A stretch of DNA of 64,000 nucleotides from assembly GCA_964523795.1 (NCBI GenBank), contig CAZGAO010000015.1:1695-65694 (forward strand). The letters are read 5' to 3'. The DNA is from an uncultured Lentimicrobiaceae bacterium (lineage in GTDB: Bacteria > Bacteroidota > Bacteroidia > Bacteroidales > 4484-276). The position numbers and the translations under genes are program-made. The stretch's first letter is position 1; the number at the start of each line of letters is the position of its first letter. The notes beneath the pieces were generated by a model, which searched no databases, had not been told where the DNA came from, and saw nothing but the letters and a program-made list of their open reading frames with translations. This document shows positions 1 to 64,000 of this stretch, in pieces.

Positions 1-20
1 TTGAAGTAATAAACAACGAA

Positions 21-157
21 GGCACAAAACGCGATATAAAACATTGGGGGATAAGTGATTGTTCGAACTTCAATACTCGCATCAAAGTTTATTGTGTTTT
101 GATAGTGAAGAGGCTCCGAAACCCCCCAACGCTTCATACACAAACCCTGCCGCCAAC
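21..157. other. Decayed attC-like (gene-cassette) site candidate
   Basis: ggcacaaaac...acattggggg (21-50) and ccccccaacgcttcatacac (122-141) form an imperfect inverted repeat with a long AT-rich spacer; both expected core sites (RYYYAAC, GTTRRRY) are degenerate. Confidence 0.3.
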
Positions 158-186
158 CACCCCAAGCCCTTGCAAAATAAAAAGTA

Positions 187-1243
187 ATGCGTAAGAAGAA
201 AGCAATAGAAAGATTACGGGAATCTTATGGAAAACAAAAGGAAGATGATTTTGATTTCGGGCTGATAGCGAAGTATTTCAGGAATAAAGATAATTCGGAT
301 TCTTATCAGGTTTTGTCTAATAAAACATGTAATGACCTGGATTTTGAAGAATTGTTTATGCTTATCGACAGAAGCAATTCAAAGGTTGGACAACAATTTT
401 TGTATAATCAGTTGCGAAATATTCATTCAAATTCCAGCAGATTGGAGTTGAGAGAAAAGATTATCAGAAAATTCTCTGAAGAATCTGATTTTAGAATTGA
501 AACTCAACGACAGCTTGAAAAGTTGAATAAAGACGATGCCTATTATATCACTTCACTTTTTCAGGAGGAACATACGAAAGCCCCCAAATGGTTTTTTGTA
601 ATTCGGCTCTTATCATTTACAAGTTTGCTTTCTTTACTATTGATACCGTTTCATTCGCAACTGGCATTTGTTCTGATTGGCGTGTTTATCGTAAACCTTG
701 CTATTCATTACTGGAATAAGAAAAATCTATACCAATATCTTGGCTCAATTCCTCAACTTCTTCGCCTGAATAGTTTGGCTTCTAATTTTCACAAAGAAAA
801 AACCTTTGTTGAATGATAAGAGCTACTATTTTGAGGAAGTTCTGACGATAAAAGAAATGATAGACAGAAGCACCAATGAAAAACCTAATCTCTTTCTGTT
901 GGATGAGATTTTTAAAGGGACAAACACGATCGAGCGAATTTCCGCAGGGAAAGCCGTACTTTCATCACTTTCAAAAAACAACAATATTGTATTTGTTTCA
1001 AGCCACGATATTGAGTTAACAGATATGTTAGATAAAGAATTTGAATTGTATCATTTTAGCGAAATAGTGAATGAAAAAAACGTTGATTTTGATTTCAAAC
1101 TTAAAGAAGGTAAACTGAAAAACAGAAATGCCATTCGGATACTTCAAATTAACGATTACCCTATTGATTTGATAAATGAGGCGATTGATATTTCAAAAAA
1201 GCTCGATAAAATTACGATGGCCAACAAGCAAAATAAATGCTGA
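187..1243 (+). pseudogene. MutS-related (domain V ATPase) membrane protein split in two frames (187-816, 806-1243) with a probable large internal deletion
   Basis: N-fragment has the TM hairpin typical of this family; C-fragment has Walker B LFLLDEIFKGTN and VSSHD; no Walker A anywhere; combined about 350 aa, shorter than intact members as I recall them. Confidence 0.75.
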
Positions 1244-1382
1244 ACAGTTCGCAGCCTAAATTATTTATGGCTTGCTAAAAAAAGCCTAACACTTTGACAA
1301 TTAGTTCATCATGGTAATTTTTAATGGAGCTAATTGCAAGGATATTCGCTTTAGCGCTCAATAAACCTTGCATTTAATATCA

Positions 1383-1609
1383 CGGTGCTCTGCACCTTGC
1401 ACCCACGTGCTAATCGTTTACTACAAATATGTCGGTGCGCTGCACCTTTTATGATTCTATTATTTGATAATGCAAATAAAAGCAGGATGCTATAAAGCGG
1501 CAGAGCCGCGTAATATGCCGCCCATAGGGCGAGCATGCTCGATTTTCAATCGGCATTTGTAGAATAAACGGCATCGCAGACGCCCAAAGGTGCAGCGCAC
1601 CGAAATATT
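1383..1609. repeat. REP-like cluster (CGGTGC-N3-GCACC family)
   Basis: cggtgctctgcacct 1383-1397; ctacaaatatgtcggtgcgctgcacct 1421-1447; inverted copy aggtgcagcgcaccgaaatatt 1588-1609. Confidence 0.75.
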
Positions 1610-1721
1610 ATCATTTTGAGTTTTTCAGCAGACCTTTTTATAAAACACAAGTTGCAAGCCTGTCATTTTATATTTTATTTTTGTTCGCTAAATCGAAATT
1701 TTTGACAAATGTTGATGCCCG

Positions 1722-2021
1722 ATGAAACAATGGATCGCAATTAAGCCTGAACACAAAAAATACATCAGACTGGTGGTCGGCATCATAATCCTGTTGCTTG
1801 GTGCTGTATTTATGCTGGTTCCTTTTATCCCCCTGGGTTACATATTTGTATTTGCAGGCTTATTTTTGTTAGCAAACTATGTCCCCTTTCTACGAAAAAT
1901 TGTTGATAAACTAAAAAAGAAAGACAAGAAGGGACGGGTAAAAAAGGTGGAAGAAAAAATAAACGAAGCTGAAGAGAAAATAGATGAAGAGCTTGTTGAT
2001 GACCGAAATAATCAAATATAA
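1722..2021 (+). CDS. Small membrane protein (two TM segments, PGPGW-like PFIPLG motif, charged tail)
   Basis: ORF 99 aa; hydrophobic hairpin then Lys/Glu-rich tail. Confidence 0.7.
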   Translation: MKQWIAIKPEHKKYIRLVVGIIILLLGAVFMLVPFIPLGYIFVFAGLFLLANYVPFLRKIVDKLKKKDKKGRVKKVEEKINEAEEKIDEELVDDRNNQI

Positions 2022-2027
2022 ACTAAG

Positions 2028-2354
2028 ATGATACCAAAAGAAGTAAAAGAAGAAGTTTTGAAAATCGTAGATGAATTCAATAACGATGAATTGGATTTGA
2101 TTAATGATTTTTACAGATTTGTTGCAGAATTTAGAGGTAAATACCTTTACCTAAAGACTATGAAATATGACAGGGTTTCGCCGATAGCCCGACTAAAATA
2201 TTTGGGGGATATGAATAAGTGGGACTTCGCTATTTACAGGTACAGCTCCGAAAAATATGATGCGGAGGAATGTCTTTTCCCGGGATTTGAATGTCTTGAC
2301 GGAACCATCAGAGGAGCACTACTTGCCGGCAATACGGCCTATCCTCCCATGTGA
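2028..2354 (+). CDS. Conserved hypothetical protein (DUF3024-like)
   Basis: ORF 108 aa 6 nt after the previous stop; FRGKYLYL...PIARLKY...KWDFAIYRYS pattern. Confidence 0.65.
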   Translation: MIPKEVKEEVLKIVDEFNNDELDLINDFYRFVAEFRGKYLYLKTMKYDRVSPIARLKYLGDMNKWDFAIYRYSSEKYDAEECLFPGFECLDGTIRGALLAGNTAYPPM

Positions 2355-2417
2355 ATGCCTTGAAAAGTAGCATTGCTTTCATCTGGAAAAGGATTTGTCT
2401 TGAAAAAATTTAACATT

Positions 2418-3449
2418 ATGAAAAAGAAACAAACCAAACGAATACTCAGAATCGTATTTATTATCGCAAGCATAAGTTCCTTGTATTTCGTACCATGGAT
2501 TTTGGTAAGGGCATGGTTAGCACCGTTACCCGATACAGTGCAGGAACAAGTAGATGAAGCCATTGGGCTTGGCTTTGACGGTATGATTGTTTATTTGGAT
2601 GAAGCTGGCAAGCCACCAGCATTTTATGCCGCTGGCTGGCACGACCGAAAAAACAAAATACCTGCCTATCCGCAAGCCTTATTCAAGATTGCCAGCATCA
2701 GCAAGTTGTATGTCGCGGTTGCTATTACAAAGCTAGCCCATGACCAGCGTTTGTCGTTGGATAAAACGCTTGCCGAATATTTTCCGGAACTTGTGGGAAG
2801 AATTGAGAATGCAGAAAAAATTACTTTGAGAATGATGGTTCAGCACCGAAGTGGCATTCCCAACTTAACCGACAATCCTGGCTTTTGGGAAAATCCACCT
2901 AAAAGCAGCGAAGAAGCACTTGGATACGCACTTGATTTGCCGGCGAACTTTGAACCCGGTGAAGATTATGGATATTCAAACACGAATTATTTGTTGCTTT
3001 CCGAAATCATTGATGAATTGGTGGGCTATAGCCATCATCAATACATCAAGGAGGAAATGCTGATACCACTTGAGCTGAACAATACTTTCGCCTCGATTGA
3101 TGAGGTGGATATCGACGATGTTATGAGTGGCTATTATGTGGGTTTTGAGGACGATTTAAAGACTGAAGATAATGGAATGTTAGCCACAGCAGAAGATGTG
3201 GGCATATTCTTGCGGGCATTAAACGATGGCTCAGTGTTTGACGAAGGGGAACAGGAAATCTATTCCTCCATCTACGTTTACGAACATACAGGTCTGGTTC
3301 CCGGCTACCAGAGCGTTGCAAAATACCACAAAGACATGGATGCTGTTGTTATTCAATTTACAAATACGACCAATTTTGATGGATACAACTGGAATTTATC
3401 GGAAATCGTTTATGGTCGTATTGTAAAAATATTGAGAAATAGAAAATAA
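2418..3449 (+). CDS. Serine hydrolase, beta-lactamase/PBP class C family, N-terminal membrane anchor
   Basis: SxxK (SISK), YxN (YSN), HTG motifs; ATG at 2418 preferred over 2373. Confidence 0.9.
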   Translation: MKKKQTKRILRIVFIIASISSLYFVPWILVRAWLAPLPDTVQEQVDEAIGLGFDGMIVYLDEAGKPPAFYAAGWHDRKNKIPAYPQALFKIASISKLYVAVAITKLAHDQRLSLDKTLAEYFPELVGRIENAEKITLRMMVQHRSGIPNLTDNPGFWENPPKSSEEALGYALDLPANFEPGEDYGYSNTNYLLLSEIIDELVGYSHHQYIKEEMLIPLELNNTFASIDEVDIDDVMSGYYVGFEDDLKTEDNGMLATAEDVGIFLRALNDGSVFDEGEQEIYSSIYVYEHTGLVPGYQSVAKYHKDMDAVVIQFTNTTNFDGYNWNLSEIVYGRIVKILRNRK

Positions 3450-3592
3450 CAACCGCTAACAAAACTTAAACGCATCAGCTACTGAGGCATGCTGTTACTC
3501 ATAGCCAGACGGAAGCATAGGAAAAATATGTTTAATACGCTTACCAGTATCCAGCAACATCTGCCTTTTTAGCCCTGGACAGAAGTAAGTAT

Positions 3593-3617
3593 AATCATCC
3601 GATGGCATCGGATGATT
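3593..3617. repeat. REP-like hairpin (ARTCATCCGAT family)
   Basis: aatcatccgat-ggc-atcggatgatt, perfect 11-bp stem. Confidence 0.7.
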
Positions 3618-3632
3618 TGTAATCGAACTGCT

Positions 3633-3658
3633 TTTGTCAGTGAGCCTGTCGAACTGCA
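3633..3658. repeat. REP-like repeat (GTGAGCCTGYCGAAC family), copy 1
   Basis: tttgtcagtgagcctgtcgaactgca; 25/26 identical to 59705-59730. Confidence 0.7.
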
Positions 3659-3685
3659 CTTCGGTTGAGGCTATGAACCTTCTCC

Positions 3686-6628
3686 CTACCCACTCCTCGG
3701 ATCTTCCTGCACGGGCAGCTTGGCCATCTTTTGTACTATTAGGCTGGGGAAGCCGAATTCTTCTTCGATTTTTCCCAGGATTAAATAGATGCCGTGGCCT
3801 CTGAAATTATAATATTTCAGGGAATTGGGGAAGTGTGTGGTGTCGAAAAATTCGCCCTCATCATCGATAAAAGTGCCGAAGTGCATGATTTCGCCCCTGA
3901 CGGTTTTTACATATTTGCGCGTTACCAGCTCGCCAAGCATACGCACGGTTTTACCTATGTTGTCTTTCATCTCCCTTGCTTTTATTTCGCCCCGGAAGCT
4001 GGTTTTGAGTAAATCAAAATAGGTGATGGAAACTGGAAAGCCGATCAGCTCGATCTCATCATAAGCATCTTCGAGGGTGCTGTGAGCCAGTTGCGGCAGC
4101 TCAAACTGCTTGCTGCTGACGCGAAAGAGCGAACTTTGCATCACCTCCTTTTTGCTCTTTCCAAAAAACAAATGCGCATTCCAGAGCAGGCGGCTTTTGC
4201 TGGTGCCGGTAAAGCGCAAGGCTCCGCAGCGGATGAGCAGGATCAGTTGCTCCATGCCGGGGTGTACCCGCTCCATAAAATCTTCGAGGTCGGCATACAC
4301 GCCATGGATGCGGCGCTCCTCAACCATGCGAAGCGCGAGTTTGTATTCCAGGTTTTGGATGTGGATAAGTCCCACGAAAATTTCCTTGCCATAAATCGCA
4401 GTTTTGTAATGGCTGCGGTTGATGCAGGGCAATTCGATTTTTGCGCCGCAGCGGCGGGCTTCGTTAAAATAGACCCACGTTTTGTAGTAGCCGCCAAAGT
4501 TGTTGATTACTGCCGTCATAAACTCCAGCGGGTAATGCGCCTTGAGGTAGAGGCTCTGGAAACTCTCTACCGCGTACGATGCCGAATGGGCTTTTGAAAA
4601 GGCATAGCCGGCAAACGATTCTACCTGCCGCCACACCTCTTTGGTGGTCGCTTCGGGACGACCCAGTTGTTTGGCCTTTTCGTGGAAGCGTTCCACGATG
4701 CGCTGAAACTCTTCCTTGCCGCACACCTTGCCGCTCATGGCACGGCGCAGCACATCCGATTCGGCCAGGTCGAGGCCGGCGTAGTGGTGGCACACTTTCA
4801 GCACATCTTCCTGATAGACCATCACCCCGTAGGTTTCGCGCAGTTGCTGCTCCATCACCGGATGGAAATATTCAAAATCGTGGGGATTGTGAAAGCGGTG
4901 GATATATTCGCGCATCATCCCCGAGCGAGCCACCCCCGGACGGATGATGGAACTCGCCGCCACCAGCGTAAGGTAGTTGTCGCAGTGGAGCTTGGTGAGC
5001 AGCCCGCGCATGGCCGGGCTTTCGATGTAAAAGCAGCCGATGGTCTCCGCATTTTTGAGCTGGCTTTTTACCCGGGCATCTTTTTTAAACTTTCGCACAT
5101 TATGCACATCCACCTCCTCGCCACGGTTGCTCAGGATGATGTCGGCGCATTCTTTAATATGGCCTATGCCGCGCTGGCTCAGGATGTCCATTTTTTCAAA
5201 ACCCAGGTCTTCGGCCACGTACATGTCCCACTGTGTGGTGGGAAACCCCTTGGGCGGCATGTCCAGGGCGGTGTAGCAGGTGATGGGTTCTTCGGAGATA
5301 AGCATACCGCCGGCGTGGATGCTGCGCAGGTTGGGGAAGTCGATCATGCGCGTGGCCAGTCGCAGAATTTGCGTGCTGATGCTGTCGCGGTTCTGGCGGC
5401 GTTCGGGATATTTCACCAGATCATCAATTTCACTTTTGGGCAACCCATAAACTTTGCCCAGCTCGCGCAGGGGCGAGCGGTCTTTAAAGGTGTTGATGGT
5501 TCCCATTAGCGCGGTGTGCCTGCTGCCGTAGCGTTTAAAAATATAATCGATCACCTCATCGCGTTCCTTCCACGAGTAGTCGATGTCGAAGTCGGGCGGG
5601 CTGGTACGCTTGGGGTTGAGAAAACGCTCGAAGTACAAGTCCAGCTCGATGGGATCCACATCGGTAATTTTGAGGCAATAAGCCACTACGCTGTTGGCTC
5701 CGCTGCCCCGGCCTACATGGTAAAAGCCCCGATTCATCGAGTAGCGCACAATATCCCAGGCCATCAAAAAGTAGGACGAAAAGCCCAGCGTATCGATAAT
5801 TTCCAGCTCGTGCCGGATGCGCTGCCGGGCTGTTTTGTTATCCGCACCATAGCGGTAAGCCATGCCATCCAGGGCGAGTTTCTCCAGCAAAATCTTGTCA
5901 TCGTAGCGGCTGCCCGTAAATTCGCGCTTATTTTTTATGGTAGTAAAATCAAAATCAATCTCACAATCGGCGATCATCTTTTCGGTGTTGCGCACGATTT
6001 CGGGATAGTATTCAAAATCCTTGCGTAGCTGATCCGGGCTTTTGGGCATCTCGTCTTTAGCGGCCAGATCGCCAGGCGTGAGCATCGTAAAGAGCGTGTT
6101 TTTGGCAATGGCTCGCAGGTTGCGATGCAGCAGGTAGCCATCTTCATCGGCAAAAGTTACCGGATGGGCGATGATTAGGCGGGAGCGATCGGATGCAAAG
6201 GGCGACGAAACAATCCGGCTTGCTTCTGAAGGCTTGATGCCGATAAACTCGTTTTCGCGGAGCTTTCGTTTGGGACTGCCCGCAAAAGGCCAAATAACAA
6301 ATACATCGTCCAGGTGGCCGGGATCGTCGGGGAGTTCGATTTTGTTGAGGCTGTGCTGCGAATAAAACTCGTTGATGGCTCTGAAACCCTTGTTGTTTTT
6401 GGCAATGCCGATGTAGAGCAATTTCCCCTCACGGCGGAATTCCATCCCCCCGATGGCTTTGATGTCCGCTTTTTTGCAAGCTTTCACAAAGTCGATGGTG
6501 CCGGTGCTGTTGTTGATGTCGGTAAGTGCCATCGCTTCGATGCCGTTTTTTTTGGCTTCGGTCACTAGTGCGTCTATCGAAAGCGTGCCGTAGCGTAAAC
6601 TATAATATGAGTGTGCGTTGAGAATCAA
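3686..6628 (-). CDS. dnaE: DNA polymerase III alpha subunit, short Bacteroidota DnaE2-like type
   Basis: PHP start HSYYSLRYG, GRGSGANS, catalytic PDFDID and KMDIL, QSSLF clamp-motif-like, OB-fold end; 980 aa, TTG start. Confidence 0.92.
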   Translation of the reverse strand: MILNAHSYYSLRYGTLSIDALVTEAKKNGIEAMALTDINNSTGTIDFVKACKKADIKAIGGMEFRREGKLLYIGIAKNNKGFRAINEFYSQHSLNKIELPDDPGHLDDVFVIWPFAGSPKRKLRENEFIGIKPSEASRIVSSPFASDRSRLIIAHPVTFADEDGYLLHRNLRAIAKNTLFTMLTPGDLAAKDEMPKSPDQLRKDFEYYPEIVRNTEKMIADCEIDFDFTTIKNKREFTGSRYDDKILLEKLALDGMAYRYGADNKTARQRIRHELEIIDTLGFSSYFLMAWDIVRYSMNRGFYHVGRGSGANSVVAYCLKITDVDPIELDLYFERFLNPKRTSPPDFDIDYSWKERDEVIDYIFKRYGSRHTALMGTINTFKDRSPLRELGKVYGLPKSEIDDLVKYPERRQNRDSISTQILRLATRMIDFPNLRSIHAGGMLISEEPITCYTALDMPPKGFPTTQWDMYVAEDLGFEKMDILSQRGIGHIKECADIILSNRGEEVDVHNVRKFKKDARVKSQLKNAETIGCFYIESPAMRGLLTKLHCDNYLTLVAASSIIRPGVARSGMMREYIHRFHNPHDFEYFHPVMEQQLRETYGVMVYQEDVLKVCHHYAGLDLAESDVLRRAMSGKVCGKEEFQRIVERFHEKAKQLGRPEATTKEVWRQVESFAGYAFSKAHSASYAVESFQSLYLKAHYPLEFMTAVINNFGGYYKTWVYFNEARRCGAKIELPCINRSHYKTAIYGKEIFVGLIHIQNLEYKLALRMVEERRIHGVYADLEDFMERVHPGMEQLILLIRCGALRFTGTSKSRLLWNAHLFFGKSKKEVMQSSLFRVSSKQFELPQLAHSTLEDAYDEIELIGFPVSITYFDLLKTSFRGEIKAREMKDNIGKTVRMLGELVTRKYVKTVRGEIMHFGTFIDDEGEFFDTTHFPNSLKYYNFRGHGIYLILGKIEEEFGFPSLIVQKMAKLPVQEDPRSG

Positions 6629-6758
6629 TACTAAAATTATAAAATGATTATTATTTAATCAAAAATTAGTTTACAATATAGGTATTTTGTTGATGGTGGG
6701 ATTTTTATTTCATCAATTTTCGTGTGAGGCTTTGCAGGCTACACGGTTTTTTTTTGAC

Positions 6759-6785
6759 CGCAAAGTACGCGGAGGGCGCAAAGGA
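6759..6785. repeat. 9-mer tandem repeat (CGCAAAG family)
   Basis: cgcaaagta cgcggaggg cgcaaagga, with partial complement at 6718-6736. Confidence 0.5.
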
Positions 6786-6821
6786 TTTTTCTGTCGAAAA
6801 TTTAAGAAGAAACATTTGTTT

Positions 6822-7080
6822 GATGTCAGATGTCAGATGTCCGATGTCCGATGTTAGATATCCGATGTGAGATTTAAGATTTAAGATGTCCGCCTCACGG
6901 GTGGCATGGCAATCTTATTTTCTTTCCTTTAACCTTAGTAGAAAAATGATCCCTCATGAAAAATCAACCTTATTAATTTCCAGATTGGATAAGGTTAAGG
7001 GTGTGTTGTTGGCGAATTTTCTACTAAGGTTTTTATCCGAACATCTAAAATCTAAAATCTCCAATCTCCGATCTGAAATC
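6822..7080. repeat. Element A1: GAT 7-mer arm, 99-bp inverted-repeat core, complementary ATC 7-mer arm
   Basis: 10 GATNNNN units 6822-6891; core accttagtagaaaa 6932-6945 / ttttctactaaggt 7017-7030; 6 NNNNATC units 7039-7080. Confidence 0.85.
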
Positions 7081-7123
7081 AAAAACCCATCGTCAAATAA
7101 AAGAAATGCAGCGGGAATAATTC

Positions 7124-7131
7124 TAATTTTG
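7124..7131 (+). promoter_or_regulatory. Bacteroidota -7 promoter box
   Basis: TAATTTTG matches TAnnTTTG, 22 nt before ATG 7154. Confidence 0.55.
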
Positions 7132-7153
7132 CTCCCTAAAATTTTTAATATCC

Positions 7154-8221
7154 ATGCGAGAAATTATTTGTTTGTTTGGCTTGTCGATTCTCATATCTAA
7201 CGGCTTTGCCTTTGGTCAGGCTCAGGAGCTGCCCCGGATTTATCGGTGTGTAAAAACGGAACAGCCGTTAACGATTGATGGTCGTGCCGGGGAAGCAGCC
7301 TGGAAAAAGGCACGATGGACCAAAGATTTTGTGGACATCGAAAGCCGCCTGAAGCCAGCACCCGAGTTTCGTACACGCATAAAAATGCTGTGGGACGAAA
7401 ACGGGCTTTATATTTTTGCTGAATTGGAAGAGCCGCATATCTGGGCTAAGCTAAGTGAACGCGACCAGATTATTTATCACGACAACGATTTCGAGGTTTT
7501 TATCGATCCGGACGGCGACTATCACAATTATTTCGAGCTTGAAATCAATGCCCTCGGTACAGCTTTCGATTTGTTTATGAACCGACCCTACAACGCCGGT
7601 GGCCGCGCCTTGATTGGCTGGGATATTGCCGACCTTCAAACAGGAATATTTGCTGACGGAACCATCAACCAGCCCGATGATATCGACACGGCCTGGTGCG
7701 TAGAAATAGCTATTCCCTGGAAATCGTTGCAAGAGTTTGCGCCCCGCCGACAGCCACCACAAACCGAGGATATTTGGCGGATGAATTTTTCGCGCGTGCA
7801 ATGGGAAACCAAAATTGTGAAAGGCAAATACAAAAAACTAATGAACCCGGATAGCGGAAAGCCTTTGCCCGAGAGTAATTGGGTGTGGTCGCCCCAGGGG
7901 GCCATCAATATGCACCTGCCCGAAAAATGGGGATATGTTGTTTTTGCGAACCTGCCTGCCGACACCATTTTAACTATTGCCGATGTGGATCCTTATTTTA
8001 AAATAAAACAACAATTGCTGAATTTGTATCAACAGCAAAAAGATTTTTATAAACACAGGCAAAGGTATGCCTCCAGCCTTTACGAATTGAATAAGCAGGG
8101 ACGTAGTTCCGAAAATACCGTTCTTATCCAAGCTACCAGCTGGCAGTTTTTAATTTCGATCACCAGCGAAGATGGGAAGCGTTTATTTATCGACCACGAA
8201 AAAAGAATTTGGATGGAGTAG
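7154..8221 (+). CDS. Carbohydrate-binding family 9-like (DOMON-like) secreted protein
   Basis: Signal peptide; IDG...W, D.FEVFIDPD, YFELEINALG, W.MNFSRVQW, WVWSPQG motifs. Confidence 0.85.
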   Translation: MREIICLFGLSILISNGFAFGQAQELPRIYRCVKTEQPLTIDGRAGEAAWKKARWTKDFVDIESRLKPAPEFRTRIKMLWDENGLYIFAELEEPHIWAKLSERDQIIYHDNDFEVFIDPDGDYHNYFELEINALGTAFDLFMNRPYNAGGRALIGWDIADLQTGIFADGTINQPDDIDTAWCVEIAIPWKSLQEFAPRRQPPQTEDIWRMNFSRVQWETKIVKGKYKKLMNPDSGKPLPESNWVWSPQGAINMHLPEKWGYVVFANLPADTILTIADVDPYFKIKQQLLNLYQQQKDFYKHRQRYASSLYELNKQGRSSENTVLIQATSWQFLISITSEDGKRLFIDHEKRIWME

Positions 8222-8230
8222 GGTTATTTT

Positions 8231-8490
8231 GTTCTTTTTTCTTGATGAAAAAGAACCAAAAAATCAAGGCTTCATAAAAATTTCTTGTTTTCTACGGCTC
8301 GGATTCTCCTGCGCGATACAAGCCTCGCCACCACAAAATCCCACGCTGGCTTCTGTATCGCTCCACATGCCCTTGCAAGAATCCTCAGCTCAAAAACCAG
8401 CGAAATTTTTATAAGGCCGATCCTCTCCAGTGAATGCTACATGGCCTCGAAAAAAATTCGTTGCCCGCTCCCAAAAAAAAAATTCGAGGA
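8231..8490. other. Structured intergenic element (about 260 nt; ncRNA or miniature element)
   Basis: gttcttttt/aaaaagaac hairpin 8231-8256; tcataaaaatttc about 8272-8284 pairs with gaaatttttataa 8402-8414; cctcgaa/ttcgagg stem downstream. Confidence 0.5.
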
Positions 8491-8672
8491 CATGCAATCT
8501 TGCAGGCCAACGCACCGAGAATTCGCTGGGGATGGGCTTATATACTTTAAACCATCGGTTTGTATCTTTATAGTGCTAAGTAAAAATCTTTTGTAAGCTT
8601 CCTCCTGGGAAAGTGGGTTTGTATGAATTGCTACGGGTATAAGGAATGTAGTTTATACAGATGAAACTGATT

Positions 8673-8733
8673 GAATTGCCGCAGGGCTTTAGCCTGCGGG
8701 TCAAATGAGCGGATGATATTTGGGCTTTAGCCC
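8673..8733. repeat. REP-like hairpins (GAATTG + GGCTTTAGCC family)
   Basis: gaattgccgcagggctttagcctgcggg 8673-8700 and gggctttagccc 8722-8733. Confidence 0.75.
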
Positions 8734-8939
8734 GGATTCTTTGGAGTTTTTGTTTTGATGTTTTCGGAAATCTGGAATAATTAGAAACAAATGATTTAAG
8801 CGTTTCCTCAAAAATTATGTGCCATTAATGAATTAATATGTTGTCATGCGCTTATGATTTTTTCGGCAAATCAAAAAGGGACTTGCCGGGAGGACGTGGG
8901 AATCTGCTAATCTAAATACAGCGCAAAACCATATTTACT

Positions 8940-8947
8940 TACCTTTG
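8940..8947 (+). promoter_or_regulatory. -7 promoter box of RND operon
   Basis: TACCTTTG 45 nt before ATG 8993. Confidence 0.55.
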
Positions 8948-8992
8948 CGCGGTTTTTATTTTGATAAATATTACAAATTAAACTTTGCACCT

Positions 8993-10168
8993 ATGAAACA
9001 ACGAGTACGTTACATTGGAAGGTCGGCCATTGTTCTGGCACTTCTTATTGTTATTGCATTACAAGCCTGTAACAAAAAGCAGCAAGCTGCAGCCCCTCCG
9101 CCAAAAATTTCGGTAGTGGAAGTGGAACGGATGGACGTGCCTGTGATGGAAGAATTTGTAGGGCAGATTTATGGCTTTCAGGATATTGCCATCCGTGCCC
9201 GTGTTGAAGGCTTTCTCGAGGGCATTCATTTTACCGAAGGTAGCCGCGTTAGCAAGGGGCAGTTGCTCTACACCATCGACCCACAGCAGTTTCAGGCAAG
9301 GGTGGCTGCGCAGATGAGTGGACTGGCCGAAGCTAAGACCATGATGGCCAAGGCAAAGAGCGATCTGAACCGTATCCGCCCCCTGGCCGAAAACAATGCC
9401 GTAAGTCAGCGCGATCTGGATGCTGCCGTTGCACAATATGATGCCAGTCAGGCCGGCGTGGAAGCTGCACAGGCCAATCTCGAATCATCACAAATCGAAT
9501 TGAGTTATTCGCTAATTAAATCGCCCATCAATGGGATTATTGGTAAAACCCAGGCCAAAATTGGCGACTTTGTCGGACGCAGTCCAAACCCTGTTGTACT
9601 AAACGAAGTCTCGAATGTGGAAACGGTGCTGGTCGAATTTTTTCTTAACGAAAGCGAATACCTCACGCTGGCCAAAGAATTGGTACAGCAAAAGGGTGTA
9701 GTAAAAAAACGCACAAGCGGTAATGAGGCTAAAGTAGCCATGGTGCTGGCCGATGGATTGGAATACCCGCATACCGGCTATATAAACTTTGTGGATCGGG
9801 GCGTAAATCCCTCCACAGGATCATTGCTTGTTCAGGCAGCCTTTCCAAATCCTGATCGTATATTGCGCCCCGGGCAATTTGCGCGGGTTATCGTAGAATT
9901 GGATGTGATCGAAAATGCCATGCTGGTTCCCCAGCAGGCCGTGAGCGAGATACAGGGCAATTTCAGCGTTTTTGTGGTAGGCGATAGTAGCAAAGTAGTG
10001 GTAAGACCCATCGACATCGCAATTAAGTATCAGGATTATTATGTGATTGATAAAGGGCTGAAAGGGGACGAAAAGATACTATTGGAAGGCTTGCAGCAAA
10101 TTAGAACAGGAATGCTTATAAAACCTGAGATGACCAAGTACGAGTCGAAGAAAAACGATAATAAATAA
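8993..10168 (+). CDS. RND efflux periplasmic adaptor (MFP) lipoprotein
   Basis: Lipobox LQAC; RARVEGFL..I.F.EG..V.KGQLLY.ID; LRPGQF. Confidence 0.93.
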   Translation: MKQRVRYIGRSAIVLALLIVIALQACNKKQQAAAPPPKISVVEVERMDVPVMEEFVGQIYGFQDIAIRARVEGFLEGIHFTEGSRVSKGQLLYTIDPQQFQARVAAQMSGLAEAKTMMAKAKSDLNRIRPLAENNAVSQRDLDAAVAQYDASQAGVEAAQANLESSQIELSYSLIKSPINGIIGKTQAKIGDFVGRSPNPVVLNEVSNVETVLVEFFLNESEYLTLAKELVQQKGVVKKRTSGNEAKVAMVLADGLEYPHTGYINFVDRGVNPSTGSLLVQAAFPNPDRILRPGQFARVIVELDVIENAMLVPQQAVSEIQGNFSVFVVGDSSKVVVRPIDIAIKYQDYYVIDKGLKGDEKILLEGLQQIRTGMLIKPEMTKYESKKNDNK

Positions 10169-10176
10169 GGCAGACT

Positions 10177-13100
10177 ATGGATAAAGGAAATTTTTTTGTA
10201 AAACGACCCATCGTTGCCATGGTTATTGCTATCCTTATCGTGATAGCAGGAACCGTATCGATGATTGGCCTGCCCATCGAACAATATCCCAGCCTTACGC
10301 CGCCCATTGTGCAGGTGCGGGCTTTTTATACCGGTGCCAATGCTATTAGCGTGGAAGAATCGGTGGCTACCCCGCTCGAGCAGCAGATCAATGGGGTGGA
10401 TAATATGATCTACATGACATCGACCAACGCCAACGATGGTTCCATGGTCATCAGTGTTTCCTTCGATGTAGGTACCGACCCTGACATGAATACGGTGCTG
10501 GCGCAAAACCGGGTTTCTGCCGCTACGGCCAAGTTGCCCGCCGCTGTTAACAAGCTCGGCGTTACTACCGAAAAGTCATTACCTAATATATTGATGATCA
10601 TCACCCTGACTTCCGATGGCCGTTACGATCAAAACTTTTTGGGAAATTATGCCCTGATTAATATCAAAGATCAACTCGCGCGCATCAAGGGTGTGGGCAG
10701 AGTTAATGTACTTGGTTCGTCCGATTACTCGATGCGGATATGGATAAAACCCGATCGATTAACGCAGATGGGACTTACTGTGCCAGAGATATTGGCTGCT
10801 ATTAATGCACAAAACGTGATTGTTCCCGGCGGTAAATTTGGAGCCGAACCCGCCCCTCCGGGTACCGAGTTCACTTATACCGTTCGCCTTCCCGAGCGTT
10901 TCAATTCGCCCGAAGCCTTTGGCGATATTGTGATACGAACACACGCCAATGGCTCGCAGGTAAAACTCAGAGATATCGCCACCATCGACCTGGGCGTTGA
11001 AAGCTATAATGCTGTCTCACGACTTAATGGCGAAACAGCCTCACTTATCGCTATCTCTCAGGCTCCCGGTTCCAATGCCGTCGAATTGGCCGAGCAGGTA
11101 ATCAGCCAAATGGAAGTGCTTAAAAAAGATTTCCCCGATACTGTTCAATACGATGTTTCACTCGATGCTACCGAACCCATCACCGCCGGTATCCGCGATA
11201 TTGTGGTAACATTAATCATAGCGCTGGTGCTTGTAATTTTGGTGGTATTCATTTTTATCCAGGACTGGCGGGCAACCCTTATCCCAACGCTGGCCATTCC
11301 GGTATCGTTAATTGGGGCATTCATGTTTTTCCCAATCCTGGGCTTTACCATTAATGTGCTTTCACTACTCGGCCTGGTGCTTGCCATCGGTATCGTTGTG
11401 GATGATGCTATTGTGGTGGTTGAAGCCGTGCAGGTAAATATTGCTAAAGGAATGAACAGTCGTGAGGCCACCCTGGAAGCTATGCGCAAGGTAACGGCTC
11501 CGGTAATTGCTACAACCCTGGTGCTGGTTGCCGTGTTTATTCCGGTGGCCGGGATGGCTGGTATCACCGGTCTGTTGTATCAGCAGTTTGCTATCACCAT
11601 CGTGGTTTCGGTATTGGTTTCCTCGCTCAATGCGCTTACGCTTAGTCCGGCTTTGTGCTCGTTGTTGCTCAAAGAACCCAAACCCTACAAAGGACCTTTG
11701 GGCTGGTTTTTTGGGAAATTCAACAAGGGCATGGATAAATCCACCGAGGGATATATGAAGTTTACCGCTGTGGTTTCGCGCAAAATAAAGCGGAGCGTAA
11801 TTTTTATCCTCATTATCACCATAGCTGCCGGAGTATTTGGCAAGTTGGTTCCCGGAGGTTTTATCCCCGAAGAAGATATGGGTTACTTTTTTGTAAATAT
11901 ACAATTGCCCAATGCTGCTTCCTTGCAGCGTTCGGATGTGGTAGCCAAGCAAATCGAAGAAATTATTCTGGAATATCCTGAGGTAAAATACATATCCACG
12001 GCAACAGGTTTTAGTATGCTATCGGGAGCCATGTCGTCCAACACCGGATTTATGTTTGTAACCCTCGATCCCTGGTCGGAGCGGGAAGCTACGGCAAAAG
12101 AAATTGTGGAAAGACTGAATAAAACCCTGGCCACCGAAATTAGAAGTGCCCAGGCATTTGCTTTTGGCCCGCCGGCTATTCCCGGCCTGGGCAATGGTTC
12201 AGGTTTTAGTATTATGATTCAGGATAAGGGCGGCAACACACCGGAATACCTTGCCGAAAACACCACAAAGTTTATTCGCGCAGCCAACAGCAAAGCCGCC
12301 ATCGGAAGTGCATATACTGTTTTCCAGGCCAACGTCCCGCAGCGTTTTATGGATATCGATAAGGAGAAAGCCCTCAAGTTGGGGGTTTCCCTCAACGATC
12401 TTTATACTACCGTAGGTTCATTTATGGGCGGTGCTTACGTTAACGACTTCACGCGCTTCGGGCGGCTATACAAAACCTATCTCCAGGCCGAGCCTCAATA
12501 TCGTTTAAACGAAGAAGGCATCAATAGTTTTTATCTTAAAAATAATAAGGGTGATATGGTGCCGCTTTCTACACTTACCACGATAGAATCCATCAGTGGC
12601 CCCGATTACACCAACCGTTTCAATCTGTTCCGATCGGTAGAAGTTACAGGCAGTCCCGCTGCGGGTTATACTTCCACCCAGGCCCGGGCTGCCCTAAAGG
12701 AAGCTGCCACCGAGGTGCTACCCGCCGATATGAGCTACGCCTGGAACGCCATGTCGTATCAGGAAGAAGAAGCCTCAGGCTCGCTGGGAATTATTCTTAC
12801 CTTCTCGCTGGTGTTTGTGTTCCTGATTCTTGCTGCCCAATACGAAAGTTGGTCGCTGCCCTTCAGCATTTTGCTGGGAACGCCCTTTGCCATATTTGGT
12901 GCGCTCTTCTTTTTGTGGATAGCACGGCTCTATAGTCCCAGCTTCGAAAACAACATTTTTGCCCAGGTATCCTTTGTGATGCTTATTGGCATGGCCGCCA
13001 AAAATGCAATTTTGATTGTTGAGTTTGCCCACGATGAGTTTAAAAATGGCCTGAGTCTTTTCGATGCTGCCGTCAAAGCAGCGCGCGCTCGTTTCCGTCC

Positions 13101-13335
13101 AATCCTTATGACTGCTTTTGCCTTTATCTTGGGCGTATTCCCGTTGGTTATTGCCAGCGGCTCGGGTGCCGAGGCACGCAAGGTAATGGGTATGGCTCTG
13201 TTTGGTGGGATGGCTATTGCTACCTTCCTCGGCGTTTTTATGTATCCCATGCTTTATATATTAATAGGCAAGCTTGCCGGTTACGAAAAGAAACGGGATC
13301 TTCTAAAAACGGAAGCTGTTGTTGATAATCAATAA
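10177..13335 (+). CDS. RND efflux permease, HAE1 family
   Basis: 1052 aa; FFVKRPIVA start; GIVVDDAIVVVE and AKNAILIVEF proton-relay motifs; RFRPILMT. Confidence 0.96.
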   Translation: MDKGNFFVKRPIVAMVIAILIVIAGTVSMIGLPIEQYPSLTPPIVQVRAFYTGANAISVEESVATPLEQQINGVDNMIYMTSTNANDGSMVISVSFDVGTDPDMNTVLAQNRVSAATAKLPAAVNKLGVTTEKSLPNILMIITLTSDGRYDQNFLGNYALINIKDQLARIKGVGRVNVLGSSDYSMRIWIKPDRLTQMGLTVPEILAAINAQNVIVPGGKFGAEPAPPGTEFTYTVRLPERFNSPEAFGDIVIRTHANGSQVKLRDIATIDLGVESYNAVSRLNGETASLIAISQAPGSNAVELAEQVISQMEVLKKDFPDTVQYDVSLDATEPITAGIRDIVVTLIIALVLVILVVFIFIQDWRATLIPTLAIPVSLIGAFMFFPILGFTINVLSLLGLVLAIGIVVDDAIVVVEAVQVNIAKGMNSREATLEAMRKVTAPVIATTLVLVAVFIPVAGMAGITGLLYQQFAITIVVSVLVSSLNALTLSPALCSLLLKEPKPYKGPLGWFFGKFNKGMDKSTEGYMKFTAVVSRKIKRSVIFILIITIAAGVFGKLVPGGFIPEEDMGYFFVNIQLPNAASLQRSDVVAKQIEEIILEYPEVKYISTATGFSMLSGAMSSNTGFMFVTLDPWSEREATAKEIVERLNKTLATEIRSAQAFAFGPPAIPGLGNGSGFSIMIQDKGGNTPEYLAENTTKFIRAANSKAAIGSAYTVFQANVPQRFMDIDKEKALKLGVSLNDLYTTVGSFMGGAYVNDFTRFGRLYKTYLQAEPQYRLNEEGINSFYLKNNKGDMVPLSTLTTIESISGPDYTNRFNLFRSVEVTGSPAAGYTSTQARAALKEAATEVLPADMSYAWNAMSYQEEEASGSLGIILTFSLVFVFLILAAQYESWSLPFSILLGTPFAIFGALFFLWIARLYSPSFENNIFAQVSFVMLIGMAAKNAILIVEFAHDEFKNGLSLFDAAVKAARARFRPILMTAFAFILGVFPLVIASGSGAEARKVMGMALFGGMAIATFLGVFMYPMLYILIGKLAGYEKKRDLLKTEAVVDNQ

Positions 13336-13344
13336 AGAAATTGA

Positions 13345-14766
13345 ATGATGAAATTAGATAAATCCAAACTTATATTTTTATCGCTACTGCTGGTGTTTCT
13401 TTCGGGATGCATGGTAGGACCCAAATACCAGAAACCGAATATCCAAAGCCCCGAAGCCTATATGATGGCTCAATCAGCCATCGATTCGCTTTACAACCTG
13501 CGCTGGTGGGAGCTTTTTAACGATGATGTGCTGGATACCTTAATTATGACAGCCCTGGATGCCAACAAAGATATCCGCATTGCTGTAAGCCGTATCGAAC
13601 AAGCCCGGGCAAACCTGGGTTTTACCAAGGCTAATCAATATCCGCGCATTGGCTACGAGGCCGGTGCTTCGCGAGGCAACTTTAGCGGCGGGCAAAAGTT
13701 TGACAATGTTGCCAATGTGTTTTATGGTGCCGCCAACCTGCAATGGGAAATCGACTTTTGGGGAAAGTATCGTTCGGCAAGCAATGCTGCACGTGCCAAC
13801 TTGCTGGCCTCCGAATACGCGCATCGTGCGGTGCAGGTGGCCATCATCTCCGAAGTAGCCAACAGCTATTTTCAACTCTTGGATTATCAGCAGCGGCTCG
13901 AAATTGCGCAACGGACGCTGACTACCCGCGATGAATCCCTGGATATTATTGGTCAACGTTTCGACAAAGGCGTGGTAGCCGAAATCGATCTCAACCAGGC
14001 ACAGATACAACGTGCTGTGGCCGCCGGAGCCATTCCGCAATACGAGCGTGCCGTGGCTCAAACCGCGAATGCCTTGCAGGTTTTGCTGGGGCAAAATCCC
14101 GGGATTATTAAAACGGGAACACCGCTGGTTGGTCAGCAAAGCCCTCCCGAAATTCCCACCGGCCTGCCCTCGGAATTGCTGCAACGCCGTCCGGACATTC
14201 TTATCGCCGAGCAAAACCTGATTGCGCAAAATGCCCAAATTGGTGTTGCCCAGGCCATGCGTTTCCCGTCTATCAATATTACCGGTTTGTTGGGTGTGGC
14301 CAGCAACGACCTCTCTACGCTCACCTCGGGTGGCGCAGCCTGGTCGGTTGGCGGAAGTCTGCTTGGGCCGGTGTTTAATTTTGGTAAAAATAAGCGCAGG
14401 GTAGAGGTGGAGCGCAAACGCACCGAAGAAGCTTTGTTTCAATATGAGGCTACCGTTATTCAAGCCTTTCGTGAGGTGGAAGATGCGCTGATAGAAATTG
14501 ATACTTACCACCGCCAGCTTGATATTAAAAAGGATGAATTTGCAGCAGCCAACAACGCGGCCAACTTGTCGCTCGACCGCTACAATGGCGGCGTTAGCTC
14601 CTATCTCGAAGTGCTCGAAAGTGAACGCACACGTTTTTCGGTCGAGCTCGAATTATCGCAACTCAGGCAGGTCTGGCTTACCGCCTATCTAAAATTGTAT
14701 AACGCGCTCGGTGGCGGATGGATTACGCCACAGGAAGAGCAAGAAGCCTTGCGACAGACAGAGTAA
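13345..14766 (+). CDS. Efflux outer-membrane factor lipoprotein (NodT/TolC family)
   Basis: Lipobox LSGC.VGPKY; WWELFND; ELLQRRPDILIAE; LYNALGGGW. Confidence 0.94.
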   Translation: MMKLDKSKLIFLSLLLVFLSGCMVGPKYQKPNIQSPEAYMMAQSAIDSLYNLRWWELFNDDVLDTLIMTALDANKDIRIAVSRIEQARANLGFTKANQYPRIGYEAGASRGNFSGGQKFDNVANVFYGAANLQWEIDFWGKYRSASNAARANLLASEYAHRAVQVAIISEVANSYFQLLDYQQRLEIAQRTLTTRDESLDIIGQRFDKGVVAEIDLNQAQIQRAVAAGAIPQYERAVAQTANALQVLLGQNPGIIKTGTPLVGQQSPPEIPTGLPSELLQRRPDILIAEQNLIAQNAQIGVAQAMRFPSINITGLLGVASNDLSTLTSGGAAWSVGGSLLGPVFNFGKNKRRVEVERKRTEEALFQYEATVIQAFREVEDALIEIDTYHRQLDIKKDEFAAANNAANLSLDRYNGGVSSYLEVLESERTRFSVELELSQLRQVWLTAYLKLYNALGGGWITPQEEQEALRQTE

Positions 14767-14787
14767 GATAATCTTGACTTGCAAACT

Positions 14788-14817
14788 TTTGCATCTCATC
14801 CGGCTTGTCTATTTTTG
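14788..14817 (+). promoter_or_regulatory. Bacteroidota -33/-7 promoter
   Basis: TTTG 14788-14791, 18-nt spacer, TATTTTTG 14810-14817, before ATG 14869. Confidence 0.6.
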
Positions 14818-14868
14818 CTGCCATAAGATTTTGATAAATACCACATAATTATTAATTGTATTTGAGAT

Positions 14869-16554
14869 ATGAAAAAACTGATCGAATGTGTCCCTAATTT
14901 TAGTGAGGGGAACGATATGACTATTATAAAACAAATCACCGATGAGATTGAAGCCGTTGATGGCGTGAAACTGCTGGATGTTGATCCCGGCAAGGCCACC
15001 AACCGCACGGTGGTAACATTGGTGGGTAGTCCTGACGAAGTAATCGAAGCCGCTTTTAGAGCTGTTAAAAAAGCATCGCAGATTATCGATATGAGCAAGC
15101 ACAAGGGCGAGCATCCGCGCATGGGTGCCACCGATGTGTGTCCGCTGGTTCCGGTGGCCAATATTACCATGGAAGAAACGGTGGAATACGCACGCAAACT
15201 GGCAAAGCGTATTGGCGAAGAGCTGGAGATACCGGTGTATTGCTACGAAAATGCTGCCCTTATCGAGAAGCGGCGAAATCTCGCCACCTGCCGTTCGGGC
15301 GAGTACGAAGGTCTGGCCGATAGGCTGAGCCGCCCCGAATGGAAACCCGATTTTGGCCCCGCAAAATTCAATGCCAAAAGTGGTGCTACCGCCGTGGGTG
15401 CCCGTGATTTCCTGGTGGCTTACAATGTTAATTTAAATACTACTTCTACCCGGCGTGCCAACGCCATTGCCTTCGATATTCGGGAGCGGGGACGCGTAAA
15501 ACGCGAAGGTGATTCCGTTAACGGAAAAATTGTAAAAGACGAAAAAGGAAACCAGGTGTATATTCCCGGCACGCTTAAATCGGTGAAGGGCATTGGCTGG
15601 TTTATCGAGGAATATGGCATAGCTCAGATTTCCTTGAACTTAACCAACATTAGCATTACTCCCGTTCATGTTGCTTTCGAGGAGGCTCTAAAAAAAGCTG
15701 CTGAACGTGGAATTCGTGTTACCGGCTCCGAATTGGTGGGTCTGATTCCTTTGAATGCCATGTTGGACGCGGGCAAGTATTTTCTGCGTAAGCAAAACCG
15801 TTCGGTTGGGATTTCCGAAAAAGAACTGATAAAAATTGCCGTTAAGTCGCTGGGGCTGGATGATCTGAAACCCTTTAAGCCCGAAGCCCGCATTATCGAG
15901 TATTTGATTGCTGATGACCAGGGCAAAAAACTGGTGGATATGAACCTGGCCGACTTTGCCGATGAAACGGCTTCAGAATCCCCTGCCCCCGGTGGTGGAT
16001 CTATCGCAGCCTACGCCGGTGTTTTGGGCATATCGCTTGGAACCATGGTGGCAAACCTTAGCTCGCACAAGCGTGGCTGGGACGATCGTTGGGAAGAGTT
16101 CTCTGATTGGGCCGAGAAAGGCCAAGTGATAAAAAACGAACTCCTCCACCTGGTGGATGAAGATACCCGCGCCTTCAACAAAATCATGGATGCCTTTGGC
16201 CTGCCCAAGAGCAGCGATGCCGAAAAGGCTGCCCGCAAACAAGCCATCGAAGATGCATCGAAATATGCGATGGAAGTACCTTTTAAAGTGATGCAAAAAT
16301 CACTCGATTCGATGGCCGTGATGAAGGCCATGGCCGAAGTTGGAAATCCGAATTCAGTTTCCGATGCCAGCGTTGGTGCCTTGTGTGCCCGCACCGCCGT
16401 GCGTGGTGCTTTTATGAACGTGCGGATCAATGCCTCGGGTGTGGAAGATAAAGCCTTTGTAAATAATCTGCTTGAAAAGGGCGGACAAATCGAGAGAGAT
16501 GCCAAAGCGATGGAAGTGGAAATCCTTAAAATTGTGGATGAGAAGATTGGTTAA
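14869..16554 (+). CDS. ftcD: Bifunctional glutamate formimidoyltransferase / formiminotetrahydrofolate cyclodeaminase
   Basis: LIECVPNFSEG, HPRMGATDVCP; C-terminal ASESPAPGGGS cyclodeaminase domain; 561 aa. Confidence 0.95.
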   Translation: MKKLIECVPNFSEGNDMTIIKQITDEIEAVDGVKLLDVDPGKATNRTVVTLVGSPDEVIEAAFRAVKKASQIIDMSKHKGEHPRMGATDVCPLVPVANITMEETVEYARKLAKRIGEELEIPVYCYENAALIEKRRNLATCRSGEYEGLADRLSRPEWKPDFGPAKFNAKSGATAVGARDFLVAYNVNLNTTSTRRANAIAFDIRERGRVKREGDSVNGKIVKDEKGNQVYIPGTLKSVKGIGWFIEEYGIAQISLNLTNISITPVHVAFEEALKKAAERGIRVTGSELVGLIPLNAMLDAGKYFLRKQNRSVGISEKELIKIAVKSLGLDDLKPFKPEARIIEYLIADDQGKKLVDMNLADFADETASESPAPGGGSIAAYAGVLGISLGTMVANLSSHKRGWDDRWEEFSDWAEKGQVIKNELLHLVDEDTRAFNKIMDAFGLPKSSDAEKAARKQAIEDASKYAMEVPFKVMQKSLDSMAVMKAMAEVGNPNSVSDASVGALCARTAVRGAFMNVRINASGVEDKAFVNNLLEKGGQIERDAKAMEVEILKIVDEKIG

Positions 16555-16564
16555 GCAATCTTAT

Positions 16565-16810
16565 GATGTCAGATTTCAGATTTCAGATGTCCGATTTTAG
16601 ATGTTGATGTTGATGTCTGATGTTAGATGTTTGATTTTTGATGTGACGAATGTGGAGCATAGACAAGCTTATTTTCATTTCTTCTACCTTAGTAGAAAAA
16701 TGATTCCACGGAAAAAATCAACCTTATTTTTTCATCATGATAGAAATAAGTTTGGTAGTTTATCTGGTTTGGATTTTCTACTAAGGTTAAAATGAAGAAG
16801 ATAAGCTTAT
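16565..16810. repeat. Element A2: GAT 7-mer arm plus 102-bp inverted-repeat core homologous to A1
   Basis: 12 GAT units 16565-16646; accttagtagaaaa 16686-16699 / ttttctactaaggt 16774-16787; stem extends through aagcttattttcattt / aaaatgaagaagataagctt. Confidence 0.8.
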
Positions 16811-16993
16811 CTGGGCAAGTCAGACAGGCTTGCTATATCACACATGCACCAGGAAATTTCTTGCTATCCAAAAGATTGCAAAATCATGTCATTGGTACTG
16901 GAAAACGTTGCGCAGTATGTTTTGGAGGGAGAAATCTAAAAATCGCGACATGAGATTTGCGCTGGGTCTGGATGTCTAAAGCTATCGGCTAAA

Positions 16994-17133
16994 TAGTGTT
17001 TGTCCATAAAATTGATTTTTTTTTGATTTAAGATTGACGATTGGAGATTTTAGATCGTGCTGAATATCACCAACATCTTAAATCTAAAATCATAAATCTC
17101 AAATCGTATATTTTTCTAACTATTACTTTAAAG
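16994..17133. mobile_element. Miniature element B, copy 1 (inverted relative to copy 2; one end truncated)
   Basis: Starts tagtgtttgtccataaa; internal GAT/ATC 7-mer arms; ends aaatcgtatatttttctaactattactttaaag 3 nt from the stop of the next gene. Confidence 0.7.
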
Positions 17134-17136
17134 TAA

Positions 17137-20100
17137 TCAAAACCCCTGATAAACCCGCACGAGCCTAATACTGCCGCTTCTCGAAAACAGGGCGGAAGAA
17201 TCACGGGCGGAAAGTGATTTTCCGGGATAGGAGCGCACCTCGCCATCGGCATCGTAAATAGTGATGCTGTTTTCGTTAGAGAGGGCGTAAACCACCGGAT
17301 GCTGACAATAAGTAAATGCCAGCTCTCCCTTGTTTAATTCGATTTCGGCAGGAGTGCCGTTTACATCAAAATACCGAAAAACCGATGGCTGCTGCAAAAA
17401 CTCTTTTCGCTTGAGGAAGAGCGGTTCAAAACTCAGGATTCCCTTGTGGATGCGTACGCCCAGTTCGGCCCAGCGGTTCAGGATGTCTTCTTTTACCTGG
17501 CCTGTCATGCCCGGCTGCTGTGCGCCTTTGCCCGCAGGGGTGTGCGAATAAGGATCGGTGGGAAAGGCTCCGTAAAGCTCCGGCGATTTGTTGATGCCGA
17601 TGCCCGCCCGTATTTCGTAATAATGATCAATCATGCGCCCGATTATTTCCGGGGCTGCATTATCGGCTTTGGCCTTGTAAATATTTTCCTGAACTGCCAC
17701 CAGCAATTTACTCACCATGTGCCAGTAGATGCTTCCCAATCCTTCGTAGCCAAAAAATGTTCCCGACCTGCCGGTAAAAGCCCGATGATTGAAAACCTGC
17801 TCGAAGGCTTCCATAAAATCGCTGTGCTCCACCTCGGCCAGGCCGGCATAATCGCTTTCGCGAAGCCGTGCCAGGGCAGCAACGAGGTCGTTTTTGTTGG
17901 TGAAATCGCTGTTGAAATGATAAATATCGTTTTCATCTTTTTGTATCACGCCGGTGTCGTTGGCCTGGAGCAGGGCTTTTGCCAGAGCCGAACCTTCGAC
18001 AAAGGAAGACGGGATAGTATTTTTACTAAGAAAGCCGGGCAAATTGCGGTCGGGGTAGAGCATGTAGCTGTACTGGTCGGGGCGGTACATTTTTCCGGCC
18101 TTGAGCTTATCCAGTAGTTTTAGTGCTTCATCGGCATCGAGCACGCCTGCCGAAAGCGCAGCCACCTGGCCTTCGAGCATTTCGTACAGAGGACTGATGC
18201 TCAATTTTTCATCCTCGAAGGTAACGAGATTATAGGCGTGGTAAAGGCCATCCTCGCGCTTGCTCACACGGATAGAATGATCGATCCATTGGAGGCTAAG
18301 CTCCAGAAAATCCTGGATACTTTTTTGGGGCAGGGCAACTTTTTTGCGGTCGAAACCACGGTAGGCTTCCTCGCTGTAAGCTTCCTCGCGATAGCTTTCG
18401 CCGATCTTGCCCAGGAGGTCTGCAACTTTTCTTCGTTCGTTATCCGAAATTTTATTTTGGAGCAATTCCTGATTTTCCTCTAATACTTTGCTTATTGCGC
18501 CAAGCATTTCGGCCACCGGCTGGTGGAATTCAATTTCGCTGTTCGTCTTTTCATCAAAAAGCGGAATGCAGAAATTCACAAATCGCCGCAGGTAGTAGAG
18601 CGTTACCATCGAGGTGCCGTTGCCCACCAGGGCATTGTTGGCATCGTTCCATTCGGGGCGCTGGGTGTTGAGCCAGATGCCGGCTTCGGGTATAAAATTG
18701 GACAGCTTGGCCAGGAGCGAAACCAGGAGTTTTTCGGCCAGGTTGGCTTTGATGGGTTCATCGTTGTTAAATACGATGAGCTTTCCATCGGCACCCACTT
18801 GCTGCACTTTTTCGCAAATTCGCTTTTCGAGCAATTCGTCAAAACTTATGGTGTCTTTGGGATTCCGCACAATTTCCTCATATTTTTTGATGCGATACGG
18901 AACATTGGCAAACACAAATATCGGTTTTTGCAGCATTGCCCTTAAATCTTCGGGGCAGTAGTTTTCGGCCAGCTCCATCAGTTTGAGCAGATAAATAATC
19001 TGGTGGTCGCCCCAGTATCCGATAAACGACCAGGCATCGTCAGGATCGACGATTTCCCAGTCGATGCCGCTGCGCATGATGCGGTAGGGGTTGTAACCAT
19101 CGATGGTGGAAGCGTTGACAAATCGGGTAATCATCGAGCGGATATATCCCGGGAAGGAAAAAGCCAGTGCCTCCCAGTTTTGAAAAATATCGCGCCAGTT
19201 GCCCTGGTAGTTCCGAAGTTTGGAGCCATCTTTATTTTTGATATCAATCGAAAACTTATTCCATGGGCGGCTGGGGTCGCCATGCCTGCGGCTGAACGAC
19301 AGGGGCAGATATTCGTAGCATATACGGATGAGGTCGGCATCGCTGTTTTTTTCAGCCGATTCGAGCAGCCTGTTGTAATTGAGGGTTTCGGGCAGGTCGT
19401 TAAAAAATTCCGCCTGTCGTGTTGTTAGTTTTTTGTTGATGGTATTAAAATAATCGATCAGATCCGATTTTTCCACCCGATATTGATCGGTAAAAATGCC
19501 ACCCCGCATAATATTGAAAAGCACATTGGAAAAATGCCGACCTACACTCAGCTCATCGCCGGTAGCTTGCAGGCCATCAGCCATCGCGGCAAGCTTTTTA
19601 AGCGACTGGGATCCGGCCTCAATGTCCAATTCCAGCGAGTGGATGATTTTGTTTTTGTCTTTTTTTAATTGATTAATCAGCTTTGCGGTGCTGCTATGAT
19701 CCTGATTAAGTTCGGCTACCTGAACCCAGCTAGTTTTACTTTCCGCAGCCAAGGCCAGATTGGATTTTATAAAATAGGCTCCCGCCTCGGCTTTGATATC
19801 GGTTTCGGTATTTAATTTAATTCCCTTTTTAAAATTATTGATTTGAAGTAAGGACAGGAGCACGCATTCAGCCTCGATGCCGGCGTGCCACACCGTTGTA
19901 GCTTTGAGTGCTTCGGCGGGCTCGGCCTTATCTACAATCATCGCGCTAAGCGAAAAAATCCCCAGACCTGATGCCTGGTGCAGCTCATTTCGTTTGTAGG
20001 CATTTACCAGATTGCTGCTTTGATTTTGCAGAGCCGCCCCTACGCCATAAGGCAGGATGTTTTGGATGCCATCCAAAACTTCAACAGTAGCGGATTTCTT

Positions 20101-20607
20101 ATCCCAATTGGTGAGGGTCGATTTTTTGACGATACCAAACTTTTCTGAAAACTGCCATGAATAGCTGAAGGAGAGTTTCATATCTTGATTGATCTCTTCG
20201 AATATGATTTTGTTTCCGGTTCCGTTTTTATACAAATCCCGGCTTATTTTATAAATCCCGGCGCATCTTTCAGAAAAGGGTTCCCAAAGCAAAATTTTTC
20301 CATTTTCATGGATTTTTATCAGGGTTTTGCTGCCGGTAGTTTCGCCGGTAGCCATAATTTTATCATCGGTGTAGTAGGGGAGGAGTGCGCTGTTTTCGTT
20401 GCGGCGACCTACGGTGAGGCCGCCATTGGAGGCGATGAAAAGCCAGTGGTCAGAATGGCTCACCAGGCTGACGAAAAACGGGCGCATCCGATCGTAGTTG
20501 GCGATTTTGTAAAACTGCTCATTTTCGATGGTGAGATAGGTGCCGCTTACTTCTTCGGTATTTGTTTTTAAAAGATTGTTGCCGAGATAAATATTTGGTT
20601 CTGTCAT
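17137..20607 (-). CDS. GH149-like beta-1,3-glucan phosphorylase
   Basis: 1156 aa, no signal peptide; RRHGDPSRPWN, YQGNWRDIFQNWE, YEGLGSIYWHMVSKL, GAQQPGMTGQVKE motifs recalled for GH149; context with GH16 and MFS. Confidence 0.8.
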   Translation of the reverse strand: MTEPNIYLGNNLLKTNTEEVSGTYLTIENEQFYKIANYDRMRPFFVSLVSHSDHWLFIASNGGLTVGRRNENSALLPYYTDDKIMATGETTGSKTLIKIHENGKILLWEPFSERCAGIYKISRDLYKNGTGNKIIFEEINQDMKLSFSYSWQFSEKFGIVKKSTLTNWDKKSATVEVLDGIQNILPYGVGAALQNQSSNLVNAYKRNELHQASGLGIFSLSAMIVDKAEPAEALKATTVWHAGIEAECVLLSLLQINNFKKGIKLNTETDIKAEAGAYFIKSNLALAAESKTSWVQVAELNQDHSSTAKLINQLKKDKNKIIHSLELDIEAGSQSLKKLAAMADGLQATGDELSVGRHFSNVLFNIMRGGIFTDQYRVEKSDLIDYFNTINKKLTTRQAEFFNDLPETLNYNRLLESAEKNSDADLIRICYEYLPLSFSRRHGDPSRPWNKFSIDIKNKDGSKLRNYQGNWRDIFQNWEALAFSFPGYIRSMITRFVNASTIDGYNPYRIMRSGIDWEIVDPDDAWSFIGYWGDHQIIYLLKLMELAENYCPEDLRAMLQKPIFVFANVPYRIKKYEEIVRNPKDTISFDELLEKRICEKVQQVGADGKLIVFNNDEPIKANLAEKLLVSLLAKLSNFIPEAGIWLNTQRPEWNDANNALVGNGTSMVTLYYLRRFVNFCIPLFDEKTNSEIEFHQPVAEMLGAISKVLEENQELLQNKISDNERRKVADLLGKIGESYREEAYSEEAYRGFDRKKVALPQKSIQDFLELSLQWIDHSIRVSKREDGLYHAYNLVTFEDEKLSISPLYEMLEGQVAALSAGVLDADEALKLLDKLKAGKMYRPDQYSYMLYPDRNLPGFLSKNTIPSSFVEGSALAKALLQANDTGVIQKDENDIYHFNSDFTNKNDLVAALARLRESDYAGLAEVEHSDFMEAFEQVFNHRAFTGRSGTFFGYEGLGSIYWHMVSKLLVAVQENIYKAKADNAAPEIIGRMIDHYYEIRAGIGINKSPELYGAFPTDPYSHTPAGKGAQQPGMTGQVKEDILNRWAELGVRIHKGILSFEPLFLKRKEFLQQPSVFRYFDVNGTPAEIELNKGELAFTYCQHPVVYALSNENSITIYDADGEVRSYPGKSLSARDSSALFSRSGSIRLVRVYQGF

Positions 20608-20668
20608 TTTATTTAAAATTACCCACTTTGGTATAGTTCTTAAATTTATAATCGTTGATAAGCTACTG

Positions 20669-20676
20669 CAAAAATA
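20669..20676 (-). promoter_or_regulatory. -7 promoter box upstream of GH149-like gene
   Basis: CAAAAATA on + equals TATTTTTG on -, about 60 nt before the start. Confidence 0.5.
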
Positions 20677-20688
20677 ATCTGTTCTATT

Positions 20689-20710
20689 AATATTTCGGTG
20701 CGCTGCACCT
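20689..20710. repeat. REP-like repeat (CGGTGC family), solo copy
   Basis: aatatttcggtgcgctgcacct is the exact reverse complement of 1588-1609. Confidence 0.8.
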
Positions 20711-20836
20711 TACAGAGTTTGCGTAATATTAAAAGCAAGGTTTTGCAGAATATCAAAAACCTTGCATCTGAAGTGTATCATTTTTACATACAATCCAAGC
20801 TATCAGAGTAGTATTGCTTATTAATTGAACACAATT

Positions 20837-20992
20837 TAGTGTCTGTCTTTAAAGTAACAGTTAGAAAAATATACGATTTCAGATTAACGATTTCAGATTT
20901 AGGATGTAGGTGATATTGACCACAATCTAAAATCTCCGATCTTTAATCTTCAATCTTAAATCAAAAATTGCTCACTTTGTTGTCAAACACTA
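20837..20992. mobile_element. Miniature element B, copy 2 (156 bp, both termini)
   Basis: tagtgtctg...caaacacta terminal inverted repeats; GAT arm 20875-20909, ATC arm 20921-20962; terminal CTA is the TAG stop of the GH158-like gene. Confidence 0.8.
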
Positions 20993-22315
20993 CTTAACGT
21001 AAAATGGAATATTGGCAGTTGCGGACTTATTGTTGCCATCGGCAGCATAAACGAAAATGCGATAGGCACCGGGAGTTTCCGGAGCGGTAAAACTTAGTTC
21101 AGGCTCCTGCGAAGTGCTTTGCAAAATTGTTTCGGGACGCTTTTCAAAGTCGCCGCCATCGCTTTGGTGGTGCTCGGGAACCTCTGGCATAATTTCCCAA
21201 CGATAAGTTAGCGCATCGTTTTCCGGATCGCTCACCCGGGCTGCGGCCTTTGCCGTGAACCCCGGAGCGAGATAAATATTTTGGTAAGCCGTTTGTCCAT
21301 CCACCTCAAACGAATCGAGTGCCGGTGCTCTGTTTTCGGGCCATTGGCCTGTCCACACAAATTCCATCACGTCCACTGCCTCGGTGCTATGACCGTTTTC
21401 GAGGAACATGCCGTACCAGGTGGGCGTGCGTTCTTGCTTTTGTCCCCACAAAAACACAAACGAGCCGATGCAGTGCTTCGGGTCTCCGGCAATGGCACTT
21501 TGGTAGCGATCGTGATAATCCAGTGCTTTTTGGTGGCTGGTGGGTTCGATGGGGCGACCCCATGCAGTTTTGCCTACTTCCCAGTGGCCGGTGGCACCCC
21601 ATTCGCTTACAACATAAGCCCCCGTGTAGTTGGCTTCGTGGAGGTAGCGTGGCAGGTTAACAATGTCGCCATAGAGTTGAAAACTGAGATAATCCAAGTC
21701 CGGGCATCTTTCGGCAAGCACAGCCAGCACATTTTTGTCGGCACCGGCAAGCATGGTAGTTACCGGATGGTTTGGATCGATTTCATGAATCATTTCAGCG
21801 ATTTCGTTTACGGCATCCCACACTTTTGGATTGTCGTAATGAAGGTTTAATTCGTTTCCCACGCCCCAGGCCAGGAGGGCAGGATGGTCTTTGTATTTTA
21901 ATACTTCAGCCCTGGCGTATTCAAATTGTTCGCGCACAGCCGCATTATCGTTATAATCGAAGCCATGCCTTTCGCGGGCAATTTCGAGACCCATGCACAC
22001 CATCAGGCCATTTTTTTGGGCCTCGTCCAGAATTTCGTTGCCTTTGCGGCATTGCGTATCGGTACGCCAGGTGCGCATGGCATTGCCACCATGGGCTGCC
22101 AGCGATTGGATGTCGCCACATTCAAGCCCTGCACCTTTTATATAAAACGGTTCCCCGTTTACATACAATTGGTAGCTTCCGGCTTCCGCCTTCAAAGTTA
22201 CTTGCGAGGCCTGGCTGTGCTTATCTTTCTCTTTGCTGTTTTGACACCCAAAACTCAAGGTTAAAATCGTGATGGCAGCGAGGAATAGTATTGTATTTCG
22301 TTTATTAATTTTCAT
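20990..22315 (-). CDS. GH158-like beta-1,3-glucanase lipoprotein (GH2-like TIM barrel plus Ig domain)
   Basis: Lipobox SFGC; PFYIKGAG, AMRTW, WGVGNELN, SEWG.TGHWE, GSFVFLWGQKQERTPTW; clan GH-A NE/E catalytic pair. Confidence 0.8.
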   Translation of the reverse strand: MKINKRNTILFLAAITILTLSFGCQNSKEKDKHSQASQVTLKAEAGSYQLYVNGEPFYIKGAGLECGDIQSLAAHGGNAMRTWRTDTQCRKGNEILDEAQKNGLMVCMGLEIARERHGFDYNDNAAVREQFEYARAEVLKYKDHPALLAWGVGNELNLHYDNPKVWDAVNEIAEMIHEIDPNHPVTTMLAGADKNVLAVLAERCPDLDYLSFQLYGDIVNLPRYLHEANYTGAYVVSEWGATGHWEVGKTAWGRPIEPTSHQKALDYHDRYQSAIAGDPKHCIGSFVFLWGQKQERTPTWYGMFLENGHSTEAVDVMEFVWTGQWPENRAPALDSFEVDGQTAYQNIYLAPGFTAKAAARVSDPENDALTYRWEIMPEVPEHHQSDGGDFEKRPETILQSTSQEPELSFTAPETPGAYRIFVYAADGNNKSATANIPFYVK

Positions 22316-22337
22316 TGTAAAATAGATTTAAGGAATT

Positions 22338-23900
22338 TTATTTTTTTACCAGCATTACTTCCAGCTCTTCCAGCGATTTACCCTTCGTTTCGGGCAGGAT
22401 GATGATTATGAATATCAAGCCCACCGCAGCAAACAAGCCATAAATCAAAAAAGTTAGCGAACTACCCAAAGCGGCAAGCTCCCACGGAAATACCAATTGT
22501 ACCGTAAAGCTTACGCCCGAGTTGATAAATCCGGCAAAGCTTATGGCCAGCCCACGAACGCTATTGGGAAACAATTCAGAAAACAGGACCCACATCACCG
22601 GCCCAAGCGAGATGGCAAAGGAAGCCACAAAACCGATTATCCCGATAAGGATAAGCCAGGCATTCATGCTGATGCTTGCCGTTATCAAGTCCGATTCAAT
22701 TTTCTTGGCTTCGATTTCGCCGTATGCCTTATTGATGGCATTTTTGAAAGCTACATCGCTCTGATAGGTTTTGCCAACCATCGCAGTGGTCTTGCTCCTT
22801 TCGATGTGCTCGGGCAGGCTTTGCACCGATTCGGGGGTGAGGGTGTAAGTGGCCGTGCTGAAGCCCCACGAAAGCAGAAACATACTCAGGGCGATACCCG
22901 TGAGGCCGAAGACAAGCAGAATCTTGCGCCCAAAGCGGTCGATAAACATGATGGCCAGGATGGTAAATACCAGGTTGGTTAATCCTACCAGGATGGCCTG
23001 CGAGAACGATGCATCGGTGCCAATGCCCGATTGTTCAAAAATCATGGGTGCGTAGAAAAACACGGAATTGATTCCGGTGATTTGCTGCAGAACAGCCACC
23101 ACAATTCCGATAGTGAGCACCAGGCGCAATGCGGGTTTGAATAACTGCGAAATGGGAACGCGCTTTTTGCTGTCTTCTTTCAGCAGGGAGGCTTCAACGG
23201 CATCCAGGTCTTTTTGTGCCTGTGCCTGAGAGGATACTCTTTTTAAAATGGCCAGGGCTTCTTGTGGTCTCGATTTTAGGATGAGCCAACGCGGGCTTTC
23301 GGGCACGGTAAACAGAAAGCCGAAATATAGTATCGCCGGGATTGTTTCAAGACCCAGCATCCATCGCCATTGATAAATATCAAAACCGAGGGCTTTGGTC
23401 CAGGAGGCATCCGATTGGCTAAATTGCAAAATAAGATAATTGGTAAAAAAAGCCACCGAAATACCAATCACAATATTGAGCTGATTGAACGAAACCATGC
23501 GTCCCCGAATATTGGGAGGCGATATTTCGGCAATATACATGGGCGCAATAATAAGTGAGGCCCCTACTCCGAAGCCGCCCACCATGCGGGCAATCACCAG
23601 CGTTACAAAATCGGGAGCCAGTGCCGAGGCAATGGCGGAGATGGCATACAGAGATGCCGCAATTTTGAGGATGGGTTTGCGCCCGTAAGTGGTGCTCAAG
23701 GGGCCGGCCAGAATCATGGCAAGCGTTGAGGTGAGTGTAAGCGAGCTAACAGCCCAGCCCAACTCCAGTTTGGAAAGTACAAACTCAGGTTCGATAAACT
23801 TTACCACACCCGAAATAACGGAGGCATCGAAACCCATCAAAAAGCCGCCCAATGCAACAATGAGGGAAATTCGGATTGTATATTTTTGCTCTTTGTTCAT
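22338..23900 (-). CDS. MFS sugar porter family transporter
   Basis: ALGGFLMGFD, YGRK, PMYIAEISP, PESPRWL, QQITGIN, DRFGRK, PETKGKSLEE. Confidence 0.95.
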   Translation of the reverse strand: MNKEQKYTIRISLIVALGGFLMGFDASVISGVVKFIEPEFVLSKLELGWAVSSLTLTSTLAMILAGPLSTTYGRKPILKIAASLYAISAIASALAPDFVTLVIARMVGGFGVGASLIIAPMYIAEISPPNIRGRMVSFNQLNIVIGISVAFFTNYLILQFSQSDASWTKALGFDIYQWRWMLGLETIPAILYFGFLFTVPESPRWLILKSRPQEALAILKRVSSQAQAQKDLDAVEASLLKEDSKKRVPISQLFKPALRLVLTIGIVVAVLQQITGINSVFFYAPMIFEQSGIGTDASFSQAILVGLTNLVFTILAIMFIDRFGRKILLVFGLTGIALSMFLLSWGFSTATYTLTPESVQSLPEHIERSKTTAMVGKTYQSDVAFKNAINKAYGEIEAKKIESDLITASISMNAWLILIGIIGFVASFAISLGPVMWVLFSELFPNSVRGLAISFAGFINSGVSFTVQLVFPWELAALGSSLTFLIYGLFAAVGLIFIIIILPETKGKSLEELEVMLVKK

Positions 23901-24050
23901 GTTCAGAATTGTTGGTAAAAAAAAATGAAGCTGCCTGAGAAAACATCACCCAATGAAAAAAAACAACATGTATCAAAAACTTCAATAATCGGCAGCCCCA
24001 TCTGTTTCTTAGTTTTATAAAAAATCTGTTTTTTGATATTAAAAATAAAA

Positions 24051-25409
24051 TCAGGGTTCCTGATACATCCGTACATAATCCACTTGCAGGGTTTGTGGGA
24101 AGATGGTATTGTCGATGCCTTGTGCACCACCCCAGTTTCCTCCAACGGCTACATTCATGATGAAAAATGCCGGCTTGTTAAAGGGCCAGTTTTCATCCGT
24201 TTTTACCGGTGGAGCATAAGTATGAATCACATTATCAGGAGTGTCAACATAAAACACCAGACGTTTCTCCGTCCATATCAGGCCATACACATGAAATTCT
24301 TCTTCGCAGCTTTCCACAATTATGCTGCTGCCGTTTCCGTTTCCACCAAATCCTGCGGGAGTATGCACCGTCGAATGTACCACATTGGGATCGTAGCCCA
24401 CATATTCCATGATATCCATTTCGCCACAGGCTGGCCACCCTGCAGTGTTGAAATTGCTGCCCAGCATCCACAATGCAGGCCAGATACCTGTTCCGGAGGG
24501 AAGCTTGGCGCGGATTTGTGCATGACCATATTGGAATTCATGTTTTCCATTTGTTACAATTCTGCTCGAGGTGTAGGAACCAGGTACTGTGTTTTCGTTT
24601 ACTTTTCGGGCAGTGATTACCAGCACACCATCCACAATCTCCGCGTTGTCGCCATTGGTATAATTTTGCAACTCGTTGTTGCCCCAGCCGCTGGCACCGG
24701 TTTCAAAGGTCCAGTTGTCCTGGTTCACCTCTGCCCCGTCAAATTCGTCAGACCAGGCAAGGGTAAGGTTTTGGATATAGTCAGGATCATCCTGTGCAAT
24801 GCTTACGGATTTTTTAAGCGAAAAACTGTTATTGTCCCGGTTTACGAGAAGCTCGATTTCGTGATTTCCGGAGTAGGGAAAATAAGCATCATATTCGGTT
24901 TGATCTGCGACTTCCTTGTTGCGATAAATCCACATAAACGAATCCCACATCCCTTGTGAAGTATTGGTAAGGCGCACTTTATTGGGATTGTCGGGCAGTA
25001 CTTCGGCGGTAAACGACAAAGCAAGGTCAGTGTTAGTAATGTTGATTGTTTTGCTAATGTTTTTCGTTTCGCCGGTAAAATTGAGCAGCTTTAGCGATAC
25101 CTGATATTCCCCTGCTACCGGATAGTAAATCACGTAGCTTTTGCTCCTGTCGGTGGATGTATCTGCTTGCTGGTTGCCAAAATCCCAAACCAGCGAATAG
25201 TATTCACCGGTGGAGGTATTGGTAAATTGCACATGATTATCATCGGCTAACTCAAAGCTAAAATCGGGCGCAAATGCCGGACTGTCATTGTCCTTATCGC
25301 AACCCGAAAATGCCGGCAGCAAAAAGATGCTCATCAGCAGGATTATCAGCGAAAGATTATTTGCGGTGGATCCGGGTCTGACGAAGCCTGGTAGTTTAAA
25401 ATATTTCAT
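24051..25409 (-). CDS. GH16 laminarinase-like lipoprotein with two PKD-like domains
   Basis: Lipobox FSGC; WDFGN PKD motif; WSDEFDG, WGNNELQ.Y, GIWPALW, catalytic EMDIME. Confidence 0.93.
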   Translation of the reverse strand: MKYFKLPGFVRPGSTANNLSLIILLMSIFLLPAFSGCDKDNDSPAFAPDFSFELADDNHVQFTNTSTGEYYSLVWDFGNQQADTSTDRSKSYVIYYPVAGEYQVSLKLLNFTGETKNISKTINITNTDLALSFTAEVLPDNPNKVRLTNTSQGMWDSFMWIYRNKEVADQTEYDAYFPYSGNHEIELLVNRDNNSFSLKKSVSIAQDDPDYIQNLTLAWSDEFDGAEVNQDNWTFETGASGWGNNELQNYTNGDNAEIVDGVLVITARKVNENTVPGSYTSSRIVTNGKHEFQYGHAQIRAKLPSGTGIWPALWMLGSNFNTAGWPACGEMDIMEYVGYDPNVVHSTVHTPAGFGGNGNGSSIIVESCEEEFHVYGLIWTEKRLVFYVDTPDNVIHTYAPPVKTDENWPFNKPAFFIMNVAVGGNWGGAQGIDNTIFPQTLQVDYVRMYQEP

Positions 25410-25759
25410 AATGTGTAGTTTAGAGTTCAAATAATTTAAAAGTAATGCTAAATAGTGTTTGCTAAAAAACTCGAAACAATTTGTTATTTATCCCATTGCA
25501 TAAGTGCTTAACATTAGCCAAAACCGGAAAGGTGAAAAGTAAAATCAGAATTAAAAAAATGTGGCTTGGTTTAGGCTTCATTTTATGATAAATTAACAAA
25601 GGTGTAAAGATATACAAATGATGCTGGTTCCTGATTTTTCTTCTTGTGAAAAGAAAGGATTGATTAAGCCGGAGTGGTGATAAGTATTAATTTTAAAAAG
25701 GAAATTCTTGTTTGGTTTATTTTAAAATTGGAACAGAAATTAAACCCCTAAAAAATTTT

Positions 25760-25797
25760 AGCCACGAAAGAAATTAAAAAATCTCTGTTTCGTGGCT
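25760..25797. repeat. Hairpin of the GCCACNAA family
   Basis: agccacgaaa 25760-25769 / tttcgtggct 25788-25797. Confidence 0.5.
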
Positions 25798-25828
25798 TGG
25801 TTAAACATTAGGCGACAGGCAGTGGGTA

Positions 25829-26086
25829 TCACTGATAGTCGTCGCTCGAACTTTCCTCGTAATAACGATCGACCACGATTTTGGCATCTTCCACAGCTTC
25901 CTCGAGCACGTAAACATTTACGCCGCCAGGCCTGTCGGGTGCATGATCCATCAGCGCATCAGTACCCCAAATCTCATCTCCAAGAAAAGCCTCGATCTCG
26001 TTGTCCATCAGCATGTCTTTGATTTGATCGGCCTGCCAGGCAGTGCCCGAAAAAATCTGCTTCGGCTTTTGTCCATTTAAATCCAT
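25829..26086 (-). CDS. DUF2007-like putative signal-transducing protein
   Basis: 85 aa; WQA..IK.ML.DN.IEAFL.DE...V.V.V.EE..E.A pattern. Confidence 0.8.
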   Translation of the reverse strand: MDLNGQKPKQIFSGTAWQADQIKDMLMDNEIEAFLGDEIWGTDALMDHAPDRPGGVNVYVLEEAVEDAKIVVDRYYEESSSDDYQ

Positions 26087-26337
26087 AGTGCAGATATGTT
26101 GGTTTGCTAATTTTTTAATTTTATAAAGGTAATACTATTTGTAAACATGGCCTTGCTTTGTCCCATACTTATCAACAAGTTTTGAACAAGCAAATTATAT
26201 TGAATGATTTAAAAATTTGAACGAATTGGTTTTAATTGTATTTACTGTTGTGAAAATTAAATTAATTTTGAACCCGCGAATAAAGAACTTGTTATGTTCT
26301 AATAATTTTTTTTAACTCACTTAATAATATCGACAAA

Positions 26338-26802
26338 ATGAAAAAAGGAATTGTACTATCAATTGGAATTTTATTCTTCGCTACGCTTTTAATGAGCATT
26401 GCACCAAGTATCACTGCTTCGGCTCCTGCTACTAATGATCAAATCACGCTTCAGGAGCAAGTTGATTTGAACGACCCAATGATTAAGGGTAAGGCTATCT
26501 ACGAAGGAGCCGGCCTGTGTTCAGTTTGTCATCAGGTGAATGGCCAGGGTTTAACGCCAGCATTTCCTCCGCTGGCCGAGGCCGATTATCTTTTGGCTGA
26601 TAAAAATCGAGCCATCCATCAAACTATGTATGGATCCAAAGAGCCGATTGTGGTAAACGGAGTTACTTACCCGGGTGGTGTTATGACCCCTGCCAATCTT
26701 ACCGATGAAGAAGTGATGCTCGTGGTAAATTATATTCTGAACAGTTGGGGCAACGATGGTGGCACAGTTACCATAGAAGAGGTGGCTGCTCAAAGAAAAT
26801 AA
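26338..26802 (+). CDS. Monoheme cytochrome c with signal peptide
   Basis: CSVCH; AFPPLA; GVMTP axial Met; YILNSWGN. Confidence 0.92.
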   Translation: MKKGIVLSIGILFFATLLMSIAPSITASAPATNDQITLQEQVDLNDPMIKGKAIYEGAGLCSVCHQVNGQGLTPAFPPLAEADYLLADKNRAIHQTMYGSKEPIVVNGVTYPGGVMTPANLTDEEVMLVVNYILNSWGNDGGTVTIEEVAAQRK

Positions 26803-26807
26803 ATCTT

Positions 26808-26815
26808 TACATTTG
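26808..26815 (+). promoter_or_regulatory. -7 promoter box before sco
   Basis: TACATTTG 42 nt before ATG 26858. Confidence 0.45.
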
Positions 26816-26857
26816 CCTCGCATTGCAACAAATCTTCAGATGAATTAAATACGAGAC

Positions 26858-27649
26858 ATGAAACATTTTTTTACGATTGCACTCCTGTTTTCCTCTCTTT
26901 TCCTAATATCGCAGGTTACAGTTACCGATGCTGATTCGTTGACAGAACTTTTGGGAATTTACGAAAAACTGGATGAGTATGTGCCCGACGATCTTACCTT
27001 TACTACTGAAGACGGGCAGGTGGTTAATTTTAAATCTCTCATCGATAAGCCCACGGTGTTAACCATGGTTTATTTTACCTGCCCGGGTATTTGCAGCCCG
27101 CTGCTCGATGGCATTGCCGAGGTTATTGGCAGAACGGATATGGAGCTGGGCAAGGATTACCAGGTACTCACGGTAAGTTTTAACGAAAAAGAAACTTACC
27201 AACTGGCAAAATCCAAGAAGGCGAACTACGTAAAACAGGTAAAAAAGGACATCGACGAAAGCCAGTGGCTGTGGATGGTTGGCGATAGCACCAATATTGC
27301 GCGACTTACACAAAGTATAGGCTATCGTTTTAAGCGTGATGGCGACGACTTTATCCACGCTGCCGCCATCATGGTTCTCAGCCCCGAGGGAAAAGTTACC
27401 CGCTATCTTTACGGAACCTATTTTTTGCCCTTCGACCTGAAGATGGCACTGGTAGAGGCCCGGCAGGGTAAATCGGGACCTACCATCAACAAAATCCTGA
27501 ACTATTGTTTCAGTTACGATCCCGAAGGGAAGAAATACGTTTTTAATATCACCAAGGTATCCGGTACCTTGATTATTGTTCTTGCACTGTCCTTTTTAGC
27601 TTATCTGATTTTTAGCAAAAAGAAACGCCCGCAAACCAAAAACACCTAA
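26858..27649 (+). CDS. SCO family copper chaperone
   Basis: [10 protein letters not shown] (CxxxC), conserved His in FIHAAA, C-terminal TM. Confidence 0.92.
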
Positions 27650-27669
27650 ACCAAACATTTTTTAATCTT

Positions 27670-29307
27670 ATGACGGCAATACCTCAAGCAAGCACGTACG
27701 TGAATTTTTTCCAGGTTAAGCGCGGTTTTCTGTCGTGGCTGGTAACCGAGGATCACAAGCGCATAGCACTGTTGTATTTTTATACGATATGTGCATTTTT
27801 TGTTGTAGCATTTGGTCTCGGACTGGTCATGCGTTTGGAGCTGATTGCTCCTGGAGCTACCCTGCTCGACCCGCAGACCTATAACGAAGTGTTTACGCTT
27901 CACGGCGTAATCATGATTTTTTTGTTTATCATCCCGGGCATCCCGGCCATTTTTGGCAACTTTTCGCTGCCCATGCTCATCGGTGCCCCCGATGTAGCCT
28001 TTCCCAAGTTGAACCTTATTTCCTGGTATCTCTATGTTTTGGGTGGGCTGATGGCTTTATCCACCTTGCTTTACGGCGAAGGCCCTGCCGATACGGGTTG
28101 GACGTTTTACGCGCCTTACAGCATCAAAACCGGCACTAACGTTACGATGGCTGTGATGGCGGCTTTTGTCCTGGGATTTTCGTCGATACTTACCGGACTT
28201 AACTTTATTGTTACCATGCATCGGATGCGTGCCCCGGGGATGACCTGGTTTAAGATGCCACTATTTCCATGGGCCTTGTACGCCACCGCCTGGATTCAGG
28301 TTTTGGCTACCCCGATTGTAGGTATTACTTTATTAATGATTGTTGCCGAACGCACGCTGGGCATAGGCTTGTTCGATCCGGCACTGGGCGGCGACCCGGT
28401 TTTGTATCAGCACCTCTTCTGGATTTATTCGCACCCGGCGGTATATATTATGGTGCTGCCTGCCATGGGCATCGTTTCGGAAACCATTCCTGTGTTTGTT
28501 AAAAAATCCATCTTTGGCTACAAAGTCATTGTTTACTCCAGTTTGGCCATCGCTTTTATCGGATATTTCGTGTGGGGACATCACATGTTTACCTCCGGGA
28601 TGAGCGGCCCTGCGCGGATTATTTTTTCGATACTCACATTTTTGGTATCCATACCCAGTGCTATAAAAGTGTTCAACTGGGTGGCAACGCTTTACAAGGG
28701 TTCCATCGACATACGAACGCCGCTGCTTTATGCTCTTGCCTTTATCTTTTTGTTTACCATCGGCGGATTGACCGGCCTGGTGGTGGGAGCTTTGGCCACC
28801 GATATTCACGTACACGATACTTACTTTGTGGTGGGGCACTTTCATTATGTAATGTTTGGAGGAACGGGCTTTGCCTTTTTTGGAGCCATTCACTTTTATT
28901 ATCCCAAGATATGGGGCAGGATGTACAACGAGACGCGCGCGAATATTGCTTTTGCGATTCTTTTTGTCGGCTTCAATTTGTTGTACTTCCCCATGCTTGT
29001 ACTTGGAATGATGGGAATGCCACGCCGCTACTACGATTATTTGCCCGAGTTCACCCTTCCCAACCAGATTTCTACGGTGGGTTCGTGGGTGCTTGCCATA
29101 GGTTTGATATTGATGATTGTTAATCTTATTGGTGGGCGCAAGGGCAAAAAAGTCGGGAACAATCCCTGGGGTTCGGTAACGCTGGATTGGACGCATACCC
29201 AGTCGCCTCCAACGCTTTACAATTTCGACCACACGCCCGAAGTAAAACGTGGCCCCTACGATTACCGGGATTATGAAAATTATATTGCTGAGAATAAACA
29301 AAATTAA
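27670..29307 (+). CDS. ctaD: Heme-copper O2 reductase subunit I, type A2
   Basis: FTLHG, YSHPAVY, VWGHHMF, GHFHY; D-channel Asp (APDVAFP) and K-channel Lys (AIKVFNW). Confidence 0.96.
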
Positions 29308-29311
29308 TGTT

Positions 29312-29935
29312 ATGAGTTCAAGCGCAATTACTAACCACCCTCCAATCCACTTCGATGCCGAAGGCAAAAAGCTGGGGATGTGGTTATTTTTATTTACCGA
29401 GGTCTTGCTTTTTGGTGGTTTATTCATTGTTTATGCAACCTATCGTTTTATGAACCACGATGCCTTTCACCAAGGCTCGGCCGAGCTCGACCTGGTGGTA
29501 GGTGCCGTAAATACCGCTTTCCTGCTGGCAAGTAGTTTAACGGTGGCCCTTTCGATAACGGCTTTGCAAAAAGGCGATTCCCGTCGCTCGGTCAACCTGA
29601 TTATGATTACCATAGCTTTTGCCGGAGCTTTTCTTATGAATAAATTCTACGAATATAGCCTGAAGTATGAGCACGGACTTTTCCCCGGTATGGATCATTA
29701 CAACGAATTGAGCGCAGGCGAAGCCCAGTTTTTTAACCTTTATTTTTTGATGACCGGCCTTCATGCCATCCACATTATTGTTGGAGCTATCATCCTGCTC
29801 ATCGTGGCTTATTATATCAAAAAAGGAACAATAAACAAAGACCGATATGTTTATCTCGAAAATGGCGGCCTTTACTGGCATCTCGTGGACGTGATCTGGA
29901 TCTATCTATTTCCGCTGTTTTATTTAATCATTTAA
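29312..29935 (+). CDS. ctaE: Cytochrome c oxidase subunit III
   Basis: LGMWLFLFTEVLLFGGLF, MTGLHAIH, GLYWHLVDVIW; ATG 29312. Confidence 0.93.
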   Translation: MSSSAITNHPPIHFDAEGKKLGMWLFLFTEVLLFGGLFIVYATYRFMNHDAFHQGSAELDLVVGAVNTAFLLASSLTVALSITALQKGDSRRSVNLIMITIAFAGAFLMNKFYEYSLKYEHGLFPGMDHYNELSAGEAQFFNLYFLMTGLHAIHIIVGAIILLIVAYYIKKGTINKDRYVYLENGGLYWHLVDVIWIYLFPLFYLII

Positions 29936-29949
29936 AAAAATATCCTAAT

Positions 29950-30237
29950 ATGGCTGACAATCATAAGAATCATATTGTTGATTATAAATTTAACATCCTG
30001 GTGTTTATCGATCTATTGATACTCACACTCATCACCATCGAAATAGCCCAGTTCGACTTTCAGGAACTTACCGTGGTGGTGGCTTTGGTGATAGCAAGTA
30101 TCAAGACCTACCTCGTGGGAACCTATTTTATGCACCTTAAATTTGAGAATAAATTTTTGCGGACTGTTGTTTTGGGTGTGGGCTTGCTTTTTATAGCAGT
30201 GCTGATAGTTTTATTTAGCGATTACCTGTTTATTTAA
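29950..30237 (+). CDS. Cytochrome c oxidase subunit IV family
   Basis: 95 aa, 3 TM, K..LV..YFMHLKFE. Confidence 0.9.
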   Translation: MADNHKNHIVDYKFNILVFIDLLILTLITIEIAQFDFQELTVVVALVIASIKTYLVGTYFMHLKFENKFLRTVVLGVGLLFIAVLIVLFSDYLFI

Positions 30238-30239
30238 TA

Positions 30240-31175
30240 TTGGAGGAAAAGAAAATGACTGGTGCTTCAAATTTTGTAGAAGGCGTTGATCTGGCGTTTT
30301 ATGTGATTTTCGGGATTTCTTTGTTCTTCCTGATTTTGATTACGGTAGTGATGATCTATTTTGTTATCCGCTATCGTAAATCAAAACATCCGGTAGCCGA
30401 CACTTCCATCACCGGCAGTGTTAAACTTGAATTAATCTGGACCATCATCCCAACCATCCTGGTTTTGGTGATGTTTTATTACGGCTGGGCAGGCTTTGCG
30501 CCCATGCGTGACGTACCCGATGATGCCATCGAGGTAAAAGCCATCGCCCGCATGTGGAGCTGGACCTTTGAGTACGACAATGGCAAGAAAAGTGATAAGC
30601 TCATCGTACCCAAGGGCAGGCCGGTATTGCTCAAATTGATTTCGGTGGATGTTAATCATGCCTTGTATGTTCCGGCTTTTCGTATCAAAGAAGATGTAAT
30701 CCCCGGAAGGGATAATTATATGTGGTTTACGGCCAACGAATTTGGTTCGTACGACTTGATGTGTGCCGAATATTGTGGTCTGCGCCATGCTTACATGCTC
30801 ACTACCGTGGAGGTGGTTGATGATGGCGAGTGGGAGGAGTGGATGAAAACACCCAGCGGCGAAAGCGAACTCGACAAGGTAGCCGAGGGTTTTAATGTGA
30901 TAAAGATGAATGGCTGTGTGGCTTGCCATAGTTCGGATGGCACCAAGCTGGTTGCTAATAGTTTTAAGGGTATCTGGAGTATGAAACGTCAGGTGATGGT
31001 GGATGGCGAGGAGCAAACCGTAACGGTGGGTGCCGAATATATCCGCAGGTCGATTTATGAGCCCAACGCCGAAGTTGTCGTTGGTTACAACAAAGGCCTG
31101 ATGCCCTCGTACAAGGATATGATTTCGGATAAAGAAGTAGAGCAAATCACCGAGTACATCAAGTCGCTGCAATAG
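30240..31175 (+). CDS. ctaC: Cytochrome c oxidase subunit II with fused C-terminal cytochrome c
   Basis: LELIWT; DVNH and CAEYCGLRHAYM CuA ligands; CVACH and GLMPSY; start TTG 30240 or ATG 30255. Confidence 0.94.
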   Translation: MEEKKMTGASNFVEGVDLAFYVIFGISLFFLILITVVMIYFVIRYRKSKHPVADTSITGSVKLELIWTIIPTILVLVMFYYGWAGFAPMRDVPDDAIEVKAIARMWSWTFEYDNGKKSDKLIVPKGRPVLLKLISVDVNHALYVPAFRIKEDVIPGRDNYMWFTANEFGSYDLMCAEYCGLRHAYMLTTVEVVDDGEWEEWMKTPSGESELDKVAEGFNVIKMNGCVACHSSDGTKLVANSFKGIWSMKRQVMVDGEEQTVTVGAEYIRRSIYEPNAEVVVGYNKGLMPSYKDMISDKEVEQITEYIKSLQ

Positions 31176-31269
31176 CTTTTTAAAGATAGTGTCCGTTTGT
31201 AAAGTTGCTAATTCTGCTGCTCGTAAAATTGTTTTCAGCTACTTTCGAAATTTGTTATATAAATTTTTT

Positions 31270-31356
31270 CTTAGTGTTTCTTAGTGACTTGGTGTCTTGG
31301 TGGCCGTTCTCTTTGTTGTTAGCCACAAAGGCGCAAAGACACCAAGGTTCACAAAG
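31270..31356. repeat. Complementary 8-9-mer arrays forming a hairpin inside the cox cluster
   Basis: cttagtg/cttggtg units 31270-31304 versus gccacaaag gcgcaaaga caccaaggt tcacaaag 31322-31356. Confidence 0.65.
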
Positions 31357-31425
31357 TGTAATAATTGAGACAGAGAATTTATCTTAAATCAGCAAGCCTG
31401 TTGTTCCTCGTAAAGATCAGTATTT

Positions 31426-32292
31426 ATGCTAAAGCAAATAAAAAAGTCTTATCACCTTTTTGCCGAGCTGAGCAAGATCAAGATTCCCTTTGCGGTGTCC
31501 ATCAGCTCGCTCACGGGCTATCTTGTTTATAGCGGAGCCTTCGACCGGGGTGCCTTTATCTCGACCCTGGGCGTTTTTTTGCTGGCCTCGGGCAGTGCCG
31601 CGCTCAATCAATATCAAGAGCATCGCTTGGATGCAAAGATGTTGCGTACCCACGGTCGCCCAATTCCCAGCGGACGCTTTTCAGCTATAAACACCCTGCT
31701 TTTTGCTATTATTGTTTCGCTCGCCGGAGCTTCAATTTTGCTTTTTGGTAACAATGCCACGGCCTTTATTTTGGGATTGCTCACCTTGCTCTGGTACAAC
31801 GGCATTTATACACCCATGAAACGCAAAACGGTTTTTGCGGTGTTTGCCGGTGCCCTGGTGGGAGCCTTTCCGCCCATGATTGGCTGGACAGCCGCCGGCG
31901 GCTATGTTTTCGATACCGCCATCGTTCTTATTGCCATGCTCCTGTTTATCTGGCAGGTGCCGCATTTTATCCTTTTACTGCTCAAGTATGGCCCCGAATA
32001 CGAGCTGGCGGGCTTTTCAACGCTCACCACCTATTTTACCGAGGCGCAGTTGAAGCGGCTTATCTTTGTCTGGATTTTGGCTACCGCCTTTGCAGTAATG
32101 ATAATTCCTGTGGCGGGGGTAATCAGTTCAAGCATTATCATAGCCCTTTTGCTGGCTTCCTCCTTGTGGATTGTTTACAGTTTTTATGTCCTGATGTGCC
32201 GGCAGCAGATTAATCTGCGGAGTGCCTTTATGCAAATCAATCTTTTTTTGATGCTGGTTCTTATTCTGTTTTCGGTGGATAGTTTGCTATAA
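31426..32292 (+). CDS. ctaB: Protoheme IX farnesyltransferase (heme O synthase)
   Basis: NQYQE..LD..MLRT.GRPIPSGR, YTPMKRKT, GAFPPMIGW, WQVPHF. Confidence 0.93.
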   Translation: MLKQIKKSYHLFAELSKIKIPFAVSISSLTGYLVYSGAFDRGAFISTLGVFLLASGSAALNQYQEHRLDAKMLRTHGRPIPSGRFSAINTLLFAIIVSLAGASILLFGNNATAFILGLLTLLWYNGIYTPMKRKTVFAVFAGALVGAFPPMIGWTAAGGYVFDTAIVLIAMLLFIWQVPHFILLLLKYGPEYELAGFSTLTTYFTEAQLKRLIFVWILATAFAVMIIPVAGVISSSIIIALLLASSLWIVYSFYVLMCRQQINLRSAFMQINLFLMLVLILFSVDSLL

Positions 32293-32956
32293 ATTTTTCT
32301 TCCAGTTCGGCACTCATTTTTATCACCCTTCTGCACCATTCTGTTTTAATATCCACCTGCTCCTCCTCGCTTAGCTGCCAGGCTAATGTTGATTTCCGCA
32401 GTTTTTCGCTTAGATAGAAAAGGCAGAGTGCCGCCGACACCGAAATATTGAAACTCTCGGTAAAACCGTACATGGGTATTTTTATATATTCATCAGCCAG
32501 ATCGAGGCTCTCCTGGCTCAGGCCTCGCAGCTCGGTGCCAAAAATGAGTGCCACCGGGCCTTTTTCCAAATCGAGGTCTTGCAGTTCTACATCCTCTTTG
32601 TGTGGCGTGGTGGCAACAATGCGGTAGCCCTTTTCTTTTAAATGGGCAATGGCGGCGGAAGTATTATTTTCGGCGGCATCGTATTTTATCAGATCCAGCC
32701 ATTTGGACGAGCCTAAGGCCACATCCGGATTTACCTCGTAGGGATTTTCGTTTTCGATAATGTGCACATCCTGAATGCCGAAACAGTCGCACGAACGCAG
32801 CACCGCGCTGGCATTGTGCGGCTGAAAAATATCTTCGAGCACCACGGTGAGGTAGCGTGTGCGATTGGCAACAATCGCCTCGAACTTGCTGTGTTTGTTG
32901 TCGCTGATAAATCCAGAAAGGAAATCCAATAATGCTTGTTTCTTTTTCAAATCCAT
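32261..32956 (-). CDS. trmH: tRNA (Gm18) 2'-O-methyltransferase, SpoU/TrmH family
   Basis: VVLEDIFQPHNASAVLRSCDCFG, FGTE..G, IPMYGFTESFNISV. Confidence 0.9.
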   Translation of the reverse strand: MDLKKKQALLDFLSGFISDNKHSKFEAIVANRTRYLTVVLEDIFQPHNASAVLRSCDCFGIQDVHIIENENPYEVNPDVALGSSKWLDLIKYDAAENNTSAAIAHLKEKGYRIVATTPHKEDVELQDLDLEKGPVALIFGTELRGLSQESLDLADEYIKIPMYGFTESFNISVSAALCLFYLSEKLRKSTLAWQLSEEEQVDIKTEWCRRVIKMSAELEEKFIANYPPKTE

Positions 32957-33077
32957 GATTCAAATTTTTTTTTGCAATTAATCCTGCATGGCTGTCCGGA
33001 AACGCCATTTTAAAATCGATGCCAAAAATATTGAAAAATCGCAAAATGATAGTCTTCATTTTTTTTACTTTTGTAAG

Positions 33078-33830
33078 ATGAAAAAAATCACAACGAAAAT
33101 TGCATTGCTATCCTTAATCCTGCAGTTCTCATTTACGGCTTGCTCGACTTATCGAAGTTTGGATCAGGCACTGGCAAATCCTTTGGATGTTAAAACATTG
33201 AAAATTAAAAATACGCCTATCGGAGAACTCCCGCCCGAGATTGGAACACTTAAAAACCTGGAAACACTCTATCTGTTTCGCGATCAACTGACCAGCCTGC
33301 CCAAAGAAATTGGCGAGCTAAAAAATTTAGAAACCCTGATTTTAAGCAGTAACCGGCTTACTACACTACCTGCTGAGATTGGAGATTTGGATAGGCTAAC
33401 AAAATTATCGCTGAAGCATAATGATATTAAAAACCTCCCTGTTGAAATAGCTAAGCTTGGAAATTTAGAGTATCTCGATTTGCAATACAACGAATTGGAT
33501 TCCCTTCCACCGGAACTTGGGCGTTTGAAGGAATTAAAATTTTTGTATTTAAATAACAACGATTTATATTCAATTCCCAGCCAGATTGGAGGGCTTGAAA
33601 GTTTGCAATACCTGGTGATTGGCAAAAACAGCCTGACCAATTTACCCGAAGAAATCGGTAATCTTACTACCCTAATCGAATTGAATCTGGCATACTGCGG
33701 CCCGATGGTAGAAATTCCCTCATCAATCGTTAATTTAAAATCGTTGGAATACTTGATCATCGATCGGTCGCTGTATTTGCCTTACACGATTAATAGCATC
33801 AACCCACGGTTACAGGTTGTTGTTAGGTGA
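33078..33830 (+). CDS. Leucine-rich-repeat lipoprotein
   Basis: Lipobox FTAC; about eight 23-aa repeats LP.EIG.L.NL..L.L..N.L; TACTTTTG box at 33066-33073. Confidence 0.9.
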   Translation: MKKITTKIALLSLILQFSFTACSTYRSLDQALANPLDVKTLKIKNTPIGELPPEIGTLKNLETLYLFRDQLTSLPKEIGELKNLETLILSSNRLTTLPAEIGDLDRLTKLSLKHNDIKNLPVEIAKLGNLEYLDLQYNELDSLPPELGRLKELKFLYLNNNDLYSIPSQIGGLESLQYLVIGKNSLTNLPEEIGNLTTLIELNLAYCGPMVEIPSSIVNLKSLEYLIIDRSLYLPYTINSINPRLQVVVR

Positions 33831-33846
33831 GATAGATATTTTTTTG

Positions 33847-34026
33847 ATGAAAACATCATTGATTCGTAAAATCAAAGAAATTATCGGGAATCAGGTTTCA
33901 GGACTTATCCAGCCCATGAGCATTGAAGAATTTTACGAGCGTATTGAAGCCTCCGAAAAAGCTTTTGCCGATGGCAACTATATTTCTCATGAGGATTTGA
34001 AAAAGGATTTTCGCTTCGCTCAATAG
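33847..34026 (+). CDS. Small protein resembling a type II antitoxin (orphan, possibly truncated)
   Basis: PMSIEEFYERIEASEKAFADGNYISHEDLK pattern; no toxin ORF follows. Confidence 0.45.
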   Translation: MKTSLIRKIKEIIGNQVSGLIQPMSIEEFYERIEASEKAFADGNYISHEDLKKDFRFAQ

Positions 34027-34090
34027 ATTTAATTTGTACAGACGCGCAAATTGCGCGTCTCTACACCAAGACAGGATTTTCGCTTCGCTC
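34004..34090. repeat. REP palindrome flanked by 18-bp direct repeats
   Basis: gtacagacgcgcaaattgcgcgtctctac 34036-34064; aggattttcgcttcgctc at 34004-34021 and 34073-34090. Confidence 0.8.
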
Positions 34091-34105
34091 CACAATTCCC
34101 TCCTC

Positions 34106-35032
34106 CTAAAACCGATATCCCACCGAAATACCTGCGGCATAAGTGCGTGCCAGTCCTGCGGGCTGCACATCGCGGGTGATGAGCGGCGAGCCATAAAAAA
34201 CATGGAAGGTGAGAGCCTCGCTTGCCTTGTAGCCTGCCGATAAAGCAATATTAAGCGTTAGGCCGTCGGAGCCGACAATGTCGGTGCGCTGGTTTTCTTC
34301 GTTCACATAGCTGTCTTCGCCGAGATGATAAATGGGAACAAATCCGCCCGTAATTACAAAACTCCCAGGCTGAATTGTTTTTTCGATACGAGCCACCACA
34401 TCGGCGCGGCGTTCAATTTTGCGCGAGTCAGCATAAGCGGCCACGCTGGCCTGGTCATCCCACAAACTTTGCAAAAAGCCATTTTCGTTATTTTGAACCA
34501 GGGGTTGCTGATAGCCCAGCGAGGCTGCCCAACCCTTATAAGTCCATTTAGCTCCCAGGAGTAAATCGGTGGTACCCAGATTGGTTTGATAAACCATGGG
34601 CAGCGGTTTGCCATCTTCAAGTCGGTCGGCTTTGCCCATGCTTATGCGGGCACCCACAAAAGCTGCAAAACGATGCTCGCCTGCCTGCTTTATCAGCCCG
34701 CTAAAACTTAGGCTTAGGTCGCCCAGACCATTGGTTTTGCCCAGCTTTCCGTTGGTAAAAAGGTAGGGGACTTTTATTTGGATAGCACTTGCCTTGCCCA
34801 CGAGATAATCGGCTTCGAGCATCAGCGCGTTGATGGAAGTGCCATCATCGCCCTGAGCAAAATGGTAGCCCAGGTTAAGATTAATTCGTGAGTCGGTGAG
34901 CGCGGAAGTGCCGTCTTCGGTCATAAGGCCGCTGGTGCAGATTCCGGCATCGCTGCATCCTTGCCCTTTGGTGCTTGAGTGGATTGCAAAAATGAGTAAA
35001 AAACTTAGGGTTACGAATGCGTATTTTGTCAT
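34106..35032 (-). CDS. Putative outer-membrane beta-barrel protein with N-terminal CSDAGIC motif
   Basis: Signal peptide; amphipathic strands; terminal GYRF. Confidence 0.75.
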   Translation of the reverse strand: MTKYAFVTLSFLLIFAIHSSTKGQGCSDAGICTSGLMTEDGTSALTDSRINLNLGYHFAQGDDGTSINALMLEADYLVGKASAIQIKVPYLFTNGKLGKTNGLGDLSLSFSGLIKQAGEHRFAAFVGARISMGKADRLEDGKPLPMVYQTNLGTTDLLLGAKWTYKGWAASLGYQQPLVQNNENGFLQSLWDDQASVAAYADSRKIERRADVVARIEKTIQPGSFVITGGFVPIYHLGEDSYVNEENQRTDIVGSDGLTLNIALSAGYKASEALTFHVFYGSPLITRDVQPAGLARTYAAGISVGYRF

Positions 35033-35059
35033 AGTAAATTTGAGTGTGGTGTATAAATA

Positions 35060-35186
35060 TTATCTGTTTTTAAAGGAATTGTTAGAAAAATATACGATTT
35101 GAGAATAACGATTTTAGATTTAAGATGTAGATGATATTCAACACAATCTAAAATCTCTGATCTTAATCCTCAATCTTAAATCAAAA
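35060..35186. mobile_element. Miniature element B, copy 3 (degenerate ends)
   Basis: gttagaaaaatatacgattt...cacaatctaaaatct...caatcttaaatcaaaa aligns with 20860-20966. Confidence 0.75.
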
Positions 35187-35342
35187 GATTTAATTAGACA
35201 TCCAACACCAAAACAGGGTTTAGGTTTTAATGAAAAGATATTGTTAACAAAATTTTGGATATGTGGAAAACTTTTTCACGATTTTGCTGTGGCGGATAAC
35301 TGGAATAGCCTACTTTTATGCCATTCTGAATTTGAAAATGAT

Positions 35343-35615
35343 ATGGTGCAAAAACGAAAAAAGGATTTAAAAAAAAGAAAGTTTAAAACCATCACCTTCA
35401 AGCTTTCGGCGAGGCAAAAAAAATCGCTTGATAAATACAGCAAGGCGAGAAATATGACTCCATTGAAATTGATTAAACGGTCGATCGATACCTACATCTC
35501 CCTCGATTATAATGTGATTCCCCCTAAAGTTCCCAGCCCCAAAAATCAACTGGATCTATTCACCGAAATTGAATTAGCTACCAATCTTATGAAAGAGAAG
35601 GATACTGAAAAATAA
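35343..35615 (+). CDS. Small basic protein, RHH-like, with QLDLF motif
   Basis: ATG 35343 preferred; KTITFKLS (strand) then two helices; KNQLDLF near C-terminus. Confidence 0.7.
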   Translation: MVQKRKKDLKKRKFKTITFKLSARQKKSLDKYSKARNMTPLKLIKRSIDTYISLDYNVIPPKVPSPKNQLDLFTEIELATNLMKEKDTEK

Positions 35616-36006
35616 TCTGTGTCTGTCAGTGCTTATCTGGGGTAAAAAAAACGCACCAGGGATTTTTATTTTGATAACGATTACATATTTTTATAAGAAG
35701 CGGATAGTGAGGATGTAAGAGATTTCCCCTTCTAAAACTTGCTGCGCAACGCGCCCGCCTTCTCTCACCCATCAAAAACGCTGAGCTTAGTCATTTCGAT
35801 GCCACAGGCTGTCAACCGCACTTTGGTGGTATAGTAAGGTGCAAATCGGAAACAAAAAAAGAAAGGTGATGATTTTTGGTAAACCACGTGAAGCAAAAAA
35901 AATCTTCACCCCTAAAGTATTATTCATCTTTGGCAGGCAAAAATATGCAATGTCTTACATACATTGATGCTTAGGGATTAGTTTATCAATAATCTAAATA
36001 AAATTT

Positions 36007-36113
36007 ATCGGATGACTAAATCCAGGGGCAAGTCATCCGATGATTACGCTTAAGCAGAATTACCGCTCACTAAAACTGCGGTTTCATGCCCGGACATTAT
36101 TCATCGGATGACT
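36007..36113. repeat. REP-like repeats (AGTCATCCGAT family)
   Basis: atcggatgact 36007-36017 / agtcatccgat 36031-36041; third half-site 36103-36113. Confidence 0.7.
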
Positions 36114-36122
36114 ATTTAATCC

Positions 36123-36130
36123 TACTTTTG
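36123..36130 (+). promoter_or_regulatory. -7 promoter box of PNP gene
   Basis: TACTTTTG 24 nt before ATG. Confidence 0.55.
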
Positions 36131-36154
36131 GCCTTTTTTAATTTGACATAGATA

Positions 36155-36982
36155 ATGAGCGAGTATTCAGAAAAGGTAACACAAACTGCAAATTTCCTTC
36201 GGCAGCACGGAATGAACAAACCCGAAACAGGGATAATTTTGGGCACCGGCTTGGGCAATCTGGTGCAGCGCATCGAGATAGAAAAGACCATAGATTATAA
36301 AGATATTCCCCACTTTCCGGTTTCTACCGTGGAGTCGCACAACGGCAAATTGATTTATGGCCGCCTCAACGGGCGGCAGGTTGTGGCCATGCAGGGTAGG
36401 TTTCATTTCTACGAGGGTTATACCATGCAGGAAATTACTTTTCCGGTGCGAGTGATGTACTTGTTGGGTATTAAAGATTTACTGGTGTCGAATGCCTGCG
36501 GCACGGTGAATAAGGAATTTAATAAGGGAGAGCTGATGCTGATTACAGATCATATCAACCTTTTGGGCGATAATCCGCTGATTGGGCAAAACCATGAGGA
36601 ATGGGGCACGCGGTTTCCGGATATGAGCCAGGCCTATTCACGGGAAATGAATGCCAAAATTGTAGATATCGCCCATCGCGAGGGCGTTAAACTGAATCAG
36701 GGTGTTTATGCGGCTGTGGCCGGCCCCAACCTTGAAACCCGCGCTGAATATCGTTTTATGGCACGCATAGGTGCCGATGTTATTGGTATGTCCACTATTC
36801 CTGAGGTGATGGTTGCCAGGCATCACGGGCTGCCGGTGGTGGCTTTCTCGGTTATTACCGATGAGTGCGATCCCGACAATCTGGCTCCGGTAAATATTCG
36901 CGAAATATTGGCCATGGCCAGTGTGGCCGAGGCGGGATTAAACAAAATTATTTTTGCGCTGATGGGTGCTCTTTCCATTTAA
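36155..36982 (+). CDS. punA: Purine nucleoside phosphorylase (trimeric PNP-I type)
   Basis: IILGTGLG, STVESH, MQGRFHFYEG, GPNLETRAE, GMSTIPE. Confidence 0.94.
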   Translation: MSEYSEKVTQTANFLRQHGMNKPETGIILGTGLGNLVQRIEIEKTIDYKDIPHFPVSTVESHNGKLIYGRLNGRQVVAMQGRFHFYEGYTMQEITFPVRVMYLLGIKDLLVSNACGTVNKEFNKGELMLITDHINLLGDNPLIGQNHEEWGTRFPDMSQAYSREMNAKIVDIAHREGVKLNQGVYAAVAGPNLETRAEYRFMARIGADVIGMSTIPEVMVARHHGLPVVAFSVITDECDPDNLAPVNIREILAMASVAEAGLNKIIFALMGALSI

Positions 36983-38079
36983 ACGTTGAAGCGGATATTG
37001 AGCATATCGCCATCCTGTACGATGTAGTTTTTGCCTTCGATATGAAATTTGCCGGCTTCCTTGCAGGCGTGCTCCGAGCCATAGTGCATAAAATCAGCGT
37101 ATTTGATTACCTCGGCGCGGATAAATCCCCGCTCCAGGTCGCTGTGAATAACGCCTGCCGCCATGGGTGCTGTCGAGCCTTTCTTTACCGTCCAGGCTCT
37201 TACTTCCTTGGGCCCGGCGGTGATGAATGATTCCAGGTTCAATAACTTATAAGCCGAGCGTATCATGCGATTTACCCCAGGTGCGCTAAGGCCAGCATCC
37301 GACAGAAACTCCAGGCGGTCGGCCTCATCTTCCAGCTCAGCAATCTCCGCTTCCAGCTTGCCGGCAATTACAATCACTTCGGTTTCGATGTCCTTGAGGG
37401 TTTTTTCGACAGCCTGCGAATAGGCATTTCCCGTGGCAGCTGCCTCATCGTCCACATTGCAAACGTACATAATGGGTTTGGCCGTGAGCAGGTACATATC
37501 ATCGATCAGTGCTACCTTATCTTTTGGATCTACCTCAAAATCGCGCACATTGCTAAAGTTTTCGATATGCTCGGCCAGACTTTCCAGAATGCCTATCTGG
37601 CGTTTTACTTCTTTGTCGCCCGACTTGGCCAGTTTTTCCAGGCGTTGTATTTTGCGCTGCACCAGGTCGAGGTCGCGCACCTGAAGTTCAAGGTCAATTA
37701 TTTCCATGTCGCGCACCGGATCCACCGAGCCTTCCACGTGGGGAAGGTTTTCGTCGTCGAAGCAGCGCAGCACATGGATGATGGCATCGGTTTGCTGTAT
37801 GTCGGCCAAAAATTTGTTGCCCACGCCTTCGCCCTGGCTCGATCCCTTGGCCAGGCCGGGGATGTCAACAATATCTACGGTTGTAGGCATCACCCGCGCC
37901 GATTTGATGAGCGCATCGATCTTCAACAGCCGATCATCAGGCACATCTATCATCCCCAAATTGGATTTGTTGGTGCTGAAAGCAAAGTTGGTAACTTCAG
38001 CTTTGGTTTTTGAAATACAGTTGAAAATCGCTGTTTTTCCTACATTGGTAATTCCTATAATCCCGCATTTAAGCCCCAT
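36979..38079 (-). CDS. ychF: YchF/Ola1 family ATPase (divergent N-terminus)
   Basis: DI.GL.KG...GEG.GN.FL, TAGPKEVRAW, IHSDLERGFIRAE, EGKNYIVQDGD. Confidence 0.92.
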   Translation of the reverse strand: MGLKCGIIGITNVGKTAIFNCISKTKAEVTNFAFSTNKSNLGMIDVPDDRLLKIDALIKSARVMPTTVDIVDIPGLAKGSSQGEGVGNKFLADIQQTDAIIHVLRCFDDENLPHVEGSVDPVRDMEIIDLELQVRDLDLVQRKIQRLEKLAKSGDKEVKRQIGILESLAEHIENFSNVRDFEVDPKDKVALIDDMYLLTAKPIMYVCNVDDEAAATGNAYSQAVEKTLKDIETEVIVIAGKLEAEIAELEDEADRLEFLSDAGLSAPGVNRMIRSAYKLLNLESFITAGPKEVRAWTVKKGSTAPMAAGVIHSDLERGFIRAEVIKYADFMHYGSEHACKEAGKFHIEGKNYIVQDGDMLNIRFNV

Positions 38080-38127
38080 GGATATTGTATTTTAATGATC
38101 CTGAATATTGAATTTTTTAATGATCGG

Positions 38128-38135
38128 CAAAGGTA
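38128..38135 (-). promoter_or_regulatory. -7 promoter box of ychF
   Basis: CAAAGGTA on + equals TACCTTTG on -. Confidence 0.55.
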
Positions 38136-38175
38136 TAATTATTTGATTTTGCAGCACGGCGAAGAATGAAATTGC

Positions 38176-38586
38176 TTAGCGGCATTTTTTGAGTTTATCG
38201 CCCATATTTGGCTTTCCCAGGTCGTAGGCTTTCTGCCAGTCTTCGCAGGCCTTGTAGTTTTCGTTTTTATAAAACCAGGCCTGGCCACGGTTGTAAAAAG
38301 CATCGGTGTAATTTGGCTTTAGGTCGATGGCCTTAGTAAAGTTTTCGATGGCTTTTTGATATTGCCGCCTGTTCATCCATACCGTGCCTGTGCCATACCA
38401 CGCTTCAGGATTTTCAGGATTCAATTCGAGTGCTTTTTGATATAAGGAATAAGCCTCATCAGGATTGGAGCCATATAAATAGAGGTTGCCTTCGCGCACA
38501 TACTTTGCCGATTCTGCGGTCTTATCAACGCAGCCCGAAACAAAAATTGTAATTAATATCAAAAGTATTCCGCTTGTTTTTTTCAT
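38176..38586 (-). CDS. TPR lipoprotein
   Basis: Lipobox VSGC; three TPR motifs. Confidence 0.85.
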   Translation of the reverse strand: MKKTSGILLILITIFVSGCVDKTAESAKYVREGNLYLYGSNPDEAYSLYQKALELNPENPEAWYGTGTVWMNRRQYQKAIENFTKAIDLKPNYTDAFYNRGQAWFYKNENYKACEDWQKAYDLGKPNMGDKLKKCR

Positions 38587-38603
38587 AATATGTTCAAAGT
38601 GAT

Positions 38604-39662
38604 TTATTGTTTTTTATTGTCCAATGCCTTGTAATGTTCTCGTGCATATTTGAGATGTTGACTGTAGGTTTTTGAAAAATGATGATAGCCCGAGCCATCG
38701 CTATTAGCCACAAAAAACATGTACTCATGTTTTTGGGCATTCAAAACTGCGTTGATGCCAACCACCGATGGCAGGCAAATAGGACCCGGGGGTAAGCCTT
38801 TGTTAACATAAGTATTGTAGGGCGAATCTATTTGTGTATGCTTTTTGTAAACCCGATGTAGCAAAGAATCGTTTTCGAGATAAAAGGCAAATACCGCTGT
38901 CGGGTCAGCCTGCAGTTTCCAGCCTTTGGCCAGCCGGTTGAGATAAACCCCGGCAATGGTTGGTTTTTCATCGTTGCGATTGGTCTCTTTATCCACAATA
39001 GAAGCCAGTATCGAAACCTGCTTGGGGCTAAGATTATATCGGCGTGCCTTGGCCTGTTTTTTCTCGTCCCAAAAACGCAGATATTCCTTGTGCATCCTTT
39101 CTGTGAAAGCCTCCGCCGAAGTGTTCCAATAAAACTCGTAGGTGTTAGGGATGAAAAGTAGCGGTGCTGTTTGCTGGTTAATTTTATATTTTTCTTCAAA
39201 TTCGCTACTATGGATATAATTGATGATGGACAAACTGTCAGCTTCAATTTGCCTTGCAATAATTCCGGCCAGTTGAGCCAGGGTGCGCACATTGTTAAAG
39301 GTAACATTGAGTGGCGTTTGCGCTCCCGAGCGCAGCATGTCGATCAATTCATCATTATTCATCCCGGCTTTGATGCTGTATCGTCCGGGATAGATGTGCC
39401 TGGATAAGTTTTTCCGCTCAGCCAGCCACTCGAAGGTGCCATAATTTTGGAGAAGCTGATTGCTTTTTAAATTATTCAATAAATCATGGTAGTCCGATCC
39501 GGTTTTTATGTAGAGGTAAGATAAATTGCCGGCAGCGGGTGAAACATTATTTTTATAAACTGCACGCCAAAACAAAAATCCAACCGTGCCTGCCGCAAGT
39601 AGCAATACAATTATTGCGAAAAGCAGGATGCGCCAAAAGATTTTTCTGTTTCGTTTTTCCAT
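38604..39662 (-). CDS. mltG: Endolytic transglycosylase
   Basis: LASIVDKET, Y.NRL..G.KLQADPT, SPYNTY...GLPPGPI, H.FSKT. Confidence 0.95.
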   Translation of the reverse strand: MEKRNRKIFWRILLFAIIVLLLAAGTVGFLFWRAVYKNNVSPAAGNLSYLYIKTGSDYHDLLNNLKSNQLLQNYGTFEWLAERKNLSRHIYPGRYSIKAGMNNDELIDMLRSGAQTPLNVTFNNVRTLAQLAGIIARQIEADSLSIINYIHSSEFEEKYKINQQTAPLLFIPNTYEFYWNTSAEAFTERMHKEYLRFWDEKKQAKARRYNLSPKQVSILASIVDKETNRNDEKPTIAGVYLNRLAKGWKLQADPTAVFAFYLENDSLLHRVYKKHTQIDSPYNTYVNKGLPPGPICLPSVVGINAVLNAQKHEYMFFVANSDGSGYHHFSKTYSQHLKYAREHYKALDNKKQ

Positions 39663-39668
39663 TAGGAT

Positions 39669-40244
39669 TTATCGTCTTTCTGGTAACTTAATAGTGCCGA
39701 GAACTAGTGGTGCTTTTCGGGGAGTGGGAGTGGGGTTGATAAGCTGATAAAGCCACTCATCGCTCCAATGATTATTAATTCGAAGCCAGTTTCTTTTTTT
39801 TGCCGTAAGCACAAAGTTTTTCCGCTCAAATAGTTTTATACTTAGCGTATTGGTGGGCAGGATGTTGGCATATACCTGATGAAGCATCAAATGGTCGAAG
39901 CAATATTCGATGCATAAGTCGAGGGCTTCCGAAGCAAAGCCTTGTCCCTGGTATTTTTCATCAATCAAAATTCCCAGGCCAAGCCGCTCGTGCTGGGGGT
40001 TGAAGTCGAAGAGATCGATATTACCCACCGGAATTCCATTCGCTTTATTCACAATCATCAATCGCAGTTGCCGGGTCTTGTAAATATCTTTGTCGGCGGT
40101 TAAAACATATTGTTCGATGTCGAATCTTGAAAAAGGAACCAAGGTATTGCTGAGGTGCCAAAACTGTGTGTTGTTTTCCCAGGCGTAAAGCTGGTCGATG
40201 TCATCGGGTTCCGGGGCACGTAGTTTTATTTTTTTTCCTTCCAT
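39669..40244 (-). CDS. GNAT N-acetyltransferase (RimJ/RimL type)
   Basis: LRAPEP.D..LY.WEN; Q.GFASEAL; S.KLFE..F. Confidence 0.88.
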   Translation of the reverse strand: MEGKKIKLRAPEPDDIDQLYAWENNTQFWHLSNTLVPFSRFDIEQYVLTADKDIYKTRQLRLMIVNKANGIPVGNIDLFDFNPQHERLGLGILIDEKYQGQGFASEALDLCIEYCFDHLMLHQVYANILPTNTLSIKLFERKNFVLTAKKRNWLRINNHWSDEWLYQLINPTPTPRKAPLVLGTIKLPERR

Positions 40245-40257
40245 CAATTAGCAATTT

Positions 40258-41061
40258 TTAGAGTTCATGGTCAGAAATATTGATTTTACCTTCAAAAACC
40301 TTTCTTGCCGGACCTTCGAGCCAAATATCTGCAAAGCCATTTCCGGCTTTTTGGGCATAAACCTTTAGTTTGCCACCCCTGGCAAAAATTTTAACTGGTG
40401 AGCTAAAATTGGAATGCGCTGCCAGCAAGGCCGTGGCGGCTGCTACTGCACCTGTGCCACAAGCCAGGGTTTCGTTTTCAACACCGCGCTCGTAGGTGCG
40501 TAATTTTACACCATCCGATGTAATCTGCATAAAATTTACATTCACGCCCAATTTTTCAAAGGGCGGGCTGTAGCGGATTTCACGACCAAGTTTGGCTACA
40601 TCCAAAGCATCCAAAGCATCCACTTCGATCAAAATGTGTGGGGATCCCGAATCAACAAAGGTATAACCCTCCTGCTCCGTGATCGCACCAATATCCTTCA
40701 TCTGCAATTTTACAATGGCAATATTTTCATCCTCGCTAATAATGCTGGCCTGATGCAAGCCATCGGTAGCACGAAAAGTAAAGTGCGTTTTGTTGATTCC
40801 CGATATTTTGGCAAACCAGGCAATACACCGGCCACCGTTGCCACATAAGCTTCCCTCGTAGCCATTAGCATTAAAGTAACGCATTAGGGAATCAGTTTCC
40901 GGGTCATCTTCAAGCATGATAAGCCCATCGGCACCAATACCAAAATGGCGGTCGCAGAGGAGCTTTACCACAACTGGTTCAGCATCAAACCATCGGTCGC
41001 GATTATCAATCATCACAAAGTCGTTGCCGGCTCCCTCGTATTTACTGAATTGTATTTCCAT
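40258..41061 (-). CDS. dapF: Diaminopimelate epimerase
   Basis: KYEGAGNDF, LCGNGGRC, RTYERGVENETLACGTG. Confidence 0.96.
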   Translation of the reverse strand: MEIQFSKYEGAGNDFVMIDNRDRWFDAEPVVVKLLCDRHFGIGADGLIMLEDDPETDSLMRYFNANGYEGSLCGNGGRCIAWFAKISGINKTHFTFRATDGLHQASIISEDENIAIVKLQMKDIGAITEQEGYTFVDSGSPHILIEVDALDALDVAKLGREIRYSPPFEKLGVNVNFMQITSDGVKLRTYERGVENETLACGTGAVAAATALLAAHSNFSSPVKIFARGGKLKVYAQKAGNGFADIWLEGPARKVFEGKINISDHEL

Positions 41062-41163
41062 TTAAGCTAAAAAATTCGTGGTGCAAAAAACGGCATTTTT
41101 TCTATCACAGCAATAATCACGTTAGAGCGTGCCAAATTTCATGGAAAGAGTTTTGTACCGGAA

Positions 41164-42453
41164 CTATTGGTCGGATGACTGCGCCCTGACAAAGTCCTCT
41201 CCCTGGATAATATTTTGTAATTTTACTTTTATGAAAGTATTAACAGCATTTTGCTTATCTGAAGGGAATTTAATGGGAATATAATTCTCGCCATAGCCCT
41301 GCGCCATTCCATTCACCACTTTTTCAACCAGAACTGTTTGCTCCTTGCCGAGCATGCGCTGGCGGTATTTTAGCGTTTCGCTTTCGGCCAGCTTGCGCAT
41401 CACTCCGCTGCGTTGTGTTTTTTCCTTTTCAGGAATATGATCTTCCATGCGTGCTGCCCGCGTGCCTTTGCGCACCGAATATTTAAAAGTATGAATGTGT
41501 CCAAAACCAATTTCTGAGGCCACAGCCAGGCTTTGTTCAAAATCCTGGGTGCTTTCGCCCGGAAAACCTACGATGATATCAGTGGTAAAATTGAAATCGG
41601 GATAACGCTGTCGCACCTTTTGAACGATAGCCATAAAACCATCGAGCGAATACATGCGGCGCATTTTTAGCAATAGCTCATCCGAGCCACTTTGCAGACA
41701 TAAATGCAGGTGGGGCGTAAGTTTGGGGTGGGTAAACAAATCAAACAACTTCTCGCCAAAGCCTTCCGGCTCGATGGATGAAATGCGCAGGCGGAAATCG
41801 CCGGGAAGCTCCAGAATTTGTTCCACCAGATCTTCAAAATTATTATCTTCGAAATTGTAACGGCCAATATTTACACCTGTAAGCACCACTTCTTTGTATC
41901 CAAACTCCACCACTTTTTTGATATTATCCAATATTTCGGCTACTGGGCGACTGGTCGCTCTTCCCCGCACTTTAGGAATAATGCAGAAAGTGCAAAAATT
42001 ATCGCAGCCATCCTGAACCTTAATCATGCTACGGGTATGAAAGGTTTTTTCGGCTGGCTGGTAGTCGAACAGGTTTTTATCGAAATGATCGGGATGATTG
42101 ATTTCGCCCTTGAAGTGCCCATCGATGAGCGAAAAAATAGCACTCTTGTGCTCATTATCCACAAACCAGGTAACATTGCTTTGCGCCTTTTCGAGCTTTT
42201 CACGATGATTATTCACCATACACCCGGTAACCACCAGCATCGAATCGGGATGTTTTTTGGCGGCTTGCTTAATTACCTGCTTCGACTTGCTGTCGCTTTG
42301 GTTGGTAACCGTGCAGGTGTTTACCACCACCACTTCGGCCTGTTCATCAAAATCGACAAGCTGGTATCCGTTTTTTTGAAATTGTGAAGCCAGGGCATCC
42401 GTTTCGTATTGATTGAGCCGGCAGCCTAAAGTTTTAAAAGCTATTTTCTTCAT
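41164..42453 (-). CDS. mtaB: tRNA t6A37 methylthiotransferase (radical SAM)
   Basis: TLGCRLNQYE, VQDGCDNFCTFCIIP, HLHLCLQSG, DIIVGFPGE. Confidence 0.93.
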   Translation of the reverse strand: MKKIAFKTLGCRLNQYETDALASQFQKNGYQLVDFDEQAEVVVVNTCTVTNQSDSKSKQVIKQAAKKHPDSMLVVTGCMVNNHREKLEKAQSNVTWFVDNEHKSAIFSLIDGHFKGEINHPDHFDKNLFDYQPAEKTFHTRSMIKVQDGCDNFCTFCIIPKVRGRATSRPVAEILDNIKKVVEFGYKEVVLTGVNIGRYNFEDNNFEDLVEQILELPGDFRLRISSIEPEGFGEKLFDLFTHPKLTPHLHLCLQSGSDELLLKMRRMYSLDGFMAIVQKVRQRYPDFNFTTDIIVGFPGESTQDFEQSLAVASEIGFGHIHTFKYSVRKGTRAARMEDHIPEKEKTQRSGVMRKLAESETLKYRQRMLGKEQTVLVEKVVNGMAQGYGENYIPIKFPSDKQNAVNTFIKVKLQNIIQGEDFVRAQSSDQ

Positions 42454-42458
42454 TCAAA

Positions 42459-43328
42459 TTAGTCCAAAAGTTTGTAAGCCATAATGCGATTGTCGAAAAA
42501 AGTGGGAACAAGTAAAATGTTTTTATCAGTAATCAAATAAATATCGGCAGCATTAATTTTGTTGTCGGTAGTATTAAAAAGCACTTCCGGCTCCTCTCCC
42601 GCTTTGACGCGCTGCACTTTGCCGCTCCAGTCCGAAAACACAAATCGTCCCTGTTGGTCAATCTCCAGACCATCCACGCCGCCATCAAATTCGGCCACTG
42701 TTAGTATTGTTTTTGTTTTCGGATCGATACTCACAATTTTACCCTTAGCACCGAGGTATAATAAGCCATCGCGGTAATTCATGCCGTTACATTTTTCAAA
42801 AGTTCCGGCGGGAAGCCATGGCTCTATTTTTCCATTAGCAAATTTATACACCGCGCCGGTGGCCATATCCGACACATACACGTTTCCATCGCCATCAAGG
42901 GTTACATCGTTGAGAAATTGGGCATCCGCAGCCTCGTAGTAATTAATAATCCTGCGGCTTTCCATATCTATTTCGGCAAGGCGATAAATATCGGCCACGT
43001 ACAATTTGCCATCACTTATAGCCATGCCTTTTGGCGCGTGAAGCCCGACAGCCCATTCCAACCTTACGATTCGTCCATCGGCTTCCAGTTGAGAGATAAA
43101 GCCATTTTCATCGCGATCTGTTGGGTTTCCATTGATATTGGCTACATAAATCATTTCACCCTGTGGATTGTAAATCACCGATTCGGGTACCTGAAACACC
43201 GCCTTGGATTGCCAGGATTTTTGCACCTGATCTGAAAACACAGACTGTCCCTTGGCTGATTGAGGAAAAAAGAATGCTAATGAAATAAATGCAAAAGCAA
43301 GGTGGGAAAAATGGATAAAAGTTTTCAT
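42459..43328 (-). CDS. Secreted SMP-30/gluconolactonase-like beta-propeller protein
   Basis: Signal peptide; PESV, APKGM, FLND, NG, DGLE repeats. Confidence 0.85.
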   Translation of the reverse strand: MKTFIHFSHLAFAFISLAFFFPQSAKGQSVFSDQVQKSWQSKAVFQVPESVIYNPQGEMIYVANINGNPTDRDENGFISQLEADGRIVRLEWAVGLHAPKGMAISDGKLYVADIYRLAEIDMESRRIINYYEAADAQFLNDVTLDGDGNVYVSDMATGAVYKFANGKIEPWLPAGTFEKCNGMNYRDGLLYLGAKGKIVSIDPKTKTILTVAEFDGGVDGLEIDQQGRFVFSDWSGKVQRVKAGEEPEVLFNTTDNKINAADIYLITDKNILLVPTFFDNRIMAYKLLD

Positions 43329-43462
43329 TGTTAAGAGTGTTAATTGTTATTCGTTAATTGTTATTCGTTAATTGTTATTCGTTGAGTATGCTCGTTGGCA
43401 GAGACGCGCAAATTGCGCGTCTGTACTATTTTTGCGCTTGCTATTCATTAATCGTTAATTGC
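43329..43462. repeat. GTT 7-mer array abutting a start codon, plus REP palindrome
   Basis: (GTTAATT GTTATTC)x3 within 43339-43380; gcagagacgcgcaaattgcgcgtctgtac 43398-43426. Confidence 0.8.
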
Positions 43463-43560
43463 CTAAATATTTAGCCACGGGGTTTAGGACGGGTGTTGAA
43501 ATAGAGGATGCCAACTCCGAGATTTTATTTAACAAGCATCAAAATAAAAAGTTTAAACAC

Positions 43561-43607
43561 AAAAAAACCGGTCATGGTTTCTAATAGTGAAATCATTACC
43601 GGCAATT
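43561..43607 (-). terminator. Intrinsic terminator candidate after TM2 gene
   Basis: On -: ccggt-aatgattt...aaaccatg-accgg followed by T8. Confidence 0.5.
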
Positions 43608-43625
43608 ATTAACACAAAATTCTGC

Positions 43626-43973
43626 TTAGTGTCTCATCATTGATTTTACTTCAGCGGCAATCTGACGATTGTAATCGAAGGCAATTTTTTCGTAATTCAC
43701 CGCATCCACAATAGTTCCGATAAGACAGAGGCCACCGGTAAAGACGTAGAGAATTCCCAGGCCAATGTTGTTGGTCAGGAAACGCTGAATCCCGGCAATT
43801 AGCACTAAGCCCAGCAAAGTAGTAATCAGAATGAGTTGCGGATCGCGCCGCCGCGAGCGATAAACCATGGCAAAGTCTTCTACATGCTCATCGTCCAATT
43901 CTGTCAGGAGCTGGTCGAGAAAAAACAATTCGTTTCCTTTGGCCTCGGGGATAAATCGTAAAGTTCTGTTCAT
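43626..43973 (-). CDS. TM2 domain protein
   Basis: G.QRF....G.GILY.FTGGLC.IGTIVD. Confidence 0.9.
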   Translation of the reverse strand: MNRTLRFIPEAKGNELFFLDQLLTELDDEHVEDFAMVYRSRRRDPQLILITTLLGLVLIAGIQRFLTNNIGLGILYVFTGGLCLIGTIVDAVNYEKIAFDYNRQIAAEVKSMMRH

Positions 43974-44287
43974 AACATTTTAGTATTTGATGAAAAAAAT
44001 AAATTTTTTGATAAGCTATAAATGCGAAAAGCGATGACAATAATAGCAAAAATTCCAAAGGGGTGCATTTTTAATGAGTCGATTATTTTTCCATGGAAGG
44101 CCATATTACACGAACGCCCCAGTCCACAGCCCGGGCAATAGTCGAGTCCCAGGTTTTGAAAAGGGCAGAGCGTAAAGTGCTGTTCGGCGGGCATGGGCAG
44201 CATCAAAACAAGCAGAATAGCAACCCACATCACCAGCTCCAGGTTGTTGCGAAGTAAGCGAAAGATGTATTTTAAGTTTGTAATCAT
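43970..44287 (-). CDS. DUF2752 domain protein
   Basis: LCPF..LG..YCPGCGLGRS; HPFG; 4-bp overlap with TM2 gene. Confidence 0.9.
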   Translation of the reverse strand: MITNLKYIFRLLRNNLELVMWVAILLVLMLPMPAEQHFTLCPFQNLGLDYCPGCGLGRSCNMAFHGKIIDSLKMHPFGIFAIIVIAFRIYSLSKNLFFSSNTKML

Positions 44288-44439
44288 CGACAAAAAACAA
44301 TGAGATAATTTGCAACGACAAAATGAATCGGCTAAGGTAGAATTTCTTTTTATACAGAGATTTTACGCCCTGGCCTTATTTGCATTGTTTCTAAACAAAT
44401 TTTAAAATATACTTGCACCGTTTTTATAAAATGTTTAGA

Positions 44440-46362
44440 ATGAAAAAAATTGTACTCAAAGAAATTGTAACGCTGCTTGCGTGCTTTCTGTTTTCGATTC
44501 CCGTTTTTTCGCAATCGGCTGATATAGCCTACAAAGAAAAGTGGCGCAATCAATTTGCAGCTACCTTCTATTTTTCGGATGGCGACGGGCTGGAAGAAGT
44601 GGATACTGCTGCATTCAGAAGTAACGAGCAGGTGTGCTTTACGGTTATCCCGAATGCTGCCAGCGAAAAAGAATACTTTAAAGATGATGACATAAGCACC
44701 TGTTTTGCGCAATTCAAACTGCTACAAAACGGAAGTTTGATCGAAAACAACCAGACACCGCATGGCATACACAATGGCGAAGGGAAAATTGATAAAGTAG
44801 TCTTGTTTTTCCCAAAGAGTGAAATCACACTTTATGAACCCCTGGCTGTGGTGAGTATGATTGACACTTCGGATGTCATATTGATTTCGGACAAATATTA
44901 TAATCAATATCACAGCTACTTTCCGGCCTACCAGGAAGCTGCCGAGCTAAGCGACCAACGCAGGTACATCGAGACGTATAAGGCGGTGCTTCCCATCGTA
45001 AAAGATGCCCAAGATGAGCAGGAAATCAAGCACTACACCTTTTACGACCATGCTGCCAGCACCCTGGTTACCAATGCAATAATTCAGCATATCGACAGTC
45101 TGAGCCAACAGATGACAATCGCCGGAGCAGCGATAAAAGCTAATGCCGATGAGACGAAGCTGCAAACCATCGACTCTTTGTACGCTCTTATGCAATCGGG
45201 GGAACAAGCATTTTCTTCCTATTTTGAAATGGGAGAACCGCAAAGTATGAAATGCCGCGAAGAATACACAGTGATGCTCGACAATGCCAAAGCCACTTCT
45301 GCAGCAGCCCACGAATTATACAAGGACAAAGTGCTGCACTTCCTTGAAAATAAGGGTTACAACGATTATAAATTCCGGCTTTTTGTGGATGCGCTGGCCA
45401 AAATGGTAAGCCATCTTGATACGTTAAAAATATTACGAGACCCGGTGGAGATAAACTTTGCCCTATTGGATGAAATGCCTGACTTAAAAAATGAGCTGAT
45501 GATGTCCAATGCTCTCGAGGAATTCAGGCTGCTGGTAACGATGCTCAACGATGATATCCGTAACAAAAACAAGGTTTTTAATACCCGAATCATCGAGAAC
45601 CTGCAAAGGATAAAACCTGCCGAGCACGAACCCTATTTGCTTATTTTTTTGGCTTTCAACGAATTGGCTAACAATAAATCACTCTTTCTTAGCTATCTGA
45701 TAGATGCACTGAAGTACTGCTCCGATGAAACCCTGGTGCTAAACATCGAGATGTGGATATTGAGCAATAATGCAACCCTCGAAAATCTCTCCGAATCTAT
45801 CATACATCAAATCAACCAGGGAATCAAGATGGTTATCAACGAAAACTGGACTGAGGCAGAGGCAACATTTAGTGCTATAACGCGCCAAGCCGGCACCATA
45901 GCTCCACCCTGGTTTTATCTGGGCAAAACTCAGTTTAAACAAGAGGAAACCTTTGCCGCCGAATCGAAGTTTGACAGGGCTCTCAATATTTATCCACAGT
46001 ATATTGCTCCGCGTATCTTTAAATTTCAGATTTATCTAAAACAGGAAAAATATGATGACCTGCTAACGATGGTCGAAGATGCTCTGGAAACTAACGATAT
46101 TTGGATCTTCCACTATTATAAGGCTGTGGCACTTAACAAAATGAACAAATATCAGTCAGCCATCAATGAGCTTCAGCAATATTGCATCACGATAAACAAG
46201 TATAATATCCCCCAGTATTTCATGCTTGGAGACTGTTTTAGAGAACTGAAAAAATATGAGCTTGCCAAAGATGCTTATCAGCAAACACAAAGCATCGACA
46301 TCTATGCAAGCGAGGAATCGTACAACAAAAAGATGCAGATACTGGAAGAAGCGAGGAATTAG
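44440..46362 (+). CDS. Secreted protein with C-terminal TPR repeats
   Basis: Signal peptide; helical; WFYLGK.., YYKAVAL, YFMLGDCF TPR-like motifs. Confidence 0.8.
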   Translation: MKKIVLKEIVTLLACFLFSIPVFSQSADIAYKEKWRNQFAATFYFSDGDGLEEVDTAAFRSNEQVCFTVIPNAASEKEYFKDDDISTCFAQFKLLQNGSLIENNQTPHGIHNGEGKIDKVVLFFPKSEITLYEPLAVVSMIDTSDVILISDKYYNQYHSYFPAYQEAAELSDQRRYIETYKAVLPIVKDAQDEQEIKHYTFYDHAASTLVTNAIIQHIDSLSQQMTIAGAAIKANADETKLQTIDSLYALMQSGEQAFSSYFEMGEPQSMKCREEYTVMLDNAKATSAAAHELYKDKVLHFLENKGYNDYKFRLFVDALAKMVSHLDTLKILRDPVEINFALLDEMPDLKNELMMSNALEEFRLLVTMLNDDIRNKNKVFNTRIIENLQRIKPAEHEPYLLIFLAFNELANNKSLFLSYLIDALKYCSDETLVLNIEMWILSNNATLENLSESIIHQINQGIKMVINENWTEAEATFSAITRQAGTIAPPWFYLGKTQFKQEETFAAESKFDRALNIYPQYIAPRIFKFQIYLKQEKYDDLLTMVEDALETNDIWIFHYYKAVALNKMNKYQSAINELQQYCITINKYNIPQYFMLGDCFRELKKYELAKDAYQQTQSIDIYASEESYNKKMQILEEARN

Positions 46363-46377
46363 AATCGCCTACCTGAA

Positions 46378-46458
46378 AGTCACCCGGTGAATTATTCAAG
46401 CCGTTGGACGGTATTCTGAGTTTTAGTACTTTGTTTTGGCAGGATTCACCGGGTGACT
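46378..46458. repeat. Inverted REP doublet between convergent genes
   Basis: agtcacccggtgaat 46378-46392 / attcaccgggtgact 46444-46458, perfect 15-bp inverted repeat. Confidence 0.75.
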
Positions 46459-46477
46459 CTTTCCAGGAATAAGCCCT

Positions 46478-47101
46478 CTATTCCACCTTAGGAAAATCCA
46501 GCTTTTCGATATTCAGTTTCCTTAAATCAGTGTATCGCTTTATTACCCGCTCCGAAAATTTGCGGCGTACGGCAAAGGTAAGGCTGCATGTCATTTGAAA
46601 GTCCTGCGCTACTATGGCGAGGTCTTCTTCTTTGATGATGCGCATTACATCGTTCATATCCACATAATCGAAACGAAGGGTAAATTGGTCTTTGATGATT
46701 TTGGTGATGATGCTATTGTTTTGAATGGCATCTATAGCTGCAAATTTGTAGGCATTGATCAGGCCTCGCACGCCCAACTTGGTACCGCCAAAGTAGCGGA
46801 TGACCACAATGAGACAGTTAGTCAATTCGTGCGATAACAACTGCCCGTGAATGGGTTTGCCGGCCGTACCCGAGGGTTCTCCATCATCGTTGGCGCGGTA
46901 TTCTTCACCCTCGAAACCCAAAACCCAGGCATAGCAGTGATGACGGGCATCGTGATATTGTTTCTTCAAAGCCTCGATTTCCGCTTTGGCCTGCTCCTCC
47001 GAAGCACAGAATAATGCGTGAGCAATGAACTTACTTCCCTTGTCCTTAAAAAGTCCTTCCGAGCGGTTTGCTAATGTTTTGTAAGTGTCGATTATTTCCA
47101 T
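46478..47101 (-). CDS. yigZ: YigZ / IMPACT family protein
   Basis: KGSKFIA, HDARHHCYA, DDGEPSGTAG.PI, RYFGG.KLG..GL. Confidence 0.95.
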   Translation of the reverse strand: MEIIDTYKTLANRSEGLFKDKGSKFIAHALFCASEEQAKAEIEALKKQYHDARHHCYAWVLGFEGEEYRANDDGEPSGTAGKPIHGQLLSHELTNCLIVVIRYFGGTKLGVRGLINAYKFAAIDAIQNNSIITKIIKDQFTLRFDYVDMNDVMRIIKEEDLAIVAQDFQMTCSLTFAVRRKFSERVIKRYTDLRKLNIEKLDFPKVE

Positions 47102-47104
47102 AAG

Positions 47105-47412
47105 TGGTTAATCGTTATTTGTTAATCGTTATTTGTTGATCGAAGCTGCCTGCCCCGACCCTTCAGAGAAATCCCGCTTTTGCGGATTAATCTTCCTTCG
47201 TTATTTTTTGCGTCAGAACAAATCCTGTGCTTTTAGAATTCCTCGTTGCTTCTTTTAGGTTTGACCTGAGTTGATTTTGAAAGACTTTATGCGCCTTGAC
47301 ATTCCATCGTCTGCAGGACATGGAATCGTCCAAAAAAAAATAAAAATCAAGTAGTTTCAATTCATCAAATTAATAGAGTGAAATATAAACGATTAACCAT
47401 TTTCGATTAACT
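47105..47412. repeat. Intergenic insert bracketed by complementary GTT/AAC 7-mer arms
   Basis: GTTAATC/GTTATTT units 47107-47141; tggttaatcgtt 47105-47116 is the reverse complement of aacgattaacca 47388-47399. Confidence 0.7.
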
Positions 47413-47416
47413 ATTC

Positions 47417-48097
47417 TCAAATCTCCTCCAGCAAATCCGGCCTGTGGTTTTTGGTTATCTCAAGTGCCTGGTCGTGCAGCCAGTCTGCAATTTTGCGTTC
47501 ATCGCCCGAGCGCAGAATGTCTGGCACCTCCCACCCCCGGTAACTGGCCGGACGGGTGTAAACCGGCGGGCTGAGCAAACCATCCTGAAAAGAATCAGAA
47601 AGCGCGGAAGTTTCATCGCTGAGCACGCCGGGCATAAGGCGGATAATGCTGTCGGCCAAGACGGCGGCAGCCAGCTCACCCCCCGAGAGCACATAATCGC
47701 CAATAGAAATTTCGTGGGTGATGTAATGATCGCGCAAACGCTGGTCGATGCCCTTGTAATGTCCACACAGAAAAATAAGATTTTCCTGGGTAGAAAGATG
47801 GTTTGCCAGCGATTGTTTTAGCACCTCACCATCGGGACTTAAAAAAATCACCTCATCATAATCGCGCTCGGCTTTCAGTTTATCAATCAGGTCGGCGATG
47901 GGCTGAATGGTCATCACCATGCCGGCGGCGTGGCCATAGGCATAGTCGTCCACGCGGCGATGCTTGTCGGTGCTGTAGTCGCGGATATCGTGAATATGGA
48001 TTTCCGCAAGCCCTTTTTCTCGGGCGCGTTTAATGATGGAATGATCGAAGGGGCCGGCAAACATTTCCGGGAAAATAGTGAGTATGTCAATGCGCAT
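47417..48097 (-). CDS. trmD: tRNA (m1G37) methyltransferase
   Basis: [35 protein letters not shown]. Confidence 0.97.
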
Positions 48098-48114
48098 AAG
48101 GTAGAGTAGTATTG

Positions 48115-50052
48115 TTAGATTAATTCGACTTCTTCAATTTTTTCGAGAGTATCCGGGTTCAGGACTTCGATGGTAACGCGGTCGCCGTCGATATGAAAAA
48201 ACACGAGGGCATATTGCGTCGAAAATATTTCCACCTGATCCGACCAGGGCAATTGCTGCTGGGCATAATACGGCGCACCCGCAGCTCCGTTGGTTAACTG
48301 CCAAAAGGGTCGCGAAACCTTCAGATGCTCGTAAGGATAATCATCAGGATAGATATTGGTTTCGGCGGTAAGCTGCATCCGATTGTAATTGTGCTCATCG
48401 CCACACAACAACGCCAGCGTTTTTTGACTTTTGTTAATCAAAATATCGAGAAACTCATCCCGGCGTTCAATGATGCCTTTGTCCACCGGCTGGCCTGCAA
48501 CATAAGGGCGCACGCTGTTGTCGCCATTGTACCACATGTCGTTGTGGGCATGGCCGCCATTGGGAAAAGCCGGTGTATGAATCGTTACAAAAATATGGTC
48601 GATGTCATCATCGGTTTCCAGTTTGGCAATGATTTCTTCTAACCATGCCAACTGATTATCCATAATGTAACCATGTGGATTTCCCGAGCTAAGCGAAATA
48701 GTCTCTTGTGATGGTGCGTACCAGTAGTTTGAATTCAAGACCACCATCGCCACATTGGCATAGGTATAGTAAAATACCGATTCCTGATAGGAAGGAAAAT
48801 CGGTGGTAGCGGGATCGGGATCATAGGCTGAGCCGTCCTCACTTTGGAGACTTGCCGCCGGATTGACTACCACATCGGCAAAGACTGATTCAGCAGATTG
48901 GCTGTCCCAGGGAAACTTGTCGATGGAAGCCACCATTTCGTTATCCGCGACAAAATTGATGTTTAAAGCCTCGTGGTTGCCCATTCCCAAAATAAAGGGA
49001 ATACGATGGGCAAAGGGTTCGATACCCCGTTTAAAGTTTTGATACTGCAAAAGCATGTAATCTTTGTCGGTAGAATAACCGTTGATAAGGTCGCCGGTAA
49101 ACTGCAAAAAATCTGCGTTTTTGGCCAGGGTCAAGGCTGCTATTTTTTTTACAATATAAACATTCGAACCATAAAGGTTGCGTTCGCCACCACCTTTTCC
49201 GGCTCGGCTGTCGCTGGCAAAGGCAAAGGTGAAGGCCTGGCGCGAACCTTTTTCGGGTGCAGTTTTAAGTTCCAATTCGCGGCGGTAGTCGTCCACGAGC
49301 AAAGTGTATTTGTATTTTGTATCCGCCTTCAGGCCGTCAATTACAATTTCGTGATTCGTGCGCTTACCCCGGTTTTTAAAAGTTTTTCCATTGATTTCTA
49401 TTTCAGCTTTGCTATCAAAATTTGTGGTAAAACTAAGGATGGCAGAGTGTGGTCCCAGCTGGCTAAGATAAGGGCCATCGATAACAGTTACTGCATTGCT
49501 AAAGGGAAAGGCTCCAGATAAGCGCACACGCCCATCGTAAATAAAACTTCCATCGTAAAACACAATACGATAGCCAAGCAGGGTTTGGCCGCTGGTTTCC
49601 CAGTTGGTAAAATCATATTTGCCACGCAGGGCAGCCATGGGTATCACCGCCTTGCCCCCGCTGATGACGGCCGGCTTTTTAAAATAAACAGGCTGCGGAA
49701 AGTTTATACCCTCCTCGTTTATCAATCCATAATAAATCAGGCCTTCAAAGCCCGGTGCCTGAAAATCAAACTCCACGCCTGCATCGGTGGCCACAGGGTT
49801 GATTTGAAATTCGCTATAGCGAAATTCTTCGATATCAACGGCATAAATGCTATCACCGGTTTCGGGATGCAGGAAATAAATCTGCCCGGCATCGTCCACA
49901 AATATGTTGGAATAGCTTTTCGGAATCTCCCCGGCATGGCTGATTCTGGGCAAGTGATCCTGCGGAACCGTATTCATGTTTCGCTTAAGGATAAAGCCGG
50001 TAAAGAGAAGGAATAGCGTGAGGACAGTCAGAAATAAGTGGCTTCTTTTCAT
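48115..50052 (-). CDS. Secreted metallophosphoesterase with FN3-like domain (purple acid phosphatase-like)
   Basis: Signal peptide; SDSR, TGDL, GNHE, HTP, GDEHNY motifs; ATG 50052. Confidence 0.85.
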
Positions 50053-50056
50053 GATC

Positions 50057-51418
50057 TTACTTATCAATTGAAACAGTTTTGATATTCACAAACTCCCGGA
50101 TGCCATAATACGAAAGCTCGCGACCATAGCCCGAATTTTTGATACCTCCAAAGGGAAGTCGCGGATCGGATTTAGTCATGGCGTTTACAAAAACGGCTCC
50201 CGACTCTATGCGCCGCGCCAGTGTTTCGCCGCGTTTTATATCCTTCGTCCAGATGCTGGCACCCAGGCCGTAGTTACTTTTATTGGCCAGGATTATGGCT
50301 TCTTCTTCATCTTTGGCTTTTATGACCGCCATCACCGGGCCGAAAGTTTCTTCATCGAAAAGCGTCATTTCTGGCTTAACATCAATAACCAGGGTGGCCT
50401 CATAATAAAACCCTTCGCCATCGATGCGCTTGCCACCCAAAAGAAGTTTTGCTCCGGAAGCGATCGACTTTTGCACCTGGACATTTAAATCCTCGAGAAT
50501 GTCAGGACGAGCCAGCGGACCATAATCCGTTTCGGCATTTTCCGGATTGCCGGTTTTCATGTTTTTAATTAATTGGCTTGCTTTTTCAACAAAGGCCTCA
50601 TAAACCTCTTGAACCACAATAAATCGCTTGGCAGCAATGCAACTTTGGCCTGCATTGATCATCCGGGCTTTAACGGCAGCTTCCATGCACTTATCCAAAT
50701 CAGCATCGGCAAGCACAATGTAAGGATCAGAACCTCCAAGCTCAAGCACCATTTTCTTGAGTTCCTTTCCAGATTGCTCCGCTACTTTTCGACCAGCACT
50801 TTCGCTACCGGTGAGTGTTGCAGCCATAATTTTTTTATTTTGGATAAGATGATGCACCTCCCTGCCACCAATCAGGCAGGTACGGAAAATATTTTTGGGG
50901 AAACCGGCATCTGCAAAAAGTGCTTCGATGGCCAGGGCGCAGCCCGGAACGTTGGAAGCATGTTTTAATACTGCCGCATTGCCTGCCATCAGCGCAGGAG
51001 CAGCAAAACGGAAAACCTGCCAGAAGGGAAAATTCCAGGGCATCACTGCCAAAACCGGACCCAGAGGCTCGAAGGCTACCAGACTGCGAAAAGCATCGCT
51101 TTCGATAATTTCATCCTGCAAAAAGGTAGCAGCGTTTTCGGCATAATAACGGCAAACCCACGCCGACTTTTCTACTTCGGCCTCAGCTTCGCCAATTATC
51201 TTACCCATCTCGCGGGTGATTAGCAAGCCCAGTTCATGTTTTCGTTCATCAAGCAAATCGGCGAGCCTGTGAATCAAAGCTGCCTTGTATTCAAAACTTC
51301 GGGTTTTCCAATCATCCCAGGCATGGTAAACCTGATCGATGATTTCGTTGCATTGGGCAACCGTGTGCTCGGTGTAAGTGTCGATTATTTGACCCGTGGC
51401 CGGATTAATACTTTTCAT
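50057..51418 (-). CDS. NAD(P)-dependent succinate-semialdehyde dehydrogenase family
   Basis: MPWNFPFWQ, LKHASNV, LTGSE.AG, LELGGSD, GQSCIAAKR, EETFGP, PFGG.K.SGYGRE. Confidence 0.93.
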   Translation of the reverse strand: MKSINPATGQIIDTYTEHTVAQCNEIIDQVYHAWDDWKTRSFEYKAALIHRLADLLDERKHELGLLITREMGKIIGEAEAEVEKSAWVCRYYAENAATFLQDEIIESDAFRSLVAFEPLGPVLAVMPWNFPFWQVFRFAAPALMAGNAAVLKHASNVPGCALAIEALFADAGFPKNIFRTCLIGGREVHHLIQNKKIMAATLTGSESAGRKVAEQSGKELKKMVLELGGSDPYIVLADADLDKCMEAAVKARMINAGQSCIAAKRFIVVQEVYEAFVEKASQLIKNMKTGNPENAETDYGPLARPDILEDLNVQVQKSIASGAKLLLGGKRIDGEGFYYEATLVIDVKPEMTLFDEETFGPVMAVIKAKDEEEAIILANKSNYGLGASIWTKDIKRGETLARRIESGAVFVNAMTKSDPRLPFGGIKNSGYGRELSYYGIREFVNIKTVSIDK

Positions 51419-51460
51419 TTTGCTAATGATGATTATTTTTGCGAAAATACAAAATTAAAA

Positions 51461-52123
51461 TTGACACATACAAATATCAAAGACCTGAAAAAGGTAAAGG
51501 CCATAATCTGGGACTGGAACGGAACCCTGCTCGATGACCTCGAAATTAGTATAGCAGCGATGAACCGGATGCTGAAAAAGCGAAACAGCCCCTTGCTCGA
51601 AAAGGAGCAATACAAAGAAATATTCACCTTTCCGGTGCGGGATTATTACACACATGCCGGCCTCCACTTTGCCGAAGACGAATGGGATGCGGTGGCGATG
51701 GAATTTATCGATAACTATCGCGATACTGTTAAGGCTGCCTGCTTCCACACCCAAAGCAGCGATTTGCTGCGCTACCTCGCGAAAGGCCAATACCGGCAAT
51801 TTGTGCTTTCGGCCATGCAGCAGGACTTCCTCACCGAAACCATCGGTCAACGGATCGACCTGAACCTGTTCGAGGAAATTGTAGGGCTTAACAATCATTA
51901 CGCACATACCAAGGTGGACAATGCCATTACCCTGGTAAAAAATACCGGATTGAACAAGAATGAAATTGTGATGATTGGGGACACACTCCACGATTTTGAG
52001 GTAGCTGAGGCGGTAGGCACCGCCTGTATTTTGTTTGCCGGCGGCCATCAGTCGCGAAGCCGCCTCGAAACATCCGGGACGCTGGTGATAGAGGAATTGG
52101 ACGAATTGAGGAAGTGGCTTTAG
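51461..52123 (+). CDS. HAD family hydrolase (phosphoglycolate phosphatase-like)
   Basis: IIWDWNGTL, LSA, K, IGDTLHD; TTG 51461 after TATTTTTG at 51434-51441. Confidence 0.88.
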   Translation: MTHTNIKDLKKVKAIIWDWNGTLLDDLEISIAAMNRMLKKRNSPLLEKEQYKEIFTFPVRDYYTHAGLHFAEDEWDAVAMEFIDNYRDTVKAACFHTQSSDLLRYLAKGQYRQFVLSAMQQDFLTETIGQRIDLNLFEEIVGLNNHYAHTKVDNAITLVKNTGLNKNEIVMIGDTLHDFEVAEAVGTACILFAGGHQSRSRLETSGTLVIEELDELRKWL

Positions 52124-52233
52124 GGTGTTGTTTCCTAAAAGGATCTTTTTTTTTTTGACGTTTCGAGATCCTGCGGATGCTCGAAAGTCAGGGGGAAAAT
52201 TTCCCACAGAAACTTTAGAATGAAAATGTAGGT

Positions 52234-52959
52234 TTACTCTTTCTTAGGTTTAATCTCTATCAAACTTTCCTGGCCGGTTTTAATTCCCCGATCATAATAT
52301 TCAACCCTTTGCAATTCGCCTTCCTCGTTATAGTAATTCCATTGTCCATTCATCAGTCCCATCACATATTTGCCGGCAGCCTGAGCCCGGCCATTTTTAT
52401 GATAATAAGTAATGGTGTCATTCAGGGTATCGTTCCGGTAATAGCCCTCGGTTTTTAGAATTCCATTTTTAAAATATTGCAGCCAGCGGTTTTGCCTCAT
52501 GCCATTGCCATATTCTATCAACTCAGATGTATCGCCATTTTGATAAAAAGTAACAAAGGCTCCTTCGAGCACATTTTCCAGATAGGTTTCGCTGGTAAGC
52601 ATTTGCCCGAATTTATCATAAAAAAGCCATTGACCTTCCTTCTTCTGATTTTTGTAGCTTCCTTCCGACATCTTAAAACCATTGGGATGCAAAGTAGTGG
52701 TGTGGGCATCGCTACCCAGATTGGAAAGTATGGAAGTAGCTTTTAATTTGCCATCGTCATAATAATAGCGAAAGGTTCCGTTTGGAATATCATCAGCAAA
52801 ATTCCCTTCGTATTTAATGTGTCCCTTTGCATCTTTCTTTCGCCAAAATCCCTGCTTCAGCCCCTGCTCATCAACCTTATTGATAGTATCGGCCTTTTGT
52901 GAAAAGACTGCCAACGGCATTATCAAAATCAAGAATCCTATCCAAATGCTATTTTTCAT
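52234..52959 (-). CDS. YwqK-like MORN-variant repeat protein with signal peptide
   Basis: Repeated G.W..YY.NG.L..EG.Y units. Confidence 0.85.
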   Translation of the reverse strand: MKNSIWIGFLILIMPLAVFSQKADTINKVDEQGLKQGFWRKKDAKGHIKYEGNFADDIPNGTFRYYYDDGKLKATSILSNLGSDAHTTTLHPNGFKMSEGSYKNQKKEGQWLFYDKFGQMLTSETYLENVLEGAFVTFYQNGDTSELIEYGNGMRQNRWLQYFKNGILKTEGYYRNDTLNDTITYYHKNGRAQAAGKYVMGLMNGQWNYYNEEGELQRVEYYDRGIKTGQESLIEIKPKKE

Positions 52960-53073
52960 TATAAAACCAAATTAATTATATGATAATTTTACGAAAGTAA
53001 ACGAACAATGGCAGGGTGTATTATTAAGCGCAACAAAACCATTACTTTTGCAAAAAATAAATCATTACACATT

Positions 53074-53703
53074 TTGAATAACTATTCGTCGAAACTACTG
53101 GAACAAGCTGTTGAAGAACTATCGAGATTGCCGGGCATTGGCAAGCGGACGGCCTTGCGCCTGGCGCTGCACCTGCTGCGCGAAGACAAAAACAGCGTGG
53201 AAGGCCTGAGTGCCGCGCTGGTAAATATGCGTCACAAGATAAAGCACTGCAAGGTGTGCCACAACATTTCGGATACGGAGCTGTGCAGTATTTGCAGCGA
53301 CCCCAAGCGCGACCGGTCCTTGATTTGCGTGGTGGAGGATATCCGCGATGTGATGGCCATCGAAAAAACTACCCAATATAGGGGCTTGTACCACGTACTT
53401 GGAGGCATTATTTCGCCCATGGACGGGATTGGCCCCAAAGATTTAAGCATCGAAAACCTGGTGGAACGTATCGAACAATCGGAAACAAGAGAGATAATTT
53501 TTGCCCTGGCGGCAACCATCGAGGGCGACACCACCAATTTTTATATCTACCGTCAGCTTAGCAAATTTGACCTCAATATTACCTCCATCGCGCGAGGTGT
53601 AGCTGTGGGCGATGAACTAGAATATGCCGATGAAATTACCCTTGGACGATCGATTCTTACACGCACGCCTTACGAAAACGCGATGCAAAAACACGCTATT
53701 TAG
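53074..53703 (+). CDS. recR: Recombination mediator RecR
   Basis: [14 protein letters not shown]......C..C Zn finger, [26 protein letters not shown]; TACTTTTG at 53043-53050. Confidence 0.97.
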
Positions 53704-53901
53704 TGTCTGTCTTTTTAGTACGTTATTTGAATTATGAATTGCCCTGTCCTTTAGGGCAGGGTTTAAATTGGGAAGATGAAAAACCCCGCAATTTCGCAAC
53801 GCCTGCGGCGTTGCGAAATTGCGGGGGCTATTGGCAAGCTCATTTTTCCCCGGGTTAAAACCCGGGGCAATTCAAAACATCGACTTTATGGACAGACGCT
53901 A
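53701..53901. mobile_element. Miniature element with family-B termini but REP-hairpin cargo
   Basis: tagtgtctgtc...gacagacgcta; internal gaattgccc hairpins 53736-53761 and 53848-53873 (inverted) and a 20-bp perfect stem 53784-53826. Confidence 0.75.
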
Positions 53902-54153
53902 TTTAGTGTCTGTTCATAAAGTGAATACATTTCGATTTCCAGGTCTGTCAGTTAACGGACGTGGCTATTCATAATACAATAAACTTACTAAAAAGGCAAG
54001 CATTAGATGGTTTTGGAAGTGGAAGATCCAATACACATATTTCTATTGTTTTTATGGGAATTAAAAGAAAATGTTAATTATTTGCTGGGGTAAAATCCAA
54101 GCAATCGATCTTGTAATTGCTTTTATGGATAGTTATTGAAGAAAAGTGAAGTT

Positions 54154-54597
54154 TTATAAAAGCCCGTGGGTTCTCATTGCCTCTGCTAAATCAGCATTTT
54201 TGCGTGCAAAATCCCGAAGTACCGAGAGGACACTACTGGATTTTGTATCGGATTGTGCGGCTTTATCCAAGGCTGGTTTCAGGGCTGTCCTTCTATCCCA
54301 TATCATATAGCCCAACATAAAAATCATAAGCATGGCAATAAAAGTGATAAGCGAGAAAAGGTAATCGATCCTGTTATTTATGGCTTCAAATCTAATATCC
54401 ATTTGTGTTTCAAGTGCTTCAAATTTGATGTCCATTTTTGATTCCAGGGCATTCATCCGTATTTCCAGAGCTTCCATTTTTGCTTCAACCCTGATAACTC
54501 TGTCCCGATCGTCAAGGGTATAAGGAACTTCCTGGATTTGCGCATGGCTTGCCGAAAAAAGTCCAATCAAAAATATTATTAAAACTAACTTTTTCAT
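54154..54597 (-). CDS. Hypothetical coiled-coil membrane protein
   Basis: Signal peptide, periodic coiled coil, one TM; TATCTTTG box at 54616-54623 (-). Confidence 0.75.
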   Translation of the reverse strand: MKKLVLIIFLIGLFSASHAQIQEVPYTLDDRDRVIRVEAKMEALEIRMNALESKMDIKFEALETQMDIRFEAINNRIDYLFSLITFIAMLMIFMLGYMIWDRRTALKPALDKAAQSDTKSSSVLSVLRDFARKNADLAEAMRTHGLL

Positions 54598-54681
54598 ATT
54601 TAATATGATTTGGGGCAAAGATAAATTATTATTTTCAGATATTATTTAATCTTTCCCATGCGTGCTCCAAATACCTGTTTG

Positions 54682-55848
54682 CTAACGATTAATCAGCGAA
54701 ACGCTTAAAATTTTGCAAGCCATCTTGAGCAGGGACTTGTGCAAGCCAGGGATTACCAAATGATGATTTCCCAGCGGATGATGCTTGAGTACTTCGGCAT
54801 CCTGCTCGGCGATGCTCACCTCGATTTGGGTGCGGCAGGCGTGAGGGCTTTTGTGATTGGAAATGATCTTGCCTTCGCTGATAAAAACGCGATCGAGGGT
54901 ACTGTTGAAACGGAATAAGGTGATGTTTCCGAAGGGGAATTTTCCGGCAACGGCCGTTCCCTTGCCCGTTTCGTAATGGCTATCCACATCCACTTCTTCC
55001 AATAGATATGTGGGGGCGGTGCAATGTGCCAGACGCACACAGTCGAGGCTTACTTTGATAAGGTTGGCCATCCACGGGATAGAGCCTGTTATGGCTCGGA
55101 TAAACATCATACCGGCAGCACTACAAATATCGCCCTCGCATCCTGCGGGCACGCCGAGGTCGTTGAAATGCGACAGTGCTAAGCAAGCGGTTACTCCTTT
55201 ATTTTGCACCAGCGAAAAACATTCGATAGTCAGGGCATCCAGGTTTTCGCGTTCCACCACCTGCTTTAGTGCTTCGTAAACACGCCCGGCATCTTCGATG
55301 GACTTTTGTTGAGTTTCTGAAAATTTTTTCAGAAAGTCAACATCGGGATCAAAACCAGTATAATCGCTCACTTCGGCCCAGCTAATATTTTTAAGATTAA
55401 TACCCATTTTGCTTTTCAAAAGCGGGGCTTCAATGGTTGAGGTTAAAAGCCAGGGCGACACCTCACCGATCAGTCCCAGTCTTTGCTCTTGCAATTCCTG
55501 AATTCCTTCGCAGGCATCAAAAAAACGTTGGATAATCATCCGGTCGTGGGCTTCGTGCAGGTCGGTGAGCATGGCCGGAATGTTTTCATAGTCCAGAAAG
55601 GCTTTAAGCTCAGAGGCAGCCGCATACGAGTTGTTTTCCTCGAAGGCTGTGAGCAGGTAAAAATGCTTGCCTCTGATGTAGCGCAGGGCTTCCTTCTCAG
55701 AGCCACCGCTCAAAAATACAAGCATGTCAGGTTCGGGCGAGTAGAATTCAAATTGCTGATGGGGAAATAATTGTTTAAACTTTTCCTTTCCCTCTCTGAA
55801 GATGCTTTCAGGTGCATTGTGGAAGGCCAATAATTTTACATTTATCAT
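54682..55848 (-). CDS. L-fucose/L-arabinose isomerase-like protein (short form)
   Basis: LSGGSE, IECF, ACLAL..FN..G.PAGCEGD, AHCT, LGNH; TACATTTG box at 55866-55873 (-). Confidence 0.75.
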   Translation of the reverse strand: MINVKLLAFHNAPESIFREGKEKFKQLFPHQQFEFYSPEPDMLVFLSGGSEKEALRYIRGKHFYLLTAFEENNSYAAASELKAFLDYENIPAMLTDLHEAHDRMIIQRFFDACEGIQELQEQRLGLIGEVSPWLLTSTIEAPLLKSKMGINLKNISWAEVSDYTGFDPDVDFLKKFSETQQKSIEDAGRVYEALKQVVERENLDALTIECFSLVQNKGVTACLALSHFNDLGVPAGCEGDICSAAGMMFIRAITGSIPWMANLIKVSLDCVRLAHCTAPTYLLEEVDVDSHYETGKGTAVAGKFPFGNITLFRFNSTLDRVFISEGKIISNHKSPHACRTQIEVSIAEQDAEVLKHHPLGNHHLVIPGLHKSLLKMACKILSVSLINR

Positions 55849-55939
55849 CGCTTTTATTTTTTCAACAAATGTAGTTAATCTTAATGTAGGAAAGATTTAT
55901 TATTTTTATCAATGGAATGTTTTTGCAGATGTGTTCCTC

Positions 55940-56107
55940 TCAGGAGATTTCTCCTGCCGCGTTGCGACATCGAAATGACACTATCGGATTGGTTCGAGGG
56001 CTAGGGGAAGCGGGCGCGAAGTGCCCGATTCCCCTACCCCCAATCATTTCGTGGACGGTGTCATTTCGACCAAAACACACAGCGAAGTCCCGCACGTGCG
56101 GGACTTC
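55940..56107. repeat. REP-like hairpin cluster
   Basis: tcgaaatgaca 55970-55980 / tgtcatttcga 56059-56069; internal GC stem 56003-56033; perfect 24-bp palindrome 56084-56107. Confidence 0.75.
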
Positions 56108-56349
56108 ACTCCACATTACCTCATTATGCTCAATAAACTTGAGTTGTCTCTCGAATTGACCTTCTTCTAATTAATACAGATTTTGCTTGATGCAAACATT
56201 TCGGCGGATGCTTCGTTACTGCTTTCGGCAATGTTGATTTGTTTTATTTTTGCATTATAATTAGCAATTTGAATATTAAAACATTAAGACGGCAATTTAT
56301 TAATTAATAAAATGAAAATTTATTTTTTTACCCAAACCACCCTGGCACT

Positions 56350-58704
56350 TTGAAATTTATCCAATACTTATTCGTCCTGTTTTTTGCTTTGCTGCTTCCA
56401 AATGCTGGTCTGCGTGCCGAAAATGAAGGAGAAGCCAAGCGGCTTAACATTAGCGGGCACATTGCCGATGGCCAAAGTGGCGAGATGCTGATTGGTGCTA
56501 CCGTGTATGTGGATGAACTGCAAACCGGCACAGCCACCAATCTTTACGGTTTTTACGCAATCAGTCTTCCACCTGGAAAATATTCTCTGCATTATTCCTA
56601 CATTGGCTATGAGCGCGTAAGCAAGGTGATAAGCCTGAATAGCGATTTAACGCTCGATGTTGAACTAAGCCCCGCTGACCAAACGCTGGATGAGGTGGTA
56701 ATTACCGGCGAACGGCAGGACAAAAATGTGTCGGCTGCAGAGATGAGCGTGGTGAAGATCGAATCCAAAACCATCAAAGAAATTCCCGCACTCTTTGGCG
56801 AAACCGACCTGATTCGCGCTATACAGCTTTTGCCGGGCGTAAAGCCGCTGGCCGAAGGCTCCACAGGTTTCAGCGTGCGTGGGGGCAGTGCCGATCAAAA
56901 CCTGATACTCCTCGATGAAGCTCCGGTTTATAATGCAGGCCACCTGCTGGGGTTTTTCTCGGTGTTCAACAACGATGCGGTGAAGGATGTGAAACTCTAC
57001 AAGGGCGACATTCCTGCTTCGCAGGGCGGACGGCTATCATCACTGCTGGATGTGCGCATGAAAGACGGGAACCTGAAAAATTTTTCGGGTACCGGTGGGG
57101 TAGGTTTAATTTCGAGCCGCCTTACCCTGGAAGGTCCGATTATTAAAGATAAAACCTCTTTTATCGTTTCGGGCAGACGTACTTATGCCGACTTGTTTAT
57201 CCCGCTCTTTGGTAATGAAGACCTGGACGGGAGCAAACTTTATTTTTACGATTTAAATGCCAAGATAAGCCACATCATCAACGAGAACAATCGGATTTTT
57301 GCTTCGGCCTATTTTGGCAGCGATGTTTTTAAAAATGAATTCGCAGGTATGAATTTGGGCAATAATACGCTTACGCTGCGGTGGAATCATTTGTTCTCGA
57401 AGAAGCTATTTTCCAATTTTACCTTTTTGAGATCGCGTTATGCCTACAGCCTGGGTACGCCCGAAGGTGAGGCCAGCTCGTTTGAGTGGAAGTCGAAGCT
57501 GGTGGATTATTCGGCCAAGGCTGATTTTACCTGGTACCTCAACACCGACAACACCATTAAATACGGAGCTTCATTCATCCATCATACTTTTGAGCCTGGC
57601 GAAGCCCGTGGCCTGGGTGAGGAAACGTTTTTTAATGCCTTCCAAATTCCACGCAAGTATGCGCTTGAATCGGGCGTGTATATCAGCAATGAACAAAAAG
57701 TGGGTGCCTTGCTCACGCTCAAATACGGGCTGCGCCTTTCGATGTTCAACAACATTGGCCCGGACACGCTGTACAATTACGATGAAAATTATCAGATGGC
57801 CGACTTCGAAAGTATTGCTGCCGGCAAAGTTTACAATACCTATTTCCACCTGGAACCCCGCGTAGGTTTTACTTATCTGCTTAGCGAAGTCTCATCCATT
57901 AAGGGGAGTTATTCGCGTACGGCGCAATATGTGCAACTGGCGCAGAACTCAACGGCTGGCACGCCGCTAGACATCTGGTTTCCGGCAAGTCCTAACGTTA
58001 AGCCGCAAATTTCGGATCAGGGTGCCCTGGGTTATTTCAGGAATTTTGATAAAAACACCTACGAGGTTTCGGCGGAGGTCTATTATAAAACCATGCAAAA
58101 TGCCATCGACTTTAAAGATCACGCCGAACTGCTTTTGAACAAGCAACTTGAAGGAGAGCTAAGATTTGGTACCGCCGTTTCGTATGGCCTGGAGCTGATG
58201 GTACGCAAACAGCAGGGTAATTTAACCGGATGGGTGAGCTACACCCTGTCGAAGGCCCAGCGCACGATTGCCGAAATTAACGATGGGAAAAGCTACAACG
58301 CGCCCTACGACAAGCCTCACGATATTTCGGTAGTGCTCAACTATAATATTAGCAAAATACTGGTTGCCGGGCTTAACTGGGTTTATTCTACCGGACTGCC
58401 CGTTACCTTCCCCACCGGACGCGCCGTGTGGGGCAACAAAATTGTTCCTATTTATTCTGACCGCAACGACTACCGCATGCCCGATTACCACCGCCTGGAT
58501 GTCTCGCTTACGTTAAAGCCCATCCAAAAGCCCAATCGTAAATGGCATGGCGAATGGAACCTCTCGGTGTATAACGCTTATGCACGCAAAAATGCCTGGG
58601 TTATTAACTTTGAACAGGATCCTAACGATCCTTACCAAACCTTTGCCGAAGCAACTTATTTGTTTTCGATCATCCCCAGCATCTCTTACAATTTTAATTT
58701 TTAA
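56350..58704 (+). CDS. TonB-dependent receptor (carboxypeptidase-regulatory-like N-domain, plug, barrel)
   Basis: ATNLYGFY, VRGGSADQNLILLDEAPVYN, YHRLD, terminal YNFNF. Confidence 0.94.
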   Translation: MKFIQYLFVLFFALLLPNAGLRAENEGEAKRLNISGHIADGQSGEMLIGATVYVDELQTGTATNLYGFYAISLPPGKYSLHYSYIGYERVSKVISLNSDLTLDVELSPADQTLDEVVITGERQDKNVSAAEMSVVKIESKTIKEIPALFGETDLIRAIQLLPGVKPLAEGSTGFSVRGGSADQNLILLDEAPVYNAGHLLGFFSVFNNDAVKDVKLYKGDIPASQGGRLSSLLDVRMKDGNLKNFSGTGGVGLISSRLTLEGPIIKDKTSFIVSGRRTYADLFIPLFGNEDLDGSKLYFYDLNAKISHIINENNRIFASAYFGSDVFKNEFAGMNLGNNTLTLRWNHLFSKKLFSNFTFLRSRYAYSLGTPEGEASSFEWKSKLVDYSAKADFTWYLNTDNTIKYGASFIHHTFEPGEARGLGEETFFNAFQIPRKYALESGVYISNEQKVGALLTLKYGLRLSMFNNIGPDTLYNYDENYQMADFESIAAGKVYNTYFHLEPRVGFTYLLSEVSSIKGSYSRTAQYVQLAQNSTAGTPLDIWFPASPNVKPQISDQGALGYFRNFDKNTYEVSAEVYYKTMQNAIDFKDHAELLLNKQLEGELRFGTAVSYGLELMVRKQQGNLTGWVSYTLSKAQRTIAEINDGKSYNAPYDKPHDISVVLNYNISKILVAGLNWVYSTGLPVTFPTGRAVWGNKIVPIYSDRNDYRMPDYHRLDVSLTLKPIQKPNRKWHGEWNLSVYNAYARKNAWVINFEQDPNDPYQTFAEATYLFSIIPSISYNFNF

Positions 58705-58709
58705 TATCC

Positions 58710-59585
58710 ATGTTAGCTAAAATTAAAAATATCACCAGCCTCATCCTCATCGTCCTTGTCGTGGCTTCGTGTACCGAACGAATCGAGATTGATCTGGACG
58801 CGCAAAAGTATGCCCGCCTGGTGGTGGAAGGCGAATTCTCGACCGATACTGCGGCTCATATCGTAAGGCTCACGGTTACCGAAGATTATTTTAGCAACTC
58901 TATGCCTGTGGGGGTTTCCAATGCACAGCTAACGATTTCGGGTGCTGGCGAAGAATATCCGCTTAACGAAATCGTAGCCGGATCAGGCATTTATGCCACC
59001 GATACGCAGGTGGCCGGGCTTGTGGGAGCAGACTATACTCTGCGGATTGTGCTTGATGAAGCCATCGGAGGCGAACAGGAATATACGGCCAATTCAACAA
59101 TCTACCCCATCAACCCGCTCGATTCGATCGGGCTCGAATTTCACGAAGATTGGGCTACCGAGGGTGTTTGGGAAGTAAAGTGCTATGTGTGGGATCCGCC
59201 CACCGAGGATTATTATATGTTTCATATTTATCGCAATGGCGTGCTTGTCAACGATACCATCGACCAGGTGTTTGTAGTGGACGATGCCTTGTACAACGGA
59301 AATTATACTAATGGCATTGGTGTGGGATATTTAAACCAGGCGGACGAGAACGAGCAACTGTTTCCGGGCGACCAGGTAACGCTGCGCGTTTTGCGTATAA
59401 CCAAAGAATACAGCGAGTTTTTGTGGAGTCTTCAGGAGGAAGTCAGTTATCAGTCTCCGCTTTTTAGTGGCCCGCCAGCCAATGTAAAGGGAAATATCAG
59501 TGGCGGTGCCTTTGGAGCTTTTGGTGCTTACAGTGCCAGCTACGCCTCGAAAGTAGTGAAGCCGGAAACTATGGTGGGGTTATAA
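58710..59585 (+). CDS. DUF4249 family lipoprotein
   Basis: Lipobox VASC.E.I..D; LVVEG; PANV.GNI..GA.G.F; follows TBDR. Confidence 0.88.
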   Translation: MLAKIKNITSLILIVLVVASCTERIEIDLDAQKYARLVVEGEFSTDTAAHIVRLTVTEDYFSNSMPVGVSNAQLTISGAGEEYPLNEIVAGSGIYATDTQVAGLVGADYTLRIVLDEAIGGEQEYTANSTIYPINPLDSIGLEFHEDWATEGVWEVKCYVWDPPTEDYYMFHIYRNGVLVNDTIDQVFVVDDALYNGNYTNGIGVGYLNQADENEQLFPGDQVTLRVLRITKEYSEFLWSLQEEVSYQSPLFSGPPANVKGNISGGAFGAFGAYSASYASKVVKPETMVGL

Positions 59586-59598
59586 TGAAATCTCTTTA

Positions 59599-59664
59599 GA
59601 TGTTAGATGTCAGATGTGCGATGTGCGATGTCCGATGTTTACCCCACATCTAAAATCTAAAAAT
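59599..59664. repeat. GAT/ATC 7-mer hairpin without cargo
   Basis: 6 GATGTNN units 59599-59640 then ccacatc taaaatc taaaaat 59644-59664. Confidence 0.75.
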
Positions 59665-59704
59665 TGAAATCGGACACGAAAAGAACACCAGGCTTGCAAT
59701 CCCC

Positions 59705-59730
59705 TTTGTCAGTGAGCCTGCCGAACTGCA
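59705..59730. repeat. REP-like repeat (GTGAGCCTGYCGAAC family), copy 2
   Basis: 25/26 identical to 3633-3658. Confidence 0.7.
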
Positions 59731-59838
59731 GGGATGCGAACCCTTGCCATCTAACATCCAATTCGACCAAGTCACAACGTGAATACTGCCGAGTGATAGC
59801 ACCTATTTTTATAAGACTACTCTGCTCGCTTCACAAAT

Positions 59839-60633
59839 TCACGGTGTGACTTCGATCCCTTTTATTAAAGCCTGCGGAAGCATTAAAAGAAAAGGCAAGG
59901 ACTTTTCGTAATCAAGTTTTTCGTAAAACATTCCCAAGCGTGCCAAATTCTTGTAATAACTCTCGATGTGTGTGTAATAATATTTTTCCGATTGGATATA
60001 CCAGGTTCGTTCGCCCAGTTTTTCTAACAAAAACCACTTTTCGAGCAAGCGTGTAGCACGACCATTGGCATCGCCAAAAGGATGAAGGTTTACAAACGCC
60101 AAATGAATAAAGGTAGCGTAATAAAAAATCTCGTCTATAGTCATCGCTTGCGCTAACAAATTTTCTATCTCGTCCCAAAGTATATCAAACTGCATATTAA
60201 GCTGGTGCAGCGGACAAGCCTCGTATTGTATGCGACCGGTTTTGTGTTGCATAACAAGCATTTCGGTGGTTCTCAAAACACCCCTCTGTCTTTCGGGTAG
60301 TAGATGAGCTGCAATCAGTTTGTGAGCCTCCAAAAAGCTTTGTTTACTAATTTTGTTATCCCTGGCAAATAAATAGGCATTATACAAGTCGTTTGGCTTT
60401 TCGGTGAGCGCAGGCAAATATTCAATATTCAATAATTTATGTTTCACATAGCTATCCAAATCCAATGGTTCGCCCTCTATTTTTGACGAAGACATTACGG
60501 ATACTGAAGTATAAAAAGTAAAACTTTGGGGTTCTAATTCACGCGCTTGAATAGCCAAAAACCTGGTATCAACATCAATATCCAACATCGATTTCCAAGT
60601 TTTAAAATAATCGTGTGTAATAATTTTTCCCAT
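59839..60633 (-). CDS. Fic family protein, class II
   Basis: HPFGDANGRATR catalytic motif; N-terminal SSKIEG inhibitory motif. Confidence 0.92.
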   Translation of the reverse strand: MGKIITHDYFKTWKSMLDIDVDTRFLAIQARELEPQSFTFYTSVSVMSSSKIEGEPLDLDSYVKHKLLNIEYLPALTEKPNDLYNAYLFARDNKISKQSFLEAHKLIAAHLLPERQRGVLRTTEMLVMQHKTGRIQYEACPLHQLNMQFDILWDEIENLLAQAMTIDEIFYYATFIHLAFVNLHPFGDANGRATRLLEKWFLLEKLGERTWYIQSEKYYYTHIESYYKNLARLGMFYEKLDYEKSLPFLLMLPQALIKGIEVTP

Positions 60634-60658
60634 GTTTAAAATCGTATTAAATAAAAGG

Positions 60659-61204
60659 TCAAATATACTGATTGAAACTTACCACTTCCTCAAAATCTTT
60701 TCTTTTCCTCACCGGCTGGTTTTTATAATCGGGATAACCGAGGGTAATCAGCAGGCCGATGGTTTTGTTTTTGGGGATGGCGAGGATTTTTTTAATTGCC
60801 GCTTCGTTAAACCAGCCCAACATGCAGGTACCCAGCCCCAGGTCGGTGGCTTGCAGACAAAAGTGGGCAGCAGCGATGCCCATGTCGATGGGCGGATATT
60901 CCTTGTTTTTGATTTTGCCGCCTATTTGTGCTATCACCTTGGCCTTTTCTAAAAGTACTACGATGATTATCGGTGCCTGTCCAACAAATTTGTTGAAGGC
61001 GATGACCGAATTATAGGTTTCTCTGGCCACCTGGTCAACAAGTGCTGGCTGGTCAACTACTATAAACCGCCAGGGCTGCGAGTTGCAGGCCGAGGGCGAG
61101 AGCCGTGCCGCCTCGATGCACTGGTTTATCTTTTCCCTTTCAACGGCTTTGTCCAGATATTTGCGCGCGCTGAAACGCTGCCTTACTAATTCCGAAAATT
61201 CCAT
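60659..61204 (-). CDS. Nitroreductase family protein
   Basis: R.SARKY, ARLSPSACNSQPWRF, A.DLGLGTC.LG.F. Confidence 0.93.
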   Translation of the reverse strand: MEFSELVRQRFSARKYLDKAVEREKINQCIEAARLSPSACNSQPWRFIVVDQPALVDQVARETYNSVIAFNKFVGQAPIIIVVLLEKAKVIAQIGGKIKNKEYPPIDMGIAAAHFCLQATDLGLGTCMLGWFNEAAIKKILAIPKNKTIGLLITLGYPDYKNQPVRKRKDFEEVVSFNQYI

Positions 61205-61331
61205 AGCGGCAAAATTAGATTAAATTGATGGTAGGAAAAGATTTTGAGGATTAAATGCCAGAATCGTAAAAAAAGAAATTGCTCTTTTGGATGAAAATGC
61301 GAAATTTGCCACGAACAAATCTATGCTTACC

Positions 61332-62693
61332 ATGAAAGAAAATAAAGGATTTTGGGCTGTGTCGCCCATCGATGGCAGGTACCGCAGCAAAACCGAGCCT
61401 TTGCAAAACTATTTTTCGGAGGCTGCTCTCATCAAGTATCGCCTCCAGGTGGAAGTGGAATATTTTATCAGCCTCTGCGCTTATCCGCTCCCTCAGCTCG
61501 ATGACTTCGACTTTTCGTTGTTTGAAAAACTGCGCGATATTTACGAGCATATCAAAACCAAAGATGTACGCCGGATTAAGGAGATAGAAAGCACCACCAA
61601 CCATGATGTGAAGGCGGTGGAGTATTTCCTGAAAGAGAAATTTGATGAGATGGGTTTGAGCCATTACAAAGAGTTTATTCATTTTGGGCTTACCTCGCAG
61701 GACATCAACAACACGGCTGTTCCGCTTGCGCTAAAAGAAGCCCTGCGAAAAGAGGTGCTGCCGCGCATCGATGAAATACAGGCCAAGCTCTACGAACTTT
61801 CGTTTGCATGGAAAGAAGTGCCCATGATTGCCCGAACCCACGGCCAGGCCGCAAGCCCTACCACGGTTGGCAAGGAGCTTTATGTTTTCAACGATCGGCT
61901 CGAAACGCAGCTTAGCCTCCTGCGTTCCATCCCTTCGACAGGGAAATTTGGTGGTGCCACCGGCAACTTCAACGCCCATCATGTCGCCTATCCCGATGTT
62001 GATTGGCTGGATTTTGCCGATGCCTTCCTGCGCACCAAGCTCGGGCTGGAGCGGCAATTTGTAACTACGCAAATAGAGCAGTACGATAGCATGGCCGCCA
62101 TCTTCGATGCCCTGAAACGGATCAACACCATTCTTATCGACATGAGCCGCGATATGTGGACGTACATCTCGATGGATTATTTTAAACAAAAAATTGTAAA
62201 AGGCGAGGTAGGATCATCGGCGATGCCACACAAGGTAAATCCCATCGACTTCGAGAATGCCGAGGGAAACCTGGGCATGGCCAATGCAATATATGCACAC
62301 CTGTCGGCCAAGCTGCCCGTGTCGCGCCTGCAACGCGATCTTACCGATTCCACCGTGAGCCGTAATATCGGCGTTCCGCTGGCGCACTCGCTCATCGCTT
62401 TTCATTCGCTGACCAAAGGCCTGGATAAACTCATCCTGAATCGCGAAAAAATTGATGCCGACCTCAACGACAACTGGGCTGTGGTGGCCGAAGCCATCCA
62501 AACCCTACTGCGGCGCGAAAACTATCCCGACCCCTACGAAGCACTGAAAGAGCTTACACGCACCGGCCAAAAAATTACCCAAGAATCACTGCATCAATTC
62601 ATCGACAAGCTCAAAATTGAAGATGTATTAAAACAGGAAATGAAAAAGATAAGCCCGTTTAATTATATTGGCATCAGCCCCTTTATTGAGTAA
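61332..62693 (+). CDS. purB: Adenylosuccinate lyase
   Basis: SPIDGRY, TNHDVKAVEY, ARTHGQ, GSSAMPHKVNPIDFEN, SRLQRDLTDS; start 61323 or 61332. Confidence 0.97.
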   Translation: MKENKGFWAVSPIDGRYRSKTEPLQNYFSEAALIKYRLQVEVEYFISLCAYPLPQLDDFDFSLFEKLRDIYEHIKTKDVRRIKEIESTTNHDVKAVEYFLKEKFDEMGLSHYKEFIHFGLTSQDINNTAVPLALKEALRKEVLPRIDEIQAKLYELSFAWKEVPMIARTHGQAASPTTVGKELYVFNDRLETQLSLLRSIPSTGKFGGATGNFNAHHVAYPDVDWLDFADAFLRTKLGLERQFVTTQIEQYDSMAAIFDALKRINTILIDMSRDMWTYISMDYFKQKIVKGEVGSSAMPHKVNPIDFENAEGNLGMANAIYAHLSAKLPVSRLQRDLTDSTVSRNIGVPLAHSLIAFHSLTKGLDKLILNREKIDADLNDNWAVVAEAIQTLLRRENYPDPYEALKELTRTGQKITQESLHQFIDKLKIEDVLKQEMKKISPFNYIGISPFIE

Positions 62694-62809
62694 GGATTTT
62701 TTTTGCTGCCCCAGGGATTAACCTGACGCATTCATAAATATTAGCTTTTGCAATATTTATGAATAATGCAGGTTAAAAAAAAACATATTTTTGCCCAAAA
62801 TTTTTATTT

Positions 62810-63298
62810 ATGGAATTAAAAGACATTTTAGCAATATCAGGAAAACCGGGTTTATTCAAAAACATCGGACAGTCGAAAAACGGCGTTATCGTCGAATCGT
62901 TAATTGACCAGAAACGCTTTCCAGCCTTCGCACACGAGCGGATAAGCTCGCTGGCCGAAATCAGCGTTTTCACCACCGGCGAGGATGTGGAACTGCAAAA
63001 AGTTTTCAAGATCATTTTTGACAAATATGAGGGCAAAGAAGCCATCGACTCCAAGTCGGATGGGGAAGCTCTGAAGTCCTTTATGAAGGAAATCCTGCCC
63101 GATTATGATGAAGAGCGCGTTTACACCTCGGATATCAAAAAGCTGGTAAGCTGGTATAATTTACTGGCCGGTGCCGACCTGCTCGAGTTTCCCGAAGAAG
63201 AGGCCGAATCTGAAAGTGCAGAAGCCACCGATGAAGCAGAAACCGAACCTGCCGATGAGGAAAAACCGGAAGCTGCTGCGGAAGATTCAAAATCTTAA
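62810..63298 (+). CDS. DUF5606 family protein
   Basis: ILAISGKPGLF, LPDYDEERVY.SDIKKL..WYN, acidic tail; TATTTTTG at 62786-62793. Confidence 0.9.
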   Translation: MELKDILAISGKPGLFKNIGQSKNGVIVESLIDQKRFPAFAHERISSLAEISVFTTGEDVELQKVFKIIFDKYEGKEAIDSKSDGEALKSFMKEILPDYDEERVYTSDIKKLVSWYNLLAGADLLEFPEEEAESESAEATDEAETEPADEEKPEAAAEDSKS

Positions 63299-64000
63299 TG
63301 TATAAATCAGTCCTTCGTCCCCTTTTATTTCAGTTTTCGCCCGAGCAGATACATCATGTGGTAGTGCATGGGCTAAAGGCAGGCTTTGCTCTTCCCGGCA
63401 TGGCGGCTATGGCCAAGAGCATGACGGCCATCGAGGATCTGCGTTTGGAGCGTGAGGTATTTGGACTGAAGTTTAAAAATCCTGTGGGCGTCGCGGCAGG
63501 CTTCGATAAGCAAGCCGTGATGTACAATCAACTGGCCAGCCTGGGCTTTGGCTTTGTTGAGATTGGAACCATTACACCTAAGCCGCAGCCCGGCAATCCC
63601 AAGCCACGTCTCTTTCGCCTGCCCACGGATAGAGCTCTGATCAACCGGATGGGCTTCAACAATATTGGCGTGGCTGCGGCGGTACACAATTTAAAAAACC
63701 GCAAAACCGACATCATCATTGGCGGCAATATTGGTAAAAATACGGCTACCCCCAACCACAAGGCTATCAACGATTATGTAACTTGCTTCGAGGAGCTTTT
63801 CGATTATGTCGATTATTTTGTGGTAAACGTGAGTTGTCCCAACATCACCGATTTGCGCGAATTGCAGGATCAGGAAAAGCTGACGCAGATTTTGCTCCGC
63901 CTACAGGAACTTAACTTTGACCAGCCATTACAAAAACCCGTTTTGCTTAAAGTATCGCCCGACCTTAACGAGCAGCAGCTCGACGAAGTGATCGACATCG
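63298..64000 (+). CDS. pyrD: Quinone-dependent dihydroorotate dehydrogenase (runs off the window; absent from the ORF track)
   Basis: TAATG coupling at 63296-63300; my translation gives FKNPVGVAAGFDK, GFGFVEIGTITPKPQPGNPKPRLFRL, INRMGFNN, VNVSCPN. Confidence 0.95.
   Translation, partial: MYKSVLRPLLFQFSPEQIHHVVVHGLKAGFALPGMAAMAKSMTAIEDLRLEREVFGLKFKNPVGVAAGFDKQAVMYNQLASLGFGFVEIGTITPKPQPGNPKPRLFRLPTDRALINRMGFNNIGVAAAVHNLKNRKTDIIIGGNIGKNTATPNHKAINDYVTCFEELFDYVDYFVVNVSCPNITDLRELQDQEKLTQILLRLQELNFDQPLQKPVLLKVSPDLNEQQLDEVIDI

What the first reader, a model, noticed from the sequence alone, without database searches (positions are those of the whole stretch)
6822..7080. Complementary 7-mer tandem arms that bracket interchangeable cargo in intergenic gaps
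Seen: a run of GATNNNN units is followed by a run of NNNNATC units, so arms can pair in shifting register in either orientation. The architecture recurs with different contents: a 99-bp core here, almost nothing at 59599-59664, short loops in the three B elements (16994, 20837, 35060), a one-armed version at 16565. Several start within a few nt of a stop codon. Recalled knowledge: similar heptamer arrays flank four-helix-bundle (TIGR02436, 23S IVS-type) genes in Bacteroidota; no such gene is in this window. Inference: these are empty or re-loaded units of an unexplained mobile or RNA-processing system in which 7-nt-register stems are recognised in trans. This is my best candidate for an undescribed system here.
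Basis: partly seen in the sequence, partly recalled or inferred. Interest (0 to 1): 0.7.

Follow-up and report, generated by a model that had tools for sequence, protein, structure and literature searches.

The report
Heptamer-armed hairpin repeats without their gene
The element is one decayed, cargo-carrying copy of a genome-wide family of hairpin repeats whose 7-base-repeat arms match those around a small four-helix-bundle ("rRNA intervening-sequence") gene elsewhere in the genome, linking bacterial heptamer repeats to one gene family.

Summary
At 6822-7085, ten GATNNNN units and six NNNNATC units bracket about 150 bp. Genome-wide there are 252 such arrays at 176 loci. Neighbouring arrays lie GAT-arm-then-ATC-arm 54 times and the reverse twice.

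With the cargo cut out, the element aligns with about 18 cargo-free compact hairpins. It also aligns with the ends of a cassette on another contig (C19) that encloses a PF05635/TIGR02436 four-helix-bundle gene.

Arm type follows protein clade:
- 40 of 68 relatives of the C19 gene, from several phyla, have GAT/ATC heptamer arms, and none has GTCATT/AATGAC arms.
- 28 of 54 relatives of a second gene of this genome have GTCATT/AATGAC arms of period 10-11, and none has GAT arms.

The "99-bp core" is the apex of another palindromic repeat family.

The three "B elements" are different. They are ordinary MITEs with terminal inverted repeats and a 6-bp TANNTA target duplication, and the heptamer arms lie inside them.

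Arm lengths drift independently. There is no strand bias relative to transcription, no terminator-like T-tract, and no RNA data.

Best reading: these are gene-less, probably selfish DNA hairpins derived from four-helix-bundle cassettes. Recognition in trans by the protein is inferred, not shown.

The parts
6822..6890 (.). 5' arm: ten GATNNNN units (GATGTCA/GATGTCC, then GATTTAA x2 and GATGTCC)
   Evidence: C15:8516-8585
6891..6933 (.). Start of the cargo: a short GC hairpin (CCGCCTCACGGGTGG) plus the truncated left flank module of the C-type palindromic repeat (cttattttctttcctttaac)
   Evidence: compared with full copies
6934..7028 (.). Cargo core: a 95-nt hairpin, CTTAGTAGAAAA...TTTTCTACTAAG. 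It is the apex of a separate palindromic repeat family of more than 20 loci
7029..7042 (.). Junction gtttttATCCGAAC. ATCCGAAC is the loop-to-right-arm junction seen in cargo-free compact copies
7043..7085 (.). 3' arm: six NNNNATC units (ATCTAAA x2, ATCTCCA, ATCTCCG, ATCTGAA, ATCAAAA)
   Evidence: C15:8733-8774
59596..59664 (.). Cargo-free compact copy: [GATGTNN]x6, loop TTACCCCAC, then ATCTAAAATCTAAAA. It starts 10 nt after a stop codon
16564..16644 (.). One-armed GAT array that abuts a left-truncated copy of the C-type repeat
16688..16785 (.). Second copy of the core hairpin, with its full right flank module up to about 16910
16975..17135 (-). B-family MITE copy in reverse orientation, with heptamer arms at 17025-17105 and one terminal repeat degenerate
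20839..20990 (+). B-family MITE copy: GTGTCTGTC...GTCAAACAC terminal inverted repeats, internal arms at 20875-20962 that are 11 nt apart, and flanking hexamers aattta/tactta
35058..35212 (+). Older, degenerate B-family copy with arms at about 35096-35187

Best explanation
The element at 6822-7085 is a decayed copy of a genome-wide family of palindromic intergenic repeats. Their stems are built from GAT(G/T)NNN heptamers on the 5' side and the complementary NNN(A/C)ATC heptamers on the 3' side.

The family is the gene-less counterpart of an arm-gene-arm cassette that carries a PF05635/TIGR02436 four-helix-bundle gene (the '23S rRNA intervening-sequence protein', Avd-like). One intact cassette with the same arms sits at C19:49049-49630.

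The most likely history:
1. Internal deletion of the gene and inner arms gives a compact hairpin, [GATGTCN]n-GATGTT-loop-AACATCTAAAATC....
2. These hairpins are copied to new intergenic sites by an unknown route that leaves no target duplication.
3. The arms then lengthen and shorten independently by replication slippage.
4. The exposed loop is a preferred place for other palindromic repeats to lodge. Here the lodger is the apex of a 'CTTAGTAGAAAA' hairpin repeat.

The elements act as DNA-level selfish or neutral sequence. They are tolerated next to gene 3' ends and are not strand-specific RNA signals.

The B elements are a separate lineage. They are ordinary transposase-moved MITEs (terminal inverted repeats, 6-bp TANNTA target duplication) whose interior carries the same kind of arms.

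Shown: the anatomy, polarity, copy number and B-element target duplications; the identity of the arms with the cassette ends; the arm-to-protein-clade correspondence across genomes.

Inferred: derivation from the cassette by deletion; copying of the compact hairpins; any binding of the arms by the four-helix-bundle protein.
For: - Pairing polarity is 54:2.
- There are 252 arrays at 176 loci.
- Hairpin stability averages z of about -4. The finding's element has z = -3.7.
- With cargo removed, the finding aligns base for base with about 8 compact copies and with the ends of the C19 cassette (copies listed).
- 4 of the 5 PF05635 genes in this genome sit between complementary tandem arms, each with its own unit: GATGTCN, GAATATY, AATGACTATC and a unit of about 22 nt.
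- Across genomes, 40 of 68 C19-clade loci have GAT7 upstream and ATC7 downstream. Distant flanks hold only 14 arrays in 115 kb.
- Cross-table of arm type against clade: C19 clade 40/68 GAT7 and 0 GTCATT; C3 clade 0/54 GAT7 and 28/54 GTCATT/AATGAC.
- In 80 genomes of the order, one per family, GAT-array load correlates with TIGR02436 gene number (Spearman 0.51, p = 1e-6; presence/absence Fisher p = 0.004).
- There is no orientation bias relative to transcription.
- Elements are enriched between convergent genes and lie close to stop codons.
- Arm lengths are uncorrelated.
- B-family terminal repeats and direct TANNTA duplications: 11 of 20 scorable copies are exact, and 6 of those are non-palindromic. 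A seventh non-palindromic case can be read.
Against: - No empty or filled allele pair was found for any A-type copy. Four salt-lake metagenome runs show only the reference allele, and the nearest species genomes are too distant, about 60% protein identity, with no arrays at the orthologous gene.
- No target duplication or defined terminus was seen for A-type copies, so mobility is inferred only from dispersed copies that share loop and arms.
- The clade-to-arm correspondence could arise purely from arms and gene travelling together, without any protein-arm recognition.
- Some genomes have GAT-type arrays but no TIGR02436 gene (G020, G056).
- Within the C19 clade, unit sequence tracks protein distance only weakly (Mantel r = 0.14, p = 0.04).
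- The right arm of the finding (ATCTAAA-type) is a poor complement to its GATGTCN units. Only the inner GATTTAA units pair well.
Confidence: 0.55

Rival explanations
1. All of these are conventional MITEs moved by DDE transposases. The four-helix-bundle gene is just another passenger that lodges in hairpin loops, like the other cargo, with no functional tie to the arms.
For: - The B family has clear terminal inverted repeats and a 6-bp target duplication.
- The 4HB gene occupies the same loop position as unrelated cargo.
- Some B copies also carry loop inserts.
- Repeats of several families cluster together in intergenic regions.
Against: - A-type copies show no target duplication and no terminal repeat outside the arrays.
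- No full-length insertion sequence with B-type ends was found.
- Arm type is specific to 4HB clade across phyla (40/68 against 0/54, and 0/68 against 28/54). A random passenger would not show this.
- 4 of the 5 4HB genes in this genome have their own private arm type.
Confidence: 0.17
2. The hairpins are host-useful RNA elements. They would be RNase III processing or stability sites, or bidirectional terminators, at the ends of transcripts, as in rRNA intervening sequences. The four-helix-bundle gene would be an accessory factor.
For: - Elements lie close to stop codons (25 of 188 3'-facing sides within 15 nt) and are enriched between convergent genes.
- The stems are long and stable.
- The same protein family sits in rRNA intervening sequences excised by RNase III (PMC4990558, known).
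Against: - There is no orientation bias and no strand asymmetry.
- The T-run lies before the stem and the A-run after it on both strands, the reverse of an intrinsic terminator.
- The finding itself lies between divergent genes.
- The unit numbers of the two arms drift independently.
- There was no Rfam match.
- Proximity to 3' ends is also the usual pattern for tolerated selfish repeats.
- No RNA data could be obtained.
Confidence: 0.13
3. These are ordinary heptamer microsatellites (LSSR/STRR type) that arise in place by slippage. Pairing and the gene link would be incidental.
For: - Heptamers are the commonest long simple repeats in many bacteria (Mrazek 2007, as cited in PMC4679880).
- Arm lengths are uncorrelated.
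- Many arrays are one-armed, and other unit classes in this genome are mostly unpaired.
- Some genomes have arrays without any 4HB gene.
Against: - The polarity is 54:2.
- Dispersed copies share non-repeat loop and junction sequence.
- B copies share about 74% mean identity over 180 bp, with target duplications.
- The arms are tightly localised at 4HB genes, with clade-specific core motifs.
Confidence: 0.07

Closest known systems
ORF-bearing intervening sequences (IVS) of 23S rRNA (Coxiella burnetii, Leptospira; ORF = S23p, PF05635)
   Same: A stem of complementary arms encloses either a PF05635 four-helix-bundle gene or nothing. Both are regarded as selfish elements. The same protein family sits at the intact cassette of this genome (PMC4990558).
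   Different: - The location is between protein-coding genes, not in helix 25 or 45 of 23S rRNA.
- The arms are tandem heptamers of variable number.
- There are hundreds of gene-less copies per genome.
- No RNase III excision has been shown.
MITEs (miniature inverted-repeat transposable elements), e.g. Correia/NEMIS, ERIC, Nezha
   Same: Both are small, non-coding, hairpin-forming, multi-copy and intergenic. The B family meets the full definition, with terminal inverted repeats and a target duplication.
   Different: A-type copies, including the finding, have no target duplication and no fixed termini. Their ends are slippage-prone arrays. The presumed autonomous partner encodes a 4HB protein with no known nuclease or transposase fold.
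REP/REPIN elements with their RAYT (Y1 transposase) partner (PMC3116915)
   Same: Many extragenic palindromes are paired with one or a few copies of a specific gene that is itself flanked by the same palindromes. Distinct gene clades go with distinct repeat sequences.
   Different: The partner gene is PF05635, not a Y1/HUH transposase. The only good Y1 gene of this genome (C10:21558-21893) has no such flanks. The repeats are tandem heptamers, not a single 20-30-nt palindrome.
Cyanobacterial STRR and other intergenic heptamer repeats (TAACTGA repeats of Beggiatoaceae, Cyanobacteria and Bacteroidetes, PMC4679880)
   Same: Both are period-7 intergenic tandem arrays with a sporadic phylogenetic distribution and unknown function. 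They have been noted in Bacteroidetes.
   Different: Those reports treat arrays as direct repeats, often upstream of start codons. They describe neither the inverted pairing with fixed polarity nor a link to PF05635 genes.

Membership tests
ORF-bearing 23S rRNA intervening sequence | Inserted in a 23S rRNA helix (25 or 45) | tested here: not met
   The element lies between two protein ORFs (3686-6628 minus strand, 7154-8221 plus strand). No rRNA or other Rfam match lies in the window.
ORF-bearing 23S rRNA intervening sequence | Complementary arms form a stem around the insert | tested here: met
   The fold shows the outer arm stem. Genome-wide z is about -4.
ORF-bearing 23S rRNA intervening sequence | Encloses a PF05635 (S23p) ORF | tested here: not met
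   The ORFs in or over the cargo have no Pfam hit, and no TIGR02436 hit lies on this contig. The feature is met only by the sister cassette at C19.
ORF-bearing 23S rRNA intervening sequence | Excised from the transcript by RNase III | not testable with these tools
   No RNA runs are available.
MITE | Terminal inverted repeats with fixed ends | tested here: inconclusive
   B copies: met (GTGTCTGTC.../...GACAGACAC). The finding and other A-type copies: the inverted arms are the arrays themselves, sometimes extended by TCTTTT/AAAAGA, and have no fixed end.
MITE | Target-site duplication | tested here: not met
   None is seen at the finding or at 17 other A-type copies. It is met for the B family: direct TANNTA hexamers, 11 of 20 exact, 6 of them non-palindromic.
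MITE | A related autonomous element that encodes a transposase | tested here: not met
   No long element with B-type ends was found. The gene-bearing relative of the A-type encodes a 4HB protein, not a transposase. The assembly is 96% complete and fragmented, so absence is weak evidence.
REP/REPIN-RAYT | A Y1 (RAYT) gene flanked by the same palindromes | tested here: not met
   The PF01797 gene at C10:21558-21893 has no GAT arrays or other repeats in its flanks.
Heptamer microsatellites (LSSR/STRR) | Tandem period-7 arrays whose copy number varies by slippage | tested here: met
   TRF finds period 7. Unit numbers differ between copies and are uncorrelated between arms.
Intrinsic terminator | GC-rich stem followed by a T-tract on the transcribed strand | tested here: not met
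   The stems are AT-rich. The T-run precedes the stem and the A-run follows it on both strands. The finding lies in a divergent gap.
Heptamer-armed PF05635 cassette (unpublished pattern reported in this scan) | Arms of the clade-specific unit with fixed polarity | tested here: met
   GATGTCN on the 5' side and NNNNATC on the 3' side, the same as the C19 cassette and its closest relative L006 (GATGTCA/ATCGGAC).
Heptamer-armed PF05635 cassette (unpublished pattern reported in this scan) | PF05635 gene between the arms | tested here: not met
   No such gene or detectable remnant lies at 6891-7042. The element is therefore filed as a gene-less derivative, not a cassette.

The most novel reading that the evidence does not exclude
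PF05635 four-helix-bundle proteins (S23p/Avd-like) are sequence-specific binders of the periodic stems formed by their own arms. The core motif would be GAT(T/G) every 7 nt for one clade and GTCATT every 10-11 nt for another.

Each gene with its arms would be the autonomous member of a previously unrecognised class of hairpin element. The hundreds of gene-less heptamer hairpins are copied or maintained in trans, analogous to REPIN-RAYT but without a known nuclease.

rRNA intervening sequences, cyanobacterial STRR arrays and these Bacteroidota hairpins would then be one superfamily.
Probability: 0.25. Interest if true: 0.85.

Novelty: new variant of a known kind. Interest (0 to 1): 0.6.

Why it matters
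Two old loose ends in bacterial genomics are the function of the ORF found in rRNA intervening sequences (PF05635, also the Avd partner of diversity-generating retroelements) and the origin of abundant intergenic heptamer repeats.

This genome shows them side by side:
- One gene-bearing cassette and about 175 gene-less loci share the same arms.
- Different gene clades have different arm motifs, and this correspondence holds across phyla.

That makes a concrete hypothesis testable: protein-arm recognition, with gene-less hairpins as non-autonomous derivatives. Simple binding and mobilisation assays in cultured Bacteroidota would test it.

There is also a practical point. Such arrays break short-read assemblies, and they can be mistaken for regulatory repeats or terminators.

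Tried and rejected
- **Empty sites in public reads.** Logan contigs of four salt-lake metagenomes (X1-X4) were laid on 6300-7500 and 16000-35900. They show only the reference allele. The 'skips' of 172-182 nt have short sides and are other compact copies of the genome, not empty alleles.
- **RNA evidence.** No RNA runs are available.
- **Orthologous gaps in relatives.** The best same-genus orthologue of the flanking gene is only 62% identical, and none of 11 loci has arrays. The relatives are too distant for excision footprints.
- **Covariation in the B family.** Unit-number indels make the arm alignment ambiguous, and RNAalifold kept only 6 pairs. This test was abandoned as uninformative.
- **A transposase partner.** No long element with B-type ends exists in the assembly. 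The one good Y1 transposase gene is not flanked by repeats.
- **Rfam.** No match at gathering threshold.
- **A 4HB remnant in the cargo.** No Pfam hit for ORFs over the cargo, and no extra TIGR02436 hits.
- **Fine-scale tracking within the C19 clade.** Unit sequence tracks protein distance only weakly (Mantel r = 0.14, p = 0.04).
- **Pairing in other unit classes of this genome.** The GAATAT, GTCATT, GTTAT and GGAGT classes are mostly one-armed. The paired architecture is therefore a property of the GAT class, not of all arrays.
- **Literature.** No paper in the searchable library links PF05635 to heptamer arms.

Full report
**Observation**

- 6822-6890 holds ten GATNNNN units, mostly GATGTCA and GATGTCC.
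- 6891-7042 holds about 150 bp of non-periodic sequence.
- 7043-7085 holds six NNNNATC units.

Tandem Repeats Finder reports period 7 for both arrays. The other listed sites are also real:
- a compact copy at 59596-59664;
- three 'B' copies whose two arms are exactly 11 nt apart;
- a one-armed array at 16564-16644.

The region lies between two divergently oriented long ORFs, 3686-6628 on the minus strand and 7154-8221 on the plus strand. Folded as a single strand, it gives an outer stem made by the arms and an inner hairpin made by the core. The DNA free energy is -38.3 kcal/mol with z = -3.7, and none of 200 shuffles folds as well.

**Genome-wide picture**

The window is C15:1695-65694 of a 5.35-Mb, 172-contig assembly with 43% GC. 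Earlier notes of this scan call it an uncultured Bacteroidota genome, and the DNA recurs in salt-lake metagenomes.

Arrays of at least four units number 125 for GATNNNN and 127 for NNNNATC. Other non-AT-only trinucleotides of comparable frequency give 12-49 arrays; AAT and ATT, themselves repeat-unit classes here, give 119 and 137. Period 7 is the dominant tandem-repeat period in the genome.

Neighbouring arrays within 800 bp are GAT-then-ATC 54 times and ATC-then-GAT twice (p = 4e-14). Both arrangements would form hairpins, so the fixed polarity is a property of the element and not of pairing as such.

The arrays fall at 176 loci:
- 85 between tandem genes;
- 37 between convergent genes;
- 18 between divergent genes;
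- 25 inside crude ORF calls;
- 11 at contig ends.

This is a mild excess at convergent gaps. Element sides that face a gene's 3' end lie closer (median 82 nt, 25 of 188 within 15 nt) than sides that face a 5' end (median 233 nt, 5 of 150 within 15 nt).

Orientation relative to transcription is unbiased: 13:12 for the B family and 24:15 for GATGT arrays. The two strands fold equally well, with a mean energy difference of -0.1 kcal/mol. Unit numbers in the two arms are uncorrelated, with rho 0.12 for non-B pairs and -0.38 for B pairs.

**Three kinds of element**

*B family, about 39 copies.* An alignment shows a discrete unit of 150-200 bp. It has terminal inverted repeats GTGTCTGTC(T)TTAAAG... 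and ...GACAGACAC. The heptamer arms (GATTTNA and ATCTNAA) lie inside it.

The hexamer just outside each end is the same in direct orientation: tagtta/tagtta, tattta/tattta twice, taaata/taaata twice, taagta/taagta, and several taatta/taatta pairs. Of 20 scorable copies, 11 match exactly, and 6 of those are non-palindromic. A seventh non-palindromic case can be read.

A terminal repeat would show the reverse complement at the far end. These hexamers are therefore target-site duplications at a TANNTA target. The B family is a conventional MITE. No full-length partner was found in this fragmented assembly. Some B copies carry an extra insert in the loop.

*Compact A-type hairpins, about 18 copies.* The layout is [GATGTCN]n GATGTT, a loop such as TACCCGA, then ACATCTAAAATC followed by further NNNNATC units. 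The copies often end in GACATC and are sometimes extended by TCTTTT/AAAAGA. No target duplication is visible.

*A-type copies with cargo.* The cargoes seen are:
- the element under study;
- C3:3962 (64 bp);
- C65:9828 (193 bp);
- C4:82144 (261 bp of GC-rich modules and AGACGCGCAA hairpins);
- C31:36805 (a TGGAGTN array of about 30 units);
- C19:49049-49630, whose cargo is a 119-codon gene.

**What the finding is**

With 6891-7033 cut out, the two arms align with the compact copies. They also align with the ends of the C19 cassette after its gene and inner arms are cut out...GATGTCCGATGT | T(T/A)A(C/T)CC(G/C)AACATCTAAAATCT.... The element is therefore a compact hairpin with about 150 bp lodged in its loop.

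The lodged DNA is not unique. Its 95-nt hairpin (6934-7028, CTTAGTAGAAAA...TTTTCTACTAAG) has more than 20 relatives in the genome. Six of them are about 90% identical. The relatives are normally embedded in a larger palindrome with CCTGNCTGGCCAGNCAGGCTTAT flank modules. The copy in the finding keeps only part of the left module and none of the right one. The copy at 16688-16785 keeps the right module, while its left side is replaced by the one-armed GAT array.

About 9 of 24 such cores lie within 400 bp of a GAT array. The 'interchangeable cargo' is thus nesting of repeat families in and beside the hairpins.

**Link to the four-helix-bundle gene**

The genome has five TIGR02436 hits, none on the window's contig. 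The four proteins scanned (all except the C10 copy) pass Pfam's PF05635 threshold. The closest solved structure is 2RLD, which has five chains in the entry.

Four of the five genes sit between complementary tandem arms, and each has its own unit:
- C19: GATGTCN, period 7;
- C131: GAATATY, period 7;
- C3: AATGACTATC, period 10;
- C33: a unit of about 22 nt.

*Relatives of the C19 protein.* I fetched 80 loci that encode proteins 55-66% identical to it. They come from species-representative genomes of Bacteroidota, Ignavibacteria, KSB1, Calditrichota, Cloacimonadota and others. Of the 68 loci with complete flanks, 40 have at least 3 GATNNNN units within 300 bp upstream and at least 3 NNNNATC units within 300 bp downstream. 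The distant flanks hold only 14 arrays in 115 kb. The closest relative, L006, has the very unit of this genome (GATGTCA/ATCGGAC).

*Relatives of the C3 protein.* I fetched 79 loci from metagenomes, 56-80% identical. They carry GTCATT-containing arrays upstream and AATGAC-containing arrays downstream, mostly of period 10-11.

*Cross-table.*
- C19 clade: 40 of 68 with GAT7 arms, 0 of 68 with GTCATT/AATGAC arms.
- C3 clade: 0 of 54 with GAT7 arms, 28 of 54 with GTCATT/AATGAC arms. With relaxed motifs, 39 have the upstream array and 49 the downstream array.

*Genomes of the same order.* In 80 genomes, one per family, the number of GAT-array windows correlates with the number of TIGR02436 genes (Spearman 0.51, p = 1e-6). 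Presence against absence gives Fisher p = 0.004. There are exceptions: G020 has 17 array windows and no gene. These figures are not corrected for genome size or phylogeny.

**Interpretation**

The arms of the finding are those of a PF05635 cassette, and gene-less copies outnumber the gene by about 175 to 1. This is the pattern of non-autonomous derivatives of a gene-bearing element, as with MITEs and insertion sequences or REPINs and RAYTs.

Several results fit selfish or neutral DNA-level hairpins better than strand-specific RNA signals:
- dispersed copies share non-repeat loop sequence;
- the polarity is fixed;
- there is no strand bias;
- elements are tolerated next to 3' ends;
- the arms drift independently;
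- other repeats nest in the loops.

The clade-specific core motifs (GAT(T/G) and GTCATT) are conserved while the rest of the unit varies. This suggests that the motif itself is under constraint, most simply as a binding site for the encoded protein. The family's known member Avd binds nucleic acid and reverse transcriptase; I state this from general knowledge and did not test it here.

Co-travel of gene and arms would also give the cross-table, so trans recognition stays an inference. The copying mechanism of A-type hairpins is unknown.

**Rivals**

The rival readings, with the evidence for and against each, are given in the Rival explanations section. In brief:
- A pure MITE reading fits the B family. 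It does not fit the A-type or the clade-specific arms.
- A host RNA role (processing, stability or termination) is not excluded. It has no positive support here, and the sequence lacks terminator features.
- Plain microsatellites are contradicted by the polarity, the shared loops and the gene link.

**Comparison with the known, and novelty**

The closest described systems are:
- ORF-bearing 23S rRNA intervening sequences (PMC4990558);
- MITEs;
- REPIN-RAYT pairs (PMC3116915);
- the heptamer repeats noted in Beggiatoaceae, Cyanobacteria and Bacteroidetes (PMC4679880).

None of the papers found links PF05635 genes to inverted heptamer arrays.

Earlier unchecked notes of this scan report the same cassette design in other genomes. 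I tested their central claims independently here, namely arms around the gene, the unit tracking the clade, and orphan arms. All three held.

I rate the finding a new variant of a known kind: IVS-like and MITE-like palindromic repeats. The bolder reading, that this is a new class of element with a 4HB partner, is still open.

Noticed in passing
window 6934-7028 and 16688-16785; more than 20 further loci, e.g. C13:40772, C10:65787, C33:28773, C107:15725, C108:7099: A family of 95-137-nt hairpins, CTTAGTAGAAAA...TTTTCTACTAAG. The interior varies but still pairs (AACCTTACCTTATT/AATAAGGTAAGGTT). The hairpin is usually embedded in a larger palindrome with CCTGNCTGGCCAGNCAGGCTTAT modules. Six copies are about 90% identical.
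   Followed up: partly
window 43339-43383 and 47107-47142: Two period-14 arrays (GTTAATTGTTATTC and GTTAATCGTTATTT) lie in the same orientation 3.7 kb apart. They belong to another unit class (AACGATT/AACAATT, about 35 arrays genome-wide), for which no 4HB gene was found in this assembly.
   Followed up: no
G000 C131:8016-8860 (L002): The 4HB gene at C131 is preceded by three copies of a 100-bp tandem repeat. Each copy contains the GAATATCGAA...GAATATTGAATATCGAA arm, so a whole arm-plus-leader block has been triplicated.
   Followed up: no
G000 C31:36805-37327: A GATGTCN hairpin encloses an array of about 30 units of TGGAGT(T/A/G)(T/G), a different repeat class, plus nested ATCTAAA and GACATC arms.
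   Followed up: no
genome-wide, e.g. C42:1200-1330, C43:24440-24560, C30:47180-47280: Other small palindromic repeat families are abundant and often abut the heptamer arrays: GTCAC(C/A)CCGTGAAT...ATTCACGG(G/T)GTGAC hairpins (107 motif hits), AGACGCGCAA(N)TTGCGCGTCT hairpins (176 hits), and GC-rich GGTTCGCAGCCCC...GGGATAGCAACCC modules.
   Followed up: partly
window 6748-6800: A 53-bp stretch just left of the element (cgcaaagtacgcggagggcgcaaagga...) is matched by several other contigs in the metagenome runs. It is therefore also a dispersed repeat.
   Followed up: no
G000 C10:21558-21893: A single IS200/RAYT-like Y1 transposase ORF (PF01797, 65 bits, 155 aa) has no recognisable repeats in its flanks.
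   Followed up: partly
G000 C10:30843-31160: This is the only TIGR02436 gene of the genome without tandem-repeat arms. It is followed by a plain 14-bp-stem hairpin and may be a different functional subtype.
   Followed up: no
window 34031-34064: Contigs from two runs turn back on themselves here (joint 34064 to 34031, with 17 letters between). This is the signature of a perfect palindrome or REP at which assemblies break.
   Followed up: no
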